Shown here piece after piece: positions 1-64,000 of a stretch of 64,000 nt of DNA. Origin of the DNA: a bacterium (GTDB lineage: Bacteria > Omnitrophota > Gorgyraeia > Zapsychrales > Zapsychraceae); assembly GCA_030429765.1 (NCBI GenBank), contig JAUIER010000003.1, positions 16,402 through 80,401 on the forward strand, read 5' to 3'. Each line of letters starts with the position of its first letter. Within the stretch, counting starts at the first letter, position 1. The notes under the pieces were generated by a model. That model was given only the letters and a program-made list of their open reading frames with translations, did no database searches and was not told the DNA's origin. Both the position numbers and the translations under genes were made by a program.

Positions 1-3000
1 GATCCTCGGGAAGTATCTGGTCACGTCGAGCTTTGACTCCCAGCGCGAGCGTAAAGAAATATTCCGTAATCTGGATCCGGAAGAATATTATCCGATTTAC
101 GGGGACGGATCGGAGATTAATTACGACGCGACGAATACGCAGGGCAATCTGTATGTCTTGATCGAGTGGGATAAATCATCGGTGATCTGGGGGAATTACA
201 GTATTGGATTTGATGAAACCGAATTTGGTCGCTTCAGCCGTTCACTGTACGGGGGTAAGGTTGATTTTGAGTCTTTGAGTACCAACAAGTACGGCGACGC
301 GCGGACCAAGATCATCGCGTTTAAGGCCAAGGCGCAGCAGCGCAGCGCGCACAATGAGTTTTTGGCAACAGGCGGTTCACTCTACTTCCTCAAGCACAAA
401 GATATCGTCGAGGGATCGGATAAAGTGACGATCGAGATCCGTGACAAGATCACCGGATTGGTGACGACCTCACGCGACATGGTTGAGGGGGCGGACTATG
501 AGTTGGATTACAGTTCCGGGCGGATGGTGTTCTGGAAGCCTGTTCCAACGCTGGTCCAGTCGTATTCAATTATTGAAGATGACTTATTGGCCGGAAATCT
601 GGTTTATGTGATCGCCGACTATGAGTATGAAGTCAAGGACAAGGTTGATGAAGGAGCTATCGGGGTTCGGGCCCGTCAGGCAGTGGGAGAGAATGTGCTC
701 GTCGGAACGACCTATGTGCGTGAAGGTTTGGAGCAGGAGGATTATCAACTCCGCGGTACGGACGTGACGGTCAAGCTCGGTGAAGAGGCCTCGATCACAG
801 CAGAATACGCGCAGACATCAGCCGAAGTCCAGCCGACATTTGTCTCGACCGACGGCGGTTTGTCATTCACTGAGCTGGCGACGAGCGAGGGATCCCGCGG
901 ACGTGCCTACGGACTTAAGGGGAACGCGCGGCTCTTCAACCGTCTGGGTGTGGACGCGTACTACAAATGGATCGACAATGAATTCTCAACGTCCGCGACG
1001 ACCGCGCAGCAGGGCAAGGAGCTTATCGGGCTTGAATTGACGTATGATCTCGGCGAGCAGACACGGTTCACCCTCAAACAGGATATTCAGCGCTTACTCG
1101 ACGACGGGAACCTCCAAACGCAGCTGCAGGTGGGATCAAACCGCACATCCACGACCATCGCGCAGATCGTGCATGAGGCCCGTCAGTTCCGAATCACGGC
1201 AGAAGCCCGCCGCGATGTCGATGAAGCGGCGGATACTGAGGTTAATATTATTGCGATCCGCGGAGATTATAAGTTCAGCGATCGGTTGATCTTCTCGGCC
1301 ACGCAGCAGGCGACTATTGGCGAAGATGATTGGCGTACGACGCTGGGTGTCTCGGCCAAACCGAGTGACAAGTTGACGCTGACCTTGCAGCAGATTTTCA
1401 GTGAGGACGGATCAGCCACGACGATTGGCTTGATCGCGGATATGAACGAGCGTTTCGCGCTAACGGCCGGTTACACACTGGAAGAGGCCGGCGGTTCCAG
1501 CGCGACTATCGGCGCGATCACCAGACTTAATGAATCGATCGAGCTGGAAACCAAATTTGGTATTTCCTCAACGGAAGGGTTCAGCCGTGCGTTCGCTCTG
1601 GGGGCCAGCGGCAAGCGCAGGTTAGGCGAGGATAGTGTGCTCGACACATCATTTGGTGCCGACGATTCCGGCGTGACAACCGCTACGGCCTCCGTCGGTA
1701 CGACTTCCAAGATAACCGATACCACTGAGATTAGCAGCAGCGTCGAAGTCTCCGGAGACGGATCACGCCGACAAACAGCTGTTACGCTGGGCGGGACGAC
1801 TCAATACGGCGAAGATACAATGTTGCAGAGTCAAATCGAGTTGTCCGAGGCGTCATCGGGTTATCGCGCATCCACATTCTCCATCGGGGGACGTAAACAG
1901 GTCGATGAACAAACGCTGGTCGAGAATAAAATTTCCTTCACGGACTCCAACACGGGTGTGGATCAGACATCCGTTACGTTCGGGACAACCAAGAAGATTA
2001 CGGATGACATCGAGTTGACAACATCGAGAATTTTCGGGACGACAGGCGATAGTCAAACCACGGAGAATCAGTATGGACTATCGCTGGTCCGGGACGGTAA
2101 GAAATTGCAGGGGACGTTAAGCCGTCGTTATCAAAGCGGCGAGACTGAGATTTCGCGAACAAATATCTTCGGGTTGACCGGGGAGCTCGACGACCGATGG
2201 GCGTTGACCGGAAAGTATGAGCGATCGGAAATCGAGAACCTTGACGGATCACAGACACGTCGTGACGTGATTTCACTGGCGGGGGGATACGTTAAAAAGG
2301 ATCCGGAAACGGGGCTTGAAATGTTCAAGAGCTCTACGAAACTTGAGGTGCGTTTTGACGAGGGTAATGAGGATCGCCGTCAGTACTTGATCAGCAACGC
2401 GTCGGAAGGTCAGCTGACACCGGAGTTTTCACTCTTCAGCAAGATCGAGTTATCGGAAACGGTCGATACCAGTCTGGATACACAGATTGAACAGTACAAA
2501 GAGTTTGTGATCGGTGGGGCCTATCGACCGATCATGTTTGATAACCTCAATATTTTGGGTAAATACACGTATCTGGAAGGACGTTCGCCGGCCAGTCAGG
2601 AAGATTCAGCGGATATCGTCGAGGAGAAGGCTCAGGTCATGTCAGCCGAGGCCATTTACGATATCACGGACAAATGGCAGATCACCGAAAAATTCGCCTA
2701 CCGTATTAGCGATGAGAAGGTCGAAGGTTTTGATTTCACCAAAACCCATACGTGGTTGATGATCCATCGATTGACGTACAAGGTCAACAAGGATTGGTCG
2801 GTTAGCGGGGAGTACCGTATGCTTACTCAGCGGGAGGCCGAAGACAGCAAACGCGGCGCGCTCTTTGAAGTGTCCCGACGCGTGGGTGAATATGCGCAGC
2901 TGGGCGTCGGGTATGACTTCACGGACTTTACCGATGATCTCACCGACCTGGATTACACGACCTATGGTCCGTTCGTTCGGGTTACCGGTAAGTTCTACGA

Positions 3001-3388
3001 CCGTTCGCCGGAGGAGATTGAGCGTTCGCGGCAGAAGTGGCTGAATGAAAAGATCGACCGCTGGGCCTGGATCATGGTCCGGGAAGAGCTGGACAAGGAT
3101 TCCAGTCCGATACTACGGGAGTTGAATGATTATTTTGTTATGGCGCAGCTGGCATACGAAAAAGGCGACTACGAAGAGTCGGAGCAAATCTACAAGGATA
3201 TCATCATGGCCGGCCGGATGATGCATGGGGAAGCGGCCGAGTTCATCCGCAAGCATGTCGATAAAGAGAATCGTCTGCGGGAAATGAAGGAGCTCGCTGA
3301 TCAGTATTACAAGAACGGTCAGTACGAAAAAGCGAAGAAAATATTAGAGAAAATTCTGGAAGAGGCCGAAAAGCCTGTGTTAAAATAG
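1..3388 (+). CDS. Outer-membrane beta-barrel-like protein, 5'-partial, with a ~130-aa C-terminal helical TPR-like extension
   Basis: The reading frame is open from base 2 and the listed ATG at 158 is internal. The protein shows long runs of alternating hydrophobic/polar T/S/G-rich segments typical of beta-hairpins. The barrel-like C-terminus is ...YTTYGPFVRVTGKF. It is followed by a helical tail with the TPR-like units LAYEKGDYEESEQIYKDII and YYKNGQYEKAKKILEKILEEA, which resemble the repeats of the downstream gene. Confidence 0.5.
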   Translation, partial: ILGKYLVTSSFDSQRERKEIFRNLDPEEYYPIYGDGSEINYDATNTQGNLYVLIEWDKSSVIWGNYSIGFDETEFGRFSRSLYGGKVDFESLSTNKYGDARTKIIAFKAKAQQRSAHNEFLATGGSLYFLKHKDIVEGSDKVTIEIRDKITGLVTTSRDMVEGADYELDYSSGRMVFWKPVPTLVQSYSIIEDDLLAGNLVYVIADYEYEVKDKVDEGAIGVRARQAVGENVLVGTTYVREGLEQEDYQLRGTDVTVKLGEEASITAEYAQTSAEVQPTFVSTDGGLSFTELATSEGSRGRAYGLKGNARLFNRLGVDAYYKWIDNEFSTSATTAQQGKELIGLELTYDLGEQTRFTLKQDIQRLLDDGNLQTQLQVGSNRTSTTIAQIVHEARQFRITAEARRDVDEAADTEVNIIAIRGDYKFSDRLIFSATQQATIGEDDWRTTLGVSAKPSDKLTLTLQQIFSEDGSATTIGLIADMNERFALTAGYTLEEAGGSSATIGAITRLNESIELETKFGISSTEGFSRAFALGASGKRRLGEDSVLDTSFGADDSGVTTATASVGTTSKITDTTEISSSVEVSGDGSRRQTAVTLGGTTQYGEDTMLQSQIELSEASSGYRASTFSIGGRKQVDEQTLVENKISFTDSNTGVDQTSVTFGTTKKITDDIELTTSRIFGTTGDSQTTENQYGLSLVRDGKKLQGTLSRRYQSGETEISRTNIFGLTGELDDRWALTGKYERSEIENLDGSQTRRDVISLAGGYVKKDPETGLEMFKSSTKLEVRFDEGNEDRRQYLISNASEGQLTPEFSLFSKIELSETVDTSLDTQIEQYKEFVIGGAYRPIMFDNLNILGKYTYLEGRSPASQEDSADIVEEKAQVMSAEAIYDITDKWQITEKFAYRISDEKVEGFDFTKTHTWLMIHRLTYKVNKDWSVSGEYRMLTQREAEDSKRGALFEVSRRVGEYAQLGVGYDFTDFTDDLTDLDYTTYGPFVRVTGKFYDRSPEEIERSRQKWLNEKIDRWAWIMVREELDKDSSPILRELNDYFVMAQLAYEKGDYEESEQIYKDIIMAGRMMHGEAAEFIRKHVDKENRLREMKELADQYYKNGQYEKAKKILEKILEEAEKPVLK

Positions 3389-3421
3389 GCCTCTTGATAC
3401 TATTATTAATAAGTATAATAG

Positions 3422-6400
3422 GTGTTGTGTAAACGGCGCATGTCCGCAAATCCAAAATACATTTCTGCCTTCATTAAGTGCCTGGCCGCGGGGATTCTCT
3501 ATGCGGGAATCTCGACGGGGGGTGCAGTTCTCGCCCAGGAATTACCGGATGATCCTACATTCAAAGAGCGTAAAGCCGAAGAAGGTTACACACTTGATCT
3601 GAAAACGCTGATCAATAAATCCAAGAAACGCATCGAACAAGTTGAAGATAAGCTCAAAGAGCAGGCCAAAGAACGCCGCAATGAACGGCGTGAGGCCAAG
3701 GCGCGTGAGTACTATGAGAAAGCCCAACGTCTGTACGATGAGGGCAAATTTGATGAAGCCGTCGAACTTTGGGAGAAGGCTATCCGTATCACAGAGCATG
3801 ATGAGATGGAGGGGTATGTCCACAAGAGTGTGAGCCGTCAGCGGAAGAAGGACAAGGCGCTGAAGAAAGAAGAACAGCGCCGGCTGAAGCGACTGGAGGT
3901 CGAACGCGGGTATTCAGCCAAAGAGGTCGACAAGAAATATCGGGAGGCGGTCGAACTGTACAAAGATAAAGATTTTCTCGCCTCGAAGGTGGTTTTTGAA
4001 GAGGTCAACAAAATGTTCCCGGACCATCGCGCCACCCGCAGTTATATCGCGCTCATTGATCGACACATTGAAAAGGAACAGCGCGGAATGATCGAATCAA
4101 AGCTCAACAGTCCGGAGATGTCGTCGGCCAAGGCCAAGGCCCGCTGGAAAGAAGAGCTCAAAGAACGCGAACGCCAGCGTGAAAATGAACGCCGCGAACA
4201 GGCCGATGCGCTGTATGAAGAAGGCATCCGGCTGTACAAGAGCAAACAATACGAAAAGGCCAAGGAAAAATTCAAGGAAGTCGAATGGGTTCTGCCGGAC
4301 TACAAGCGGACGCTGCGCTATCTGTCCAAGATTGACAAAGATATCGAAAAGCACGGCGTGCGCTTTACCGAAGAGGATAAACTTCGCTATTTCAAGAATC
4401 AGGTCCGGGAAGGCAAATTGTCACCAGCCGAACAGGCCCAGGCTGAACGTAATCGAGTGGTCCAAGCGCGTGGATTTACCGATGAACGCCGGCGCAAAGA
4501 AGAGGCCGAGTTTGTCTATGATGCCGCGGAAACACTGTACAGGAAAAAATACTACAAACAGGCCCTCGAGAAATTTTATGAAGTCCGTTCGATTTATCCT
4601 GGATACAAGAAGACGGACCGTTTTATCAAGAAGCTGCACAAACGGTTGCCCGACGAGGCGGACAAACATGAAGTGGTCCAGCAGTCCTCTAGTCCGGATT
4701 ACGATGAAATGTACAAAGCTCCGCAGGGGACCAATGAGACCGCCCGCAAGGCCATCGCCAATCATCAGAACGGATTGGTCGCTCAGGCCGAAGAAAAATA
4801 CCAGCAGGCGGTTATGTTTTATAACAAGAAAAACTTTACCGAGGCGCAGCGAAAATTTATAGCGGTTGAGGCAATCATTCCAGGGTACAAGGCCACCCGC
4901 GAGCACCTCGCCCGGATCGACGGCGATATTGCGCGTCACCGCGGCCATACGTCAACCAAAACTGAAAAATCTGTAGCGTCAGCCAAACGCTCCCTATCAC
5001 CTCGTCAGGAGGAGACGGTCAAAGATAAATATCGTCAGGCCCGACGGCTCTACAAAGACAGGAATTATCAGGCCGCCAAAGACTTATTCGTCGAGATCAA
5101 TAAACTAAGTCCGGGGTACCGTTCGACTATGAAATATATTTCCCGATCGAACCGTAAACTCGAGCAGGAAAAAGCGGAGCGTGACAAACTCAAAGGCAAT
5201 GTTGGGGAAATGACCGTTGCGGCGGCGCCGGCAAGCACCATAACAGCCGGGAATTTGGGAACTCAGCGTAATTTGGGACTGGACGAGTACGAACGATTCA
5301 AACAGGCGGCCTATGCCGGTGAGGAATATCAACCAATGATGGGTGCAACCGAATTAGAACAGGTCGAGGCGCAAGCCGTGGAAGTGATTGAGGCTGTAAC
5401 GGCTGATCCCAAGCTCCTGGAAGAATATGATCCGTCCGATGCCAAGTTGTCCCGCGATGACAAGCGTCAGCTTGAGAAGCAGCAGGAGATGGTCCAGAAG
5501 GAAGTATCGCAGCAACAGAAAGATACCAAGCATCAAATGAAGCATATTATCGGCGATACGTATGACGAAGCGCGTGAGCTCTATCAGAAGGAAGAGTGGG
5601 CCGAAGCCAAGATCCGGTTTGAAACGGTGGAACGGTTGAGTCCCGGCTACCGACGGGCAAAATCGTATATCAAGCGAATCAATCGGAAGATCATGGAGCG
5701 GCAGGCCGTACCGGAGATCAAGGTGACAACCGCCGATGGAAAGCCTATTCCTGTGGTGGCGGATGTGACATTGGAAGATATTCAAAAGGCCCGTGAGGCC
5801 GAGCAAGTGGTCAGTCAGGAAGAGCTTCATCGTTCCGCACATCGCGTGGCCAAGCAAATGCAGGAGGAACAGAAACGGTTCGCTGCTTTGGCGGATCAAG
5901 CCATTCATCATTCCATGGAGGATACGGAGGAGGCCCGTAAGCAACGCGAGGCGGCCGCTGAAAAGACCAAGCGCGAACTCAAGGAGTCAATGCGGCTGCT
6001 GGAGTATGAGGCCGAGCAGCGGGAAAAAGCGGCCATGGAGGCACAACAGGCGGTCAATAAATCGTCGCGTCAAAGCCGTCGAGATTTAGATAAACTTCGT
6101 GATGACATGAAAGACGAAATGAAACAGGCGAATCGCGAGACCCTTAGGCGAATGGAAGATATGGTGGCCACCACATATGACGAAGCCAAGGATTTATTTA
6201 AGGAAAAAAGATACACGGCGGCGAAGCTTAAGTTTGAAACCGTCCAGCGACTGCATCCTGGTTACCGTCGGGTGGAATCGTATCTCAAGCGGGTTGATAA
6301 CAAGATACGTACCAATCAGGATTACACTGCCGATATGCCCAAAGATGTGTCGCAGGATCTGCTGCGATTGAAGAAACAAAAAATACGGCTCAAGGCCGAA

Positions 6401-7681
6401 GATGATGCCTATGCGGTCGCACGTGTTCGAAATAATGATTTGGAGAATGTATTGATGACGCGTAAGGAGTACACCAAGCGCGTGAGCGAATTGCATGCCA
6501 TTGATGAGGAACAAAAACGGTTGGCCGGTGAGCGTCGGATGAAACGGTTGGAACAGGAGCGCCTGTTAAAGTTGGAAGAAAAGCTGGCGTTTGAGCGGGC
6601 GCTAAAGGAAAAAGAAGCCAAGATTCGACGCAAGCAAGAAATGGACGAGCAGGAGAAAGAGGAGATTCGCCGGGCTAAACGGCGTGAGCATGACGAGCGG
6701 TTACGCGAGGCGCGTGAGCATCAGGAACGCATGGAACGCAAGTATCGCGAGGACCTCAAGCGGATTCGTAAATACGCGCTGAAACGATACCGCGACAACG
6801 ATATGATCGAGGCTCAGGCATTGACCGGACGTTATGAAGACTTGTTGGCCAAGGCCAATTTCTCCGAGCGCGAGCGGATCAAGATGCGGCAGCAATTCAG
6901 CCGCGAAAAGAAAAAGATCCTCAAGGAATACGACCGGGATCGCTACGAGGCCGAACGGATTTTGTATGAAGGTACTAGATATCAGGCCGCCGAGGCACCG
7001 ACAGCATCCGACGCAAATAAGATTCAGCTGACCCGTTCCAAGGAGTTAGAAGAGTTAGAGGCCAAGATTCGCGAAGAAGAGCGCAAACTGCAGCGGGCCC
7101 GTGAAGAAGAGGAAAAGCGTCGCCAGGAAATGGCAGAAGTACGGGCGCAGTTGACGCCTGATCTCGCGCCTCCAACAATCTCAGAGTCTAAAACCGCTTC
7201 TTTGAGCAAGGCATTCCCGGCGGATGTAGACCGCTATGTGGAAATTCGCGAGGAACGGAATCGAAAACGCGGGATGAAAATCGAAGAGATCCAGGAGCAA
7301 AAACGTAAAGAGATTGAATCCGTCGTCAAATCCCGCCAGGCGGAATTGCGTAAAAAACGCGAAGAGGTCCAGGAGGAGTTTGATAAGAATATCAAGAAGC
7401 TGTACAAAAAGGCGGTAAGGCTTTACAAAAAGAAAAATCTGCAGGAAGCTGAGATCATTTTTGAAGAGATCCAGATAATGAAGCCGGAGTATAAAAAGAC
7501 GGAAAAGTACCTGACGAAGATCCGTAAAAAGATCAAAAAATCGGATCAAACGGTGAAGGCTCAACCGGTTGAAACCGGATTCCGTGAAACCACGTCAATT
7601 CCACTGGAGCCCATCGGCGGCTCCTCCCGTCAAGATGCTGTGACAAGCGCCTTGGACGCCTTTGAACGCCAGATGTGGTAG
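3422..7681 (+). CDS. Secreted, highly charged (K/E/R-rich) repeat protein of 1419 aa with at least 9 TPR-like 'LY..K.Y..A...F..V....PGY.....YI..I...I' units
   Basis: The start is GTG at 3422, or alternatively ATG at 3440. The N-terminal signal peptide is MSANPKYISAFIKCLAAGILYAGISTGGAVLAQE. Repeats include LYEEGIRLYKSKQYEKAKEKFKEVEWVLPDYKRTLRYL, LYKDRNYQAAKDLFVEINKLSPGYRSTMKYI, LYQKEEWAEAKIRFETVERLSPGYRRAKSYI and LFKEKRYTAAKLKFETVQRLHPGYRRVESYL. Charged coiled-coil-like linkers lie between them. Only 33 nt separate this gene from the upstream one. Confidence 0.55.
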   Translation: MLCKRRMSANPKYISAFIKCLAAGILYAGISTGGAVLAQELPDDPTFKERKAEEGYTLDLKTLINKSKKRIEQVEDKLKEQAKERRNERREAKAREYYEKAQRLYDEGKFDEAVELWEKAIRITEHDEMEGYVHKSVSRQRKKDKALKKEEQRRLKRLEVERGYSAKEVDKKYREAVELYKDKDFLASKVVFEEVNKMFPDHRATRSYIALIDRHIEKEQRGMIESKLNSPEMSSAKAKARWKEELKERERQRENERREQADALYEEGIRLYKSKQYEKAKEKFKEVEWVLPDYKRTLRYLSKIDKDIEKHGVRFTEEDKLRYFKNQVREGKLSPAEQAQAERNRVVQARGFTDERRRKEEAEFVYDAAETLYRKKYYKQALEKFYEVRSIYPGYKKTDRFIKKLHKRLPDEADKHEVVQQSSSPDYDEMYKAPQGTNETARKAIANHQNGLVAQAEEKYQQAVMFYNKKNFTEAQRKFIAVEAIIPGYKATREHLARIDGDIARHRGHTSTKTEKSVASAKRSLSPRQEETVKDKYRQARRLYKDRNYQAAKDLFVEINKLSPGYRSTMKYISRSNRKLEQEKAERDKLKGNVGEMTVAAAPASTITAGNLGTQRNLGLDEYERFKQAAYAGEEYQPMMGATELEQVEAQAVEVIEAVTADPKLLEEYDPSDAKLSRDDKRQLEKQQEMVQKEVSQQQKDTKHQMKHIIGDTYDEARELYQKEEWAEAKIRFETVERLSPGYRRAKSYIKRINRKIMERQAVPEIKVTTADGKPIPVVADVTLEDIQKAREAEQVVSQEELHRSAHRVAKQMQEEQKRFAALADQAIHHSMEDTEEARKQREAAAEKTKRELKESMRLLEYEAEQREKAAMEAQQAVNKSSRQSRRDLDKLRDDMKDEMKQANRETLRRMEDMVATTYDEAKDLFKEKRYTAAKLKFETVQRLHPGYRRVESYLKRVDNKIRTNQDYTADMPKDVSQDLLRLKKQKIRLKAEDDAYAVARVRNNDLENVLMTRKEYTKRVSELHAIDEEQKRLAGERRMKRLEQERLLKLEEKLAFERALKEKEAKIRRKQEMDEQEKEEIRRAKRREHDERLREAREHQERMERKYREDLKRIRKYALKRYRDNDMIEAQALTGRYEDLLAKANFSERERIKMRQQFSREKKKILKEYDRDRYEAERILYEGTRYQAAEAPTASDANKIQLTRSKELEELEAKIREEERKLQRAREEEEKRRQEMAEVRAQLTPDLAPPTISESKTASLSKAFPADVDRYVEIREERNRKRGMKIEEIQEQKRKEIESVVKSRQAELRKKREEVQEEFDKNIKKLYKKAVRLYKKKNLQEAEIIFEEIQIMKPEYKKTEKYLTKIRKKIKKSDQTVKAQPVETGFRETTSIPLEPIGGSSRQDAVTSALDAFERQMW
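3700..7545 (+). repeat. Dispersed intragenic repeats (~45 codons each, at least 9 copies) encoding TPR-like helix pairs ending in a P-G-Y motif
   Basis: The protein-level consensus A..LY.....Y..A...F..V....PGY.....Y...I...I recurs along the 3422..7681 product. It follows the TPR consensus positions (L/W4, Y/L8, A11, A20, F24, P32). Confidence 0.6.
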
Positions 7682-7687
7682 GCGTTT

Positions 7688-9997
7688 TTGCTCATCCCGC
7701 AATTTCTTACCATGCACCGACAATTCAGTGTTGACATTCCGGCGCTTTTGCATCAGTATTTGTCTTGGATCATTTTGACGCCGGCCATTCTATTACTTCC
7801 ATTTCACACCCTTGTGTACGCCGGTACAGATATTCTCAAGGATAACACCATGACCGCTGATTCCAAACTCAACAGACTCGCCCAGGAAAAAAGTCCGTAC
7901 CTACTGCAGCACGCGACCAATCCGGTGGATTGGTATCCCTGGTCGAATGAGGCCTTTGACAAGGCGCGGCGCGAGGACAAGCCGATCTTTTTGTCTATCG
8001 GATACTCCACCTGCCATTGGTGTCATGTGATGGAGCATGAGTCTTTCGAGGATGCAAAGATTGCTGAGTACTTGAACGCACATTTTGTTGCCATCAAGGT
8101 AGACCGTGAGGAGCGGCCGGATGTTGATACTATCTACATGAGCGCGGTTCAGACCATGACCGGACAGGGCGGTTGGCCGTTGTCGGTATTCTTAACGCCG
8201 GATAAAAAACCATTTTTCGGCGGGACCTATTTCCCGCCATATCAACGCTGGGGTTCACCCGGATTTCTCGATGTGCTGCGCTCCATTCAGAATTCATGGA
8301 CGAATAACCGTGAACAATTGGTGGCGTCGAGCGAATCGTTGAGCGACATGCTCGCCGAACGTCAATCCGGTCTCAATCCCGGCGATCCGTTAGGGGCACC
8401 GGTTCTGGAAAAAGCCTATAATCTTTTCGCCCGCAACTATGATCGGACATTTGCCGGATTTGGGGATGCTCCCAAATTTCCCACCAGTCACAATTTATCG
8501 TTTCTGCTGCGCTATTGGAAGCGCACGGCGGATGCTCAAGCTCTCGAGATGGTCGAACAAACGTTGAGACGAATGGCCGAGGGAGGAATGTATGATCAAC
8601 TCGGCGGCGGATTTCATCGGTATGCCACCGACCGGGAGTGGCAGGTGCCGCATTTTGAAAAGATGCTTTACGATCAAGCCATCCTGGCCCGGACATACTT
8701 GGAGGCCTATCAAATCACTCGAAATAGTTTTTACGCCGACATCGCCCGCGATATATTTGACTACTGTCTACGTGATTTGCGGGATAGCCTCGGCGGATTT
8801 CATTCGGCCGAGGATGCGGATAGTATCGATCCCTATGAGTTTGAACATACAAGTGTAGAGCTGGAAGGGGCCGAGAAGAAAGAAGGCGCGTTTTATTTGT
8901 GGACGTATACGCATATGCAGCAGATTCTCGGTGAGGCAGATGCCAAGATTTTTGCCGATGTCTACGGCGTTAAGGCAAACGGGAATGCCAAGTCAGACCC
9001 GCATGGAGAGTTCACCGGGAAAAATATTTTGCATATCGATCAGAATCTTGAGCAGGTCGCGGAATCATCAGGAAAGAGCCTGGAGGGAGTTCAGGAGATT
9101 TTGGAGCGCGCTCGCGCCAAGCTGCTCGAGGTGCGACGAACCCGTTTGCGCCCGCATCTGGATGACAAGGTATTGACCGACTGGAATGGATTGATGATAT
9201 CGGCCTTGGCGTATGGGGGCTGCGTGTTGGGAGAGAGCAGGTATCTTGAAGCGGCCGAAGAAGCTGCCAATTTCATCTTACATAACATGTTCGACCGGGG
9301 CCGTCTGCTGCATCGCTATCGGGACGGCGAATCGGGCATTACCGGAACGTTAGAAGACTACGCATTTTTAACAAATGCCTTATTAGATCTCTATGAGGCA
9401 ACCTTCGATGTCCTATATATAGAGAAGGCAGTCGAACTTACCGGTCAGATGCTAGAGTATTTTTGGGATGATGAACGGGGCGGATTTTATCTGACGGCCT
9501 CAGATGCCGAGGCGTTGATCCTGCGTCCCAAGGAGATTTATGATGGCGCGATTCCATCGGGAAATTCGGTGGCGGCCCTGGTGTTGGCGCGCTTGTATCA
9601 CATGACATTCGACGCCGATTATTTGAGTCGGTTGGAGAAAATGAGCCAGACATTTGCCGATACCGTGCGTCAGTACCCAAGCGCGTACGCGCAATTTTTG
9701 ATCGCTATTGATATGGCGGTCGGACCGGCCCAGGAGATTGTGATGGCCGGCCCGGTGGACGATGCCGGAATTCATCATCTGACGAATCAAATTTACGCGC
9801 GTTTTCTGCCGAACCGTGTGCTGCTACATCGGGGGAGCGACGCGGATGACAATTCCATCATATTTAAGATTGCCCCTTTTGTGGCCAATCAACCGCCAAT
9901 CGAGAATCAGCCGACGGTCTATATCTGTGAAAATCATCAATGCAAACAACCGACCAATGATCCAGCCGTTTTTATTCAACGGCTGGAGGATTTATAA
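7688..9997 (+). CDS. Thioredoxin-domain protein of the YyaL / DUF255 (COG1331) family with a C-terminal six-hairpin (N-acylglucosamine 2-epimerase-like) domain
   Basis: Motifs: [54 protein letters not shown] (thioredoxin-like CxxC) and WTNNREQLV. The listed TTG start at 7688 adds a hydrophobic 54-aa extension. The canonical family start fits ATG 7850 ([22 protein letters not shown]). Confidence 0.8.
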
Positions 9998-10011
9998 AGC
10001 GAGGACTTATC

Positions 10012-11823
10012 ATGAAATTTATCAAGGTACTACTCATCATTATTCTGGTGCTCATCGTTCTGATGGGCGTTGGTGCTTTTATTTTTATCAAGACATTTGA
10101 CGCGAATCAGTATAAAGACAAGATCACCCAGGAAATGACCAAGGCCCTTAACCGGCCGGTCAATATGGACCGAATCGACCTGAAGATGTCGGCCGCCAGC
10201 GGGGTTTCGCTTGAGGTTGTTAATCTGGATATCAAGGATATGCTGGAGGTTGAGTCAACCTACCTAGCTGTTGACTTGATGCAGTACGCCAAGAATCGGA
10301 AGATTGTTATTCCGAAGGCGATCGTCAAGTCACCCAAGATCACCTTTGTTCAGGCCGGAACCGGAGCCTCCGGGGCGGCGGGTAGCGGGTCGACGTCTGC
10401 ATCTGGGGCTTCAACGAGCGGTGTCCAGGAAATCCCTGAAGTTTCAATTGAGACCATCCGGATCGAGAACGGGACATTGCACTATCGGGACATCACACAG
10501 GCCAAGCCTGTTGACATCAAGATTCAGCAGCTGGATGTGGAGATCAAGGATGTCGCATTGGATAAGCCGTTTCCGTATAAGGTCGCGCTTGCCGTTTTTT
10601 CTGATCAGCAGCAAACGGTGAAGCTGGACGGATTGGCTACATATTTGTCTAAGAGCGGAGAGATACGTGTTCAAGATCTGAAGGTGGATGTGCTGCTTGG
10701 AAAGATGTCATTGGCGCAAATTCTTCAGGCCGCGCCCGACCTGGCCGGATCAGGGCTTCAATCGATTGACGGCGGGACATTGATTCTTAATCTCAAAGAG
10801 CTGCTGCTAAAATCGGACGGACAATTAGGTGATGTCTCGGCCGACGGTCAGCTTAAGGATCTCAAGCTTCGGGTTGAACAGCTTCCGGGGCCGGTTGCGA
10901 TGGATGCCGATTTTCAGATGACAGGAACGGATGTGCGCATCGGACAGGCTGTGGTCAAACTAGCCGACGGCGAAGTCAAGCTGTCGGGGAATTTAACCGA
11001 TGTCATGCAGTCGATGGGATATGATCTGAAGCTGACGATCAATCAAGTGGACGTTACCAAGTTGATGGATCAATCAGAATTGCCGGTCAAGATTGCCGGA
11101 TCGGCTCAGGGGCAATTTGATGTCACCGGGCAGGGGATTGATGAAGCGGCGATCCGCTCAAATCTCTCCGGGGCTGGGCAATTTCGGATCGCGGACGGCC
11201 GGATCAAGGACAAGAATTTGCTGGGGATCGTGGTCAATCAGCTGGCCTGGTTTCCGGATTTTTCGAATCGCTTTAAATCGAACCTTTCGCCCAAGTATCA
11301 GGAGCGGATCAAGGCGGACGATACGGTGCTCAATGACGTGTCCGCGGATGTTCAAATCGCGGCCGGGCAGATCCAACTCAAGAATGTTCAGCTTGATGCG
11401 GATGGCTTCGTCTACAGCGCGTCCGGCCGGATGGACTTTGATCAAAATCTGAATCTGAAGTCTTCATTCAGTTTTGATCAGGAGCTTAGTGATACAATGC
11501 TCAAAATGCAGGGTGAACTATCGGCCTTATTGGACAATTCCCGGCGCGTGAATTTTCCGTTCAAAGATTATCAAGGCAAAGCGGATAAATACGTGCCGAG
11601 ACCGGACACCAAAGAGCTGTTTAAGCAGGGCGTGGCGAACCGCGGTAAGGCGGAACTCAAGAAAGTTTTGTTTAAGGCATTAGACATGGAAGAACAATCG
11701 GCGCCCAAGGTCGAAGGCACTTTGAACACGGGCGTTGAAAGTAATTTATCAGAACCCAAAGAAGTTAGTACAGAAGAAGTTCTGATCGATAATGTCCTTG
11801 ACGCTATTCCGTTATTTAAGTAG
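10012..11823 (+). CDS. AsmA-family outer-membrane biogenesis protein
   Basis: N-terminal TM helix MKFIKVLLIIILVLIVLMGVGAFIFI followed by KTFDANQYKDKITQEMTKALNRPVNMDRIDLKM, which is typical of the AsmA N-terminus. The long beta-rich remainder also fits. Confidence 0.7.
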   Translation: MKFIKVLLIIILVLIVLMGVGAFIFIKTFDANQYKDKITQEMTKALNRPVNMDRIDLKMSAASGVSLEVVNLDIKDMLEVESTYLAVDLMQYAKNRKIVIPKAIVKSPKITFVQAGTGASGAAGSGSTSASGASTSGVQEIPEVSIETIRIENGTLHYRDITQAKPVDIKIQQLDVEIKDVALDKPFPYKVALAVFSDQQQTVKLDGLATYLSKSGEIRVQDLKVDVLLGKMSLAQILQAAPDLAGSGLQSIDGGTLILNLKELLLKSDGQLGDVSADGQLKDLKLRVEQLPGPVAMDADFQMTGTDVRIGQAVVKLADGEVKLSGNLTDVMQSMGYDLKLTINQVDVTKLMDQSELPVKIAGSAQGQFDVTGQGIDEAAIRSNLSGAGQFRIADGRIKDKNLLGIVVNQLAWFPDFSNRFKSNLSPKYQERIKADDTVLNDVSADVQIAAGQIQLKNVQLDADGFVYSASGRMDFDQNLNLKSSFSFDQELSDTMLKMQGELSALLDNSRRVNFPFKDYQGKADKYVPRPDTKELFKQGVANRGKAELKKVLFKALDMEEQSAPKVEGTLNTGVESNLSEPKEVSTEEVLIDNVLDAIPLFK

Positions 11824-11877
11824 GTTTTAAGGCAGTTTGGACTTTTTCGCATCACGTTGGAATTATTTGAAATTCTC

Positions 11878-11905
11878 TTGTTATAATTTGAAATTCAACT
11901 ATAAT
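11878..11905 (+). promoter_or_regulatory. Sigma70-like promoter candidate (TTGTTA - 16 nt - TATAAT) in the AT-rich gap upstream of the PilZ gene
   Basis: ttgtta at 11878..11883, a 16-nt spacer, tataat at 11900..11905. The predicted TSS is ~30 nt upstream of ATG 11942. Confidence 0.35.
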
Positions 11906-11941
11906 AAAAATCAGTTAATCAAAAACGGTTGAAAAAAACAT

Positions 11942-13699
11942 ATGGTCAATAAATCCGATATCATTTATAACGAAGCACGAAACAATTTACGAGTTAAAGA
12001 ATCACGAAGCGTTTTGTGGCGAGTGAACGATGGAGACATCAAAGGTAAAGGTCAAATCCGTAACATTTCAACCACCGGCATGCTGCTCGAGACCAACTCG
12101 AATTTTGTTCCTACCGAAGGCTGCCGATTTTCATTTGATTCCGCACTAGGACACGATAATTTTATCCCGCAAAATGGAAAGCTGGTTTGGCACAAACGCA
12201 AGCCGTTCTCCAAGAATAAATATCTTTGCGGGATTCGCTTTGTTGAACCCGGCGAGTATGTGCTGACCAAGCTTCGACAGCGCGTTCAAAAGGGTATCAA
12301 GCATATTGCCAACGCCCGCCGCATGCGCAAAGTTGTCAATTTTATGATGATCATCGGTATGATCGCCATGACCGCGTATGTACTCTGGGAAGCCAGTCAT
12401 GTCTACCAAAATATGAATACCACCAACCGCCGCATGCTGGATGCCTCGCAGCAACAGGCCCTGTTGACACAGAGCTTTTCCAGCCGATTGGATGTCAGTG
12501 AAATGCAGCTGGCCAGTGTCACGGAAGAGTTGGATGCCACACGTACCTTATATAGGGAAAGCCAGGGGCTGCTTGGGGAGGTTCGCGTAGAATTGGAGCT
12601 GACCAAGGCCGTTTTGGCGGATACCGAATCATTGCTTGAACAAACCAAGACGGATCTTGTCGGAGTTCAAGGTGAGCTGTCAACCACTCAATCTGATCTT
12701 GCCGCCCGAACCAAAGAATTGGAAGGCGTTAAAGAAGAATTACTTGGTGCACAAACCAATTTGGCCGGCGTTAGTGCCGGACGTGATGAGCTGGCGGCCA
12801 AAATTAAGGCGTTGGAAGAATCGAACACCGGGGCCAAGGCTGATTTTGAAAACACCATTCAGCTGCTTGAGCTCAAGAATCTTCAGCTGAACGAAGAGAT
12901 GGCCAAGCTTCAGCAGAAAATCACCGACATCACCGCCGCGAATGTGGCCGCTGCCACGACGAGCGGTACCGTTGAGTCCCGCAATATCGCGTTGACACAA
13001 GAGATAGAAACTCTCAAGTCGCAGTTAGCGGCTGTATCTGAAAGTCAAACCGTCGGTGCTGATCAGAAAATCATCCAGCTGAACGAACAAATCGACAGTC
13101 TCAAGGCGCAATTGGTGACCGCGAACAATCAGAATGCCAACCTCAAAGAAGTCCGCATAGACAATCAAAAGTTGAACGACGATATCATCCGGCTCAAGAA
13201 AATGCTTTTGGCGGTCTCGGAAAGTAAAGTGGCGGGCGCCGAGGCCAAGATGGCCGAGTTGAATACAGAGATCGACGGGCTCAAGGGTGAATTGGCAGCA
13301 TTGTCAGCCGATAATGTTCTCACCAAAGAGCAAGGACAAAATTTAATCAAGACCTATCGTCAGGAAATGGCCAAGGTCAAAGATAAGCTCAAACATTTCC
13401 GCGCCGAGGCCAAGAAAGTCCGTGAGGACGCCTTGATCGAGCGTGACCGAATTCAAATGTCGCTGGGCAACCAGGGATACTTCATGAAAAACGGTAAGGC
13501 CGTCCAAGTGGACTACGCCAAGTATGAGAATGTCGGCTTAAATGAAGTCCGCCAAAATCAGGAGATCGAAGCGGTGGCCATCAATGTTCCGGAGGTGGGA
13601 GCCACATCCGCGACACCGGCCGTCGAGCCGACACCGGCGAGTGTAGACAAGCCAATCGACAATCGTCAGTTTGAAATTGACGTCACGTTTGTCGAATAA
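11942..13699 (+). CDS. PilZ-domain (c-di-GMP binding) membrane-anchored coiled-coil protein
   Basis: The N-terminus carries the PilZ motifs RNNLR (RxxxR) and NISTTG (D/NxSxxG). A TM segment MMIIGMIAMTAYVLW follows. Next is a ~350-aa heptad-rich coiled coil with an internal duplication (LAAVSESQTVGADQKIIQLNEQIDSLKAQL / LLAVSESKVAGAEAKMAELNTEIDGLKGEL). Confidence 0.55.
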   Translation: MVNKSDIIYNEARNNLRVKESRSVLWRVNDGDIKGKGQIRNISTTGMLLETNSNFVPTEGCRFSFDSALGHDNFIPQNGKLVWHKRKPFSKNKYLCGIRFVEPGEYVLTKLRQRVQKGIKHIANARRMRKVVNFMMIIGMIAMTAYVLWEASHVYQNMNTTNRRMLDASQQQALLTQSFSSRLDVSEMQLASVTEELDATRTLYRESQGLLGEVRVELELTKAVLADTESLLEQTKTDLVGVQGELSTTQSDLAARTKELEGVKEELLGAQTNLAGVSAGRDELAAKIKALEESNTGAKADFENTIQLLELKNLQLNEEMAKLQQKITDITAANVAAATTSGTVESRNIALTQEIETLKSQLAAVSESQTVGADQKIIQLNEQIDSLKAQLVTANNQNANLKEVRIDNQKLNDDIIRLKKMLLAVSESKVAGAEAKMAELNTEIDGLKGELAALSADNVLTKEQGQNLIKTYRQEMAKVKDKLKHFRAEAKKVREDALIERDRIQMSLGNQGYFMKNGKAVQVDYAKYENVGLNEVRQNQEIEAVAINVPEVGATSATPAVEPTPASVDKPIDNRQFEIDVTFVE

Positions 13700-13731
13700 A
13701 TCCGCCTGATTATCCTTCCATCCAACGTATC

Positions 13732-14508
13732 GTGATCAAACGTTCCAAGAAAATTACACGAACGGATCAGATTTTTTCTTCTCAATCAGTCAAGTTACCC
13801 TATGTACTTGTGCGCTCAAATGCCCGGCGGACATCAACGATTATGGTGGACGAACAGGCCAAGGTCAGCGTCTATGTTCCTTATAAGGCGTCGCAAGTAT
13901 ATGTAGATGCTTTTATCCGTGAGAAGATCAACTGGATTGAGAAATGCGTGGCCAATGCCCGCCAGAATCAACGGATCATCGAGCAGAAAAAGTTTGATCA
14001 CGGCGGGAAATTCTGGTTTCTCGGTAAAAAGTATCCGATTCATGTCAAAGCTGATAATCTGAAACGCGCGGTGATCCATTTTGATGGACTAGGCTGGACG
14101 GTTCGGGTCCCGCCCGATATCGAGGATGAACGCCGTGAGGAGATGATTCGGGACAAGCTGGTCAAGTGGTACCGTCAGCAGGCCGAAGAGATCCTTGGAG
14201 GCCGGATCTTTCATTATTCACGAGTGATCGGTGTTGAGCCTAAAAAGATTGCCGTCCGCAGCCAGAAACGGATGTGGGGATGCTGCGACTATACGCGGCA
14301 GGTCATCCACCTCAATTGGCAGATTGTCCTGACGCCCATCCGGGTGATTGACTATGTGGTGGTCCACGAGTTATGCCATTTGATTCATCCCAATCACAGC
14401 AAGCGGTTTTGGAATAAGGTGGGGTCGGTGATGCCTGAATATCAGGAATATCGGGATTGGTTGCGACGTAATCAGACCGAACTGATGCTGCCGATGGCCA
14501 GGACATGA
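13732..14508 (+). CDS. YgjP-like metal-dependent hydrolase (DUF45, zinc HExxH WLM/SprT-like)
   Basis: VVVHELCHLIHPNHSKRFWNKV motif. The start may instead be ATG at 13846. Confidence 0.7.
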   Translation: MIKRSKKITRTDQIFSSQSVKLPYVLVRSNARRTSTIMVDEQAKVSVYVPYKASQVYVDAFIREKINWIEKCVANARQNQRIIEQKKFDHGGKFWFLGKKYPIHVKADNLKRAVIHFDGLGWTVRVPPDIEDERREEMIRDKLVKWYRQQAEEILGGRIFHYSRVIGVEPKKIAVRSQKRMWGCCDYTRQVIHLNWQIVLTPIRVIDYVVVHELCHLIHPNHSKRFWNKVGSVMPEYQEYRDWLRRNQTELMLPMART

Positions 14509-14726
14509 AGATTTACGTTCGGGTGATCCCCCAGGCCAAACGTGCCCAGATTCGCCAGGAAGACACGGGGTTGAAGGTGTATCTGACAGCCCCCGCGGTC
14601 GACGGCAAGGCGAATAAGGCGCTTCTGGCTGTATTGGCCGATTTCTACGGGGTGCGAAAAAGCCGGATTCAGATCATAAAGGGATTGAAATCACGGGACA
14701 AAACAATTATGATAGAAGGCATTTGA
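14505..14726 (+). CDS. DUF167 / YggU-family small protein
   Basis: MKIYVRVIPQAKRAQI...DGKANKALLAVLADFYGVRKSRIQIIKGLKSRDKTIMIEG. A 4-nt ATGA overlap with the upstream gene. Confidence 0.75.
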   Translation: MKIYVRVIPQAKRAQIRQEDTGLKVYLTAPAVDGKANKALLAVLADFYGVRKSRIQIIKGLKSRDKTIMIEGI

Positions 14727-14780
14727 AGCGGACCAGAGGCCTCCCAGGCCCGAATCGGTCCCAAAAAGCCTGGAGACAAC

Positions 14781-15230
14781 ATGTTACAAGAGCAAATCAA
14801 CAAAGATTATATCACCGCCATGAAGGCGCGGGATTCCGTGAAATCATCAACCTTGAACTTTTTACGTGCGCAGTTGAAGAACGTGAGCATCGAGCAGCAG
14901 ACCGAGAAACTCTCGGACGATGCGGTGATCGCAGTATTAAAAAAGCAGATCAAACAGCGTCAGGATTCTATTGAGCAATTCAAACAGGCCGGACGGACCG
15001 AGCTTGTCGACAAAGAATCGGCCGAATTGGCGGTGTTGCAGGAGTATTTACCCGAGCAGATGTCCGCCGAACAGATTGAGGTTATTGTCAAGGATGCCGT
15101 GGCTGAACTACAGGCGAGTTCGATGAAAGATATGGGTCGCGTGATGAAAGCGGTCGGTGAGAAGACCGGGGGCAATGCCGACAACAAGGTCGTCAGCGAA
15201 GTGGTTAAGAAGATCTTAATGAACCAGTAG
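14781..15230 (+). CDS. GatB/YqeY domain protein
   Basis: KDYITAMKARDSVKSSTLNFLRAQLKN ... LQEYLPEQMSAEQIEVIVKDAV ... DMGRVMKAVGEKTGGNADNKVVSEVVKKIL. Confidence 0.8.
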   Translation: MLQEQINKDYITAMKARDSVKSSTLNFLRAQLKNVSIEQQTEKLSDDAVIAVLKKQIKQRQDSIEQFKQAGRTELVDKESAELAVLQEYLPEQMSAEQIEVIVKDAVAELQASSMKDMGRVMKAVGEKTGGNADNKVVSEVVKKILMNQ

Positions 15231-15239
15231 GCGTAGCAG

Positions 15240-16049
15240 ATGACAAAGACAAAGGATAGTAAGCGGCCGCATGTTGTTATGCGGCTTGTTATCGTATTAG
15301 GACTGGTGATCGGACTGGGGATGAGCTTTTGGCTGATCTGGATTGATCAGCATCGAATTGTGCCGATCGTGATGTATCATCATATAGATGAGCTGGATCA
15401 TCATGCGGTGGCCACGATACCCGCCGACCGGTTTGAAAAACATTTACAGTATCTCAAAGATCACCGATTTGATGTGCTTTCGATGGATGAACTGGTACAG
15501 GCCAAACGATCCGGACAGCGGATATCCCGAAAGACGGTCGCGTTAACTTTTGACGACGGATACGTTGACAATTATGAACAGGCGTATCCGTTGCTCAAGC
15601 GTTATGGATTTCCTGCCACGATGTTTATCAGTTCGGATCTCGTCGGAAAGCCCGGCTATATCAGCTGGGATCAGGCCCGTGAAATGCAGAATAACGGTAT
15701 CACCTTCGGCAGCCATACGCGCCGGCATATTTATTTACCGGACGCGGACCGTGAAGAGCAGTTAGACGAAATTGTGAACAGCCGCAAGATTTTGGAACGC
15801 GAGCTCGGGATGCCGGTCAAACATTTTTCATATCCCGTCGGCGGCTTTAATCACGAAATCAAGCAGATGGTTAAAGTGGCAGGATACCAAAGCGCGGTGT
15901 CGACCAATCGGGGATATGATCGATATAACGAGGACGTGTTTGAATTTAACCGCGTCACGATCGATGAGACCGACAATTTCGGTGCGATCCGCTGGGCTAA
16001 ATTTTCAGGGTATTACAATCTATTCCGCACACCCAAGAATCCAGAATAA
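15240..16049 (+). CDS. Polysaccharide deacetylase (NodB-homology / CE4) with an N-terminal TM anchor
   Basis: TFDDGYVDNYEQAYPLLKRYGFPATMFI ... GSHTRRHIYL. TM segment VVMRLVIVLGLVIGLGMSFWLIWI. Confidence 0.8.
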   Translation: MTKTKDSKRPHVVMRLVIVLGLVIGLGMSFWLIWIDQHRIVPIVMYHHIDELDHHAVATIPADRFEKHLQYLKDHRFDVLSMDELVQAKRSGQRISRKTVALTFDDGYVDNYEQAYPLLKRYGFPATMFISSDLVGKPGYISWDQAREMQNNGITFGSHTRRHIYLPDADREEQLDEIVNSRKILERELGMPVKHFSYPVGGFNHEIKQMVKVAGYQSAVSTNRGYDRYNEDVFEFNRVTIDETDNFGAIRWAKFSGYYNLFRTPKNPE

Positions 16050-16070
16050 ATTATAGAGAAGGATATTTTC

Positions 16071-19000
16071 ATGACAAAATCAGCAGTCAAGTACTCCATT
16101 AATAGCAACGGCTATTTCGTAATAGAAGATTATAACCGATCCAAAGTTTTCAGTAGTTTCTTTCCGGGCGTTGCCGGGCTTTGGGGGATTCCGATGTGGG
16201 TGTTTTATGTGAACAGAGGTCAGGGGATAGCCAGTTTCGGTATTCAGTCCAAGGACAAGGCGATCATGGAATTTCAGCCCGCCAACAAATCCTACCGGCT
16301 CACAACCCTTCAAGGGTTTCGCACATTTATCAAGGTCAAACAAGGACAGAAAACCACCTACTGGGAGCCCTTCCAGAATAATTTTGATGGGACAGACTTT
16401 AAGAAAAAACAGAATATGTATATATCGGCGCATGATCTGATCCTGGAAGAAGTCAATCAGGATTTGGGGTTGACGGTCCGGGTCAATTATTTCACATTGC
16501 CGGACGAGCCGTATTCCGCGCTGATGCGGCGTGTTTCCGTCGAGAATACAAGCGGTAAGAAGTGTTCTATCGAGATCCTGGACGGTATGCCGGCGATTGT
16601 GCCGTTCGGACTCAAAGATTGGCTAATCAAAAATCTGGCCCGTACGGTCGAGGCTTGGGTTAAGGTCCGTAATCTCGATGAGCGGGCGCCGTTCTATCAG
16701 CTGAATGTTGAGGTCGCGGATACGTCACAGGTCACGCACATTACGGAAGGCAATTTCTTCTTCAGCTTTGACGCCACGGCGTCGAAGAAGACTATGCTTC
16801 GGCCGATCGTCGAGGCGACGAAGATCTTCGGATCTAATCTGGATTTCAGCAGTCCCGAAAAATTTGTCAACAATACCTTCCAGCCGTCGTCCAAACAAAC
16901 GACCAACAATAAAACGCCATGCGCCTTCGCGCATCACACGTTCAGTCTGCCGGCAGGCAAGACGCATGAAATTGTTTCAGTCTTCGGTTACGCCCGGGAT
17001 GTGGATCAGCTCAAAGAGGTCCAGAAGCAGGTCGTTCAGGAAGGTTTTGTTCCGGCTAAAGAATCACAAAATCGTGAGATCATCGATGATATCAAAAACT
17101 ACGCGCAGACTAACAGCGCGTCGGAGAATTTCAATTTGTATGCCGGACATACATTTCTGGACAATATTCTACGCGGCGGTTTGCCGATTTCGGTGAGAAC
17201 GAGCGAAGGGAATATTGCCTTCAACGTATACAGCCGTAAACACGGCGATCTGGAACGCGATTATAATCATTTTGTCGTCGCGCCGACATTTTATTCTCAA
17301 GGCAACGGGAATTACCGCGATGTGAATCAGAACCGGCGGAATGATGTCTGGTTCAATGCTGACGTTAAGGAAAGTCACATCGTCAGTTTTCTTAACTTGT
17401 CACAGGCGGATGGATATAATCCATTGGTGGTGAAGGGAACGTCGTTCCGGGTCATGGAACGGAAGGACGCGGACCGGATCATTGATGAGTTTGTGGAGTC
17501 GGGCGACAAAGATCTATTGCGTGATTTTCTGATGAAGAACTTTCAGCCAGGTGAACTGCTGGTCTTCGTCGACGAGAATGACATCAAGATTCGTGAAAAC
17601 GTCCGCGTTTTTCTCGGAAGCGTTCTTGAGATCAGCCAAAAGCAGGAGATGGCGGATCACGGGGAAGGATTCTGGTCGGATCACTGGACATACAATCTGG
17701 ACTTGATTCAGAGTTATCTGTCATTGTACCCCGAGCGTCTGCGTGAACTGCTGATCGAAAACAACGAGTTCAGATTTTATCTGAATCACCATTATGTCCG
17801 GCCGCGAGATCAGCGATTTTACCTGACTGAACATGGGGTGCGTCAGTATGAATCGGTGTGTGATGACAGTAAAGACTTTGATCCGTCGAAGTTTAATTTT
17901 CGGCTCAAGACCCGCAGCGGACAAGGCGAGGAATACACCACAAACCTTTTATGCAAACTATTGTGTTTGATCGTCAATAAGGCGGCCAGTCTGGACCCCA
18001 GCGGATGCGGGGTGGAGATGGAGGCCGATAAACCCAATTGGTATGACGCGTTGAATGGCTTACCGGGTCTCGTCGGCTCGTCGGTGTCCGAGACATTTGA
18101 GCTGCAGCGATACAGTGCGTTCTTACTGGACGCCATCGATAAACTCGAGCTGAAGGACAAGGATGAGTTTCCAATCTTTGAAGAGCTGGCTTCGTTTATT
18201 ACGGGCGTCACGAATTTGTTGAGGGTCAATCATTCGGCTCTGGACTATTGGAACAAGTCCAATGATATCAAGGAAAACTATCGTCAGCGGGTCCGCCGTT
18301 TTATCGACGGGCGGGAAACCAAGATGACGGTCCATGAAATTCGCGCGTTCTTGGAGTTGGTGATCAAGAAAACCACGGAATCCTTAAAGATCGCGCGTAA
18401 CAAAAAGGGACAACTGGCCACATATTTCTATCATGAGGTTACAGACTACAAAAAAATCGAAGGTCAGCATAATGAAGAGCACACGCTGGTCCGTCCGCTG
18501 GCCTTTAAAAAGCATGCGCTGCCGTTGTTCCTCGAGGGCTATGTGCACGCCATGAAGATTCAAACCAGTGTCGCCGATGCCCGGAAGATGTACCGTGAAA
18601 TTCAAAAAAGCGATCTTTATGATGAAAAACTCAAGATGTACAAGGTGAACACAAATCTGGATTCGGAAACCGAGGAGATCGGACGCACACGGATATTCCC
18701 GTCGGGATGGCTGGAAAATGAATCGGTGTGGCTACACATGGAGTATAAGTTCATCCTTGAAATCCTGAGGGCTGAGCTGTTTGAAGAGTTTTACGACAAT
18801 TTCAAGAACGTGTTTGTACCGTTCCAAAAGCCGGCGCGTTATGGCCGAAGTATTTTAGAAAACTCATCGTTTATTGTCAGCAGCGCGCATGAGGACAAAG
18901 ATCTGCATGGACGCGGTTTTGTCGCCCGTCTGTCCGGTAGTACGGCTGAATTTCTGCATATCTGGCTGGTGATGAACGCGGGAGAGCGTCCATTTGCCTT

Positions 19001-19349
19001 GAACAAGGAGGGTGAGCTGGTACTTGAGTTTCAGCCGGCCCTGGCGAGTTGGCTGTTTACGACCAAAGCCACAACCGTTGATTTTGCAGATATTCATCAA
19101 AATCGTTATACCTGGAAACTGCCAAAAAGTTCGTACGCCTTCAAGTTTCTGAACTCCACGCTCGTGGTCTACCATAATCCCAAGCGGAAGAATACATTCG
19201 GTAAGGACAAAGCGGTAGTCCAGCGTGTTGAGATTCTGTTTGATTCGCAGGAGGCCCCGGTGGTGGTTGATGCGGCGCAGATTCCGTCACAGTACGCCCG
19301 TCAGATCCGTGATCAAAAGGCCATACGAATCGATGTTCATCTGGGCTAA
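16071..19349 (+). CDS. Large cytosolic (alpha/alpha)6-barrel glycoside hydrolase/phosphorylase-like protein (GH94/cellobiose-phosphorylase-like signature; family uncertain)
   Basis: 1092 aa with no signal peptide. It carries a PNWYDALNGLPG motif resembling the catalytic DWND(A/G)LN box of GH94 phosphorylases. Its size and predicted secondary structure also fit. Family assignment would need an HMM search. Confidence 0.35.
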   Translation: MTKSAVKYSINSNGYFVIEDYNRSKVFSSFFPGVAGLWGIPMWVFYVNRGQGIASFGIQSKDKAIMEFQPANKSYRLTTLQGFRTFIKVKQGQKTTYWEPFQNNFDGTDFKKKQNMYISAHDLILEEVNQDLGLTVRVNYFTLPDEPYSALMRRVSVENTSGKKCSIEILDGMPAIVPFGLKDWLIKNLARTVEAWVKVRNLDERAPFYQLNVEVADTSQVTHITEGNFFFSFDATASKKTMLRPIVEATKIFGSNLDFSSPEKFVNNTFQPSSKQTTNNKTPCAFAHHTFSLPAGKTHEIVSVFGYARDVDQLKEVQKQVVQEGFVPAKESQNREIIDDIKNYAQTNSASENFNLYAGHTFLDNILRGGLPISVRTSEGNIAFNVYSRKHGDLERDYNHFVVAPTFYSQGNGNYRDVNQNRRNDVWFNADVKESHIVSFLNLSQADGYNPLVVKGTSFRVMERKDADRIIDEFVESGDKDLLRDFLMKNFQPGELLVFVDENDIKIRENVRVFLGSVLEISQKQEMADHGEGFWSDHWTYNLDLIQSYLSLYPERLRELLIENNEFRFYLNHHYVRPRDQRFYLTEHGVRQYESVCDDSKDFDPSKFNFRLKTRSGQGEEYTTNLLCKLLCLIVNKAASLDPSGCGVEMEADKPNWYDALNGLPGLVGSSVSETFELQRYSAFLLDAIDKLELKDKDEFPIFEELASFITGVTNLLRVNHSALDYWNKSNDIKENYRQRVRRFIDGRETKMTVHEIRAFLELVIKKTTESLKIARNKKGQLATYFYHEVTDYKKIEGQHNEEHTLVRPLAFKKHALPLFLEGYVHAMKIQTSVADARKMYREIQKSDLYDEKLKMYKVNTNLDSETEEIGRTRIFPSGWLENESVWLHMEYKFILEILRAELFEEFYDNFKNVFVPFQKPARYGRSILENSSFIVSSAHEDKDLHGRGFVARLSGSTAEFLHIWLVMNAGERPFALNKEGELVLEFQPALASWLFTTKATTVDFADIHQNRYTWKLPKSSYAFKFLNSTLVVYHNPKRKNTFGKDKAVVQRVEILFDSQEAPVVVDAAQIPSQYARQIRDQKAIRIDVHLG

Positions 19350-19502
19350 TACCGTGTAGGTACAACGAGTTTTATGAGTTGAGCGTAAGTTGTTGTAATA
19401 TAAATAATTACAATTCATTCGGCGCTCAGCTGATCCTTCCAACGACAGCTGTATTGTTGTATACTTATAAGAGGAATATCTTCTAATATTTATACTAATA
19501 AT

Positions 19503-22500
19503 ATGCGACTGTCCCTTTTGAATATCAAACAATTCTTGCGGTCTAACGGGTTGATCCGCGGACTGGTGGCGGGTCTGATCTTAAGTCAGATTTTCTGGCC
19601 GATTTCTGTGGAGGCTCAGACTATATCCGCCCATATGCCGCGGCCCGGCGCGATGGTGGGGTTTACATCGCATCACACACCTGTGCTGATCAGGGGCGTC
19701 ATTGTCGATCCGCTGGAGCCATTCCGTTTTGATTTTCTGCTGGATACCGGGAATAATATCAGCGACCAACAGGTGCTGCAGGAAGAGTCCACCCGTCTTA
19801 TCAAATATTTTCTCGCCTCTCTCACAGTTCCGGAAGAGGACCTGTGGGTCAATCTTTCACCTTACGAAAATGAACGTATCATACCTGAATACTTCGGGGT
19901 CACCGAAATGGGACGTGATCTTTTGGCGCAGGATTATCTGCTCAAACAGCTCACCGCGACGGTGATGTATCCCGAAGAAGAATTAGGACAAAAGTTTTGG
20001 GACAAGGTGCGCACGCGCGCCTTGGTCGAGTTTGGAACGATGGATGTTCCGGTGAATTCGTTCAATAAGGTCTGGATCGTGCCTGACAAGGCCGTGATCT
20101 ATGAACAGGGTACGTCGGCGTTTATCGTGGAGGCCCGTCTGAAGGTGATGCTCGAAAAAGACTACCTGGCCTGGGATGCTAATGGCGGCACACTCGACGC
20201 GGAGTCGATGAAAGAGGCGGAGGAGCGGGAAGGCCTTGATGCCGTAACGCGAAAGATTATCCGCGAGGTGGTCATCCCGGAGATTGAATCGGAGGTCAAT
20301 GCCGGCACAAATTTTGCCGCGCTGCGTCAGATTTATCATTCGTTGATTTTGGCCAGCTGGTACAAACAAAGCATCCAGGAAAGTCTGATCAATCAACTGT
20401 ATTCGGATCAGAACAAGGTGGCCGGAGTTGATGTCGAAGACAGGAGTATCAAAGAGAAGATTTATCAGCAGTATATCGAGGCCTTCAAAGAAGGTGTTTA
20501 CGATTATATTAAGGAAGAATTTGATCCGGTGTCGCAGGAATTGATTCCGCGTAAATATTTCTCGGGTGGTATGAAGCTGGGGCTGCAGACCAGCGACATT
20601 TTAGAGCGGACCACACGTGCCGACCGTTTTCAGATTCTGGGTGATCCGCTACTCGTACAGGCGGACTTTCGTTCAACGGAGCAGTCGGTTGAATTGGGAA
20701 CGGTCGATGAAGCTATGATGGCCGATGACGGTGACGGTCCGTCGAGGACTAATGATTTCAATCGGCGCGATACAGGCTTTCAGCGGATTCGTCAGGACGT
20801 CAATCAGGTAGAGCGGGTTGAATTATCACCGGCCCAAAAGGCGGTAGCCCTGCAACGGCGGCAGCAGGAAATTTTGCGGTTGCGAGAGGCGCTGGCGCCG
20901 TACACCCAGTCGGTTGACACATTGTACTATCCCGGCATCGGTACAGATATTGAAACGGCATTACGCATTTCAAACGCCCGCCGCATCGTCGGCGTCGATA
21001 TTGATCCGTTTATCGGTGACGCACCGGATATTACGTCAGCGTTTCGTTCAGCTATAGAGGACATGGGCGGTCGAATTATTTTAGCGGAAGCGACAGGTGA
21101 GCTGAATCAGGGCGGACGGTTGAATATAGAGTTTGAGTATGATGGTGTGAGGCGGGAATTTGTGTTTTATCAAGGGGACGCGTTGTCACGGACACCTTCT
21201 ACACTGCCGGAAACACGTGACGGGTATGACATGTTTTTCGAGCAGGCTCCGTCGTTTGATCCAACACCGCAGTATACAGCCGATATTATCACCACGTTGA
21301 ATCCCAATGGTATATTTTTTGGGCGTGACACCTTTGTGGATACGCAATCCAGCCTGCAGCCCAAGATTCGTGTAGCGACACCTGCGTTGGGAAATGTTTG
21401 GGTCAAGACGGCCGAGTCAACTGCGCCTGCAAGCCCGACCGTGTGGGAGAGTTTTGTACCGCAGGGAATCAAGTCTGATCCGGCCTGGCGTCGCGACGGT
21501 ACTTATGTTGACTTCGAGAATCCGTGGATGGGAACTAATGTCAGTGCTGAGGTCCGGATCTATTTGTTTAAGAGGGCGCTTGAAGCGATTAGTATCGAAC
21601 TGCCGGAGATTCAGGATGGACTGGTCATGGGCTTCGGAGAAACCTCCAAGGAATTAGAGGAGATCAAGGACGCATTTGACATCAAGTCTGTTCGGGGAGC
21701 GGAATGGGTGGCTGATCGTGTTCGTGGTGCCGCCCGTGGGTTGCAGGAAAACAACCGCCGACCCGAAGAATTCACTCTCTACCATGAAGACATCCGTGAT
21801 CTTAACGGGGTGTTTGCCGACCGATCTTTTGATTTTATTTATGCCGGAGCTATATCAGACGACTTGCGCAATGCATCACCGCGAATCGCCCGGGAGATTG
21901 TCCGTCTGTTGCGGCTAGGCGGAATCGCTCTGTTTGACGAAAGCAATCCGGAATTTCTTCAGGTTCTATCGAATTCCAGCGGAACTCTGCACAGGTTGAG
22001 CGGCGCTGGTCATCATATATATATCGGATCCGATCAGGCGATGTTGGTCAATGCCGTCGACACAGCCGAAGACGCGTTTCGGCTGCTGCAAAATCGTGAC
22101 CGCCAGTCAGCGGATAATTTTAATATGGCCTTTAAGACGATGGCGGATGCCCGCGAATTTGTATCCAAAGGGGGTATGTTACGGTTTGTCGGTGATATCG
22201 AAAATCCGTTAGCGGTCCTCATGGCGGAGCGACGGCCGAATCCGGAATCAAACTTCATCTATATAGCAGATGTGATTACCAGTCTCGACGGGAAAAATCA
22301 GGGGCTTGGTCGGGGATTGATGCGGGATTTTGTGCGCAAATTTGGCGCGGAAAATTCGATCGGCACCAACCTGCTTTACTTCCGGGGTGATGATCAGGCC
22401 GTTGGCGGAGCGCAACGGGCATGGGAGGAATTTCATCAGGGGCTCGGCTTCAAGATACTTGGCCGTGATGACCGCTATTATTTCCGGACGCCTGGTCCAT

Positions 22501-25500
22501 TCAATCAGGCTGACTCGGCGATGCTGGCCTTAAATGATTTTTCGCGAGAATTTTTGCGACAGGTTAATGATTATCAGCGTTTAACCGAGGATCATCGTGA
22601 CATCTGGCGGGGGATTGTGAGCCGTATACAGCAGGGTGAGGAGGGGCAGGGATTCTTTAAGTTCGGAATTATCCCCAATACGCAACAACTGGATTTTTCG
22701 ACGATGGATCTCAGTGAAACGGTTGAAGGTCACGTCGATCTATTCGGGCAGGTTCGAAATGTCACAGGACGGATAGTTCGGGGTGAGTTTTATATCGAAA
22801 AAGGTAATACATTTCAGATCGCCTTGAAGCGGCCCAATAACATCATCGATCCGGAAAAAATCGCCGATTTGTATCCGGGCTTAACTATACCGGAACGGGG
22901 CGAGGCGCTGGATGAATACCTGAATGACTTGTATATCCTCGCCGCACGCATGCTGACCGGCTACAATCCGTCGACCCTCGATTTTGATGACAATGCGTTG
23001 GTCGATCCGCAGACACCGGGACGTTTGGAACGCAATGACGCGCAGTTTGAGCGTATGACCAGCATCGGGGAACTGGCTCAGCAGCCGCTGCGAATTATCC
23101 GTCTGGAGAATCCGGATGCGGTGAACTATTCCGCGTCAGAGTGGGAGCAGATCGAGGAGACGTTGAACGTTCTTGTAGACGCGGCCAATCGATACACAAC
23201 GGTCTTTACAGGAGATGTTTTTACTGAATATTTCAGCCAGATAAAAGATTGGGTGGATCGTTCGACAAGGATTACACCGGAGAATATTGACGAACTTTCG
23301 GGGGAGGCAATTGCCTTGTTGAGTGAAGTAGAGGCGATGTCAACCGAGGCGACCCGGACGGTTACGGATCAGGTTAAACGGGTACGGGATCAACTGGCGG
23401 ATGAGTATCGGAACAATCAATACACCTTTTTTAATCCGGAATCGTTGAGTCTCGTCGATGTCAAGGGATCAACCGTCGTGCACGATTTTTATAACACTTT
23501 TGGAAACATATTTCACATTGTATTTTACTTGCCGTTGACAGTGGATCCGTCATCGAGAGAAGACTTTTTTGAGGCGCAGAATAGTCTGATTGATTTTGTG
23601 ATTCGAATTGAACGGTTTCTGGAATTTTTTGATGACATTCGTGATCCGCTTCGCGTTACATCAGATTCATTGCTGACCAGTTTTTCCGAGGCGTTTCCGG
23701 AACAAACCTACCGGGATTTTCTGATCCCATTAGCCAATGCACGGCGCCGGCAAGCCAGAGAAGACCGGGCCATGTTAGCGACCGCTCGTACATCTATCGT
23801 TCAGGATCCTCAGGAGATTTCGGAAATTCTGGACGAGTGGTATGCGCAGAATCCGCAGCGGACTTTCGAGCGCGGGAAGTGGGATATCCTTTTGGGTATC
23901 GGTAACAACCTAGAGCTGATGACGGTTCGAAATCCGGATGAAAAGTTAATGGGTATTGCAGCGTTCCGTGATACGAATATCATGGTAACATTTGATGAGT
24001 TCACACCGGGATTTTCGGCCGAACTGATGGAGATAGACGAAGGCTTAAGAGGGCAAAGGCTGGGACGGTTTGTTATGAGCCAGTTAGCTCAGGAAAGTTT
24101 GTCCAGATCAGATCGTACTATGCCTGTTGTTCTCCATCCGCTGGAGGATGGCGGTGTGACCGCTGATAGCCAGCCGATGCGGCGATACTACGAGAAGATG
24201 GGATTTTATTACCTGCCGTTACCAGATGAAGCGGATCTCGAACCCGATGAAATCAGACAGAAGTATCGGCTGCAGCTGTCGGCTGAACTGGCCAATCGCT
24301 TGCAGGAAAGTATCGATGAGCTGATCCAACGCGGTCAAGCCACCGACTCCGCGATGTTAGGGGATGTGAATTGGGAGATAAATGACATTCTCCAGGACCG
24401 GGAAACACTTGATATATATCGGATCGTGGGAATAACAGGGGCTAAGGATGCGCGGGAATCGAGGATTGTCATTGAAAAGATAATCGGCGGGCGCCGTGAA
24501 GCGGTTTTGGTGTCAGAAGCCGAAAGGCGATTCCGATCGGACAAAAACTATAATGAGAGTGACTTCTATCAGATTCCGGAAGCCGATCGGCAGGAATTAG
24601 CTCGCCGAGGTTTTGAGGATATCGAGGTGATTTCCGGGGGAGTCCAGTTTCAATTTGCGGACAGGCAGGTTGACAACAAGACAGTATTTGCGGCCCGTGA
24701 CTCGAATAATGAGCGAGATGTGGTGGTTATAGTGCATAAGGATAGTTTGGAAGTCGCGGAGTTCTATGAGGAATGGAATCAGCCCGGATCAGGCATCATG
24801 GCGATCTATGAAAGCGGAACGTTTACCGATGGTAGTAATTATATGATCGCTGAGCGATTCGAGGGAACGACAATTGAAGATCTAAGCTGGGGGCAGGACG
24901 AAGGTTTTCCGGTCTCACAAATGGTTCGTTCGATTCTGGAATTCGTCGGAAATCTAAGTGAATTTCATGAACGGAATTTCTTTCATGGTGATTTGTCTCC
25001 CGGAAACTTTATCGTGAGCGATGAAGGGCGTGTCACCGCGATTGATCTCAGTAAGGCCTATCAGAACATGTACTATGACCTGGAAGATGTTGATTTAGCC
25101 GATATCCCGGATGAGTGGATACAGCGGCAGCAGGCCGATGATATTGCGTCGACGGGACAGGCCCTGTTGAACTTGGTTACGGGTAACAATGAAGGCTTTG
25201 ACTACGTATATGGCTCGCAGCAGGATCTGTCGGCGTTATTGAGATCGATGACAGATAAAAAGGTCGACTTAAACGCCATTGAGCTGAACATTTTGAGTAC
25301 GATCATCTACAAGATGCTCAATGCCGGTATCGTGGCACTAAATTCTGACAGCGACGCTATTCAGCGGATAGGTGATGATTACTATCGAACGATGGGCGAG
25401 GCGCGGGAGGATTTGCTCAACCTGCAGGCCATTCTCGACGCGGCGATGCTGGCCGATGGAGAAGACGCCGAGACCGGGGGTATCGACTTGACACCAGACA

Positions 25501-25736
25501 AGCTCAATCTGGAGATTCAGCGCGACGACGCGTCGGGTGTTCCCGCGGGCGTGATACCGTTGCCGTCCAGCGATGTGCAGATAGAGGGATTGTATCCGGT
25601 CATCATCAACATCCTGCCGGTCAGTAATCTGCCGGTGCTCTTGGGAACCGCTGAACAGGATGATCCGACGGAAGTGGGATGGCTTGAGTTTGATGTGTTT
25701 GATCAATCACTTGATCTGGTGCGAAAACCGGAATAG
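19503..25736 (+). CDS. Giant secreted multidomain protein (2077 aa): signal peptide, two class-I SAM-methyltransferase-like regions, two GNAT acetyltransferase-like regions, and a protein-kinase-like region
   Basis: Signal peptide MRLSLLNIKQFLRSNGLIRGLVAGLILSQIFWPISVEA. Methyltransferase-like: YYPGIGTDIETALRISNARRIVGVDIDP and FDFIYAGAISDDLRNASPRIAREIVRLLRLGGIALF. GNAT-like: NQGLGRGLMRDFVRKFG...QGLGFK and LRGQRLGRFVMSQLAQ...YYEKMGFYY. Kinase-like: VVVIVHKD ... FFHGDLSPGNFIV ... VTAIDLSKAY. Confidence 0.5.
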   Translation: MRLSLLNIKQFLRSNGLIRGLVAGLILSQIFWPISVEAQTISAHMPRPGAMVGFTSHHTPVLIRGVIVDPLEPFRFDFLLDTGNNISDQQVLQEESTRLIKYFLASLTVPEEDLWVNLSPYENERIIPEYFGVTEMGRDLLAQDYLLKQLTATVMYPEEELGQKFWDKVRTRALVEFGTMDVPVNSFNKVWIVPDKAVIYEQGTSAFIVEARLKVMLEKDYLAWDANGGTLDAESMKEAEEREGLDAVTRKIIREVVIPEIESEVNAGTNFAALRQIYHSLILASWYKQSIQESLINQLYSDQNKVAGVDVEDRSIKEKIYQQYIEAFKEGVYDYIKEEFDPVSQELIPRKYFSGGMKLGLQTSDILERTTRADRFQILGDPLLVQADFRSTEQSVELGTVDEAMMADDGDGPSRTNDFNRRDTGFQRIRQDVNQVERVELSPAQKAVALQRRQQEILRLREALAPYTQSVDTLYYPGIGTDIETALRISNARRIVGVDIDPFIGDAPDITSAFRSAIEDMGGRIILAEATGELNQGGRLNIEFEYDGVRREFVFYQGDALSRTPSTLPETRDGYDMFFEQAPSFDPTPQYTADIITTLNPNGIFFGRDTFVDTQSSLQPKIRVATPALGNVWVKTAESTAPASPTVWESFVPQGIKSDPAWRRDGTYVDFENPWMGTNVSAEVRIYLFKRALEAISIELPEIQDGLVMGFGETSKELEEIKDAFDIKSVRGAEWVADRVRGAARGLQENNRRPEEFTLYHEDIRDLNGVFADRSFDFIYAGAISDDLRNASPRIAREIVRLLRLGGIALFDESNPEFLQVLSNSSGTLHRLSGAGHHIYIGSDQAMLVNAVDTAEDAFRLLQNRDRQSADNFNMAFKTMADAREFVSKGGMLRFVGDIENPLAVLMAERRPNPESNFIYIADVITSLDGKNQGLGRGLMRDFVRKFGAENSIGTNLLYFRGDDQAVGGAQRAWEEFHQGLGFKILGRDDRYYFRTPGPFNQADSAMLALNDFSREFLRQVNDYQRLTEDHRDIWRGIVSRIQQGEEGQGFFKFGIIPNTQQLDFSTMDLSETVEGHVDLFGQVRNVTGRIVRGEFYIEKGNTFQIALKRPNNIIDPEKIADLYPGLTIPERGEALDEYLNDLYILAARMLTGYNPSTLDFDDNALVDPQTPGRLERNDAQFERMTSIGELAQQPLRIIRLENPDAVNYSASEWEQIEETLNVLVDAANRYTTVFTGDVFTEYFSQIKDWVDRSTRITPENIDELSGEAIALLSEVEAMSTEATRTVTDQVKRVRDQLADEYRNNQYTFFNPESLSLVDVKGSTVVHDFYNTFGNIFHIVFYLPLTVDPSSREDFFEAQNSLIDFVIRIERFLEFFDDIRDPLRVTSDSLLTSFSEAFPEQTYRDFLIPLANARRRQAREDRAMLATARTSIVQDPQEISEILDEWYAQNPQRTFERGKWDILLGIGNNLELMTVRNPDEKLMGIAAFRDTNIMVTFDEFTPGFSAELMEIDEGLRGQRLGRFVMSQLAQESLSRSDRTMPVVLHPLEDGGVTADSQPMRRYYEKMGFYYLPLPDEADLEPDEIRQKYRLQLSAELANRLQESIDELIQRGQATDSAMLGDVNWEINDILQDRETLDIYRIVGITGAKDARESRIVIEKIIGGRREAVLVSEAERRFRSDKNYNESDFYQIPEADRQELARRGFEDIEVISGGVQFQFADRQVDNKTVFAARDSNNERDVVVIVHKDSLEVAEFYEEWNQPGSGIMAIYESGTFTDGSNYMIAERFEGTTIEDLSWGQDEGFPVSQMVRSILEFVGNLSEFHERNFFHGDLSPGNFIVSDEGRVTAIDLSKAYQNMYYDLEDVDLADIPDEWIQRQQADDIASTGQALLNLVTGNNEGFDYVYGSQQDLSALLRSMTDKKVDLNAIELNILSTIIYKMLNAGIVALNSDSDAIQRIGDDYYRTMGEAREDLLNLQAILDAAMLADGEDAETGGIDLTPDKLNLEIQRDDASGVPAGVIPLPSSDVQIEGLYPVIINILPVSNLPVLLGTAEQDDPTEVGWLEFDVFDQSLDLVRKPE

Positions 25737-25869
25737 CCGATAAATGATTTAAATCACTCGCATTCAATCATTTGGAGACTAAAGGATTGAATTTTCTTTA
25801 CACTTGTAATAAAATTTTCACATAAATCGAAACCGCAAACTTGAAGTAGCACGATAGATAGGGGGCTTC

Positions 25870-26865
25870 ATGTCAAATAGTGAAATTACCGAAATTAACG
25901 AGCGTGTTCAAAAATCCAGCCAGTTTGTTGAGGCGATTTATACCGAAGCGCAAAAGGTTATGGTTGGCCAGAAGTACCTGTTGGAACGGTTGATGCTGGG
26001 GTTGCTGGCCAATGGTCATATTCTGCTGGAAGGTGTGCCAGGCCTGGCCAAGACAACGGCTGTTAAGACTTTGTCGAGTACTATTCATACAAAATTCCAA
26101 CGGTTGCAGTTTACGCCGGATATGTTACCGGCCGATTTGACCGGGACGTTAATTTATGATCAGAAAAGCGGGGATTTTAAGGTCAAGAAAGGACCGATCT
26201 TCGCCAATATTATTCTGGCTGACGAGATTAACCGCGCGCCGGCCAAGGTGCAGAGCGCGTTACTGGAGGCGATGCAGGAGCGGCAGGTTACGATCGGGTC
26301 CGATACGTTGGGGCTCGAAGATCCGTTCCTGGTGTTGGCCACACAGAATCCGATTGAGCAGGAAGGGACTTATCCGTTACCGGAAGCGCAGGTCGATCGA
26401 TTTATGCTCAAGCTCAAGATTGATTATCCCACCAAGGAAGAAGAACATCAGATCCTGAAACGCATGGCCCATACCAAGAACAAGATCGAGATCAAACCGA
26501 TCATTCATCCCGAAGATCTGCTGGAGGCGCGGAAGATCGTCGACGAGATCTACATGGATGAAAAGATTGAACACTACATTGTCAATATCGTTGACTCGAC
26601 ACGCAATCCTGATCAGTACAACCTTAGTGACATCAAGGGATTACTTCAGTACGGGGCATCGCCGCGGGCGACGATCAATCTGGCGATCGCTTCCAAGGCC
26701 CACGCCTTTCTTCAAGGCCGCGGGTATGTCACGCCTCAAGATGTGAAGTCGATCGGAATGGATGTCCTTCGCCATCGTATTCTGATCAGTTATGAAGCCG
26801 AAGCCGAAGAAAAAACATCAGAAGATATTATCCAACGGATTTTTGACGAGATAGAAGTACCTTAG
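25870..26865 (+). CDS. moxR: MoxR-family AAA+ ATPase (first gene of the Bat-like operon)
   Basis: Walker A GVPGLAKT. ILADEINRAPAKVQSALLEAMQERQVTIG. The C-terminal half is MoxR-typical. Confidence 0.9.
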   Translation: MSNSEITEINERVQKSSQFVEAIYTEAQKVMVGQKYLLERLMLGLLANGHILLEGVPGLAKTTAVKTLSSTIHTKFQRLQFTPDMLPADLTGTLIYDQKSGDFKVKKGPIFANIILADEINRAPAKVQSALLEAMQERQVTIGSDTLGLEDPFLVLATQNPIEQEGTYPLPEAQVDRFMLKLKIDYPTKEEEHQILKRMAHTKNKIEIKPIIHPEDLLEARKIVDEIYMDEKIEHYIVNIVDSTRNPDQYNLSDIKGLLQYGASPRATINLAIASKAHAFLQGRGYVTPQDVKSIGMDVLRHRILISYEAEAEEKTSEDIIQRIFDEIEVP

Positions 26866-27036
26866 TCTGAAACGAGTGATCAGTGATCGGTAACGCGAGT
26901 ATTGCTGGATACCAAGTTCAGGGGCGGTAGGACAAAGGGCTGATATATCAGCGTGTCCTGCCAAGATGAGTCAACCATCCGGGTGTCGCGTGTCACATCA
27001 CCGGTCTCTCTCCCAAAAAACTGTAAGTCATTCATC

Positions 27037-27948
27037 ATGATACCCAAAGACCTGTTTAAGAAAATCAAACAGATTGAAATCACCACCTCCAGGCTGGTGA
27101 CGGATGTATTTGCCGGCCAGTATCACAGTGTATTCAAGGGGCAGGGGATTGAGTTTGATGAGGTGCGTGAGTATCAGATGGGCGATGATATCCGCAGCAT
27201 TGACTGGAATGTGACCGCGCGGACCGGCAAACCGCATGTAAAGAAATTTATCGAGGAGCGGGAGCTGACCGTAATGATCCTCGTCGATGTGTCGGCCTCG
27301 GCCATGTTTGGATCAACACACGAGATCAAGAGCCAGCTGGCGGCGGAGATGTCGGCGCTGTTGGCCTTATCAGCGATCCGTAATAATGATAAAGTCGGAT
27401 TGATCATCTTTACGGATGAGGTTGAGAAGTTTATTCCGCCGCGCAAGGGGCGAGGTCATGTGCTTCGACTGATCCGTGAGGTTTTGTATTTTGTTCCCCA
27501 GGGCAAACACACCAATATAACCAATGCGTTGGAATTTTTGAGCCGGGTGACCTCCCGCAAAACAATATCATTCTTGATTTCAGACTTTCTGGGGCATAAT
27601 TTGGACCGTCCGGACGGCGATCCGGATGAGACATTCAAGAAAGTCTTGTCGATTGCGAATCAGCGTCATGATTTGATCGCGATCACCATGAATGATCCCA
27701 ATGAACAGCGTCTTCCCAAGAGCGGTATCCTGCTGCTGGAGGACGCGGAGACCGGTGAGCTGGTCTATGTCGATTCGAACAGCTCAACCGTGCGCGACCG
27801 ATATGAAAAAAATAACGCCCGGCGAATCGCCAAGCGTGAACAATTATTCCGCTCGCTGGGAATCGATCATATGGATGTGTCGACCGATTCGTCGTATGCC
27901 GACGAGGTGGTTAAATTTTTCCGTCAACGGATACGTAAGCAGCGTTAA
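27037..27948 (+). CDS. DUF58 protein (vWA-like partner of MoxR)
   Basis: DDIRSIDWNVTARTGKPHVKKFIEERELTVMILVDVSASMFGS. ATG 27037 was chosen over the listed 26953. Confidence 0.85.
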   Translation: MIPKDLFKKIKQIEITTSRLVTDVFAGQYHSVFKGQGIEFDEVREYQMGDDIRSIDWNVTARTGKPHVKKFIEERELTVMILVDVSASAMFGSTHEIKSQLAAEMSALLALSAIRNNDKVGLIIFTDEVEKFIPPRKGRGHVLRLIREVLYFVPQGKHTNITNALEFLSRVTSRKTISFLISDFLGHNLDRPDGDPDETFKKVLSIANQRHDLIAITMNDPNEQRLPKSGILLLEDAETGELVYVDSNSSTVRDRYEKNNARRIAKREQLFRSLGIDHMDVSTDSSYADEVVKFFRQRIRKQR

Positions 27949-28541
27949 TGCCGGTTATGAAACATTTTTGTAAACACACAATTTGGATGGGCTGGGTATG
28001 TCTGCTTCCTAGTCTTGTCAATGCTCAGGAGGAGGGCGGATTGCGTGACATCCGCGGGCCGGTGGAATATCCGTCGTTTCCGTGGGGATCTTTTATCACC
28101 ACGCTGGTGCTCTTGTTGCTGATCGGCGGCGGATTATACTTTTATCTCGAGCGTAAGCGACGCCTCAAGGCCAAGTCCCAAGTCGCCAAGTTGCCGTGGC
28201 AGATTGCTCAGGAAAAAATCAAGGCCTTGCTGGCTTCAGACTTGTTGTCGAGCAAACAGTACGAAACATTCTACGCGCGGTTATCAGATGTCTTACGCGA
28301 ATATATCGAAAATCGTTTTGGAATCCGCGCGGTTGAGATGACGACGGACGAATTCCTGACATCTCTAAAGGACAATCAGTCTCTCGCTGACAATCACAAG
28401 CGTCTGCTGAAGCAGTTTCTCGAATATGCGGATATGGTGAAGTTTGCTAAATTCACGCCGAATCAGAAAGATGTCGAAGAAGGTTATGAAGCGGCCCGTA
28501 AGTTTATCACTCAGACGCAGCGTCGATCCGGAGGGGCGTAA
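27948..28541 (+). CDS. DUF4381-like single-pass membrane protein of the Bat operon
   Basis: Signal/TM region plus ITTLVLLLLIGGGLYFYLERKRRLK, followed by a helical domain. The position between the DUF58 and vWA genes fits this family. Confidence 0.6.
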   Translation: MPVMKHFCKHTIWMGWVCLLPSLVNAQEEGGLRDIRGPVEYPSFPWGSFITTLVLLLLIGGGLYFYLERKRRLKAKSQVAKLPWQIAQEKIKALLASDLLSSKQYETFYARLSDVLREYIENRFGIRAVEMTTDEFLTSLKDNQSLADNHKRLLKQFLEYADMVKFAKFTPNQKDVEEGYEAARKFITQTQRRSGGA

Positions 28542-29533
28542 TGGTATTTAAAACACCGTGGATACTCGCGTTGATCCCCATCGTGCTGGCCGGGATCTGG
28601 TGGATGCGCCGGGACAGAAAACCGACGACATTTCGTTTTTCCTCCCAGCAGCTGGTGGGAGGTGTCGGGAGTTCATTGCGTACGCGTTTACTGCCGTTGC
28701 CGACGATCCTTCGTTACATGGTGCTGACCTTGTTTATCTTTGCCCTGGCCGGACCCAGATTTGTGTCCGAGGAGACGGTCCGCAAAACGCAGGGGATTGA
28801 CATTGTGTTGACCATCGACGCATCGGGCAGTATGGCGGCCGAAGATTTTAATATCGGTGACAAACGTGTGAATCGTCTCACGATAGTCAAAGAGGTGGTG
28901 GCCGAATTTATTGAACAGCGGGACAGTGACCGTATCGGATTGATTACCTTTGCCGCGTTGGCCTACACCGTGACACCGCTGACGACCGACTATTCGTGGC
29001 TGCTGGAGAATCTCAAACGCGTTCGGTTAGGGATGATCCAGGATGGAACAGCGATTGGTTCGGCGATTATGTCATCGGTGGCCCGCTTAAAGGACAGTGA
29101 CGCGAAAAGTAAGGTGGCGATTCTGCTGACGGACGGAGTCAACAACGGTCGTGAGGTCGATCCGATTGAAGCCGCGCGCGTGGCCAAGTCATTCGGGGTA
29201 AAGATTTACACTATCGGTGCCGGCACGTCGGGCTATGTGCCGTTTCCGATGCGGGCGTTCGGCCGTCAGATTTATCGCGACGTCAAGATCGATCTTGATG
29301 AAGATGTGCTGAAGGAAGTCGCATATATCACCGGCGGCAAGTATTTTCGGGCGATGGATGCGGCCAAGTTGAGAGCGATCTATGATGAAATCGATCAGCT
29401 TGAAAAAACGGAAGTCGAAGAGCTTGGCTATTTCGAATACACCGAATTATTTGGATGGTTTCTCGGAGCGGGTATGATTTTGCTGTTGCTGGAGATCCTT
29501 TTGAAAAATACTTGGCTGCTGAGGGTTCCCTAA
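28541..29533 (+). CDS. batA: BatA-like vWA-domain membrane protein
   Basis: N-terminal TM region. vWA MIDAS motif: IDIVLTIDASGSMAAEDF ... LLTDGVNNG. C-terminal TM segment. Confidence 0.8.
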   Translation: MVFKTPWILALIPIVLAGIWWMRRDRKPTTFRFSSQQLVGGVGSSLRTRLLPLPTILRYMVLTLFIFALAGPRFVSEETVRKTQGIDIVLTIDASGSMAAEDFNIGDKRVNRLTIVKEVVAEFIEQRDSDRIGLITFAALAYTVTPLTTDYSWLLENLKRVRLGMIQDGTAIGSAIMSSVARLKDSDAKSKVAILLTDGVNNGREVDPIEAARVAKSFGVKIYTIGAGTSGYVPFPMRAFGRQIYRDVKIDLDEDVLKEVAYITGGKYFRAMDAAKLRAIYDEIDQLEKTEVEELGYFEYTELFGWFLGAGMILLLLEILLKNTWLLRVP

Positions 29534-29534
29534 A

Positions 29535-30548
29535 ATGCAATTTGAACAATCGTGGATGCTGAATTTGTTGTGGGCCGTATTGTTGCTGGTCGGATTCTTA
29601 CGCTGGGCAGCGGTCTATAGGGAAGGTGTGATCCGGAAGTTCGTCGACCAGAAGCTTGTCGACAAAGTTGTCATCAACGCCGGGCGCGGAGTGCAATTGT
29701 ATCGTCACATACTGATCGTTGGCGTCTTCGTCTTTGCCATCCTGGCGTTAAGCCGCCCGCAATGGGGATTTGAGTGGCAGGAGGTCAAACGTAAGGCCAT
29801 CGATATCATTGTGGTGATCGATACATCCAAAAGTATGCTGACACAGGATGTCAAACCCAATCGTCTGGAACGCACTAAGTTGGCCGTTAAGGATCTGCTT
29901 AAGAAATTGCGCGGGGATCGAATCGGGCTGATCGCGTTTTCCGGTGAGGCATTCCTGATGTGTCCTTTAACCAGTGATTATAATGGATTTGTACTCAGCC
30001 TCAATGATCTCGACGTGGACTCGGTGCCGCGCGGCGGAACGAATCTGGAGCGGGCCCTGCAGGTCGGACTGGAAAGTTTTGATGAGACGAACAGTCAGTA
30101 CAAAACGATTATTGTTGTCACCGATGGCGACAATCTCGAGGGGGACCCGACCGCGGTGGCCAGACGGGCGCGCGAGGAAGGGGTTAAGATCTATGCGATC
30201 GGCATCGGAACACGCGAAGGAGAGCTGATTCAGATATCAGATGCCGGCGATGCCCCCACGTTTCTCAAGGACTCCGAAGGTAATTTCGTGAAGTCACGTT
30301 TAAATGAGGCGCTGCTTAAGCAAATTTCGCTGATTACCGAAGGTGCCTACGTCAAGGCCAGCGGCGCGCAATTTGGACTGGACCTGATATACGAGCGTGA
30401 TCTATCGAAACTCGAGAAGCGAGAGCTGCAAACCCGGATGCAGAAAAAGTATTTTGACCGGTTTCAATGGCCGTTAACGGTCGCGTTAATCCTGTTGGTG
30501 ATGGAATCATGTTTACCCCGACGAAAAAAACAACTTGTGCAGTCTTAG
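29535..30548 (+). CDS. batB: BatB-like vWA-domain membrane protein
   Basis: IDIIVVIDTSKSMLTQDVKPNRLERTKLAVKDLL ... VVTDGDNLEGDP. N- and C-terminal TM segments. Confidence 0.8.
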   Translation: MQFEQSWMLNLLWAVLLLVGFLRWAAVYREGVIRKFVDQKLVDKVVINAGRGVQLYRHILIVGVFVFAILALSRPQWGFEWQEVKRKAIDIIVVIDTSKSMLTQDVKPNRLERTKLAVKDLLKKLRGDRIGLIAFSGEAFLMCPLTSDYNGFVLSLNDLDVDSVPRGGTNLERALQVGLESFDETNSQYKTIIVVTDGDNLEGDPTAVARRAREEGVKIYAIGIGTREGELIQISDAGDAPTFLKDSEGNFVKSRLNEALLKQISLITEGAYVKASGAQFGLDLIYERDLSKLEKRELQTRMQKKYFDRFQWPLTVALILLVMESCLPRRKKQLVQS

Positions 30549-31702
30549 GTTGGCTTGCGGCCAGCTCGTGTATGGTGACGACGGTCTCGGCCGATAATGT
30601 GGCCAAGCAGACCCGTACGGGCAACCGTCTGTACGAGGCGGACGACTTTGCCGGAGCGCTGGAAAAATACAAGCAGGCCTTAAAAATTAATCCGGAATCT
30701 GGTATCATTAATTTCAATGTCGGAAGTGCGTACTATAAGGCCGGTGAGTATGAATCGGCCGTTGAGCATCTGCAGCGGTCCGTGCTGACCGATGATGATC
30801 AGCTGCGGCAGCGGGCGCATTATAATTTGGGCAATGCGCGCTATCAGTACGGTCGGGGTTTCGTGCAGAAAGACAAGCCAAAAGCCATTGAGCAGTACGA
30901 GCAAGCGATTCGTGAATACGACAAGGTTATAGTCGCCCGGCCGGATGATGAGGATGCGTTGCACAATCGAAAGATCGTCCAGGATGAGCTGGACCGTTTG
31001 AAGCAGGAACAGGCCAGTCAGCCCAACCAGCAGAGTCAGCAAAGTCAGGACGATCAGAACAAAGATTCTCAGTCTGATAATCAGGATCAAAACAACGATC
31101 AGTCAAATCAGTCCGACCAGAACGATGATTCCTCACAGCAGGATCAGTCCGACGACTCGAATCAGGACGAAAATCAGGAAGATCAGTCGGACTCGGAGAA
31201 TCAGCCGGACGATTCCCAGGATCAGCCGGATGATTCGCAAGATCAGCCGCAGAATCAGGATCAATCTGATGAGTCGGAGGATGATTCACAATCTGATCAC
31301 TCGTCGACGGATGATCAGGAGGAACAGAATAATTCTGATGAATCTCAGTCGGATCAGCAAAACAATCAGCAAGATCAGTCGGATAATTCGCAGGGACAGG
31401 ATTCTCCGCAGGATCAGTCTTCGGATTCTCAACAGGACCAAGAGCAGGACGGACAGGGTGATCGGGAGCAGCCGCAGGATGGTCAGGAAAATCAGCCGTC
31501 CGATCAGAACGACAATCAACAGCCGCCCGATTCTCAGGGCGATGGGCGTTCCGGTATGTCACCGCAGCCGGTGGATATCAGTGATTTGACGGCCGGGGAG
31601 GCCGAGATGATGCTGAGAAATTATCAGCAATCGATTGAACCCACGGAGTTATTGAATTTTAATCCGCCAAGCCGGGGCGTTCCGGTATTGAAGGATTGGT
31701 AA
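30509..31702 (+). CDS. batC: BatC-like TPR protein carrying a ~190-aa acidic D/Q/S/N-rich low-complexity region
   Basis: TPR units (YEADDFAGALEKYKQALKINPESG ..., VGSAYYKAGEYESAVEHLQRSV) are followed by QQSQQSQDDQNKDSQSDNQDQNNDQSNQSDQNDDSSQQDQSDDSNQDENQEDQSDSENQPDDSQDQPDDSQDQPQNQDQSDESEDD.... The start could be ATG 30509 (which keeps a signal peptide and overlaps batB) or ATG 30572. Confidence 0.7.
   Translation: MFTPTKKTTCAVLGWLAASSCMVTTVSADNVAKQTRTGNRLYEADDFAGALEKYKQALKINPESGIINFNVGSAYYKAGEYESAVEHLQRSVLTDDDQLRQRAHYNLGNARYQYGRGFVQKDKPKAIEQYEQAIREYDKVIVARPDDEDALHNRKIVQDELDRLKQEQASQPNQQSQQSQDDQNKDSQSDNQDQNNDQSNQSDQNDDSSQQDQSDDSNQDENQEDQSDSENQPDDSQDQPDDSQDQPQNQDQSDESEDDSQSDHSSTDDQEEQNNSDESQSDQQNNQQDQSDNSQGQDSPQDQSSDSQQDQEQDGQGDREQPQDGQENQPSDQNDNQQPPDSQGDGRSGMSPQPVDISDLTAGEAEMMLRNYQQSIEPTELLNFNPPSRGVPVLKDW
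31000..31560 (+). repeat. Low-complexity coding DNA (imperfect gatcag/cagtc/gacgat repeats) encoding the acidic D/Q/S/N tract of BatC
   Basis: Visible nucleotide-level near-repeats, e.g. ggacgattcccaggatcagccggatgattcgcaagatcagccg. They create spurious ORFs on both strands (30927..31562 -, 31125..31589 +, 31286..31519 -). Confidence 0.7.
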
Positions 31703-31706
31703 GCCG

Positions 31707-33524
31707 ATGAATCAATTTGCCATAAGTTTATTCAATAGATGGATCAGGCCTGTCTTTGGATTATGCCTGATGTGTATGCTGCTGACAGCCGCACCGGCAC
31801 AAGCGCAGGATATATCTATCGAAGCCACGGTGAATGTGAACCGCATTCCGCTGGGCTCGGCGGTGAATTTGACCATCACCATCAAAGGCACGCAGAATGT
31901 CTCGGCCTTTGACTTGCCGCCCATTCCGGATTTTGATACCAAGTTTATCGGACCGTCGCGCAATATCTCCGTCGTGAACAATCAGTACACCACATCTATT
32001 TCGTTTACATACTCAATGCTGCCGTTAAAGGCCGGTAAGCTTCAGATCCCGATGCTTCAGGTCACAATTGATGGTAACACATATTCAACTGACGCTATCA
32101 TGCTGGATGTTTATGATCCCGCCGTGGAAGGGGATGGTCCGCAGGCGGAAACAGAACTCAGAGAAAAGATCTTTGTGCAGCTTCAGGTCCCGTCGGAAGA
32201 GGTTTATATCAATGAGCCGATGCAGGTAAAGGTTTTTCTCTATACGTCGGGGGTGGCAATCCGCGACATCCAGTATCCCAAAATGGACATGACCGGATTT
32301 ATTGACGAGGCCTATGAGCAGCCCCGGCAATATCAACAGGTGATTGAGGGTAAGCGATTTGAGATCGTTGAATTTGAAAAGTCGGTGTATCCCACCCGGA
32401 CCGGTGAATTGTCGATTGGTCCGGCACAGGTGGATTGCAATATTGTGATGCGCAACAATCGGCGCCGCGGCAGCAGTTTGATGGAAGATGATTTCTTCAG
32501 CGCATTTTTTGACCGGGGCGAAAAGCGTCCGGCCAAGCTATTGTCTGATCCGGTCAAGCTGACGGTTAAGCCATTGCCCAAAGAGGGGCAGCCGGCGAGT
32601 TTTACCGGCGGCGTGGGCAATCTGGATTTCAGTGCGGATATCAGTCCGGCTGAGGTGAACGTCGGCGATCCGATCACCTTAAGGATGAAGATTCAGGGCA
32701 AAGGGAACCTTAACGCCGTGGCCTTTCCCGAGCTCAAGAACTCCGATCAATTCAAACTTTATGATCCAATCATCAAGGAAGAAGGACGCGTCAAGACGCT
32801 GGAGCAGGTCTTGATCCCCAAATCGACCGATGTGACGGAGATCCCGGCGTTTGATTTTTCCTACTTTAACATCAGCCTCAATAAATATGTGGAAAGCCGG
32901 GAAGGGCCGTTCCCGATCAAGGTATCGCCCGCCGAGCAGGATGGCGGTTTGACCATGGTTGGCGGATTGGGTCAGAGTTCAATCATTGTTCCGCCGGAAC
33001 AATTGGGCGAGGACATTGTGTTTATCAAGGACAGTCCCGGCAAATTTCATCGTTTGGGACAACGGATGTATAATTCCGTTTCGTTCTATGTGGTGTTGAT
33101 TCTGGTGATGGCAGCGCTCATCGGCGGGTATATCTGGTACCGGCTGACGCATCGGCTGGAAACGGATTCGGCGTTTGCCCGTAAACTCAAGGCGTCCAAG
33201 CTCGCCAAACGCGGGCTTAAACATACCCAGCAGTTGATGGAACAGGGCAAGGAGCAAGAGTTTTACGACGAAACGTTTAAACTGCTCAAGCGGTACTTAT
33301 CCGACAAACTCGTGATTCCGGCGGGTACGGTGAATATCCATCAGGTCAGAGAAAAGGTTAAGGATCTGTCCTTTGATGAAATGATCCTGAGCGCGGTCAA
33401 AACAACCTTTGATGAATGCGAGTCCATCCGTTACGCCTCCGCCAGGATCTCTAACGGTCAGATGCAGGCGACCCAATCGCGTGTTCAAAAAGTGATCGAG
33501 TATTTCGAAAGGAAGGTGCGCTGA
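31707..33524 (+). CDS. batD: BatD-like oxygen-tolerance protein (signal peptide, beta-rich N-domain, C-terminal TM plus cytoplasmic helical tail)
   Basis: Signal peptide MNQFAISLFNRWIRPVFGLCLMCMLLTAAPAQA. BatD-like N-domain QDISIEATVNVNRIPLGSAVNLTITIKG. TM segment VSFYVVLILVMAALIGGYIWY. Confidence 0.75.
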   Translation: MNQFAISLFNRWIRPVFGLCLMCMLLTAAPAQAQDISIEATVNVNRIPLGSAVNLTITIKGTQNVSAFDLPPIPDFDTKFIGPSRNISVVNNQYTTSISFTYSMLPLKAGKLQIPMLQVTIDGNTYSTDAIMLDVYDPAVEGDGPQAETELREKIFVQLQVPSEEVYINEPMQVKVFLYTSGVAIRDIQYPKMDMTGFIDEAYEQPRQYQQVIEGKRFEIVEFEKSVYPTRTGELSIGPAQVDCNIVMRNNRRRGSSLMEDDFFSAFFDRGEKRPAKLLSDPVKLTVKPLPKEGQPASFTGGVGNLDFSADISPAEVNVGDPITLRMKIQGKGNLNAVAFPELKNSDQFKLYDPIIKEEGRVKTLEQVLIPKSTDVTEIPAFDFSYFNISLNKYVESREGPFPIKVSPAEQDGGLTMVGGLGQSSIIVPPEQLGEDIVFIKDSPGKFHRLGQRMYNSVSFYVVLILVMAALIGGYIWYRLTHRLETDSAFARKLKASKLAKRGLKHTQQLMEQGKEQEFYDETFKLLKRYLSDKLVIPAGTVNIHQVREKVKDLSFDEMILSAVKTTFDECESIRYASARISNGQMQATQSRVQKVIEYFERKVR

Positions 33525-34285
33525 TGAAGTGGACCCGCGGGATGATAGGTGTAGTGCTATTGTTGATGAGCGCGTTTTCGGCCGAGGCCGCCATGCCGCA
33601 GCAGGAAGCGGTGTCTCAATTTGTCCTGGGCAATCAGGCTTACAAAGAAGGTGCTTACGAAAAAGCGATTGAGGAATACCGCGCGATTCTCGAAGGCGAC
33701 CGTGAGAACGGTCATTTGTATTACAACCTGGCCAATGCCTATTTCAAAAACAGACAACTCGGTTATTCTATTCTAAACTATGAGCGGGCGCGGCGGCTCA
33801 TGCCGCGCGACAGCGACTTGAAATTTAATCTGGCCTACGCCGAATCACTGGTCCGTAAGACGGCACAGCCCGAACCGGCGGGATTCGTTTCGGAGATGAT
33901 CAGCGGTCACGTGAACTTTTATACGTTGGACGAAATGTTCCTGATGACGACGGTTCTGGTGGTATTGCTCGGTGCGGTATTTTTGATGTCACGTTTCCTG
34001 AAATGGCCGAGGGTGATGAAGACGGTCAGTCGCAGTGTCCTGATCATCCTGATCCTGGTTTACAGTATCGGTTTAATTCTCAAGGTCCGCGTGACGGCGG
34101 ATCAGGCGGTTATCGTATCCAATACACCGGCCAATTTTGAGCCGTTAGAGACCGCGACAATGCGTTTCGAATTATTTGAAGGGATGAAGGTAAAGGTGCT
34201 AAGATACAAAGATGGATGGGTCAAGGTCGAGCGGGATGACGGGCTGTTGGGCTGGGTCACGCAGACGTCGCTTGAAGAGATTTAG
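33524..34285 (+). CDS. batE: BatE-like protein (TPR, TM, C-terminal SH3b-like domain)
   Basis: Signal peptide. TPR (GNQAYKEGAYEKAIEEYRAIL, YYNLANAYFKN). TM segments. C-terminal VKVLRYKDGWVKVERDDGLLGWVTQTSLEEI, which is SH3-like. Confidence 0.65.
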   Translation: MKWTRGMIGVVLLLMSAFSAEAAMPQQEAVSQFVLGNQAYKEGAYEKAIEEYRAILEGDRENGHLYYNLANAYFKNRQLGYSILNYERARRLMPRDSDLKFNLAYAESLVRKTAQPEPAGFVSEMISGHVNFYTLDEMFLMTTVLVVLLGAVFLMSRFLKWPRVMKTVSRSVLIILILVYSIGLILKVRVTADQAVIVSNTPANFEPLETATMRFELFEGMKVKVLRYKDGWVKVERDDGLLGWVTQTSLEEI

Positions 34286-34312
34286 TCCAGGATAACCAGT
34301 ACTCACAAGGAT

Positions 34313-34741
34313 ATGGCGTCGAATTTCTACACGGTAAAAACACTATTTCGTTCGCAGGCCAAAGGGCGTCCCAAGTTACCGGACCGGTTTTTTGATCCGG
34401 ATGCGACTTTACTCGAAGAACGGATTCAACTGATCAAGGCCAAAAGCCGGGTCGAAGCCTTGAAGAAGGCCGAAAAGGACGCCCGTGAATACGCCAAGCG
34501 GATTCGTTATCAGAATCCCTACGATCAGGACGTGACACTGGAGTATTTGGGGCTCAATGAGATTTTTGAGGTTGAGCATGCGTTACAGGATAAAACAGAG
34601 ATCTATTCCAGCAGTCGAATCATCAGTCAGAAAACATCTGTGTCAAAGATTGCGCATACCTATCTCAATAAAAAGCAATCGTTAGAGCACAGCAAGCGAA
34701 AAAAATTTGTTAATAAGGCGTATTTCCATGACCAAAATTAA
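34313..34741 (+). CDS. Hypothetical protein, DUF4288-like
   Basis: The N-terminus NFYTVKTLFRSQAKG resembles the WYAVK.LFRS start of DUF4288 proteins. This is a weak call from memory. Confidence 0.35.
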   Translation: MASNFYTVKTLFRSQAKGRPKLPDRFFDPDATLLEERIQLIKAKSRVEALKKAEKDAREYAKRIRYQNPYDQDVTLEYLGLNEIFEVEHALQDKTEIYSSSRIISQKTSVSKIAHTYLNKKQSLEHSKRKKFVNKAYFHDQN

Positions 34742-35453
34742 ATGTCGGGGGATTTTGTCAGCATTGTTCCTCATGTGTATATTTGTCTCACCTGTCCAAG
34801 GGCAGGCGCAGTCCAATCAGAATGCCGATCGACTTGAAGCGCTGCGCGAGTTGATGGAGGCCACCGAGGCGGCGGAGGCCGCGGCCAAGAAGGTGGAAGT
34901 CAAGATCAAAACGGTTGAGGCCGAGGAAAAGGACGAGGCGGCTGAAGAGTCCGACGAACCCGAATTCGTCAACTGCTATCAATACTATCAGGAAACCGAA
35001 ACTTGCCCCAAGGAACAATGTAATCTAGGGTGTTTGGGCGGCATCATTTATGAAGATTGTGAAATCGGCTGTGAACCCAAGCCGTGTTTTGAGATTCCGT
35101 TGGAACATTGCCCGACGAGTGTCTGTCAAATCCAGGAAGGCTGCGAAGGGGTAGACGTTTGTTTTCCGCAGAATGACTACGCACCGCCGAGATGTGGAGA
35201 TTTGGCCTATTCCGGATCAGATGTCGAGTGTTGTCCCGGATATGTGAAGCGCTGCGGGATCGAATTTTTTGACGGAACATGTGATATGGCCGGCCGAGAC
35301 AGTATTTACGGGGTGCCTATTTGTCTGCCCTGCGGTAACGGGATTTGCAATCAGTTTGAAAATGCCTGTAACTGTCCGGAAGATTGCCGTCGACGACACA
35401 CGATCAATATCGAATACACGCCGATTCAGCCGCGCCGGTCCGGATCAAAATAG
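34728..35453 (+). CDS. Cysteine-rich secreted protein (signal peptide, acidic linker, then a ~150-aa domain with ~30 Cys)
   Basis: Signal peptide MTKIKCRGILSALFLMCIFVSPVQG. Cys-rich domain CYQYYQETETCPKEQCNLGCLGGIIYEDCEIGCEPKPCFEIPLEHCPTSVCQIQEGCEGVDVCF...CCPGYVKRCG...CLPCGNGICNQFENACNCPEDC. I recognise no family. Confidence 0.5.
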   Translation: MTKIKCRGILSALFLMCIFVSPVQGQAQSNQNADRLEALRELMEATEAAEAAAKKVEVKIKTVEAEEKDEAAEESDEPEFVNCYQYYQETETCPKEQCNLGCLGGIIYEDCEIGCEPKPCFEIPLEHCPTSVCQIQEGCEGVDVCFPQNDYAPPRCGDLAYSGSDVECCPGYVKRCGIEFFDGTCDMAGRDSIYGVPICLPCGNGICNQFENACNCPEDCRRRHTINIEYTPIQPRRSGSK

Positions 35454-35457
35454 TCTG

Positions 35458-36603
35458 TTACGCTTGAATCGTTTTGAAGATGGCCTCGGCCGCTTTGAGG
35501 GTGGCCGGTGAGGTGCCCAGCGATTCAGTCATCGCCTTTAATTCACGTTTCATTTCCGCGATACGTATTTCATTTGTGAAAATAGCCTGTAGGGCATCGG
35601 CCAGGTCTTTGGGATTGGCGTCATGCTGAATAAATTCAGGAACAACCTCTTTCTGCGCGACGACATTGACCAACGAAATGTGCGGGATCTTGACGACAAG
35701 TTTGGCAAGCGCCCAGGTGCTCCACGACGTCTTGTACATCACTACCATCGGCTTACCCAGGATCGCCGTTTCAAGTGTCGCCGTCCCCGACGTGACCAGA
35801 CAGATATCACACACATTAATTCCGTCGTAGATATGATCCTCGATGATGTTAAAATGGATCGGTATATTTCGGGTCATGTCTTCAATGGTCGATCTCTCTA
35901 TTGACGGGGCCTTGAGGATAACAAACTGCAGCATGGGATAGTCGGCGTGCAGCCGTTCGGCAGTCTCCAACATAACCGGTAAACAGCGTTCGATCTCTTT
36001 TTGACGGGATCCGGGCAATAGGCCCAGCGTGATCTTTTCCTGTTGCAGGGCGAAGAGCTGTGTCGCTTCGGTCTTGGTCATGGATGTCTCGACGGTATCA
36101 ACCAGCGGATGGCCCACAAAGTCCACATCATAATCGTAGCGCGCGTAAAATTCCTTTTCGAAATCAAATAATACCAGCATCCGGTCGATGTATTCTTTGA
36201 TAAAGAATACCCGCTTTTTCTTCCAGGCCCATACCTGCGGGCTGATGTAGTAAATAACTTTGGTATCGAGTTCCTTGAGCTGCTTGGCCAGGCGAAGATT
36301 GAAGCCGGGATAGTCAATGAGAATGACCGCAACGGGTTTTTTCTGCCGGATTTTTTCAAGGATCATATAAAAGATTTTGCGGAATTCGCCATAGTGCTTG
36401 AGTACCTCGACAAAACCCACCACGGCCAGCTTGGTCAGATCATAGTGAATCTCCACGCCGCTTTCACGCATCTTGGGCCCGCCGAGGCCCGAGAACGTTA
36501 AATTGGGATTGAGTTGCTTTAATGCGTCGACGAGAAGGGCGCCGTGAAGGTCGCCCGAATCTTCACCGGCGATTACAACGATATGGTCTGATTGTTTTTC
36601 CAT
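35458..36603 (-). CDS. lpxB: Lipid-A-disaccharide synthase
   Basis: MEKQSDHIVVIAGEDSGDLHGALLVDALKQLNPNLTFSGLGGPKM ... YYISPQVWAWKKKR. Confidence 0.9.
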   Translation of the reverse strand: MEKQSDHIVVIAGEDSGDLHGALLVDALKQLNPNLTFSGLGGPKMRESGVEIHYDLTKLAVVGFVEVLKHYGEFRKIFYMILEKIRQKKPVAVILIDYPGFNLRLAKQLKELDTKVIYYISPQVWAWKKKRVFFIKEYIDRMLVLFDFEKEFYARYDYDVDFVGHPLVDTVETSMTKTEATQLFALQQEKITLGLLPGSRQKEIERCLPVMLETAERLHADYPMLQFVILKAPSIERSTIEDMTRNIPIHFNIIEDHIYDGINVCDICLVTSGTATLETAILGKPMVVMYKTSWSTWALAKLVVKIPHISLVNVVAQKEVVPEFIQHDANPKDLADALQAIFTNEIRIAEMKRELKAMTESLGTSPATLKAAEAIFKTIQA

Positions 36604-37511
36604 AAATGATCGCTGATTTGTAGCGCGACATCCAGCGCGTTTATACCTTCCTGGCCGGTGACGTAGGGAGTCTGATCATTGAGGATGCAATCGGCGAAGT
36701 GTTCGAGTTCCTTTTGAAGAGGTTGATCTTTTTCAATTGGAAGACTGTGTTTGGAAATTTGATTGTCATGTTTTCGATAGATATAGGCGGACTGCTTGAC
36801 ATAATCGAGCGAGATGTAGGCGTTCCGTTGGAAGATTCTGATTTTACGCATCATGTCATCCGAGATTCGGCTGGCTGTCAAGTTGCAGACGCATCCGTTC
36901 TCAAATGTAAGCCGGACGCTGGCGATATCTTCCAGTGGCGTGAGCACCGGAATACCGGTGGCGCGAATTTCGGTAATAGACGACTTGTTCAGCGCCAGCA
37001 CGATATCGATGTCATGAATCATCAGATCCATGATGACGCCGATGTCCAGCGACCGGTTCGGAAACCGGTTGAGACGATGACATTCGATAAAGAGCGGCTG
37101 GTCGGTGAAATGCATAATCGACTGAAACGCGGTATTAAACCGTTCCACGTGACCAATCTGCAGCTTGACATTGTGAATCTCGGATAATTGAGTCAGGACC
37201 TTGGCTTCGGCCACCGTCTTAGCGATCGGTTTTTCGATAAATGTGTGAATGTTATGGCTGAGGAAAAATTCAGCGATCTCGAAATGCTTGTCTGTAGGGG
37301 TGCAGATGCTGACGGCGTCGACCCGGCCCAGCAGATCCTTGTAGTCGGTAAAGCCGGGGATGCCAAAATCGGCCGAAAGACGTTCGACCCGGTCTTTTTT
37401 GACGTCGCAGATGCCGGTCAGCTCGACTTTGTGATTGAGTTCATTGAAGATTTTGAGGTGAAGCGAGCCGAGGTGTCCGACCCCGATGATGCCGAGTTTG
37501 ATTTTTTGCAT
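36573..37511 (-). CDS. Gfo/Idh/MocA-family NAD(P)-dependent oxidoreductase (co-transcribed with lpxB; candidate GnnA-like UDP-GlcNAc 3-dehydrogenase)
   Basis: N-terminal Rossmann fold KLGIIGVGHLGSLHLKIF. The Gfo/Idh/MocA C-terminal domain is present. It overlaps the lpxB start by 31 nt. Confidence 0.8.
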   Translation of the reverse strand: MQKIKLGIIGVGHLGSLHLKIFNELNHKVELTGICDVKKDRVERLSADFGIPGFTDYKDLLGRVDAVSICTPTDKHFEIAEFFLSHNIHTFIEKPIAKTVAEAKVLTQLSEIHNVKLQIGHVERFNTAFQSIMHFTDQPLFIECHRLNRFPNRSLDIGVIMDLMIHDIDIVLALNKSSITEIRATGIPVLTPLEDIASVRLTFENGCVCNLTASRISDDMMRKIRIFQRNAYISLDYVKQSAYIYRKHDNQISKHSLPIEKDQPLQKELEHFADCILNDQTPYVTGQEGINALDVALQISDHLWKNNQTISL

Positions 37512-37620
37512 GAATAGGGATGACTTACGTAAATTGTTGAATCAGTTAAGTTTAATTCAATTTTGTCGATCAATAAATGCCTCGACAAATGCGGAAGGGT
37601 ATGCTAATATCCCAACCATT

Positions 37621-39414
37621 ATGACAAATTATTTAAAACTTTTAAGATTTCTCAAAGGTCATGAAAAGCTTTTTTCGATCGCTGTGGTGCTCATGATCTT
37701 TGCCAGCATTTTCGAGGGGTTCCAGCTGCCGCTGCTGGTTCCTCTGATGGACCGTATCTTCAACAACAAGCCGATCGTGGTCGCCAACGACCTGCCCGAT
37801 TTTCTCGATAATTTTATCCAACACCTTAACACGATGGACCCGGAAAAGCTATTCTGGATTTTTCCGGTGATAACCATTGTGCTGCTGATCGTGAAGCACA
37901 CGTTTATTTTCTTCTACAAATTGTGTATGAGTGATGTGTCGCAGCGCGTCATGCGTGATATTCGTAACAAGCTTTACAGTAAGATGCAACATTTGTCGTT
38001 GGACTATTTCAGTAACAAACGGACCGGCGAATTGGTTTCCCGGATTACGTTTGACGTGAATCTCGTCGAGAATGCCTTGTCGTACGGGTTGATCGATTTA
38101 TTCTGTCAGACAACGATGATTGTTATTTATGCGACCATTGCCTTCACGATCTTTCCGAAGGGGACAATTATTCTGCTGTGTGTCTTTCCTCTCATCGCGA
38201 TTCCCATGTCTAGTCTTGGGAAGCGTCTGCGAAAATTTTCCAAGGGCATTCAGGAAAAAATAGCTGATATAAATTCCATACTACTCGAAACTATCTCCGG
38301 AGTCAAACTTGTTAAGGCTTTTTGTGCGGAGAAGCAGGAGATTGAACGTTTCGAGGCCAAGAATCATGAATATTACAAACTGCGGATGAGTTCGATCAAG
38401 CGGATTCTGGCTATTTCACCGATGACCGAGATTTTCGGGACGGTCTGCGGGGTCGGAATTATCCTGTGGATTGGTCGGCTGGTGATGAGCGGTGAGCTGT
38501 CCTCGGGGATTTTCATCCTGTTTTTTGGGTCGATTATGTCGATAATCTCGCCGATCAAGAAGCTGGGGAATGTGAACGCCCTGATTCAGCAGGCCTTGGT
38601 GGCGAATGAGCGGATTCATCAGGTCCTGGAGGCCCCGATATCAGTCCGGGAGGCGGATGATCCCTACGAGCTGGAGGAGCTCAGGGAGTCGATCCGGATG
38701 GAGGGCGTTGAATTTCGGTATTCTGATGATACGGACATAGTCTTTGCGGGGATTGACCTGGAGATCAAAAAGGGGGAGCTCATTGCCATAGTGGGACCGA
38801 CCGGGACCGGTAAAACAACCCTGGTCAGTCTGATTCCGCGCTTCTATGATCCCACCAAGGGCCGGGTGCTCTTCGACGGGCAGGACCTCAAGGACGTGAG
38901 TTTTAGGTCGCTGCGGCAGCAAATCGGCATCGTGACACAGGAATCAATCCTGTTCAATGATACGGTGCGGGCCAATATCGCCTATGGCCGTCCCAAGGCC
39001 TCACTCGCGGAAGTCGAGGAGGTGGCCAAGCAGGCCTTCGCCCACCGCTTCATTGTGAAGATGCCCCAGGGATACAGCACGGTGATTGGAGATCGGGGTT
39101 TCAGGCTTTCAGGGGGCGAAAAGCAGCGCTTATCCATCGCCCGGGCCATCCTCAAGAATCCACCAATCCTGATCCTGGATGAGGCGACCAGCCAGCTGGA
39201 TTCAGAGTCCGAAAAATTTGTCCAGGAGGCGCTCGATGAGCTGATGAAGGGCAGGACTGTCATCGCGATCGCGCATCGTTTGTCTACGATCACCAAGGCG
39301 GATAAGATCGTCGTTCTCGACGAAGGAAAGATCGTCGGTCTGGGCAAGCACAAAGAATTGCTCGAAACATGCGACCTTTACAAACGATTGCACAGCATGC
39401 AGTTTCAGGCTTAG
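37621..39414 (+). CDS. msbA: ABC transporter permease/ATPase, MsbA-like lipid A exporter
   Basis: Six-TM N-domain. Walker A GPTGTGKTT, signature LSGGEKQRLSIARA, Walker B ILILDEATS. ATG 37621 was chosen, which avoids overlap with the divergent gene. Confidence 0.85.
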   Translation: MTNYLKLLRFLKGHEKLFSIAVVLMIFASIFEGFQLPLLVPLMDRIFNNKPIVVANDLPDFLDNFIQHLNTMDPEKLFWIFPVITIVLLIVKHTFIFFYKLCMSDVSQRVMRDIRNKLYSKMQHLSLDYFSNKRTGELVSRITFDVNLVENALSYGLIDLFCQTTMIVIYATIAFTIFPKGTIILLCVFPLIAIPMSSLGKRLRKFSKGIQEKIADINSILLETISGVKLVKAFCAEKQEIERFEAKNHEYYKLRMSSIKRILAISPMTEIFGTVCGVGIILWIGRLVMSGELSSGIFILFFGSIMSIISPIKKLGNVNALIQQALVANERIHQVLEAPISVREADDPYELEELRESIRMEGVEFRYSDDTDIVFAGIDLEIKKGELIAIVGPTGTGKTTLVSLIPRFYDPTKGRVLFDGQDLKDVSFRSLRQQIGIVTQESILFNDTVRANIAYGRPKASLAEVEEVAKQAFAHRFIVKMPQGYSTVIGDRGFRLSGGEKQRLSIARAILKNPPILILDEATSQLDSESEKFVQEALDELMKGRTVIAIAHRLSTITKADKIVVLDEGKIVGLGKHKELLETCDLYKRLHSMQFQA

Positions 39415-39466
39415 GAGCAAACGGCCCTGGATGAGGATTTTTTTGCGCCGCAGGCGAAATTAAAGG

Positions 39467-39495
39467 TTGCATTCAAAACAATTATTGGGTATACT
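39467..39495 (+). promoter_or_regulatory. Sigma70 promoter candidate for rpsB (TTGCAT - 17 nt - TATACT) with a ~110-nt 5' leader
   Basis: ttgcat at 39467..39472, a 17-nt spacer, tatact at 39490..39495. The leader 39502..39611 could hold an S2 autoregulatory structure. Confidence 0.45.
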
Positions 39496-39611
39496 ACCAC
39501 GATTAAAATTTGGAAAGCACGTTAATGCACAGCATTACGCGGATTTGTCCTGCATCAGATGATGTTTTAAGGGCGAAAGAAACATGATGCTGAAACTCAC
39601 ATGGAGGAAAC

Positions 39612-40457
39612 ATGGTTGAAGAACTCATCAAGAAGCTACTAGAATCTGGGGTCCATTTCGGACATCAAACCCAGCGGTGGAACCCGAAAATGCAGCGTTT
39701 CATTTTCGGGCAGCGCAGCGGAATTTACATCATAGATTTGGAGAAGACAGCTGAGCATTTGGGTCAAGCTCAGGATTTTGTCAGAGACGTGGCGGCTCGC
39801 GGCGGACGCATCCTGTTTGTCGGAACGAAAAAACAGGCACAGATGATCGTTGAAGAAGAAGCCGTTAAGTCCGACATGTTCTACATCAAAAGCCGTTGGT
39901 TGGGCGGATTGTTGACCAACTTTCAAACTGTAAAAAAATCGATTCAGCGTCTGGATACAATCGAGAAGATGGCTGAAAACGGGATCTGGGAAAGTCTCAA
40001 GAAAAAAGAGATCGCGCGGCTGAATAAAGAGAAAGAGCGTTTGTTGAGAGATCTTGGCGGAATCCGTCAGATGAAGGAACTTCCGGATGTGATCTTTATC
40101 GTCGATCCAAAGCGTGAGTCGATCGCGGTCAAGGAAGCAATGAAATTGGGAATCCCACTGGTAGCGATTGTTGATACCAACTGCGATCCGGAATGTATCG
40201 ATTACCCTATCCCTGGAAACGATGATGCGTTAAAGTCAGTTCGGCTGTTGACGTCATTGATTTCTGAAAGTATCCGTGAAGGGCGTAAAGAGTTTGTGAC
40301 CAGCACAAACAAGGCGGCTGAAGAGGCTGAAGCCAAGGCCAAGGCTGATGCAGAAAAAGCCGAAGCCGAAAAGGCGGAAGCAGCCAAGGCTGCAGAAGCC
40401 CCGGCGGCCGGCAGCGGCGAGACTGGCGCGGAAACCTCCGAGAAGCCAGCTGCATAA
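39612..40457 (+). CDS. rpsB: 30S ribosomal protein S2, with an A/E/K-rich C-terminal tail
   Basis: [38 protein letters not shown] ... tail [32 protein letters not shown]. Confidence 0.95.
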
Positions 40458-40505
40458 ATCACGGAACACTTTAAGATTTAATATTTGACGAAAGGATAAA
40501 GAATC

Positions 40506-41033
40506 ATGGCAATTACGGCAGAAGATATCAGAGAACTCAGAGAGATGACATCATGCGGTGTTATGGAATGTAAGAAGGCATTGGAAGAAACCGGCGGAGA
40601 TAAAGAGAAGGCCAAGGAAGTTCTCAAAAAACGTGGATTGGAATTGGCAGCCAAAAAAGGAAGCCGATCGGCCACAGAAGGACGGATTGAAACGTACATC
40701 CACGGCGGCGCAAAGATCGGTGTTATTGTTGAAGTGAATTGTGAAACAGATTTCGTCGCGAAGAACGAAGACTTTATCGCCTTCACGAGAGATTTAGCGA
40801 TGCATATCGCGGCCCTAGCTCCGCAATATGTCAGCAAAGATGACATTCCTCAGGAAGACTTGGATTCAGCCAAGGATCCCAAGGGATACGTTAAGGAAGT
40901 TGCGCTATTGGAACAGCCTTTTGTCAAAGATCCTAAATCAACGATTCAGGAAAAACTTACATCACTGGTTGCTTCAATCGGAGAAAATATTTTCATTCGA
41001 CGTTTTGTCCGTTACAAAGTCAACGAAGTATAG
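40506..41033 (+). CDS. tsf: Elongation factor Ts (short 175-aa form)
   Basis: ITAEDIRELREMTSCGVMECKKALEETGGDKEKAKEVLKKRG. Confidence 0.9.
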   Translation: MAITAEDIRELREMTSCGVMECKKALEETGGDKEKAKEVLKKRGLELAAKKGSRSATEGRIETYIHGGAKIGVIVEVNCETDFVAKNEDFIAFTRDLAMHIAALAPQYVSKDDIPQEDLDSAKDPKGYVKEVALLEQPFVKDPKSTIQEKLTSLVASIGENIFIRRFVRYKVNEV

Positions 41034-41036
41034 TGA

Positions 41037-41816
41037 ATGGCGGCTCCAGCCGGTAAATCATTTGACAAAAAAGATCGTATTTCAGTGGTTAATCAAAAAC
41101 CTGCCTACAATACAATATTACTCAAGCTTAGCGGAGAGGCATTACTCGGTAGTCAAGACCACGGTATCGATATCGAGATGTGCGCTTCATTAGCTGAGCA
41201 GATCAAGGATATTCATACATTAGGAGTACGAATCGCATTAGTCGTCGGAGGTGGTAACATCTTTCGGGGACAAGTCCAATCCAAGCGTTTTGGTTTGGAC
41301 CGCTCTGTGGCAGATTATATGGGAATGTTAGCCACCGTTCTTAACGGGCTGGCATTACAGAACGCGCTCGAAAAGGTTGGTGTCCCGACCAGGGTCATGA
41401 CGGCGATTGAAATGTCTGCCGTCGCTGAACCATACATCCGGCGTCGGGCGCTTCGACATTTGGAAAAAAATCGTGTGGTCATCTTTGTGGCCGGAACCGG
41501 GAATCCTTATTTCACGACGGATACGGCCGCGGCGCTACGCGCGTCAGAGCTCAAGGCGGACGTGATCCTCAAGGCGACGAAAGTTGACGGTGTCTATTCT
41601 GATGATCCGGTCAAAAATCCGGATGCGACACGTTTTGATTCTTTGAAATTTATCGATGTGCTTCAGAAGAATTTGCGAGTTATGGATGCCACGGCGATCA
41701 GCATGTGCATGGACAATAATTTGCCGATCATCGTTTTTAATTTGCTGCAGGAAGGAAATGTCAAAAAAGTGGTACTGGGCGAAAATATTGGAACCGTCGT
41801 TAACAGTGGAGATTAA
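41037..41816 (+). CDS. pyrH: UMP kinase
   Basis: [15 protein letters not shown] ... [11 protein letters not shown] ... [25 protein letters not shown]. Confidence 0.95.
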
Positions 41817-41818
41817 GT

Positions 41819-42379
41819 ATGCCAGTTAAAGAAATCTTAAATGACACTGAATCAAAAATGAAAAAGACCATCGAAGCGACCAAGCGGGAATTCGCGGAGG
41901 TCCGAACGGGACGCGCGCATCCAGGTTTGATCGAAGGTTTACATGTTGATTATTATGGAACTCCGACGATGGTGAAGGACATGGCGTCAATCAACATTCC
42001 CGATCCGAAGACGATATCAATTCAGCCGTGGGATGCATCGGCGTTACCGGAGATCGAAAAAGCTATTTCAGCGTCGAATCTGGGGCTGACACCCAATAAC
42101 GACGGTAAGATCATCCGGCTGAATATTCCGCCATTATCAGAAGAACGTCGAATTGAGTTGGCGAAGATGGTGAAGGAAATGGCCGAGAAGTCACGCGTGT
42201 CGCTCCGAACGATCCGTCGTGATTCAAATGACAAACTCAAGAAGATGAAGGCGGATAAGCAGGTTTCGGAGGATGATGAATTCAAAGCGCATGAAGCCGT
42301 GCAGAAATTGACGGATACGTATATTAAGGAAATTGACGGTCTATTGGCTGATAAAGAAAAACAGTTGATGGAACACTGA
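41819..42379 (+). CDS. frr: Ribosome recycling factor
   Basis: EFAEVRTGRAHPGLIEGLHVDYYGTPTMVKDMASINIPDPKTISIQPWD. Confidence 0.95.
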   Translation: MPVKEILNDTESKMKKTIEATKREFAEVRTGRAHPGLIEGLHVDYYGTPTMVKDMASINIPDPKTISIQPWDASALPEIEKAISASNLGLTPNNDGKIIRLNIPPLSEERRIELAKMVKEMAEKSRVSLRTIRRDSNDKLKKMKADKQVSEDDEFKAHEAVQKLTDTYIKEIDGLLADKEKQLMEH

Positions 42380-42461
42380 TTCTGTTCTTTAAAAATTGAA
42401 TTTTAGTATTCACATTTAATTCAGATTTGTGTAAACTCTGAAAATAAGTTTGCATCAATTT

Positions 42462-42534
42462 GAGCCTCTAGCTCATCCGGTAGAGCATCTCCCTTTTAAG
42501 GAGAGGGTGGCGCGTTCGAGTCGCGCGAGGCTCA
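42462..42534 (+). tRNA. tRNA-Lys (anticodon TTT)
   Basis: Cloverleaf checked by hand. The 7-bp acceptor stem gagcctc/gaggctc pairs perfectly. Anticodon loop cttttaa. T-loop ttcgagt. Discriminator A. Confidence 0.85.
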
Positions 42535-42589
42535 CTCTTGTTCCTCCGGCTCAGACCTGAGATAGTCCGAGTCGGAGGAAAACATTTTT

Positions 42590-42671
42590 GCCCCGCTGGT
42601 GGAATTGGTAGACACGCTAGTCTTAGGAACTAGTGCCGCAAGGCGTGGGGGTTCAAGTCCCTCGCGGGGCA
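42590..42671 (+). tRNA. tRNA-Leu (anticodon TAG), type II with a long variable arm
   Basis: Acceptor stem gccccgc/gcggggc. Anticodon stem-loop ctagt-cttagga-actag. Variable arm tgccgcaaggcgt. T-loop ttcaagt. Confidence 0.85.
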
Positions 42672-42757
42672 TTTTATGAAGTCCTATCCGGATCATTATT
42701 TCAGAATTTATAGCAGCACGGACGTCACGTCCGGAGCTTTTATACAATCACAATTTT

Positions 42758-42831
42758 GCGGCGGTAATTCAGTTGGCTAGAATGCCACCTTGCCAAGGTG
42801 GATGTCGTGGGTTCGAATCCCATCCGCCGCT
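42758..42831 (+). tRNA. tRNA-Gly (anticodon GCC); CCA is encoded at 42832..42834
   Basis: Acceptor stem gcggcgg/ccgccgc. Anticodon stem-loop ccacc-ttgccaa-ggtgg. T-loop ttcgaat. Discriminator T. Confidence 0.85.
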
Positions 42832-42918
42832 CCATTTTACAAAACAACCATCTTATACAGACCTAGATCAACCGGGTTTGCTTGGAACGCAGCTTGCGGC
42901 CAATTTGGAGGAATATAT

Positions 42919-43395
42919 ATGAAAATTAGTGACTTTCTTTGCACGAAAGCTGTTTGTTCAGATCTACAGGCCAGCACAAAAGAAGAGGTTATTTCTGAGT
43001 TGGTCGGCCTATTGATTGACGCCGGAGAGATCAAGAAGAATCATAAAAGCAAGATCATCGAAGTTCTTCTGGCCCGTGAGGCGCTGGGATCTACAGCTAT
43101 CGGCCAAGGAATCGCCATCCCGCACGGGAAGACCGGTTGTGTGGATAGCCTGGTCGGATGTCTCGGAGTCAGCAAGAAAGGCATCAACTTTGACTCGTTG
43201 GATGGTGAACCAGCTTATATATTTTTCCTACTCGTTGCTCCTGTCGACTCGGCAGGTCCTCACCTCAAAGCTTTGGCACGTATTTCCCGTCTCCTGAAAG
43301 ACAAATTTGTCCGTGACAATTTGAAAGCCGTCAAGGACGACAAAGATATGTTAAAGCTCGTCCAGCAAGAAGACGGACGACTATCAAAACTTTAG
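42919..43395 (+). CDS. ptsN: PTS EIIA-Ntr-like (fructose-family EIIA) regulatory protein
   Basis: The ggagg RBS lies 8 nt upstream of ATG 42919. SDLQASTKEEVISELVGLL ... GIAIPHGK (active-site His). The listed ORF start at 42790 would overlap tRNA-Gly and is rejected. Confidence 0.8.
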   Translation: MKISDFLCTKAVCSDLQASTKEEVISELVGLLIDAGEIKKNHKSKIIEVLLAREALGSTAIGQGIAIPHGKTGCVDSLVGCLGVSKKGINFDSLDGEPAYIFFLLVAPVDSAGPHLKALARISRLLKDKFVRDNLKAVKDDKDMLKLVQQEDGRLSKL

Positions 43396-43397
43396 TT

Positions 43398-44648
43398 ATG
43401 CCTAAAAATCCTTTCAGATGGCTGTACCCCGGCATGAAGATCAAACGGTGGTTGCTCGCTTCTTTGCTGGGCATTGTCATTGTTGCTGTCGGCGCGGTCA
43501 TTATAGGGAAGGTAGATGAACCTCATCCGCTGGTCAGCACGATCGGATTTATCTGGATCTTGTGCGGGATGGTATTAATCGTCCTCGGGATGAGCAAGAT
43601 GATTGTTTCGCTGTTGGCTTTGGTTCTACCCAAGGGTGAGCGGGAGCTGGTGAACATTCTGTACCAGAAGACGTATCTCGAGCGCGGACCCAAGATCGCC
43701 ACTGTAGGCGGCGGGACGGGTTTGTCGCATTTAATATTTGGTCTGAAGGAATATTCGTCGAACATCACCGCGATCGTTACTGTGGCGGATAGCGGTGGAT
43801 CTTCAGGCCGGCTGCGCGAAGAATTTAACATTGTCGCTCCAGGAGACATACGCAACTGTTTGGTGGCGTTAGCTGATGCCCCCGAACTGGTTGGCGAGCT
43901 CTTTCAATACCGTTTTTCCAAAGATTCACAATTGCAGGGACACAATTTCGGCAATCTTTTTTTGACCGCCATGTATCAACTGACGGATGGTGATTTTGAA
44001 AAAGCTGTCAACGAGACCAGCAAGGTCCTCGCCATTCGCGGGAAAGTTGTACCGGCCACGGTGAGTAATGTGCATCTGGAAGCAGAATATGTCGACGGAA
44101 CCCGTACACACGGCGAAGACAAGATTCCCAATCCGGATGTCCGAATTCATCGCGTGTCTTTGACCGGTGAAGCCTCGAAACCGACTCGGGATGCCCTTAA
44201 GGCCATCCAGGAAGCTGATATTATTGTGTTGGGTCCCGGCAGTTTGTACACCAGTGTCATTCCCAATCTGCTGATTAACGGAATGAGCGAGGCGATTGCC
44301 AAATCGCAGGCGTTTAAGATCTATATCTGCAACGTGATGACCCAGCATGGCGAAACAGACGGCTACTCGGCAAGTGACCACGCTCGGGCCATTATCGATC
44401 ATTCTCAAGAAGGAGTGATCGATGCCTGTTTGATTAACAATGCGATTGTTCCGCCGGAGGCCCTTGAACGCTATCAGGAGGAACAGGCGTATCCCGTCGA
44501 GGCGGATATTGAAAAATTCAGGGAGCTAGGCGTCAAAGTGGAAGCCACCGATTTGTTGGGAGTAACGGATTATGTTCGGCACGATTCGAAAAAGCTGAAC
44601 AAAGCGCTCATTAAACTCATTGAAACGCATCGTGTGATACGACGCTAG
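43398..44648 (+). CDS. yvcK: YvcK / gluconeogenesis-factor (UPF0052, CofD-like) protein with an ~90-aa N-terminal two-TM extension
   Basis: IATVGGGTGLSHLIFGLKEYSSNITAIVTVADSGGSSGRLREEFNIVAPGDIRNCLVALAD. The N-terminus carries TM helices LLASLLGIVIVAVGAVIIG and IWILCGMVLIVLGM. Confidence 0.85.
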   Translation: MPKNPFRWLYPGMKIKRWLLASLLGIVIVAVGAVIIGKVDEPHPLVSTIGFIWILCGMVLIVLGMSKMIVSLLALVLPKGERELVNILYQKTYLERGPKIATVGGGTGLSHLIFGLKEYSSNITAIVTVADSGGSSGRLREEFNIVAPGDIRNCLVALADAPELVGELFQYRFSKDSQLQGHNFGNLFLTAMYQLTDGDFEKAVNETSKVLAIRGKVVPATVSNVHLEAEYVDGTRTHGEDKIPNPDVRIHRVSLTGEASKPTRDALKAIQEADIIVLGPGSLYTSVIPNLLINGMSEAIAKSQAFKIYICNVMTQHGETDGYSASDHARAIIDHSQEGVIDACLINNAIVPPEALERYQEEQAYPVEADIEKFRELGVKVEATDLLGVTDYVRHDSKKLNKALIKLIETHRVIRR

Positions 44649-44673
44649 ATTATTTGTCAGCCGGGATCTTGAG

Positions 44674-44937
44674 ATGCCTAAAGTGCAAAAAGAAGTGATC
44701 ATCAAGAACGAAAAGGGATTGCATATCCGTGTGGCCAGTGAATTGGTCAGGGTAGCGTCCCAGTACCAGGCTGATCTGTTTCTTCACAAAGGGGATAATC
44801 AGATCGACGCCAAATCGATCATGAGTGTCTTAACATTGGAGGGTTCATATAACTCCAAAATCCTGATTGTTGCCGACGGGGAAGATGCTGAAGAGGCGAT
44901 TATCGAGATTGAAAAGATCTTAATCGAGCAAGAATAA
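44674..44937 (+). CDS. ptsH: HPr-like phosphocarrier protein
   Basis: 87 aa. GLHIRVAS contains the His15 equivalent. KSIMSVLTL is the Ser46 region. Confidence 0.8.
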
Positions 44938-44941
44938 AGAT

Positions 44942-46708
44942 ATGAAAGAAACCATCATCAAAGGAATTCCGGCTGCGCCGGGTATCGCGATCGGCAAGGC
45001 ATTTGTCCTGGATAAACAGGAGTTCGTCGTGCCGCCACGGTATATCATGCCGCAGGAAGTGTCTGTTGAGATCGCCCGTTTTGAAGAGGCCTTAAACAAG
45101 GCTAAGTACGAAATCGAAGAGATCCAGAAACGTATTGCGGAAGAGATCGGCGAGGAGCATTCAAAGATATTTGACGGTCACATTATGGTGCTCCAGGATA
45201 AGACGATGATGGGCGAGGTTATCAAGCAGATCCAGGAAGACAAGATGTCGGCCGAGTTTGTTTTTTCTGAAGTGCTCAAAAAGTATTCCAAGATCTTCGA
45301 GAAAATGGAGGATGAATACATCAAAGAACGTGTCAGTGACATCAGCGATGTGGGCCGCCGTGTTCTCAAGAATCTCACTAATGAATATAAACTGCATGAT
45401 TTTGAAAATCTGACCAACGATTTGATCATTGTCAGCTATGATCTTTCTCCATCGGACACAGCGAGTATGTTCAATAAGAAAATCCTCGCGTTTTGTACGG
45501 ACGTGGGCGGAAAGACTTCGCACTCGGCGATTATGGCCAAGTCGCTGGGAATACCCGCGGTCGTGGGATTGAAGGACGCGACGCTTCGAATCCGCAATCA
45601 GGATACGATTATTGTCGACGGACGCAAAGGGTTGGTTATCATCAATCCATCCGGTGATACGCGCAAAGAGTACGAGAGCGTGCAGGACCGGATCAATGAA
45701 TTCAAGGATCAGTACCAGAATATCAAGGACCTGCCGGCCGAGACACTCGACGGACATCAGGTCCAGCTTTACGCCAATCTGGAGTTGCCCGAAGAGATTC
45801 CACTCGTGCAGCAGCAAAATGCCAATGGAATCGGTTTGTACCGCACGGAATATTTCTACATGAACAGGGTCGACCTGCCTTCCGAAGAGGAACAGTTTAA
45901 GGCGTACAAACACGTAGCTGAGGCGGTGGCGCCCAAGCAAATCACCATCCGTAGTCTGGATTTGGGCGGGGACAAGTTTTTGTCGAGCCTTCAGATTCCC
46001 AAAGAGATGTATCCTTCATTGGGATGGCGGGCGATTCGTTTTTGTCTGGCCCAGCCTGAGATTTTTAAAACGCAATTGCGGGCCATTCTGCGGGCATCAC
46101 ACTACGGCAAGATCCGTTTGATGTATCCCATGATTTCGGGTTTATCCGAGCTTAAGCAGGCAAATGCGGTTCTGGACGAAGTTAAAAAAGGCCTGATGGA
46201 TGAGAAGATTCCGTTTGATCAGGAATTACCGGTGGGTGTGATGATCGAAGTCCCGTCAGCGGCGATGACGGCGGATATTCTCTCCCAGGAAGCCGACTTC
46301 TTCAGCATCGGAACGAATGATTTGATCCAGTACACTCTCGCGATTGACCGGGTCAACGAGCAGACAGCCAATTTGTATGAGCCGAGTCATCCGGCTATTT
46401 TACGCCTGATAAAGAAAACCATCGACAGTGGTCAGACGGCGGGGATCAATGTTTCTTTGTGTGGAGAGATGTCGGGTGAACCGATATCGGCCTTGCTGTT
46501 GTTGGGAATGGGCTTGAAGGAATTTAGTATGTCGCCGTTAAGTTTGCTTCAAATCAAGAAGTTGGTGCGTTCGGTCAACTACAGCGATGCCAAATTACTG
46601 GCGGATGAAGTCTTAAATTTGTCAACGGGTGAGGAAGTCGAACGTGTTGCACGCAAACGGCTGAAGGATCTGGCCCCGAATGTCTTTGAAATTGCCGCAG
46701 AGGAATAA
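44942..46708 (+). CDS. ptsI: Phosphoenolpyruvate-protein phosphotransferase (PTS Enzyme I)
   Basis: [21 protein letters not shown] (phospho-His region) and the PEP-utilizing C-domain [35 protein letters not shown]. Confidence 0.9.
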
Positions 46709-46719
46709 GGAGTTAACAC

Positions 46720-47457
46720 ATGAAAATTTTAGTATTGGCCGCTGGATACGGAACCCGCTTGAAGGCCATCGCAGAAAACACCCCTAAACCGCTTTTGCCG
46801 ATTAGTGACCGTCCGTTGATGAATTATATCCTGGACCGGGTCAAGGGGTTGAATAGACTGAATGAAGTGATTGTGATCACCAACAATAAATTTGCCGAAA
46901 CCTTCGAACAATGGGCGGCGGAGACCTCCATCGGGGTTCCCATCACCGTGGTCAATGACGGCACCAATTCTCCGGAGGACCGCCTGGGATCGATCGGGGA
47001 TATTAATTTTGCCATTGAGAACCGCCAGCTGGAGGATGACCTGCTGGTCATCGGAGGCGATAATTTGTTTGATTATAACGTGGATGAGTATATAATGTTT
47101 GCTCAGGAAAAGGTGGCCGGATCCGCCGTGATCGGGCTATATGACGTGGGTGACAGAGAAGAGGCCAAGCTGTATGGCGTTGTGGGACTTGATGATACGA
47201 ACCGGATCATCTCGTTCGAGGAAAAGCCCCAGGAGCCCAAATCGACTCTGATTTCCATGTGTTTTTACTACCTGCCCAAAGATAATCTGTCGCTGGTTGG
47301 ACAGTATTTAAGGGAAGTCGGAAAGGCCGACAAGGCCGGAGACTATATCCGCTGGTTGCACAAACAAACCGATGTTTATGGATTTACGTTCAGCGGTAAG
47401 TGGTTTGACATAGGCAGTGTGGAAGCATATCAAGATGCTCAGAAAAATTTTAAATAA
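46720..47457 (+). CDS. Sugar-phosphate nucleotidyltransferase (NTP_transferase family)
   Basis: MKILVLAAGYGTRLKAIAENTPKPLLPISDRPLMNYILDRV. Confidence 0.75.
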   Translation: MKILVLAAGYGTRLKAIAENTPKPLLPISDRPLMNYILDRVKGLNRLNEVIVITNNKFAETFEQWAAETSIGVPITVVNDGTNSPEDRLGSIGDINFAIENRQLEDDLLVIGGDNLFDYNVDEYIMFAQEKVAGSAVIGLYDVGDREEAKLYGVVGLDDTNRIISFEEKPQEPKSTLISMCFYYLPKDNLSLVGQYLREVGKADKAGDYIRWLHKQTDVYGFTFSGKWFDIGSVEAYQDAQKNFK

Positions 47458-47486
47458 CATCGACTTGCGGTGAGCAAGTTTGGGCA

Positions 47487-47506
47487 GTCAATATATCGTT
47501 ATTGAC
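47487..47506 (+). promoter_or_regulatory. Inverted repeat gtcaata-N6-tattgac immediately upstream of the metK RBS (candidate operator)
   Basis: Perfect 7-nt arms at 47487..47493 and 47500..47506, 26 nt upstream of GTG 47532. The 74-nt gap is too short for a SAM-I riboswitch. Confidence 0.3.
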
Positions 47507-47531
47507 ATATTACGCAAAGGGAGGCGTTACA

Positions 47532-48698
47532 GTGAAAGGTACTTATTTCTTTACATCGGAATCTGTTGGAAAAGGTCATCCTGATAAGGTCAGTGATCAG
47601 GTGTCGGATGCAATTTTGGATGCTTGTTTAACCGGTGATCCAAACAGTCGAGTCGCGTGCGAAACATTTGTATGCCATGGAAAGCTAATTGTCGGAGGGG
47701 AGATCACGACACAATCCAAATTTGATGTGGAAGCGATCTGCCGGGACGTCCTCAATGATATCGGATATATTGACAAAAAATTCGGATTTGATGTGAACAA
47801 TTGCGAGATTCAAAACGCGATTAACACCCAATCACCAGACATTTCTCAGGGAGTTGACACGGGCGGTGCGGGTGATCAGGGAATTATGTTCGGTTACGCG
47901 TGTGATGAAACCGAAGAACTTATGCCGTTGGCAATCATGCTGGCGCACAAACTTGTGGCCCGGGTTGATGAAGTCCGTCGATCCGGTGAACTACCTTACC
48001 TAGGGCCTGACTGTAAGAGCCAGGTGACAATCGAATACAAAGATGGTGAACCTCAAAGAGTCGATGCCGTTGTTTTGGCGTGTCAACATACCGAGGATAT
48101 CGTGGATGAGTCCGGAGCGCGCATCACAGACAAGGCGCGTCAGGAAATTATCGACACGATTGCTAAACCGATTGTCGGTAAACTAGCGGATGAAAACACC
48201 AAATACTTTATCAACGAAACCGGTAAATTCGTCGTTGGTGGACCACAGGGTGACACCGGTTTGACAGGACGAAAGATCGTCGTTGATACATACGGTGGTT
48301 ACGTCGCGCACGGAGGAGGAGCCTTCTCCGGAAAAGACTGTACTAAGGTAGACCGATCAGCCACATATATGACTCGGTACGTGACCAAGAATATCGTTGC
48401 CGCCAAGCTGGCGCGAAAATGTATGGTCCAGTTGAGTTACGCAATCGGATATCCAGAACCGATCAGCATCTATGTAGACACGTACGGCACAGGGAAAGTT
48501 TCGGATGAGCAATTGGTTGAATTGATCCGTAAAAACTTCGACCTGACTCCAAAAGGAATCATCGAACAACTAGACCTTCGCAGTCCGAACTTCCTGAAGA
48601 CAGCTGCTTTCGGGCACTTCGGGCGCGACGGATTCACATGGGAACGCACGGATAAAGCTGCCGCCTTGGAAAAAGATGCGGCTGCGCTGGCGTCCTAA
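47532..48698 (+). CDS. metK: S-adenosylmethionine synthetase
   Basis: [27 protein letters not shown] ... [19 protein letters not shown]. The start is GTG 47532, preceded by an aaagggagg RBS. The listed ATG 47502 is unlikely. Confidence 0.95.
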
Positions 48699-48711
48699 GG
48701 GAGAGATATTT

Positions 48712-50052
48712 ATGGAAACGATTACAAACAAGAGTGGAGAATCCATGACTAATTCAACACAGGATTACAAGGTTAAAGATATATCGTTAGCCGATTTCGG
48801 GCGCAAAGAGATTCGGATTGCCGAAGCCGAAATGCCCGGACTAATGGCTATTCGAGATGAATACAAGGCCGAGCAGCCGCTGAAAGGCGCGCGCATCGCT
48901 GGTTGTATCCATATGACCATTCAAACAGCTGTTTTGATCGAAGCGCTGGTGGCGCTCGGGGCTGAGGTCAGATGGTCATCATGTAACATTTTTTCAACGC
49001 AGGATCACGCGGCGGCGGCAATTGCGGCGGCCGGCATTCCGGTATTCGCCTGGAAAGGTGAGACCGAAGAAGAATACGTCTGGTGTGTGAAGCAAACGAT
49101 CACATGGCCGGATGGTAAGGGACCAAACATGATCCTGGATGACGGTGGTGATCTGACCCAGATCATGCACGACGAATACCCGGAATTTTTGGCTGATGTC
49201 AAAGGGCTTTCGGAAGAAACGACGACCGGTGTTCACCGACTTTATGAAATGGTTGAAAAAGGGACGTTAAAAGTTCCTGCGATCAATGTCAATGACTCGG
49301 TGACAAAATCAAAGTTCGACAATCTGTATGGTTGCCGTGAGTCGTTACTCGACGGAATCAAGCGTGCCACAGACGTGATGGTCGCCGGGAAAGTATGTGT
49401 GGTGGCCGGATACGGTGATGTAGGTAAAGGGTGTGTCCAGGCGATTAAAGGTCTCGGTGGACGTATCATTGTTACAGAAATCGATCCGATCTGTGCGTTG
49501 CAGGCGGCCATGGAAGGCTATGAAGTCATGAAGATGGATGACGCCGCGAAAATCGGTGACATCTTTGTCACGACCACAGGATGCCGTGATGTCATTACCG
49601 GCAAGCATCTTGATTCCATGAAGAGTGGAGCGATTGTTTGTAACATCGGTCACTTTGATCTGGAAATCGATGTGGCCTACCTGAACAATCGAGGCGACAT
49701 CAAAAAAGATGAGATCAAGGCGCAGGTTCACGAGTATACGTATCCCGATGACAAAAAGATCATCGTTCTGGCTGAAGGTCGATTGGTCAACCTTGGATGC
49801 GCGACAGGACATCCGTCGTTTGTCATGAGTAATTCGTTCACCAATCAGGTCATGGCTCAGATTGAATTGTACAAAAATTCAGCGAACTATGAAAATCGCG
49901 TCTATGTGCTGCCCAAGCTTCTCGACGAGAAAGTGGCCCGGCTGCATTTGGCCCAGATCGGTGTGACGTTGGATACATTGACGGCTGAGCAGGCCAAGTA
50001 CCTTAACATCAAGGCCGAAGGCCCGTACAAACCTGAGCATTACCGATACTAA
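48712..50052 (+). CDS. ahcY: Adenosylhomocysteinase
   Basis: [34 protein letters not shown] ... [42 protein letters not shown]. Confidence 0.95.
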
Positions 50053-50058
50053 TCGTTC

Positions 50059-51042
50059 ATGAGTGTTTTTAACGATAAAAAAATCGAAAAAATCGGCATC
50101 CTAACTTCTGGTGGTGATGGGCCGGGAATGAATGCCGCCGTTCGGGCGGTCGTTCGCTGTTCATTAAACCAGGGGTTAGCTGTCGATGGAATTATGCGCG
50201 GGTATGCCGGTCTGCTTAAGGAAGAGATTATTCCTTTGGGGCATCGATCGGTATCCAATATCATCAATCGTGGCGGAACAATTCTCAAGACCGCGAGATC
50301 CAAAGAATTCGGAACACCGGAAGGCAAGAAGAAGGCCGTCCAAATCCTGAAGCAGCACAAGATTGATTGTCTGATCGTCATCGGCGGAGATGGAAGTTAC
50401 CGCGGGGCGACCGAGCTCTTTGAGGTACATGGATTCCCCACAATCGGTTTGCCGGGCACAATCGACAATGATCTGTACGGGACGGACCAAACGATCGGTT
50501 GTCACACAGCTGTGAACACGGCCTTAGAGGCGATCGACAAGATTCGTGACACAGCGCACAGTATGGAGCGTGTCTTTATCATCGAAGTGATGGGGAATAA
50601 ATCCGGATACATCGCCGCCGAGGTGGCCCTGGGTGCGGGAGCCGAAGAGGTTATCGTTCCGGAACGCAAATTTGATTTTGAAGCCATGTGTCGACACATC
50701 CGTAAAGGAAATGATCGGGGCAAGATCAGCTGGATGGTAGTCGTGGCGGAAGGCGCCGGCAAGGCCCATGAGATTGCCAGTACGGTCACGACCATGACGG
50801 GCTTAGAAACACGATTTGTTGTGCTGGGACATGTTCAGCGCGGTGGTGTCCCCAGCGGGCGCGATCGAATCCTGGCTACGCGGCTTGGCGCGGCAGCGGT
50901 AAATTTGGTGATTCGGGGAGAATTCGGTAAGGCGGTTGGGATTCTCCAGGATGAAATAAACATCATTGATTTGAAAAATGCGACTCATAAAGAGTTCAAA
51001 CATCTGGATGAATTCCGGAATCTGGTCAAGATCTTGACATAG
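50059..51042 (+). CDS. pfkA: ATP-dependent 6-phosphofructokinase
   Basis: IGILTSGGDGPGMNAAVRAVVR ... IVIGGDGSYRGA ... GLPGTIDNDL ... LGHVQRGG. Confidence 0.9.
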   Translation: MSVFNDKKIEKIGILTSGGDGPGMNAAVRAVVRCSLNQGLAVDGIMRGYAGLLKEEIIPLGHRSVSNIINRGGTILKTARSKEFGTPEGKKKAVQILKQHKIDCLIVIGGDGSYRGATELFEVHGFPTIGLPGTIDNDLYGTDQTIGCHTAVNTALEAIDKIRDTAHSMERVFIIEVMGNKSGYIAAEVALGAGAEEVIVPERKFDFEAMCRHIRKGNDRGKISWMVVVAEGAGKAHEIASTVTTMTGLETRFVVLGHVQRGGVPSGRDRILATRLGAAAVNLVIRGEFGKAVGILQDEINIIDLKNATHKEFKHLDEFRNLVKILT

Positions 51043-51080
51043 CCGGTTCATCTGAGTTAAACACGAGAGAGGTTTTTTAA

Positions 51081-52073
51081 ATGGCAAAAATTTATTATGA
51101 CAAAGACGCGGACTTAAAAGTTTATAAGAATCGGACGATTGCGATTGTCGGATATGGAATTCAGGGCCGGGGACAGGCCTTGAGTCTACGGGACAGCGGG
51201 CTGGACGTGGTCGTCGCCCAACGCAAGGGCGGTAAGAACTATGATCAGGCCAAGAAAGATAAATTCAAGCCTATCGATGCCGAAGAAGCGGCCAAGATCG
51301 CGGATGTGATCATGGTCCTGACGCAGGATCACCTACAAGGTGACATCTACAAAGATTCACTTAAAAAACACATGAAGAAAGGCAAATCATTGGCCTTTTC
51401 ACACGGTTTTAATATTCATTTTGGTCAGATCAAGCCGTCCAAAGATATCGACGTATGGATGATCGCCCCGAAAGGGCCGGGAGCATTGGTTCGACGACAA
51501 TTTGAAGAAGGTAAAGGCGTTCCGTGTCTTGTGGCGGTACATCAGGACGCGTCGAAAAAAGCGCTCAAAGATGCATTGGCCTATGCCAAAGGTATCGGTG
51601 GCGGTCGAGCCGGAATCTTTCGGACAACATTTAAAGAAGAGACAGAGACGGATCTATTCGGTGAGCAAGCAGTTCTTTGCGGTGGGGCCAGTGAGTTGAT
51701 CAAGACAGGTTTCGAGACATTGGTTGAAGCTGGATACGCGCCGGAAATGGCCTACTTTGAGTGTCTTCATGAAATGAAGCTGATCATCGATCTGATTTAT
51801 GAGGAGGGTATTGTCGGAATGCGCGAACGCGTGTCGGACACCGCCGAGTACGGCGACTATTCGCGTGGACCTCGCGTGGTTAACCAGCGAACCAAGAAAG
51901 AAATGCAGAAGATCCTCAAGGAGATTCAGTCAGGTAAGTTCGCGCGCGAGTGGATGAAGGAAAACCGTGAAGGTCGTCGACGTTTCGAAGATTACCGACG
52001 GGATGCGAAGAAGCATAAGATTGAAAAAGTAGGTGTCAAACTTCGTGACATGATGTCTTGGATGCAGAAGTAA
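51081..52073 (+). CDS. ilvC: Ketol-acid reductoisomerase
   Basis: MAKIYYDKDADLKVYKNRTIAIVGYGIQGRGQALSLRDSGLDVVV. Confidence 0.95.
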   Translation: MAKIYYDKDADLKVYKNRTIAIVGYGIQGRGQALSLRDSGLDVVVAQRKGGKNYDQAKKDKFKPIDAEEAAKIADVIMVLTQDHLQGDIYKDSLKKHMKKGKSLAFSHGFNIHFGQIKPSKDIDVWMIAPKGPGALVRRQFEEGKGVPCLVAVHQDASKKALKDALAYAKGIGGGRAGIFRTTFKEETETDLFGEQAVLCGGASELIKTGFETLVEAGYAPEMAYFECLHEMKLIIDLIYEEGIVGMRERVSDTAEYGDYSRGPRVVNQRTKKEMQKILKEIQSGKFAREWMKENREGRRRFEDYRRDAKKHKIEKVGVKLRDMMSWMQK

Positions 52074-52101
52074 GTTAGTCTCATTCAGGATTTAGCAATT
52101 T

Positions 52102-52131
52102 AAAGGGCGAGGTGAAGCAACCTCGCCCTTT
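52102..52131 (+). terminator. Hairpin terminator candidate downstream of ilvC (11-bp perfect stem, 8-nt loop)
   Basis: aaagggcgagg-tgaagcaa-cctcgcccttt, followed by an A/T-rich tail (agttatatata) rather than a pure T-run. Confidence 0.45.
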
Positions 52132-52188
52132 AGTTATATATAAGCTAGTAATATCAACACAGGAAATTTAAACAATTGAGGATGACCA

Positions 52189-53730
52189 ATGGCAAATAAT
52201 GATCGCGTATTTATATTTGATACGACCTTAAGAGACGGGGAGCAGGCTCCAGGCGCAAGTATGAATCAGAAGGAAAAGCTGGATATCGCCTTTGCCCTGG
52301 AACGCCTCGGTGTTGATATTATTGAGGCTGGATTTCCGGTAATCTCTAAAGGTGACTTTGATTCAGTACGGCTTGTCGCCGAGAATATCAAGGAATCGAC
52401 GATCTGCGGATTGGCACGCTCAATCAAAAAGGATATAGATGCAGCCGCCGAGGCCCTTCAATCGGCCAAGCAAAAGCGGATCCATGTATTTCTGGCCACA
52501 TCCAAGATTCATATGGAGCACAAGTTCAAGAAATCTCAGGAACAGATCCTGCAAATGGCCGTCGATGCCGTCAAATATGCCAAGAGCAAGGTCGATGACG
52601 TCGAGTTTTCTCCGGAGGATGCATCACGTTCTGATCGTGATTTTATCTTCAAGGTTCTTGAGGAAGTGATCAAGGTTGGCGCGACAACGGTCAATATTCC
52701 TGACACCGTCGGTTACGCGATGCCGGCCGAGTACGGCGGTTTGATTGAAGCCATACGCAATAATGTTCCGAACATCGATAAGGCCGTGATCTCGACACAC
52801 TGTCATGATGACCTGGGTGTCGCCGTCGCCAATTCATTGGCCGCCGTCACACGCGGCGCGCGTCAGGTTGAGTGCACCATCAATGGTATCGGTGAGCGCG
52901 CGGGTAATGCGTCCATGGAAGAAGTGGTGATGGCGATTAATACCCGCAGTGATTTCTACGGACTGAAAACGGGGATCAAGACACGTGAATTTTTACGGAC
53001 GTCCCATCTTGTCAGTAAATACACCGGCTTTACGGTTCCGCCTAACAAGGCTATTGTGGGCAGCAACGCCTTTCGTCACGAGTCCGGGATTCATCAGGAC
53101 GGCATCTTGAAGGAACGTTCCACGTACGAAATTATGCAGCCGGAAGATGTGGGTTACGTCGGGACCGGACTTGTGCTTGGTAAACACTCGGGACGTCACG
53201 CGTTCAAAGATCGGCTTCGGGAACTAGGCATTGTCTTGAGCGACGAGGATTTAGACAAGGCCTTCGGGCGATTCAAGAATGTGGCTGACAAAAAGAAACA
53301 GGTCTTTGATGAAGATCTTATCGCCATTGTTGACGATGAAGTGCATACCTTTCAGGAAACATGGCATCTTGACAGTATAACGTTGCAAAGCGGAACCAAT
53401 ATTCCATCAAAAGTGTCTGTGACATTAAAATCTGACGGGCAGACCCACCAGAAAGAAGTGGTCGGCGAGGGGCCGGTGGATACGTGTTACAAGGCCATCG
53501 ACGCATTGACGAATGTTAAAGGTGAGTTGATGGATTACTCTATCCGTTCAGTGTCGCGGGGGAAAGACGCGTTGGGTGAGGTGTCGGTCAAGGTCAAGTT
53601 TAAGGGCAAGGGACAAACCATCATCGCCCACGGAACCAGTACGGATATCCTTGAGGCGTCAGCCAAGGCCTACGTGAACGCGCTGAATAAATTGTTGTCG
53701 CAAGAAGCCAACCGAAAGAAAAATTCGTAA
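52189..53730 (+). CDS. leuA: 2-isopropylmalate synthase (could also be citramalate synthase; the two cannot be separated by eye)
   Basis: RVFIFDTTLRDGEQAPGASM ... HCHDDLGVAVANSLAAV ... a C-terminal LeuA-dimer-like domain. ilvC is adjacent. Confidence 0.8.
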   Translation: MANNDRVFIFDTTLRDGEQAPGASMNQKEKLDIAFALERLGVDIIEAGFPVISKGDFDSVRLVAENIKESTICGLARSIKKDIDAAAEALQSAKQKRIHVFLATSKIHMEHKFKKSQEQILQMAVDAVKYAKSKVDDVEFSPEDASRSDRDFIFKVLEEVIKVGATTVNIPDTVGYAMPAEYGGLIEAIRNNVPNIDKAVISTHCHDDLGVAVANSLAAVTRGARQVECTINGIGERAGNASMEEVVMAINTRSDFYGLKTGIKTREFLRTSHLVSKYTGFTVPPNKAIVGSNAFRHESGIHQDGILKERSTYEIMQPEDVGYVGTGLVLGKHSGRHAFKDRLRELGIVLSDEDLDKAFGRFKNVADKKKQVFDEDLIAIVDDEVHTFQETWHLDSITLQSGTNIPSKVSVTLKSDGQTHQKEVVGEGPVDTCYKAIDALTNVKGELMDYSIRSVSRGKDALGEVSVKVKFKGKGQTIIAHGTSTDILEASAKAYVNALNKLLSQEANRKKNS

Positions 53731-54602
53731 TGCAAGACGCTTCCAAAGCTATTTATGGAATAATCGGAAATCCGGTCAAGCACAGTCTGTCTCCGATTAT
53801 GCACAACACCGCGTTTAAGGAATTAGATGTAAACGCGGAGTACCGGTTGTTTCCGTTGGAAGAATTTGAACTGGTTGATTTTTTCAAGGAACTTAAATCC
53901 GATCAGTGCCCGATCTTTGGTTTGAACGTGACGGTTCCCTACAAAGAGAAGGTCATGGGTTATATGGACAGTTTTTCTCCATTGGCCCAGAAGCTCGGGG
54001 CTGTCAATACGATCATGATCAATAAAGAACGTAAATTGATCGGATATAATACCGACGCGCCCGGGTTTATTTCGCATCTCACCGAGCTTAATTTTAATCC
54101 GGAAGGCAAGCGGATTGCGATTTTGGGATCAGGTGGGTCTTGCCGGGCGATCCTCGGAACATTATGCATGCTGCCCGAACGGCCGGAGTCGATTCGAATT
54201 TACAACCGGACCACATCCCGCTTGAACGATCTGATCAAGGATTTGGGTGAGCGTATCGATCTGAGTATCGTTGAGATGGTGTACAGCGTCGACGATCTGA
54301 ATATCGAGCTGGCCGACCTGCTGATCAATACAACATCCGTCGGCCTCAAACCCGAGGACCCGATATTAGTTGAAGAAGATATGTTACACGCGTCACTTTT
54401 GGTGTATGATTTAATCTACCGGCCCAAGGCCACCGAGTTGTTGCGGATGGCGCAGGATCGGGGGGCGCAGACGGCGAACGGACTCAATATGCTGTTTTAT
54501 CAAGGCGTGTTGTCGTTCCAGCGCTGGGCAAATATGGAATTGCCCGAAGAGATTAAAACAAAGATGTTGAATGCCATTGAAAGGGCACTCGATAGTGACT
54601 GA
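53730..54602 (+). CDS. aroE: Shikimate dehydrogenase
   Basis: IYGIIGNPVKHSLSPIMHNTAFKELDVNAEY ... GLNVTVPYKEKV ... ILGSGGSCRAI. Confidence 0.85.
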   Translation: MQDASKAIYGIIGNPVKHSLSPIMHNTAFKELDVNAEYRLFPLEEFELVDFFKELKSDQCPIFGLNVTVPYKEKVMGYMDSFSPLAQKLGAVNTIMINKERKLIGYNTDAPGFISHLTELNFNPEGKRIAILGSGGSCRAILGTLCMLPERPESIRIYNRTTSRLNDLIKDLGERIDLSIVEMVYSVDDLNIELADLLINTTSVGLKPEDPILVEEDMLHASLLVYDLIYRPKATELLRMAQDRGAQTANGLNMLFYQGVLSFQRWANMELPEEIKTKMLNAIERALDSD

Positions 54603-55632
54603 AGTTCACATTTTGTCGTTCGTATTTTTTATTTTCGGAATCTGTTTCGGCAGCTTTCTCAATGTCTGTATCGTGCGTTGGCCACATGAGCGCTCGGTGG
54701 TCAAACCCCGGTCAAGCTGTGTGGCGTGTAAAACACCCATCGCCTGGTACGACAATATTCCCTTGGTCAGCTATGTGCTGTTGGGCGGTAAGTGCCGGCA
54801 CTGTCAGGCCAAATTTTCCTTCCTGTACTTTTTCATTGAATTATTGACCGGTATCACGTTTGTCCTGTTTTATTTGTATTACGGGCTGGATATTGTCCTG
54901 GTTCCGTATCTGTTTATGGTCTGCTGTTTTATTATCGCTACATTTGTTGACTTTGGACATCGAATCATTCCGGACGAAGTCAGTCTCGGAGGGTTGGCCT
55001 TTGGTGTGGGTTTCAGTCTGTTGATTCCGCAGTTGCACACAATGGATGACGCCACCTTGGCGATGGGACGGATCTTTATGCGAATCCTGATCGGAGCGAT
55101 AATTGTGATTCATGCCCTGGATTATGCCTGGCACAAGTTCCGCGAATCACGCGGTATGGATGTCGGCGAAGAAGAGGAAGGGTTTGATCTGTGGACGGCG
55201 GTCGTGGTCTTCAGCGCGCTGGGATTTGACCTGCTAATCGACTATGGTCGAGGTTTTTTGGAGGCGTCGGCCTTAAGCGCGTGGTTGCCGAATCTATTGA
55301 GCCTGGATGCGGCGGTGATCGGCTTTATGGTCGGCGGCGGATCGATCTACGCGATGGGACTGCTGGGTGATTTCCTTTTTCGCAAAGAGTCAATGGGCGG
55401 CGGTGATGTGAAGCTATTGGCGATGGCCGGCGCGTTCCTGGGCTGGAAGGCCTCGATCCTGGCCTTTTTCATCGCTCCATTTTTCGGCGCTGTGTTCGGA
55501 GTGGTCGAGAAGATCCGCACCAAAGACACCACCATTGCCTACGGCCCCTTTTTGGTCGCCGGATGCCTGATCGCATTGTTCTGGCAAAATCAGATCATTG
55601 AGTATATAATGGGATTATACGGTTTCCGGTAA
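54571..55632 (+). CDS. pilD: Prepilin (type IV leader) peptidase, A24 family
   Basis: Zinc ribbon CVACKTPIAWYDNIPLVSYVLLGGKCRHCQAK. Catalytic-Asp region MGGGDVKLLAMAGAFLGW. The start could be ATG 54571 (32-nt overlap with aroE), TTG 54577 or GTG 54595. Confidence 0.8.
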   Translation: MPLKGHSIVTEVHILSFVFFIFGICFGSFLNVCIVRWPHERSVVKPRSSCVACKTPIAWYDNIPLVSYVLLGGKCRHCQAKFSFLYFFIELLTGITFVLFYLYYGLDIVLVPYLFMVCCFIIATFVDFGHRIIPDEVSLGGLAFGVGFSLLIPQLHTMDDATLAMGRIFMRILIGAIIVIHALDYAWHKFRESRGMDVGEEEEGFDLWTAVVVFSALGFDLLIDYGRGFLEASALSAWLPNLLSLDAAVIGFMVGGGSIYAMGLLGDFLFRKESMGGGDVKLLAMAGAFLGWKASILAFFIAPFFGAVFGVVEKIRTKDTTIAYGPFLVAGCLIALFWQNQIIEYIMGLYGFR

Positions 55633-55694
55633 ACCCATTCCCCTTTAGTCATTCCCCTTTTCATAAATACCTAAATTACAAGCACTTGTCAAAA

Positions 55695-55723
55695 TTGACA
55701 GCCAAATTGGCATATGTTAGAAT
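55695..55723 (+). promoter_or_regulatory. Sigma70 promoter candidate (TTGACA - 17 nt - TAGAAT) ending 5 nt before the probable aroK ATG, which implies a leaderless or near-leaderless transcript
   Basis: ttgaca at 55695..55700, a 17-nt spacer, tagaat at 55718..55723. The palindrome tgtcaaaattgaca (55687..55700) overlaps the -35 element. The listed ATG 55714 lies inside the spacer. Confidence 0.4.
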
Positions 55724-55728
55724 CCAGC

Positions 55729-56244
55729 ATGTCTACCAACAAAAATATTGTGATGATCGGTTTCATGGCTAGCGGTAAATCCTTGATTTCAAGGAGTTTA
55801 GCAAAGAAAATGAACCGAAATGTGGTGTCGACCGACCAGCTGATCGAGCAGCGTGAGGGATGTTCAATTAAAGAAATTTTCGCGCAACAGGGTGAGGCCT
55901 ATTTTCGTCGCGTCGAAGCGGATGTAGTGGCCGAACTGGCTCAGCGCGAGGGGATCATCATCGATTGCGGCGGAGGTGTGATACTGAACCCGGACAATGT
56001 GGCCCATCTGAAACACAATGGGGTTTTGGTTCATTTGAATATCGACCCCCACATCGTGGCTGATCGGGTCAAGGCCTCCGATAAACGGCCGCTGTTGAAT
56101 GTGGACGATGTCCTGGAAACGGTCGTGCGGATGATGGACGAACGTGCGCCGTATTACGCGCAGGCCGATATTTCGGTCGATGTGTCAGGGTTGGAACCTG
56201 ATGAAGCGGCCGATCAAATACAGGAGCGCATGCAAAATGTCTGA
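55729..56244 (+). CDS. aroK: Shikimate kinase
   Basis: NIVMIGFMASGKSLISRSLAKKMNRNVVSTDQLIEQREGCSIKEIF. ATG 55729 was chosen because of the upstream promoter. Confidence 0.85.
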   Translation: MSTNKNIVMIGFMASGKSLISRSLAKKMNRNVVSTDQLIEQREGCSIKEIFAQQGEAYFRRVEADVVAELAQREGIIIDCGGGVILNPDNVAHLKHNGVLVHLNIDPHIVADRVKASDKRPLLNVDDVLETVVRMMDERAPYYAQADISVDVSGLEPDEAADQIQERMQNV

Positions 56245-57322
56245 GACGGAAGCGTTAATGATCTTGAACGCGATCGATGGTCTATCGAATCGGCGTGTTC
56301 ACCAGCTTATCCAGACGTATGGAAGCGGATTGGACATCCTTAAACTAAACGCGAATGACTGGCGGGAGATCAAGGGCATCAAGGAACAGACAATTTCGCG
56401 GATTATGGACTTTCCGCGCGACAAATTTCTCAGAAATGAATATGAATTTGCGGGCAATAATACTAGAATAATCAAATATACTGACGACGAGTACAGTCCG
56501 TATCTGCGGCAAATCGCCGATGCGCCGGTCGTGCTTTATGTTCAGGGTCAGTTGCCCGAGCATCACCGGTCACATCTGGCCATCGTGGGTTCACGGCGGG
56601 CGTCGTTATACGGGTTGAGCATCGCGGAAAAGTTTGCCATGCGTTTGTCAGAGCGCGGTATATGTGTTGTCTCCGGATTGGCGCGGGGGATTGATACCGC
56701 GGCGCATCGGGGTTCCGTGCGGGCCTGCGGTCCCTCAGTGGGTGTGTTGGGCTGCGGGTTAAGTGTCCAGTATCCCCGGGAAAATCAGGATTTACGCGAG
56801 CGGATGCTGGAATTCGGAGCGGTGGTTTCGGAATTTCCCATGCAAACACAGCCGTTGCCCTACAATTTTCCCCGTCGGAACCGGATTGTAAGTGGTTTAT
56901 CTTTAGGGGTGATTGTCGTGGAGGCCGCTTTAAAAAGCGGCGCGCTGATCACGGCAGATTTCGCTCTTGAGCAGGGACGCGAAGTTTACGCGGTGCCCGG
57001 TCCCGTTGATTCACCCAATTCCCGGGGCGTCCACGCGTTGGTCCGACAGGGAGCGCAGTTAGTGACATCGATCGACGAGATCCTTGAGGAATATGAAGAT
57101 CGTATGTGCGAGGCCGAACAACAATCATCGCCCGCGGCGGATCGGCCTCATTTGTCAGAAGACGAGAATCATCTGTATCAGTTTGTAACGGATAAACCGA
57201 TTCACATCGATGAACTGGTTTCATTGTCACAAACAGACATCTCCACAGCAACAACATTGCTATTTCAAATGGAATTGAAAAATCATATCAAACAGCTACC
57301 CGGAAAGAGGTTTAAACGTTAA
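56237..57322 (+). CDS. dprA: DNA-processing protein A (Smf)
   Basis: LAIVGSRRASLYGLSIAEKFAMRLSERGICVVSGLARGIDTAAHRGS. ATG 56237 overlaps the aroK stop by 8 nt. Confidence 0.85.
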   Translation: MSETEALMILNAIDGLSNRRVHQLIQTYGSGLDILKLNANDWREIKGIKEQTISRIMDFPRDKFLRNEYEFAGNNTRIIKYTDDEYSPYLRQIADAPVVLYVQGQLPEHHRSHLAIVGSRRASLYGLSIAEKFAMRLSERGICVVSGLARGIDTAAHRGSVRACGPSVGVLGCGLSVQYPRENQDLRERMLEFGAVVSEFPMQTQPLPYNFPRRNRIVSGLSLGVIVVEAALKSGALITADFALEQGREVYAVPGPVDSPNSRGVHALVRQGAQLVTSIDEILEEYEDRMCEAEQQSSPAADRPHLSEDENHLYQFVTDKPIHIDELVSLSQTDISTATTLLFQMELKNHIKQLPGKRFKR

Positions 57323-59326
57323 ATGGCTAAAGCAATTGTTATCGTAGAGTCTCCCACGAAGGTAAAGACCATCAATAAGATTTTAGGATCCAAATTCAAG
57401 GTTGTCTCATCTATGGGGCATCTAGTCGATTTACCTAAATCGACATTGGGTGTTGATATTGACAATGATTTTAAACCCAAACTGATCGTTGTCCGGTCGA
57501 AACAGAAGATGCTGACCAAGATCAAGAAAGACAGCAAGAGTGCTAAAGAAATTTATATCGCGACTGACCCGGATCGAGAGGGTGAGGCGATTGGATGGAA
57601 TCTCGTCGAGCATATCGGCGAGGGTAAAAAGGTTTATCGGGTGACGTTTCAGGAAATCACCAAGGACGCCGTGCTCAAGGCGTTTGACAATGTGCGTGAG
57701 TTTGACGCACAAAAAGTCGAGGCACAGATCGCGCGCCGGATTCTTGACCGGATTGTGGGTTACAAGATCAGTCCATTGTTGTGGAAGAAAGTGGGATCGC
57801 GTTTGAGTGCCGGACGCGTTCAATCCGTTGCGCTGCGGGTCATCGTTGAGCGTGAGCGCAGTATTCAGGCGTTCGTCCCCAAAGAATATTGGCATATCGC
57901 GGTGGATCTCAAGAAGAAGGAATACGATGATATCGTCGAGGCCACGCTTGAAAAGATCGATGACAAAAAGGCTGAACTCCATAATGAATCTGAAACCAAT
58001 GAAATCGTCAAGTATCTGGAGGGACAGGAGTACAAGGTCAGCAAGATCTCCAAACGGGAGGTGAAACGCAAACCGTCCCCGCCGCTGATCACCAGTACGA
58101 TGCAGCAGGAAGCGTTCAACAAACTGCGTTTTAATTCCAACCGGACGATGATGATCGCCCAGCAATTGTATGAAGGGATTGATTTGGGCAACGGCGAGAC
58201 CATCGGTTTGATTACCTACATGCGTACCGATTCGGTGAATCTCTCAGCCGAAGCGGTTGAAAAATGCCGGAACTTTATCAAAGAGAAATACGGTGATACG
58301 TACCTGCCGGACAAGCCGAATAAATATAAATCCAAAAAATCAGCCCAGGAGGCTCACGAGGCCATCCGACCTGGTGACGTCAAGCTCACGCCCGAAAGCA
58401 TCGCCAAGTATCTGGATAAGGATCAGTTCAAACTCTATCAATTGATCTACAACAAATTTATCAGTTGTCAGATGGTTCCGGCGGTGTATGAATACAAGAA
58501 GATGGAGATCGAAGCGGGCAAGTGTTCGTTCGGGGCATCCGGATCGACGCTGAAGTTCGACGGATATCTGACCGTGGACCGCGAAGCCAAAGAAGAAGAA
58601 AAGAAGATTGATTTTTCACACTTTGTCAAAAATGACGTGCTCGAAGCGATGGAGACCAAACCGACTCAGCATTTTACCAAACCGCCGCCGCGATTTTCGG
58701 ACGCGAGTCTGGTGAAGGCGCTGGAAGAGGACGGAATCGGCCGACCAAGTACTTATGCATCGATTATATCCACACTGGTTTTACGAAACTATATCGTTCG
58801 TGACCGGGGATATTTAACGCCGACCGAATTAGGCATGTTGATCTGCGATCTGCTCGTCGAGTATTTTTCCAAGGTCATGGATGTCGGGTTTACCGCGGAG
58901 ATGGAGGAGAAGCTTGACCTGATCGAAGAAGGTAAGTTGTCCTATCCGGATTTGCTGGCGAAGTTTTATGACAATTTTAAAGATGAACTCACATATGCCG
59001 AAGAGAACATTGTCAAAACCGAGAATTTTATCGACAGAGAATGTCCTGAATGCGGCAAGCAATTACAAATCAAGTGGGGCCGTCGTGGTAAGTTTATCAG
59101 TTGTTCAGGATTTCCGGACTGTAAGCATGCGGAGCCGTTCACACTCGGAGTTCCTTGTCCGGAAGAAGGCTGTGAGGGTGAATTGATCATGCGGCGTTCC
59201 CGACGGGGATCATTTTACGGATGTACCAATTATCCCAAGTGCACGTATGTCTCAAAAGAGCTGCCGGGGGAAGGCAAAGAAGAGGATTCAGATGAGTCAA
59301 AGGCGGACAAACCGTCCGCGTCATAG
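57323..59326 (+). CDS. topA: DNA topoisomerase I (with a C-terminal Zn-ribbon region)
   Basis: MAKAIVIVESPTKVKTINKILGSKFKVVSSMGHLVDLP ... TYMRTDS ... CPECGK...CSGFPDCKH. Confidence 0.95.
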   Translation: MAKAIVIVESPTKVKTINKILGSKFKVVSSMGHLVDLPKSTLGVDIDNDFKPKLIVVRSKQKMLTKIKKDSKSAKEIYIATDPDREGEAIGWNLVEHIGEGKKVYRVTFQEITKDAVLKAFDNVREFDAQKVEAQIARRILDRIVGYKISPLLWKKVGSRLSAGRVQSVALRVIVERERSIQAFVPKEYWHIAVDLKKKEYDDIVEATLEKIDDKKAELHNESETNEIVKYLEGQEYKVSKISKREVKRKPSPPLITSTMQQEAFNKLRFNSNRTMMIAQQLYEGIDLGNGETIGLITYMRTDSVNLSAEAVEKCRNFIKEKYGDTYLPDKPNKYKSKKSAQEAHEAIRPGDVKLTPESIAKYLDKDQFKLYQLIYNKFISCQMVPAVYEYKKMEIEAGKCSFGASGSTLKFDGYLTVDREAKEEEKKIDFSHFVKNDVLEAMETKPTQHFTKPPPRFSDASLVKALEEDGIGRPSTYASIISTLVLRNYIVRDRGYLTPTELGMLICDLLVEYFSKVMDVGFTAEMEEKLDLIEEGKLSYPDLLAKFYDNFKDELTYAEENIVKTENFIDRECPECGKQLQIKWGRRGKFISCSGFPDCKHAEPFTLGVPCPEEGCEGELIMRRSRRGSFYGCTNYPKCTYVSKELPGEGKEEDSDESKADKPSAS

Positions 59327-59357
59327 AGAGACGGCTTGGGTTCAGCGGTGACGGGAT

Positions 59358-60218
59358 ATGAATCGATATGTCGACAAGTTTATTTCGTACTTAACGACTG
59401 AAAAAAATTATTCGTCGCACACCATTGTCAATTATCGTCTTGATCTGGAGAATTTTTTGGATTATATCGGCAAGACACCGATCAAAAAAGTCGATTACCA
59501 GCTGTTGCGCCGATATCTCGCCCATTTGCGGACTCAAAATCTCAAGCCGCGTTCCCTTTCAAGAAAATTATCTTCACTGCGCAGCTTCTTTAAATATTTA
59601 TTTCGTGAAGGATATATAAAGGAAAGTCCGGCTGTACTGCTGATGTCTCCCAAACTGGATAAGCCGTTGCCGAAATTTTTAACGGAGTCAGAAATGACCG
59701 CTTTTATCGAAGCGCCCAAGGGGCGAGGAGAATACGCGAAACGGGATCGGGCGATTTTGGAAACGTTGTACTCAACCGGTATACGTGTCACCGAATTAAC
59801 AGGTCTGAATATGAGCGACGTCGATTTGATCGGAAACATCGCCAAGGTTTCGGGTAAGGGGAAGAAAGAACGCTTGGTGCCGATTGGTCGCAAGGCCACG
59901 GAGGCGATCAAGGACTATTTGGATTGCCGGGCGTCGACGCCGCAGGCTCTGTTTCTCAACAAGCACGGAACTCGCTTGTCAGACCGCTCGGTCCGCAATA
60001 TCACCACCAAATATATTCGGCGCACGAGCGTTAACCGGGAGATTTCACCGCATGTGTTGCGGCATTCATTTGCCACCCATTTACTCAATCGGGGAGCGGA
60101 CCTCCGTTCGGTGCAGGAGCTGTTGGGGCATGTTAACTTATCAACCACTCAAGTCTACACACATGTGACGACGGACAAGCTGAAAAAAGTTTATGATCAG
60201 GCCCATCCGCGGGCATAA
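59358..60218 (+). CDS. xerC: Tyrosine site-specific recombinase XerC/XerD
   Basis: RDRAILETLYSTGIRVTELTGL ... HVLRHSFATHLLNRGADLRSVQELLGHVNLSTTQVYTHV. Confidence 0.85.
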   Translation: MNRYVDKFISYLTTEKNYSSHTIVNYRLDLENFLDYIGKTPIKKVDYQLLRRYLAHLRTQNLKPRSLSRKLSSLRSFFKYLFREGYIKESPAVLLMSPKLDKPLPKFLTESEMTAFIEAPKGRGEYAKRDRAILETLYSTGIRVTELTGLNMSDVDLIGNIAKVSGKGKKERLVPIGRKATEAIKDYLDCRASTPQALFLNKHGTRLSDRSVRNITTKYIRRTSVNREISPHVLRHSFATHLLNRGADLRSVQELLGHVNLSTTQVYTHVTTDKLKKVYDQAHPRA

Positions 60219-60223
60219 TCAAT

Positions 60224-61486
60224 ATGAGCGTTCTTTTAAATATCGTCTACAGCATTGTATTTTTGTTCTACCTTCCAAATTTGTATTTGAAGGGCAAGCT
60301 GCACAGCGGTTACCGTATGCGGTTCGGATCGATTCCGGATGATATACGAAAGCGTTTGTCTGAGAGAACAAACATATGGATTCACGCGATCAGCGTGGGC
60401 GAAGTCATGGCCGTGCTGGATTTGATCGGCAAGATTCAGGAACGGTATCCGGATCGACAGATTGTCTGCTCGGTGGTGACCCAAACCGGATATGAGTTGG
60501 CCCGTGAAAAGCTCGGTGCAGATTCGATCGTAGTTTACGCGCCGATGGACTTCAGCTGGATTGTCAGGCATTTTATCAATGTGATCCAGCCGCAGATTTA
60601 TATTTATGCGGAGACCGAAATCTGGCCTAATCTGTTTGCCAGACTTCAGAAACGCAACGTTCCGATGATTCAGGTGAATGGACGTATCTCGGATAAGTCG
60701 TATGAAGGGTACCAACGCATCAAATTTTTGACACGCCGAGCGCTGAGCGATGTTCAATGTTTATGTATGCAGTCGCAACAGGATGCCGAACGGATCATCG
60801 ATCTCGGCGCGAACAGCGATCGTACGTTGACCGTTGGAAATCTGAAGTTTGACAACTTTCCTGAAACTGAAGATATCCGGCCCCAAGATTTGGGGTTTAG
60901 CTCTACGGACAAGCTGCTGATAGCCGGCAGCACGCATCCGGGCGAAGAAGAATTATTGGTGGATGTGTATCAACGCATTCGTCAACACGATGGTCATTGC
61001 CGGCTGGTGATTTGTCCACGCCATATTGAACGGGCGCAGCAGGTGCGGCAGGTTGTAGAAAAACTCGGACTGAGTGCGCAGATGTTCTCCGAACGGGACA
61101 AAGAGCCGTTGGCTGAAGGAGCGGTGTTGATCGTCGACACAATTGGTGTGTTGCGGCAAGTTTACAGTCTGGCCTGGTTGGTGGTGATCGGTAAGACTTT
61201 TCGTGTCGGTGGCGGACAGAATATGCTGGAGCCGGCGTTCTTCGGGAAGCCGGTTGTGGTCGGGCCCTTGACGTCGAATTTCCGTGATATCGTGGGGCTG
61301 CTCAAGTCCGAGAAGGCGATCGTTCAGGTGCAATCGGAGAGTGAACTTGTCGAGGAAGCGATGGATATTTGGAACAATGCCATCCGGCGTGAGTCATTGG
61401 GAATGGCGGCCCGTCGAGTGGTGCAGAAGTATCAGGGGGCGACCGCGCGTACGATGGATGAGATCGAGCGGCTGATGGCGCCATGA
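60224..61486 (+). CDS. waaA: 3-deoxy-D-manno-octulosonic acid (Kdo) transferase
   Basis: GYRMRFG ... IWIHAISVGEVMAVLDLIGKIQERYPDRQIVCSVVTQTG. Confidence 0.85.
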   Translation: MSVLLNIVYSIVFLFYLPNLYLKGKLHSGYRMRFGSIPDDIRKRLSERTNIWIHAISVGEVMAVLDLIGKIQERYPDRQIVCSVVTQTGYELAREKLGADSIVVYAPMDFSWIVRHFINVIQPQIYIYAETEIWPNLFARLQKRNVPMIQVNGRISDKSYEGYQRIKFLTRRALSDVQCLCMQSQQDAERIIDLGANSDRTLTVGNLKFDNFPETEDIRPQDLGFSSTDKLLIAGSTHPGEEELLVDVYQRIRQHDGHCRLVICPRHIERAQQVRQVVEKLGLSAQMFSERDKEPLAEGAVLIVDTIGVLRQVYSLAWLVVIGKTFRVGGGQNMLEPAFFGKPVVVGPLTSNFRDIVGLLKSEKAIVQVQSESELVEEAMDIWNNAIRRESLGMAARRVVQKYQGATARTMDEIERLMAP

Positions 61487-62541
61487 AAGAATATTTATAT
61501 GCGCTCGCTACGGATCAACGCAACGATTGGTTGGCGCAATGCGTCAAGGGCGTGATGTGGGTGCTTTCGTTGATGTATGGGGCGATTACGTGGAGTCGAA
61601 ACGCCCTTTATGATGTCGGCGTCTTAAAGGCATATTCAGCCGGTATTCCGGTGATCAGTGTCGGCAACATGACAATGGGAGGCGCGGGAAAATCGCCGCT
61701 GGTTGAATGTATCGTCCGACATATTATCAAGCAGGGACGTAAACCGGTCATCCTCATGCGCGGCTACATGCAGCGATCGGATGCGGTCATCAGTGATGAA
61801 CGGGAAGTCTTCGATGAGAAGTTTCCGCAAGTCGAGGTACTAGTCGGGGCGGACCGTAGATCAAATATTCAAAAGTTTCTTGCGGCCAACACATGTGACG
61901 TATTTGTGATGGATGACGGTTATCAGCATCGTCAAGTGCAACGCGACTTGAATATTGCGGTGGTGGATGCCACATGTCCTTTTGGTAATCGATCCCTGAT
62001 TCCCCGTGGAATTCTGCGGGAAGGGTTGGGAGCGCTGAAACGAGCCGATGTGATCGTGCTTTCGCGAGCGGATCTCGCCGGAGCACAAGCGGCCGCCGTC
62101 CGAGCTGAGGTGCAGTCGCGGAGCAAAGACGTCAAGATTTTAGAGGCCAGTCACCGTCCGTGCCACTTTGTGAACGTCGTGTCCGGCGAAACATATCCGC
62201 TGAATCATTTACAGGGAGCTCGCGCGATCGCCTTTTGCGGGATCGGAAATCCGTCCGCCTTCTTCAAGACGCTGGATCAGCTGAAGATTCAGATTGCACG
62301 GGCGGACACGTATATCGACCACTATGAGTACCGGCGAGAGGATATCGATCAACTATCGGGCCTGGCGACAGAACATCAGGTGGGGTGGGTCATCACGACC
62401 CAAAAGGATGCGGTCAAGCTCAAACAAATTGCTGAAGAAATTCCGGATGGTATTCATCTGGTTTATCTGGAAATCAACCTAGAGATTATCAATGGCCAAG
62501 AAGAGTTCATTGCTCGAATCGATCATTTATTACGGCGTTAA
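61483..62541 (+). CDS. lpxK: Tetraacyldisaccharide 4'-kinase
   Basis: PVISVGNMTMGGAGKSPLVECIV. A 4-nt overlap with waaA. Confidence 0.85.
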   Translation: MKEYLYALATDQRNDWLAQCVKGVMWVLSLMYGAITWSRNALYDVGVLKAYSAGIPVISVGNMTMGGAGKSPLVECIVRHIIKQGRKPVILMRGYMQRSDAVISDEREVFDEKFPQVEVLVGADRRSNIQKFLAANTCDVFVMDDGYQHRQVQRDLNIAVVDATCPFGNRSLIPRGILREGLGALKRADVIVLSRADLAGAQAAAVRAEVQSRSKDVKILEASHRPCHFVNVVSGETYPLNHLQGARAIAFCGIGNPSAFFKTLDQLKIQIARADTYIDHYEYRREDIDQLSGLATEHQVGWVITTQKDAVKLKQIAEEIPDGIHLVYLEINLEIINGQEEFIARIDHLLRR

Positions 62542-64000
62542 GGTTTCAGGGGCGGTTGCCCGGGCGCTACCCGTGGAGTTTGCCTTGTGGTGCGGCCGCC
62601 GCGTCGGTGATTTTGTCTATATGATCGACATCAAACACAAGGCGATGACTTATGCCAATTTAAATAAGGCCTTTGCCGGTGAAAAAAGTCCCGGGGAAAT
62701 ACGGCAGATCGCCAAAGACGTCTTCAGGAATATTGGACAGAACATCGTCGAGCTCTACAGACTTCCGTTAATTGATCGAAAACTCTACGACACATACATT
62801 GATTTTCAGGGACGCGATAACATTGATGCGGCCCTGGAAAAAGGCAACGGATGTATTCTATTGGCGATGCATTTCGGAAGTTGGGAAATGGCAAACCTGT
62901 CGTGCGCCATGTACGGATACCCGTATAAAGTGTTGGTCCGCAAACAGCCCAAGTTTTCCCGGCTTGATGATTTGCTCAACCAATACCGGACGTGTAACGG
63001 ATCAATCGTGATCGCCCGAGGAGCCGGCACACGCGATTTGGTGAAAAGCCTGAAGAATAATGAAGTCGTCGGCATGGTGGTGGACCAGGGGGGCCGGGGC
63101 GGAGAACTTGTTCCGTTCTTCGGGCGGAACGCCTCGATGTCTGTCGGGGCGATACGCATGGCGCTCAAGTTTGACGTGCCGATCTGTTTTTCGGTCATCG
63201 TTCGGCAGAAAGGCCCGTACCATAAGATCGTTGTCCACAAACCGTTTGAGCTCAAACGGACAGGCGATCCCGAACGCGACGTATCAGAAAATCTGAGCCA
63301 GTTGATTGCCACCATGGAACAGTACACCCGGAATCATCCGACGGAATATGTTTGGATGTACAAGGTCTGGAAATATTCAGATCAGGCCAATATTTTAATC
63401 CTCAGCGACGGAAAGACCGGTCATTTGCGTCAGTCGGAAAAGACCGCGCAATTGCTCGAACAGGCATTGGCGGAGCGTGATATCAAATGCCGGACGGAGA
63501 CGGTCAATATCAAGTACCGGAACGACTCCAAGAAAAGGGCATTTGGTGTGTTTTACAAATTGATGGGGTGGAGCCTGGCTTACGGCGGAGTTCATCGGGT
63601 GCAGCCTTATCTCACCGATGAGTGTTATCGGCAGATCACGTCGATTCGGCCGGACTATATTATATCGACCGGTTCGTCGGTGGCGAGTTTGAATCACCTG
63701 CTCTCAAAAGATCATCAGGCCAAGTCGATCTGCATTCTCAAGCCGGGATTGCTGAGTACCCGTTTGTTCAACCTGGTGTTGATGCCCAAGCATGATGTGG
63801 TCTCCGAGGACACCCTGTCCAAGAATATTACAGTAATCCGCGGAGCGCCGAATTTGATCACCAAGGAATATCTCAAGACGCAGACCGATCTGCTGCTTAA
63901 GCGTTACTCGCATTTGAAGGATAAGTTTCGCACCAAGATCGGAATCTTGATCGGCGGGGACGCGCGCAATCTGTATATTAGTGAAGAACAGATTAAAATG
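62492..64000 (+). CDS. lpxL: Lipid A biosynthesis acyltransferase (LpxL/HtrB family) with an extra C-terminal domain (possibly ELM1/DUF1022-like). 3'-partial. Overlaps the lpxK end by 50 nt
   Basis: ALPVEFALWCGRRVGDFVYMIDIKHKAMTYANLNKAFAGEKSPGEIRQIAKDVFRNIGQNIVELYRLP ... ILLAMHFGSWEM ... MVVDQGG are acyltransferase motifs. After ~aa 300 a second domain follows (ILILSDGKTGHLRQSEKTAQLLE...). No stop is reached before the window ends. Confidence 0.6.
   Translation, partial: MAKKSSLLESIIYYGVKVSGAVARALPVEFALWCGRRVGDFVYMIDIKHKAMTYANLNKAFAGEKSPGEIRQIAKDVFRNIGQNIVELYRLPLIDRKLYDTYIDFQGRDNIDAALEKGNGCILLAMHFGSWEMANLSCAMYGYPYKVLVRKQPKFSRLDDLLNQYRTCNGSIVIARGAGTRDLVKSLKNNEVVGMVVDQGGRGGELVPFFGRNASMSVGAIRMALKFDVPICFSVIVRQKGPYHKIVVHKPFELKRTGDPERDVSENLSQLIATMEQYTRNHPTEYVWMYKVWKYSDQANILILSDGKTGHLRQSEKTAQLLEQALAERDIKCRTETVNIKYRNDSKKRAFGVFYKLMGWSLAYGGVHRVQPYLTDECYRQITSIRPDYIISTGSSVASLNHLLSKDHQAKSICILKPGLLSTRLFNLVLMPKHDVVSEDTLSKNITVIRGAPNLITKEYLKTQTDLLLKRYSHLKDKFRTKIGILIGGDARNLYISEEQIKM

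Follow-up and report, generated by a model that had tools for sequence, protein, structure and literature searches.

The locus considered here raises the question of how one predicted secreted bacterial protein comes to carry methyl-, acetyl- and phosphoryl-transfer domains in a single chain. The window analysed is a stretch of 64,000 nucleotides from a bacterium (GCA_030429765.1, JAUIER010000003.1:16402-80401), in which one ATG-started ORF of 2077 aa occupies 19503..25736 on the + strand, as a first-pass annotation had described. That annotation saw in its product a singular fusion, which it is not, because thousands of Omnitrophota proteins pair the same head and tail with wholly different cargo. 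We instead read the protein as a modular carrier, an exported and likely processed polyprotein of a family from the candidate phylum Omnitrophota, and judge from the sequence comparisons below that this reading stands at about an even chance. The features on which the argument draws are collected in Table 1.

Table 1. Features of the 2077-aa gene and its 5' surroundings, in window positions.
Feature	Residues (aa)	Position	Strand	Basis or remark
Polysaccharide deacetylase		15240-16049	same as 2077-aa gene	PF01522, 8e-32
1092-aa ORF, glucan-phosphorylase-like		16071-19349	same as 2077-aa gene	weak N-terminal GH149 match
AT-rich intergenic region		19350..19502	+	153 nt, 33% GC vs ~49% in flanking DNA
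Long Sec-type signal peptide	1-38	19503..19616	+	sequence inspection and family-wide statistics
Family-defining N-module	39-401	19617..20705	+	core aa ~39-358, ends in RKYFSGG
Motif 1, D-E-A-M-M	402-406	20706..20720	+
S1a, called MTase-like by the first-pass annotation	407-640	20721..21422	+	YYPGIGTD...VGVDIDP, by eye
S1b, class-I SAM methyltransferase domain	641-843	21423..22031	+	Methyltransf_11
Motif 2, D-Q-A-M-L	844-848	22032..22046	+
S2, GNAT-like by motif	849-1003	22047..22511	+	QGLGRG; profile below significance
Motif 3, D-S-A-M-L	1004-1008	22512..22526	+
S3, two ~200-aa domains (S3a and S3b)	1009-1420	22527..23762	+	PIN_5 match sub-threshold only
Motif 4, D-R-A-M-L	1421-1425	23763..23777	+
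S4, GNAT acetyltransferase domain	1426-1614	23778..24344	+	Acetyltransf_1
Motif 5, D-S-A-M-L	1615-1619	24345..24359	+
S5, protein-kinase-like (ABC1/ePK/APH-type) domain	1620-1978	24360..25436	+	ABC1, Pkinase
Motif 6, D-A-A-M-L	1979-1983	25437..25451	+
C-module core	1992-2048	25476..25646	+	GGIDLTPDKLNLEIQRD...GLYPVIINILPVSNLPVLLG; 108/119 relatives align here
Acidic, aromatic-containing tail, with stop codon	2049-2077	25647..25736	+

The N-region and C-terminal tail had both been left unassigned. Residues ~39-375 and ~1992-2048 prove to be the hallmark modules of a large family, and neither has a Pfam match: the N-module gave none of any kind, and the C-module none in PDB or in a Pfam scan of the C-terminal 96 aa. 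Family members share a layout of Sec-type leader, N-module of ~330 aa, variable enzyme or regulatory domains, C-module and short acidic tail (median 20 aa past the C-module). The regions common to the query and its relatives are aa 26-375 (119/119) and aa 1976-2050 (108/119), with 46–66% identity to the 119 relatives in the N-module. Against the N-module profile the query scores 552.8 bits (E=2.2e-161) over residues 42-368, and a lineage-specific extension takes its module to aa 401. At E<=1e-3 the profile matches 8,265 representatives, of which 6,623 also pass E<=1e-30, and the match always falls at residues ~35-370; at the 50% identity level this makes a family of at least 8,265 clusters. 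A search returned 3,086 matches at E<=1e-3 from 8,000 candidates examined; among the matches listed only 15–23% of the query is held in common, yet the Pfam cargo is unrelated (PGM, PGI, PGK, UGPase, TIM, enolase, GAPDH, ICL, M48+ABC1, RR, GGDEF, HEAT, Nudix and others). Radical SAM, HTH, DnaJ, MTases, GNATs and kinases are further cargo types in the family.

Nearly all labelled members come from Omnitrophota MAGs, and of 2.9 million IMG/VR contigs just 4 carry a relative. Scanning genomes turned up 580 loci, with several paralogs to a MAG, and ~19 flanking ORFs that cluster with the family suggest that tandem paralogs are frequent. Complete members span 731 to 5,312 aa. The C-module is a proline-rich stretch of ~60 aa with the pattern GGIDL...PVIIN..P...LP.LLG. 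In 190/227 N-module proteins an HMM detects a single copy of it, right at the C-terminal end; most of the remainder are short proteins, probably truncated, and two are annotated as partial. The AF2 model of the C-module (pTM 0.22) shows no secondary structure and that of the N-module is mixed alpha/beta, with only moderate confidence in either case, the most conserved stretch of the N-module being poorly modelled. A family in which such a head and tail bracket interchangeable enzyme domains behind a secretion signal is apparently undescribed.

Five catalytic segments had been proposed for the middle of the protein. Pfam bears out three of them, a methyltransferase, a GNAT and a kinase-like domain, so that the methyl-, acetyl- and phosphoryl-transfer reading survives in reduced form; the first MTase-like and first GNAT-like segments have no profile support. 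S1a carries a motif-I-like YYPGIGTD, with VGVDIDP, by eye only, and gave no Pfam match at E<=1 and no PDB match to any MTase, whereas the second such segment, S1b, matches Methyltransf_11 (CL0063) above the cutoff of 21.2 at aa ~732-811 (26.0–27.6 bits, E=4.6e-6). The first GNAT-like segment (aa 849-1006) holds a perfect Q-x-x-G-x-G (QGLGRG); Acetyltransf_1 reaches E=0.058 there, and a PDB search of S2 found no significant match. At aa 1463-1568 the second matches Acetyltransf_1 (cutoff 20.7) with 24.0 bits when the whole protein is scanned but 20.1 when the segment is taken alone, and its motif A is imperfect (RGQRLGRF). The kinase-like segment stands as first described: ABC1/protein-kinase-like matches at aa 1778-1848 (25.7–29.7 bits, cutoff 22.9; Pkinase E=1.9e-4) are joined by an intact HGD..N catalytic loop and DFG-type Asp, HGDLSPGN and the Asp of IDLS aligning with HRD..N and DFG of PknB, p38 and CK1. 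At the beta3 (VAIK) lysine, K40 of PknB aligns with the Ile of VVVIV, and a Lys lies two residues on (VHKD). The cargo looks functional, given this intact catalytic loop and a full-length PGI match (630 bits) elsewhere in the family.

Between the domains lie short punctuation motifs. All AM[LM] tripeptides of the query (6/6) occur as D/E-x-A-M-L/M at domain boundaries, against ~0.5 expected from a rough composition estimate, and across the family D.AML is enriched 33-fold and SSPV 37-fold over expectation. The motif differs in dialect by genome, with D-x-A-M-[LMV] in the query's genome and S-S-P-[VIL] in others, and the two rarely share a protein: D-x-A-M alone is found in 51 proteins, S-S-P alone in 30 and both in 8, with neither in 31/120 members. 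The sites, with a median spacing of 244 aa, bracket the Pfam PGK, PGI, PGM and UDPGP domains of four relatives (P0019, P0023, P0024, P0087). Codon use within them is variable, with Ser moving between the TCN and AGY boxes, and the motifs are kept as amino acids and not as nucleotides; small residues predominate after D-x-A-M-L. Selection on the peptide, variation from genome to genome and placement right at the edges of Pfam domains lead us to regard the motif as a candidate site of processing.

On the carrier reading, the leader would send the chain across the cytoplasmic membrane, and the N- and C-modules may be handles by which machinery from elsewhere in the genome traffics, docks or anchors it. 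A factor co-evolving with each genome would recognise the punctuation motifs, most likely as sites of endoproteolytic processing, and once cut there the chain would behave as a polyprotein. The delivered set here would comprise a SAM-dependent methyltransferase, one or two GNATs, a kinase-like phosphotransferase and the two domains S3a and S3b, all working outside the producer's cytoplasm. Since the enzymes need SAM, acetyl-CoA and ATP, they would most plausibly act in the cytoplasm of a host or prey cell, or at a junction with such a cell; the "giant effector" alternative of the first-pass annotation is close to this. Against it, radical SAM, HTH, DnaJ and glycolytic cargo are hard to square with unfolded Sec export, and equally with enzymes at work outside a cytoplasm. 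The members with neither motif also count against it. The family has no protease domain common to all members, none is recognised in the query chain, and at 79 related loci no accessory gene recurs as a neighbour.

The same motifs and modules could instead belong to a multi-enzyme scaffold that stays uncut and is tethered to the surface or membrane. The leader would export it and the N- and C-modules would anchor it, perhaps by binding each other head to tail in a coat studded with enzymes. In the AF2 model (moderate confidence) the last D-A-A-M-L lies within or at the end of a helix, and S-S-P-[VIL]-x-[ED], with its acidic residues, resembles a helix N-cap, so that the motifs could be structural linkers. 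An unstructured C-module and a poorly modelled conserved stretch of the N-module would both fit partner-induced folding, and roles in a surface 'coat' and in attachment have been proposed for giant Omnitrophota proteins. From a plain structural cap, however, one would not expect enrichment of 33- to 37-fold, a wholesale change of motif from genome to genome or Ser-Ser-Pro kept across both Ser codon boxes, and ATP-, SAM- and acetyl-CoA-dependent enzymes on the cell surface would be without their substrates. We regard such a scaffold as rather unlikely.

By inspection the leader has a basic n-region (R2, K9, R13, R19) and the h-region GLVAGLILSQIFWPISV, then V-E-A followed by Q, and cleavage is predicted after V-E-A, before Q39; the signal peptide already noted in the first annotation is upheld on inspection and simple statistics, with basic n-region, h-region and small-x-small site all present. 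Across 199 full N-termini of the family the leader has a median length of 44 aa and a median n-region charge of +3, and an [AVSTG]-x-A-Q site is present in 165/199. An inner-membrane-anchored polyprotein whose uncleaved hydrophobic anchor leaves the cargo in the cytoplasm, as a tethered metabolon or regulatory hub, would suit enzymes that are all of cytoplasmic type, and Nielsen & Lui (bioRxiv 10.64898/2026.06.07.730766) weigh such a topology for long proteins with transmembrane segments and no signal peptide. This arrangement seems improbable to us: positive charges N-terminal to the hydrophobic segment, together with the small-x-A site before Q in those 165/199, predict an N-in/C-out topology and cleavage, and hydropathy gives no hydrophobic or candidate transmembrane segment between leader and C-module, in the query or in most members, that could return the chain.

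The surroundings of the gene bear on a further suggestion of the first-pass annotation, that of a periplasmic or surface glycan- or protein-modifying machine acting with the adjacent deacetylase and glucan-phosphorylase-like gene. Both neighbours are there as described, on the 5' side of the 2077-aa gene, although the GH149 match of the 1092-aa ORF is N-terminal only (133 bits vs a cutoff of 1150 in the profile search); the three genes share one strand with short gaps. The neighbourhood is kept at P0002, a 2349-aa syntenic ortholog in the independent sample SRR23272297, which is ordinary synteny. P0002 has head, MTase, GNAT, kinase and tail in common with the query, with S1b 46% identical to its residues 643-848 and S4 39% identical to its residues 1668-1858. 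An unrelated S3b-like domain occupies the place of S1a in P0002, and S3a- and S3b-like domains come in another order and number, so the cargo cassettes differ even between syntenic orthologs, which counts against a dedicated glycan machine.

At family level the functional tie to these neighbours finds no support, with a common neighbour family at 0/79 related loci, tandem paralogs aside. The periplasm lacks SAM, acetyl-CoA and ATP. Downstream, on the 3' side, stands a standard MoxR/Bat operon, and the AT-rich gap of Table 1 separates the gene from the upstream ORF. That gap had been called promoter-like: its length and low GC content hold, and it contains one weak sigma-70-like site (19379-19408), but such sites are no more frequent there than in shuffled sequence. 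Taken with the real and conserved adjacency, these points leave a glycan machine quite improbable. An assembly chimera or gene-calling artefact joining separate genes, named earlier as a possible refutation and suggested by the metagenome-derived contig, large size and heterogeneous domains, can be dismissed, because P0002 is syntenic with its cassettes shuffled, an identical protein is recorded on a 254,838-bp contig (NCBI, Logan) and the head-cargo-tail layout occurs in thousands of relatives.

The carrier reading invites comparison with several known systems. Viral polyproteins likewise hold several enzymes per chain with a short lineage-specific peptide motif between them; the query gene, by contrast, is cellular and chromosomal, in an ordinary bacterial context, and no protease domain is recognised in its chain. 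TPS/CdiA proteins are large, with variable passengers, and have an extended Sec signal followed by a conserved N-proximal domain. The N-module shares that position after the leader, but is modelled as mixed alpha/beta and not as a beta-helix. T9SS cargo is marked by a conserved C-terminal domain of ~60–80 aa; Por_Secre_tail (PF18962-type) is absent from the C-terminal 96 aa in Pfam, AF2 gives no beta-sandwich there, and the Por_Secre_tail matches in the relatives P0092 and P0105 fall within cargo and not the C-module.

MARTX toxins of Vibrio and relatives have conserved N- and C-regions around an interchangeable, strain-dependent effector mosaic, and cuts at inter-domain sites (Leu, then a small residue) release the effectors. 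The Omnitrophota family resembles them in its conserved ends, variable middle and small residues after D-x-A-M-L. MARTX proteins, however, use type I secretion without a Sec leader and carry toxins where this family carries housekeeping-type enzymes; no sequence or fold relationship was detected, and no RTX-repeat or cysteine-protease-domain match was found in Pfam or NCBIfam scans of the whole protein and its segments.

Long Omnitrophota proteins that combine a signal peptide with several enzymes are documented (West-Roberts et al., 2023, bioRxiv 10.1101/2023.11.21.568195; Nielsen & Lui, 2026, bioRxiv 10.64898/2026.06.07.730766). The accessible text of these two studies describes no conserved N-module, C-module or inter-domain motifs, and West-Roberts et al. 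(bioRxiv 10.1101/2023.11.21.568195) state that cleavage-point information is lacking. The proteins of these studies are at least 10–20 kaa, mostly with many transmembrane helices, and classed by Pfam, whereas the query is 2 kaa. With these 'multi-enzyme metabolic cluster' proteins the query's family shares its phylum, cytoplasm-type enzymes behind a signal peptide, the question of cleavage and a Pfam repertoire of PF08241 MTase, PF00583 GNAT, kinases/ATPases, PGM, starch synthase, response regulators and radical SAM; MTase, GNAT and kinase/ATPase are there reported as a recurrent co-occurrence module (bioRxiv 10.64898/2026.06.07.730766).

A homolog search with the query, a 2077-aa protein encoded by one open reading frame, returned at least 3,086 proteins at E≤1e-3 among the 8,000 candidates examined, and the MTase-GNAT-kinase fusion that the first-pass annotation had taken to be singular proves to sit in a large family. 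The matches listed cover just 15–23% of the query, at 46–66% identity. One region (query aa 26–375) is aligned in all 119 of the non-self matches listed and a second (aa 1976–2050) in 108 of them, with little between the two common to relatives; the ends are therefore the hallmark modules of the family (the N-module, or head, and the C-module, or tail, together the handles), and the catalytic middle, the cargo, is its variable part. The earlier description had reversed these roles: it left the ~400-aa N-region and the C-terminal tail unassigned, as if they were filler, and defined the protein by its variable cargo. Cargo in the matches listed includes phosphoglucomutase, glucose-6-P isomerase, phosphoglycerate kinase, UTP-glucose-1-P uridylyltransferase, triose-P isomerase, enolase, GAPDH, isocitrate lyase, malate synthase, M48 peptidase with ABC1, Nudix and PRTase domains, as well as response-regulator receivers, GGDEF, HEAT repeats, HTH, DnaJ, MTases and GNATs. 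A profile built from 30 N-modules (A1) matched at least 8,265 of 1.84 billion cluster representatives (50% identity) at E≤1e-3, and 6,623 at E≤1e-30, always at residues ~35–370. Short members consisting of head and tail only were sought for modelling, and the short matches lacked a C-module and looked truncated; complete members run from 731 aa, with one cargo domain, to 5,312 aa (median 1,900). That the query belongs to this family and shares its head-cargo-tail architecture is near-certain, and the family itself is large, apparently unmodelled and mechanistically unexplained.

By MAG label, the family is near-restricted to Omnitrophota. A scan of species-representative genomes found 580 loci with family members, and the 79 kept come mostly from MAGs that bear the label Candidatus Omnitrophota/Omnitrophica or belong to Ca. 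Aceula, a genus of Omnitrophota, the other labels being ~25 third-party 'uncultured Planctomycetales' MAGs, one 'Planctomycetales bacterium' and one Ca. Elulimicrobium. Labels outside the phylum (locus L068 on DYOU01000064.1, protein P0312 and ~25 loci, under the names Ca. Elulimicrobium sp., 'Deltaproteobacteria bacterium' and 'uncultured Planctomycetales') may stem from wrong labels, from binning errors or from a distribution beyond Omnitrophota. A single genome holds several paralogs, with at least 6 counted in OFTM38 and at least 5 in SMAG_U7936, and tandem paralogs are seemingly common because ~19 flanking ORFs at the 79 loci cluster with the family. No conserved accessory gene was found beside family members across these loci, the only recurring neighbours being the family itself. 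A divergent second N-module subfamily (25–33% identity), which surfaced via an IMG/VR contig, has the same layout and shares large contigs with the main one; its locus L084 (4791–7481 of IMGVR_UViG_3300035208_003134) carries radical-SAM cargo between S-S-P motif sites, in an 896-aa protein that reads head, RASSPIG, radical-SAM, RASSPVD, GGIDLG tail. The relatives of this subfamily (P0244–P0339) are Omnitrophota MAG proteins with variable cargo.

Neither handle is matched by any Pfam-A or NCBIfam model, and a profile search against PDB sequences gave no match for either. The C-module (consensus GGIDLNP..L.LQIKRDG.G.PLP...QP....I.GF.PVIINITPVTNLPLLLG) is found by HMM in exactly one copy at the extreme C-terminus of 190 of 227 N-module proteins, followed by a tail of median 20 aa; the remaining proteins are for the most part short, probably through truncation, two being annotated as partial, and a word-indexed search for C-modules without an N-module returned short contig-end fragments only. 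AF2 models the C-module with zero secondary structure (pTM 0.22), which suggests an extended peptide that would fold only on a partner, and its PVIIN..LLLG stretch is moderately hydrophobic and rich in Pro and Asn. A known fold was considered and set aside, PDB and Pfam being empty and AF2 giving no fold. In family C-termini, for example those of P0016, P0019, P0023, P0027, P0046 and P0055, an acidic spacer follows the C-module; beyond it, 20 of the 227 proteins end in L-N-COOH (as in EVSYLN, EISALN and EISWLN), and many others have [LI]-S-[YF] near the C-terminus; these endings may be an additional C-terminal signal. The leaders are uniform across 199 full N-termini, with a median length of 44 aa, a median n-region charge of +3 and [AVSTG]-x-A-Q in 165. 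In their long n-region an aromatic and a basic residue often form a conserved pair ahead of the hydrophobic core (as in LSYRIL, LTYRFL and FAYRVL), and leaders of this kind resemble the extended signal peptides that other bacteria place on very large secreted proteins.

The query gene is real and unusual, and about half of its domains had been called correctly. Its reading frame runs uninterrupted from an ATG, and on inspection the predicted signal peptide has the expected layout, with basic residues R2, K9, R13 and R19, the hydrophobic stretch GLVAGLILSQIFWPISV and then V-E-A|Q. Three of the five catalytic segments named earlier have Pfam support and two do not. The second MTase segment matches Methyltransf_11 (aa ~732–811, 26–27.6 bits, cutoff 21.2), and the second GNAT segment matches Acetyltransf_1 (aa 1463–1568) above its cutoff of 20.7 in the whole protein, at 24.0 bits, falling to 20.1 as an isolated segment. 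The kinase-like segment has an ABC1/protein-kinase-like match (aa 1778–1848, 25.7–29.7 bits, cutoff 22.9), and residue alignments to PknB, p38 and CK1 equate HGDLSPGN with HRD..N of the catalytic loop and the aspartate in IDLS with DFG; its beta3 lysine is ambiguous because that position aligns to Ile, with a Lys two residues on. Pfam and PDB searches yielded no match for the first MTase-like segment (aa 407–640) and nothing significant for aa 1009–1423 or for the first GNAT-like segment (aa 849–1006), which has a perfect Q-x-x-G-x-G and a Pfam hit at E=0.058 only.

Short motifs punctuate these chains. All six AM[LM] tripeptides of the query occur as D/E-x-A-M-L/M, where a rough composition estimate predicts ~0.5 AM[LM], and they lie at aa 402, 844, 1004, 1421, 1615 and 1979, at the N-module end, at cargo segment boundaries and at the C-module start. 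In 120 relatives, D.AML was observed 94 times (2.8 expected) and D.AMM 23 times (0.7 expected), and the residue after D-x-A-M-L is mostly small (A/S/T/G). An unbiased 4-mer count over the cargo regions of the same proteins was topped by SSPV (71 against 1.9 expected), ASSP, SSPI and SSSP, beside DAAM. The two dialects, D-x-A-M and S-S-P-[VIL], are nearly mutually exclusive (51 proteins with the former only, 30 with the latter only, 8 with both, 31 with neither) and follow the genome, with D-x-A-M in 5/5 DATDQB and 3/3 JABDGZ paralogs and S-S-P in 2/2 CAYIQK paralogs. A third common motif was sought in proteins with neither dialect, and only a weak, unconvincing D-[SA]-A-x-L emerged. Motif sites are spaced at a median of 244 aa and closely bracket the Pfam domains of four relatives (see the table). 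They would serve for recognition, and the most plausible reader would be an endopeptidase whose gene lies elsewhere and which co-evolves with each genome, making the chain a polyprotein. The motifs may instead be purely structural linkers, as AF2 sets one of them within a helix and the pattern S-S-P-[VIL]-x-E is similar to a helix N-cap. A role at the DNA level (recombination joint, RNA signal or internal start) can be dismissed, as the codons vary freely both at the query's six sites and at 39 others from further loci (GAT/GAC, GCT/GCG/GCC, TTG/CTG/TTA, and Ser between TCN and AGY), and selection is therefore on the peptide.

Positions of window features (nucleotides) and of Pfam domains with their flanking motif sites in four family proteins (amino acids)
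Feature	Sequence	Position	Strand	Flanking motif sites	Remark
ORF, 1076 aa	window	158-3388	+		no Pfam match; N- and C-module both absent
ORF, 1419 aa	window	3422-7681	+		TPR the only Pfam match; N- and C-module both absent
Polysaccharide deacetylase	window	15240-16049
Upstream ORF, 1092 aa	window	16071-19349	+		no Pfam match; weak N-terminal NCBIfam GH149 beta-1,3-glucan phosphorylase
Query ORF, 2077 aa	window	19503-25736	+
MoxR(AAA_3)-DUF58-DUF4381-BatA-BatB-TPR-BatD operon, complete	window	25870-33524	+		immediately 3' of query gene
tRNA cluster	window	42462-42834	+		Lys-TTT, Leu-TAG, Gly-GCC
UDPGP	P0087	654-957		426 / 1070
PGI	P0087	1178-1402		1095 / 1705
PGM	P0087	1728-2130		1705 / 2257
PGK	P0087	2470-2920		2279 / 2945
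PGI	P0024	840-1330		782 / 1369
PGK	P0023	1099-1505		1085 / 1642
PGK	P0019	from 1957		1937 / 2447

The syntenic ortholog P0002 (2349 aa, from the independent run SRR23272297) lies in the same neighbourhood as the query, in the order DsbH-like, AsmA, PilZ, YgjP, YqeY, deacetylase, 1093-aa ORF, P0002 gene, MoxR/Bat. With head, MTase, GNAT, kinase and tail in common as well, it rules out an assembly chimera, which the first-pass annotation had raised against its own reading. The cargo differs: P0002 has an S3b-like domain in place of the query's first cargo segment (S1a), has no GNAT-like S2, carries segments S3a and S3b in reversed order and contains ~400 extra residues. The edges of the homology blocks fall at motif sites, and the differences show cassette-wise evolution inside fixed handles.

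Around the query gene, the neighbouring polysaccharide deacetylase is confirmed. The large gene between them, previously described as glycosidase/phosphorylase-like, is an ORF matched in the syntenic locus L080 by a 1093-aa counterpart in the equivalent place; its only hit, to GH149, is weak, at 133 bits against a cutoff of 1150. The MoxR/Bat operon beyond the query gene is of the standard kind, and its arrangement in L080 is identical. The 153-nt gap described as promoter-like is indeed AT-rich (33% GC), and its single sigma-70-like site is no excess over shuffled sequence. In the window (1–64000) the + strand carries nearly all ORFs of at least 200 aa, and every 2-kb bin shows a positive GC skew, which suggests a long co-oriented stretch of one replichore.

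Conserved terminal modules around freely varying cargo are the mark of secretion-substrate families (MARTX, TPS/CdiA, T9SS cargo), and because the present family has the same build, its invariant handles may serve in trafficking, docking or anchoring, the leader directing Sec export of the chain. As it needs ATP, SAM, acetyl-CoA, NAD or DNA, the cargo would have its site of action in the cytoplasm of a different cell or at a junction used for feeding, and a host-dependent or predatory lifestyle has been proposed for Omnitrophota (PMC10066038), which fits action in another cell. We give even chances to this composite explanation, an exported and processed modular carrier with cargo acting outside the producer. 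Judged from sequence patterns, export is fairly probable, processing at the motifs is a tentative proposal with the balance slightly against it, and cargo action inside a host cell is unlikely. Against an exported polyprotein stand the radical-SAM cargo, a poor fit with Sec export, the fact that no protease has been identified, and the quarter of members (31/120) with neither motif. A bolder version, which we hold to be rather doubtful, is a phylum-specific export and delivery platform, in which conserved head and tail would route strings of housekeeping-type enzymes and regulators outside the cell, a dedicated endopeptidase co-evolving per genome would cut at D-x-A-M or S-S-P, and the enzymes would be freed within a cell that serves as host or prey, or else in a metabolic compartment outside the cytoplasm. 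If true, this would be wholesale effector export of central-metabolism enzymes by machinery unrelated to known secretion-substrate signals.

Omnitrophota are ubiquitous, uncultivated and mostly host-dependent nanobacteria, and their long multi-enzyme proteins are an acknowledged puzzle as to whether export and cleavage occur and where the proteins act. The present locus opens a tractable family at the 2-kaa scale that numbers at least 8,000 clusters (50% identity) and has two invariant handles, domains to pursue as marks of what may be a new trafficking system. For the 'cleavage points' whose lack the giant-gene literature notes, the genome-specific boundary motifs are concrete, testable candidates, and if the cargo were truly delivered to other cells, the effector repertoire of glycolytic and other housekeeping enzymes would be unprecedented. 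Full-text literature searches found the modules and motifs described nowhere, and the accessible parts of West-Roberts et al. and Nielsen & Lui give no account of them. Among Pfam and NCBIfam models, the query's own modules match no RTX-repeat, cysteine-protease, TPS or T9SS-CTD domain, and the query therefore lies outside those families; a T9SS CTD was entertained for the C-module and rejected, the Por_Secre_tail matches of P0092 and P0105 being internal cargo. In its working logic the family comes nearest to the MARTX toxins. Of proteins already described, the closest are the long or giant 'multi-enzyme' Omnitrophota proteins (West-Roberts et al.; Nielsen & Lui 2026, 10.64898/2026.06.07.730766), for which the latter paper reports co-occurring MTase, GNAT, HATPase, HAD and sugar-metabolism domains in proteins of at least 10 kaa and a signal peptide or transmembrane helices in 94%, and meets the same topology paradox.

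Follow-up and report, generated by a model that had tools for sequence, protein, structure and literature searches.

The open reading frame at positions 34728–35453 of the window (the whole stretch of DNA analysed, 64,000 nucleotides in length) is a real, conserved gene of the Omnitrophota, and its product carries a Cys-rich domain that fits no described family or solved fold. We propose, with a probability of roughly 0.55, that this exported protein is a non-enzymatic, disulfide-knotted and acidic binding module of the cell envelope. It does not represent a new kind of system; it defines an undescribed domain family of about 140 residues and 22 Cys, with a confidently predicted fold that has no solved relative. 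The core of this domain is a widespread and equally undescribed extracellular module that is common to ultra-small or predatory lineages, namely Omnitrophota, CPR, DPANN and Myxococcota. The gene and the layers of its product are as follows:

34728 to 35453, plus strand: coding sequence of the Cys-rich exported protein, 241 residues and a TAG stop (from the open reading frame listing and its translation)
34728 to 34799, plus strand: predicted signal peptide, residues 1–24 (MTKIKCRGILSALFLMCIFVSPVQG), with a probable cut after VQG
34800 to 34973, plus strand: variable linker, residues 25–82, with a predicted Ala/Glu helix at residues 29–53 and an acidic run (EAEEKDEAAEESDEPE)
34974 to 35084, plus strand: sub-module A, residues 83–119, with C83, C93, C98, C102, C111 and C115; a CPxxxC motif and a β-hairpin
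35085 to 35192, plus strand: sub-module B, residues 120–155, with C120, C128, C133, C139 and C145; a second CPxxxC motif and a β-hairpin
35193 to 35387, plus strand: module C, residues 156–220, with 11 Cys in the pattern C..CCxG[LY]..RCG..C..CxPCGNGxCxxFENxCNCPEDC
35322 to 35387, plus strand: mini-module within module C, residues 199–220 (CLPCGNGICNQFENACNCPEDC), the most conserved core
35388 to 35453, plus strand: basic, variable C-terminal tail, residues 221–241, and the stop codon (pLDDT 49–67)

The gene starts with ATG (an alternative TTG lies at 34707) and ends with the TAG at 35451–35453, and a protein identical to its 241-residue product is present in public data (P0001). The N-terminus of this protein, MTKIKCRGILSALFLMCIFVSPVQG followed by QAQS, comprises a basic n-region, a 13-residue hydrophobic core and a V-x-G at the likely cut, and contains neither a twin-arginine motif nor a canonical lipobox. 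A helix is predicted by AlphaFold2 at residues 5–19 of this region, and an N-terminal hydrophobic segment (a 12-mer) is found in 113 of 118 homologues. Judged from these sequence features, the protein is probably exported, as the sequence-only reading had supposed, via a Sec-type signal that would be cleaved at the site given above. A lipoprotein was considered and rejected: the window protein reads FLMC, the Cys at this point is not conserved, and a lipobox-like string occurs in only 9 of 118 family members. The acidic linker reported in the same reading is also present, in the form of the stretch VEAEEKDEAAEESDEPEF. In the AlphaFold2 model the linker has a pLDDT of 58–79 and the helix at residues 29–53, and across the family 13–97 residues precede the first Cys of the domain. 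The total of 24 Cys is made up of two in the signal peptide and 22 in a domain of 138 residues (residues 83–220), so that the earlier description of the protein as Cys-rich holds, while its figure of about 30 Cys in about 150 residues was too high.

Within the domain, AlphaFold2 places the strands of the hairpin at residues 98–102 and 113–117 in sub-module A, and at residues 133–137 and 143–147 in sub-module B. All five Cys of sub-module B are kept in 161 of 161 aligned sequences and all 11 Cys of module C are invariant in the family, whereas the C-terminal tail is unrelated or missing in most homologues. The domain of the window protein is very acidic, with 23 Asp and Glu against 6 Lys and Arg and a net charge of −17 (the family-wide median is −11), and combines 16% Cys with 13 aromatic residues, a single His, and Gly and Pro positions that do not vary. 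The structure of the domain modelled alone was predicted with a pLDDT of 93.2 and a pTM of 0.81, and within the full-length model the domain reaches a pLDDT of 86–97. The predicted fold is a compact β-hairpin-rich knot with little hydrophobic core, which suggests that cross-links probably hold the domain together.

The sequence-only reading recognized no family, and the database searches agree with it. The query had no match in Pfam at E≤10 or in NCBIfam, and scans of 17 relatives carrying the domain or module against both libraries detected their fusion partners only, with no match over the domain or module itself. Sequence searches of the PDB with phmmer and with a profile recovered nothing significant, the best profile match (E 0.97) being to an unrelated protein. 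Foldseek searches of the full-length model against PDB and BFVD, and of the domain-only model against PDB, gave no match below E 0.3; the top match was a double-knot toxin (E 0.34–1.0, TM <0.32, query-normalised TM ≤0.2). A literature search covering Cys-rich or disulfide proteins of Omnitrophota, Cys-rich extracellular proteins of CPR and DPANN, and motifs such as CPEDC and CGNGIC found no description of the family. Homology to an EGF-, metallothionein- or ferredoxin-like family, which had been named as the finding that would overturn the earlier view, was looked for and not found. The domain resembles the EGF-like and follistatin/Kazal domains and the inhibitor cystine knots (such as the double-knot toxin) in being a small, hairpin-rich and probably disulfide-stabilised extracellular unit of the kind that serves in binding, and such eukaryote-type disulfide-rich modules dominate the non-significant Foldseek list; however, their Cys spacing differs from that of the 22-Cys domain. 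As candidate families these were rejected on the lack of a Pfam match at E≤10, the PDB profile value given above and a best E of 1.0 for the domain-only Foldseek search.

More than 160 homologues were identified, nearly all of them from Omnitrophota. The 90%-identity cluster database gave 129 matches (E down to 1.8e-86), while the 50%-identity representative library gave 357, of which 121 reached E≤1e-10. Every named homologue, including those reached by cluster look-ups, is annotated as "hypothetical protein", and the 22-Cys family is without a name, a profile model or a dedicated study. All 22 domain Cys positions of the window protein align with the family. Its Omnitrophota relatives (e.g. 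MCA9392566.1, MCA9403530.1 and MBZ0166032.1) share the same succession of signal, linker and 22-Cys domain at 40–67% identity, and also the position before a convergent lpxB; from these the window protein differs in its longer acidic helical linker and basic tail, and otherwise in nothing substantial.

Comparison with more distant relatives reveals a nested organization, in which a mini-module of about 20 residues (CG[DN]GxC..E[ND]xCNCPxDC) lies inside the module C of about 65 residues, which in turn is preceded by sub-modules A and B. The full A+B+C domain is found in 202 proteins, always as a single copy, and belongs to Omnitrophota plus a minority of relatives elsewhere. A shorter class starting at sub-module B comprises 22 proteins, module C alone is present in 56 proteins (36 of them multi-copy), and the mini-module alone in 9 (5 with several copies); patterns for the mini-module retrieved loci across phyla. 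Among extracellular proteins, module C recurs, often in tandem, in those of CPR bacteria, DPANN archaea, Myxococcota and other lineages, and it is also found in Bacteriovoracaceae; when 25 modules C of different lineages are compared, 12 columns, 9 of them Cys, do not vary. Elsewhere module C (CCxGL...CxxCG[DN]GxC..E[ND]xCNCPxDC) is usually tandem or stand-alone, whereas the window protein has a single copy, which carries an extra Cys (C176) and is joined to both CPxxxC-hairpin sub-modules. In the relatives, the Pfam and NCBIfam scans identified fusions to SLH domains, the Kre9/KNH Ig-like domain, bacterial TSP3 repeats, Kazal domains and DUF333. The distant whole-domain relatives have lipoprotein-type signals followed by Gly/Ala/Ser-rich linkers, or SLH cell-wall anchors. 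One of them (P0150), used as a phmmer seed, retrieved only 6 proteins, and its contig presents an unrelated two-component-system context. The CG[DN]G start of the mini-module is shared with the Myxococcus cysteine-rich repeat (TIGR02232/PF13948-type, DUF4215-like, CGDGxxxxGExCDDGN), and both this repeat and module C occur in one giant protein of the Peribacteraceae (L077). Homology to the repeat was nevertheless rejected, as hhalign against the repeats of L077 aligned 5 columns with a probability of 4.6% and there was no NCBIfam or Pfam match.

Taken together, the lack of any catalytic domain, a tethered surface that is rigid and acidic, and the fusion of relatives to surface anchors and to calcium-binding or adhesive repeats make a binding role the most likely one, although "binding module" is here the default reading for a protein lacking catalytic features. 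Under this proposal, the Sec-type signal peptide would carry the protein across the inner membrane and be cut after VQG, leaving a mature protein that consists of a flexible, variable, acidic tether and the very acidic 138-residue domain. About 11 disulfides would staple the domain into a rigid compact knot, which might then act by binding a partner in the periplasm or at the cell surface. On the identity of the partner we can speak only with low confidence; candidates are divalent cations and partners that are basic or metal-bridged.

To place the gene in its context we used conserved gene neighborhoods, counted over 46 species-level loci. The neighbors in the window are the following:

16071 to 19349, plus strand: GH161-phosphorylase-like gene, 60% identical to a 1100-residue protein of locus L003 (PDB 9qqk_A, GH161 phosphorylase, E 2.7e-229)
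25870 to 34285, plus strand: Bat-type operon coding for MoxR (AAA_3), DUF58, DUF4381, BatA+VWA, VWA, TPR, BatD and TPR+SH3 proteins (Pfam)
34313 to 34741, plus strand: DUF4288 gene, 142 residues (Pfam DUF4288, E 8.8e-18), overlapping the start of the Cys-rich gene by 14 nt
35458 to 36603, minus strand: lpxB (Pfam LpxB, E 1.7e-101), convergent

The Cys-rich gene had been described as lying immediately after the Bat operon and ending 4 nt from the convergent lpxB stop. The latter distance is exact (TCTG), and the Pfam scans place Bat genes upstream; the DUF4288 gene, however, intervenes. Across the loci, lpxB is convergent within 700 nt in 33 of 46 and within 0.7–6 kb in 7 more, with another 3 ending at a contig edge. 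In this arrangement the Cys-rich gene is the last co-directional gene before the convergent lpxB and a GFO/IDH/MocA gene, i.e. in Omnitrophota it is a backbone gene that closes a co-directional string facing lpxB.

A co-directional Bat operon lies upstream in 35 of the 46 loci (76%). In 28 loci the Cys-rich gene follows the last Bat gene by 0–250 nt (3 nt in L006), and in a further 7 it stands behind the DUF4288 gene, which is found at this place in those loci only. This association raises the possibility, a doubtful one, that the protein serves the Bat complex as an accessory subunit or ligand (a "BatF"), whose rigid acidic domain would dock on the periplasm-facing VWA/MIDAS domains of BatA/BatB or on BatD, or which would act as a redox-sensitive client or sensor. 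MIDAS sites take an acidic ligand residue. The net charge of the domain would suit such docking, and in BB0173, a BatA-like protein, the VWA domain is periplasm-facing and its MIDAS site accessible (PMC5700661). Against this, in 11 of the 46 loci the Cys-rich gene is retained before lpxB with no Bat operon there, and these Bat-less loci do not group together when the domain sequences are clustered. Furthermore, neither Bat genes nor lpxB lie near the gene in the two whole-domain relatives outside Omnitrophota whose contigs were read (one of them archaeal), and no such Cys-rich gene is known from the Bat operons of Bacteroides, Leptospira and Borrelia (PMC3557215; PMC5700661). Membership of the Bat operon is thus not obligatory for the gene and its tie to Bat is loose, which leaves the functional tie to an oxidative-stress operon, entertained in the sequence-only reading, a weak one. 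The more specific notion, in which the protein would supply the periplasmic partner still missing from the Bat MoxR-VWA complex in Omnitrophota and act as a rigid, acidic, disulfide-knotted ligand or redox-sensitive client on the periplasm-facing MIDAS sites of BatA/BatB, is slightly less probable still. If true, it would offer the first molecular handle on the targets of Bat, for which a function has been wanting since 1999. No function has been settled for Bat itself (PMC3557215). With Bat so close by in 76% of species, the two may nonetheless be functionally linked.

In the Bat-less loci the GH161 phosphorylase gene lies directly or 1.6–2.3 kb upstream, and in L003 it overlaps the Cys-rich gene by 17 nt. 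As the overlapping gene encodes a cytoplasmic enzyme, this suggests that gene overlap here reflects genome compaction rather than function. A functional operon with this upstream 1100-residue gene was rejected because its product is a cytoplasmic GH161 phosphorylase, and one with the DUF4288 gene because of the occurrence of the latter in just 7 of 46 loci.

A secreted effector of cell-cell interactions, which might be an adhesin, a toxin-like miniprotein or an inhibitor of proteases or lysozymes and would serve the predatory or host-dependent lifestyle proposed for Omnitrophota, is about as unlikely as the Bat accessory subunit. Disulfide-rich miniproteins are typically inhibitors or toxins. 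Module C recurs in the episymbiotic and predatory lineages listed above (CPR, DPANN, Myxococcota and Bacteriovoracaceae) and is found alongside Kazal inhibitor domains, TSP3 repeats and large surface proteins, and Omnitrophota have been described as ultra-small predators (bioRxiv 10.1101/2023.11.21.568195). However, this distribution may mirror the genomes that dominate groundwater and sediment metagenomes, and there is no homology or fold match to an inhibitor or toxin, the double-knot toxin being the best that Foldseek returned. The gene is also a core syntenic one amid the housekeeping genes lpxB, msbA, rpsB and tsf, which is unlike a typical effector island, and with no secretion system adjacent, a Sec signal alone would not carry the product beyond the periplasm in a cell with two membranes.

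The sequence-only reading had left the choice between a disulfide-knotted and a metal-binding module open. Of the 22 domain Cys, 20 are present in 160–161 of 161 aligned sequences. The other two, C102 and C111, are missing together from 31 of the 161. A single loss of one of them was counted only 3 times, and the joint loss recurs in separate clusters of domain sequences. The concerted loss of these Cys points to disulfide pairs rather than metal ligands. One further sequence lacks exactly the six Cys of sub-module A, so that there, too, the Cys count stays even. The 22 Cys therefore most likely form about 11 intradomain disulfides, or 10 in the variants without C102 and C111; the C102–C111 pair is supported by the concerted loss, and the remaining pairs are inferred. 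The paired loss, the even count, Sec-type rather than Tat-type export, the 13 aromatics and the compact model favor the disulfide-knotted half of the earlier suggestion over the metal-binding half.

The converse reading, in which the Cys are metal ligands or reactive thiols of a periplasmic metallothionein-, zinc- or Fe-S-like protein or of a sacrificial thiol buffer, appears improbable. It can draw on the Cys content and strong acidity of the domain and on the proximity of the gene to an operon once linked to aerotolerance. Moreover, no DsbA, DsbB or VKOR gene was found within the 64-kb window, whose sole thioredoxin-like protein is a DUF255 (Thioredox_DsbH) fusion at 7688–9997. Omnitrophota habitats are often anoxic, which, alongside the oxidase absent from the window, counts against the disulfide reading. 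Yet the Cys are lost as a pair and not in threes or fours, and the domain contains no CxxCxxCxxxCP. All the Cys motifs quoted in the sequence-only reading are present in the protein, but the dense array of CxC, CxxC and CC described there amounts to one of each. Metallothioneins have about 30% Cys arranged in CxC/CxxC clusters, lack aromatics, have no fixed fold without metal, and are usually cytoplasmic. A protein with a signal peptide, 16% Cys in its domain, one CxC and one CxxC, 13 aromatics, a single His, invariant Gly and Pro, and no Pfam match to metallothionein families was accordingly rejected as one of them. A 4Fe-4S ferredoxin-like protein or Tat substrate was rejected on the missing CxxCxxCxxxCP and twin-arginine motifs and the lack of a Fer4 match in Pfam; a Sec-type signal without twin arginines also argues against export of a pre-assembled cofactor.

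Among Cys-rich exported envelope proteins, the chlamydial OmcA/OmcB and the planctomycete Cys-rich wall proteins come from PVC bacteria, the same superphylum as the window protein. These proteins act through intermolecular cross-links, whereas the invariant, even-numbered Cys and compact model of the window domain point to intramolecular bonds. The window protein had no Pfam match of any kind at E≤10, in a library that should include the chlamydial outer membrane protein families.

That the open reading frame is a chance or artefactual one, as its weak Shine-Dalgarno-like sequence (AAGG, 11–14 nt before the start) and promoter and terminator scans no better than shuffled background might hint, is refuted by the homologues with invariant Cys positions, the synteny kept across 46 species, a dN far below dS (0.20–0.30 in the domain, with dS saturated; dN is 0.5–0.8 in the linker), the confident model of the domain, and a Cys excess confined to its own frame (24 Cys against 3–7 in the other five). 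The other proteins of the window average 0.74% Cys, against which at least 24 Cys in 241 residues has a binomial probability of 1e-19, and the large proteins at 158–3388, 3422–7681, 10012–11823 and 19503–25736 contain 0–0.1%. The contrast between these strongly Cys-depleted neighbors and an invariant 22-Cys protein suggests that the envelope of Omnitrophota has a specific requirement for oxidative folding, a statement on envelope redox biology in this uncultivated phylum that can be tested. In practical terms the value is modest: the domain is a candidate for a new Pfam family and offers a compact, highly cross-linked scaffold.

The gene order in the window around the Cys-rich gene is as follows (window coordinates).

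upstream of the GH161 gene: AsmA-like, PilZ, YgjP, YqeY and polysaccharide deacetylase genes
16071-19349, + strand: GH161-phosphorylase-like gene (PDB 9qqk_A, E 2.7e-229)
19503-25736, + strand: gene for a 2077-aa protein without cysteine, between the GH161 gene and MoxR
25870-34285, + strand: Bat-type operon (MoxR, DUF58, DUF4381, BatA-VWA, VWA, TPR, BatD, TPR-SH3)
34313-34741, + strand: DUF4288 gene (142 aa), between the Bat operon and the Cys-rich gene
34728-35453, + strand: Cys-rich ORF (241 aa; ATG start, with an in-frame TTG at 34707)
35458-37511, - strand: lpxB and a GFO/IDH/MocA gene, convergent to the Cys-rich gene
beyond this pair: msbA-like ABC transporter gene, then rpsB, tsf, pyrH and frr

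The sequence-only reading had described the ORF at 34728-35453 as a secreted protein, and the 241-aa ORF with its ATG start is confirmed. The N-terminus (MTKIKCRGILSALFLMCIFVSPVQG, followed by QAQS), where a signal peptide had been claimed, is organised into n-, h- and c-regions like a Sec signal and contains neither a twin-arginine motif nor a canonical lipobox; judged from these features, the protein would be exported by Sec and cleaved after VQG. An Ala/Glu-rich stretch follows, with a helix predicted by AlphaFold2 at aa 29-53, and C-terminal to it lies the acidic linker VEAEEKDEAAEESDEPEF, likewise as described. All cysteine motifs quoted in that reading are present. Its estimate of about 30 cysteines in about 150 aa was too high: the total is 24, with two in the signal peptide and 22 in the 138 aa of the domain (aa 83-220), which holds just one CxxC, one CxC and one CC rather than a dense array of such motifs. 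Cysteine content is nonetheless far above chance: the mean in the 44 other ORFs of the window is 0.74%, the binomial probability of at least 24 cysteines in 241 aa is 1e-19, and the other five reading frames give 3-7 cysteines against 24. The domain is also strongly acidic, with 23 Asp+Glu against 6 Lys+Arg in the window protein and a median net charge of -11 in the family. The big proteins of the source organism show strong cysteine avoidance, in contrast to the 22-Cys domain: cysteine makes up 0-0.1% of the 2077-aa protein and of those encoded at 158-3388, 3422-7681 and 10012-11823 (+), two of them TPR-containing (1076 and 1419 aa) and one AsmA/YhdP-like (603 aa).

The gene is real and conserved. 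A collection of 5.8 billion protein clusters yielded 129 matches, one identical and the others down to E 1.8e-86; the named ones are all "hypothetical proteins" from metagenome-assembled Candidatus Omnitrophica/Omnitrophota genomes. A profile run exhaustively against 1.84 billion representative proteins recovered 357 matches at E<=1e-3, of which 121 reach E<=1e-10 and 32 reach E<=1e-30. The family is small. Compared with its closest homologues, the gene has a dN of 0.20-0.30 over the domain and 0.5-0.8 over the linker, while dS is saturated. These data exclude a chance or artefactual ORF. The protein is a member of a family of Omnitrophota hypothetical proteins that has no name.

A species-level scan, with one genome per GTDB species, uncovered 46 loci matching the whole domain. 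These are labeled as Omnitrophota, "uncultured Planctomycetales" or "uncultured bacterium" bins, and the "uncultured" bins display Omnitrophota-type synteny wherever flanking DNA is available. Downstream, a convergent lpxB lies within 700 nt in 33 of the 46 loci and at 0.7-6 kb in seven; three reach the contig end. Of the remaining three, L028 and L047 have a relative of the 2077-aa gene, and in L030 the 8 kb read contain no recognised gene. The Cys-rich gene of the window ends in a TAG 4 nt from the lpxB stop (Pfam LpxB, E 1.7e-101), as originally noted. Upstream, the preceding gene is the last Bat gene in 28 loci and DUF4288, with Bat before it, in seven, so that the Bat operon is present in 35 loci; the window is of the latter type, and its Cys-rich gene, contrary to what had been stated, does not follow the operon immediately. 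In the other 11, which are spread over more than one sequence cluster, the operon is absent from this position and the GH161 gene is directly adjacent (seven loci) or 1.6-2.3 kb away (four). In at least 12 Bat-containing loci the same GH161 gene appears ahead of MoxR, at the upstream limit of the retrieved DNA. The eight-gene Bat operon hence behaves like a cassette that some loci have and others lack, between the GH161 and Cys-rich genes (observed at loci L003, L008, L013-L015, L020, L024-L026, L035, L040, L051, L054 and in the window). The Cys-rich gene has a fixed backbone position in Omnitrophota, with the GH161-like gene as a fixed neighbour of this region.

A role as a Bat-specific partner is attractive, as the VWA domains of BatA-like proteins point into the periplasm and expose an accessible MIDAS site there (PMC5700661), and as the function of Bat is unresolved (PMC3557215), but it is weakened by the 11 loci lacking the operon and by relatives outside any Bat context: neither Bat genes nor lpxB occur near the domain in the two non-Omnitrophota relatives whose contigs were read. 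The Cys-rich gene abuts or overlaps whichever gene precedes it: it overlaps DUF4288 by 14 nt in the window and the GH161 gene by 17 nt in L003, and in L006 it is separated from the last Bat gene by 3 nt. This tight spacing speaks more for genome compaction than for a functional operon.

Several neighbours merit separate mention. The GH161-like protein (1092 aa), a close relative of solved GH161 phosphorylases, has no Pfam match and is 60% identical across Omnitrophota. The 2077-aa protein has just weak matches to methyltransferase, GNAT acetyltransferase and ABC1/kinase-like families; its gene precedes MoxR in the window and its relatives lie 3' of the Cys-rich gene in L028 and L047, so its position moves. 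The DUF4288 protein has neither a signal peptide nor a solved relative. The lpxB and GFO/IDH/MocA oxidoreductase genes overlap by 31 nt and are kept as a pair in most loci, with the msbA-like gene next; among the members of this oxidoreductase family is GnnA, which acts in the GlcN3N-lipid A pathway.

The same scan recovered 25 further loci matching only aa ~157-220 or ~198-220 (except L066, which matches from aa 117), from Myxococcota, Bacteriovoracaceae, Gammaproteobacteria, Falkowbacteria, Paceibacterota, Moranbacteria, Peribacteraceae and Woesearchaeota. Their translations reveal a ~65-aa module, C...CCxGL...C...CxxCG[DN]GxC..E[ND]xCNCPxDC, frequently in tandem. The domain can be divided into sub-modules A (aa 83-119) and B (aa 120-155) and module C (aa 156-220). 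Sorted by their start point on the domain profile, 298 collected proteins comprise 202 with the full domain, always in single copy; nine starting within A and continuing through B and C (one multi-copy); 22 with B and C (three multi-copy); 56 with module C only (36 multi-copy); and nine with only a ~20-aa mini-module (aa 199-220; five multi-copy). The C-terminal third of the protein is one instance of an unnamed, widespread Cys-rich extracellular module, which is nested within the larger domain. More distant relatives, apparently from high-GC bacteria, carry the whole domain at the C-terminus after lipoprotein-type signals and Gly/Ala/Ser-rich linkers; in one protein (P0133) it is C-terminal to SLH domains, and another (P0136) is encoded on an archaeal contig with ribosomal protein L32e. 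The partners to which the domain or module C is fused (SLH, the Kre9/KNH Ig-like domain, bacterial TSP3 repeats, Kazal and DUF333) are all extracytoplasmic. Stand-alone module C proteins of ~100-135 aa, all "hypothetical", occur in Aenigmatarchaeota, Altiarchaeota, Patescibacteria and Polyangiaceae. The Omnitrophota genome HK-STAS-OMNI-4 (L061, 9710-10924) encodes a second, shorter paralogue in which module C is followed by a C-terminal region of ~200-250 aa with recurring "RC...A...D..C" motifs, also seen in three proteins of unknown origin (P0159, P0171, P0235).

A predation or adhesion effector, or an inhibitor, is suggested by the lineages in which these relatives occur, by the fusions to Kazal and TSP3 and by the description of Omnitrophota as predators (bioRxiv 10.1101/2023.11.21.568195). 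This proposal is weakened because the gene has a core-genome position and its product resembles no inhibitor or toxin.

AlphaFold2 gives a confident, compact model of the domain, with pLDDT 86-97 across aa 80-220 (46-sequence alignment), or 93.2 with pTM 0.81 for the domain alone with 125 sequences. The model has one short helix and three short β-hairpins: the first pairs aa 98-102 with 113-117, the second pairs aa 133-137 with 143-147, and the third is made of short strands of the C-terminal half. A CPxxxC motif precedes each of the two N-terminal hairpins, which suggests a duplicated CPxxxC-hairpin unit. Consistent with the earlier failure to recognise a family, Pfam, NCBIfam and PDB sequence and profile searches returned no match; Foldseek gave none below E 0.34 for the full-length model against 350,542 PDB chains, none below E 1.0 for the domain alone (query-normalised TM <=0.2), and none in BFVD. 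We conclude that, among the broadly defined disulfide-rich exported domains, this one constitutes a new family and probably a new fold.

In an alignment of 161 sequences spanning the whole domain, 20 of the 22 cysteines are kept in 160 or 161. C102 and C111 are jointly missing in 31, recurrently in separate family clusters, with only three single losses, and one sequence lacks exactly C83, C93, C98, C102, C111 and C115. The cysteine count hence stays even, which fits disulfide partners and not Cys3/Cys4 metal sites. This pattern supports a C102-C111 disulfide and points to three disulfides inside sub-module A, which would leave eight among the remaining 16 cysteines. C176, the one cysteine by which the Omnitrophota copy exceeds the generic module C, probably ties this module to sub-module B. 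Between the disulfide-knotted and metal-binding modules originally envisaged, these data favor the former, and metal or thiol chemistry is weakened by the paired losses, the missing motifs, the aromatic residues and an export route of the Sec, not the Tat, type.

We propose that, once exported, the protein would fold oxidatively to form 11 disulfides, holding together a domain with little hydrophobic core. The mature domain may then act by binding rather than by catalysis, either in the periplasm or on the cell surface, where cations, or a basic or metal-bridged surface, are the likely partners. In working as a small disulfide-rich extracellular binding module it would resemble the mostly eukaryotic follistatin/Kazal, EGF-like and cystine-knot domains, and it does not represent a new kind of system. 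Every test of membership in these three groups failed, and a link to the Myxococcus Cys-rich repeat was rejected (hhalign probability 4.6%, 5 aligned columns). The sole thioredoxin-fold protein seen in the 64-kb window is a 769-aa protein (7688-9997, +) with a Thioredox_DsbH/DUF255 domain (E 1.4e-80) and, after it, a weak match to GlcNAc 2-epimerase (E 9.9e-05, below Pfam's cut-off).
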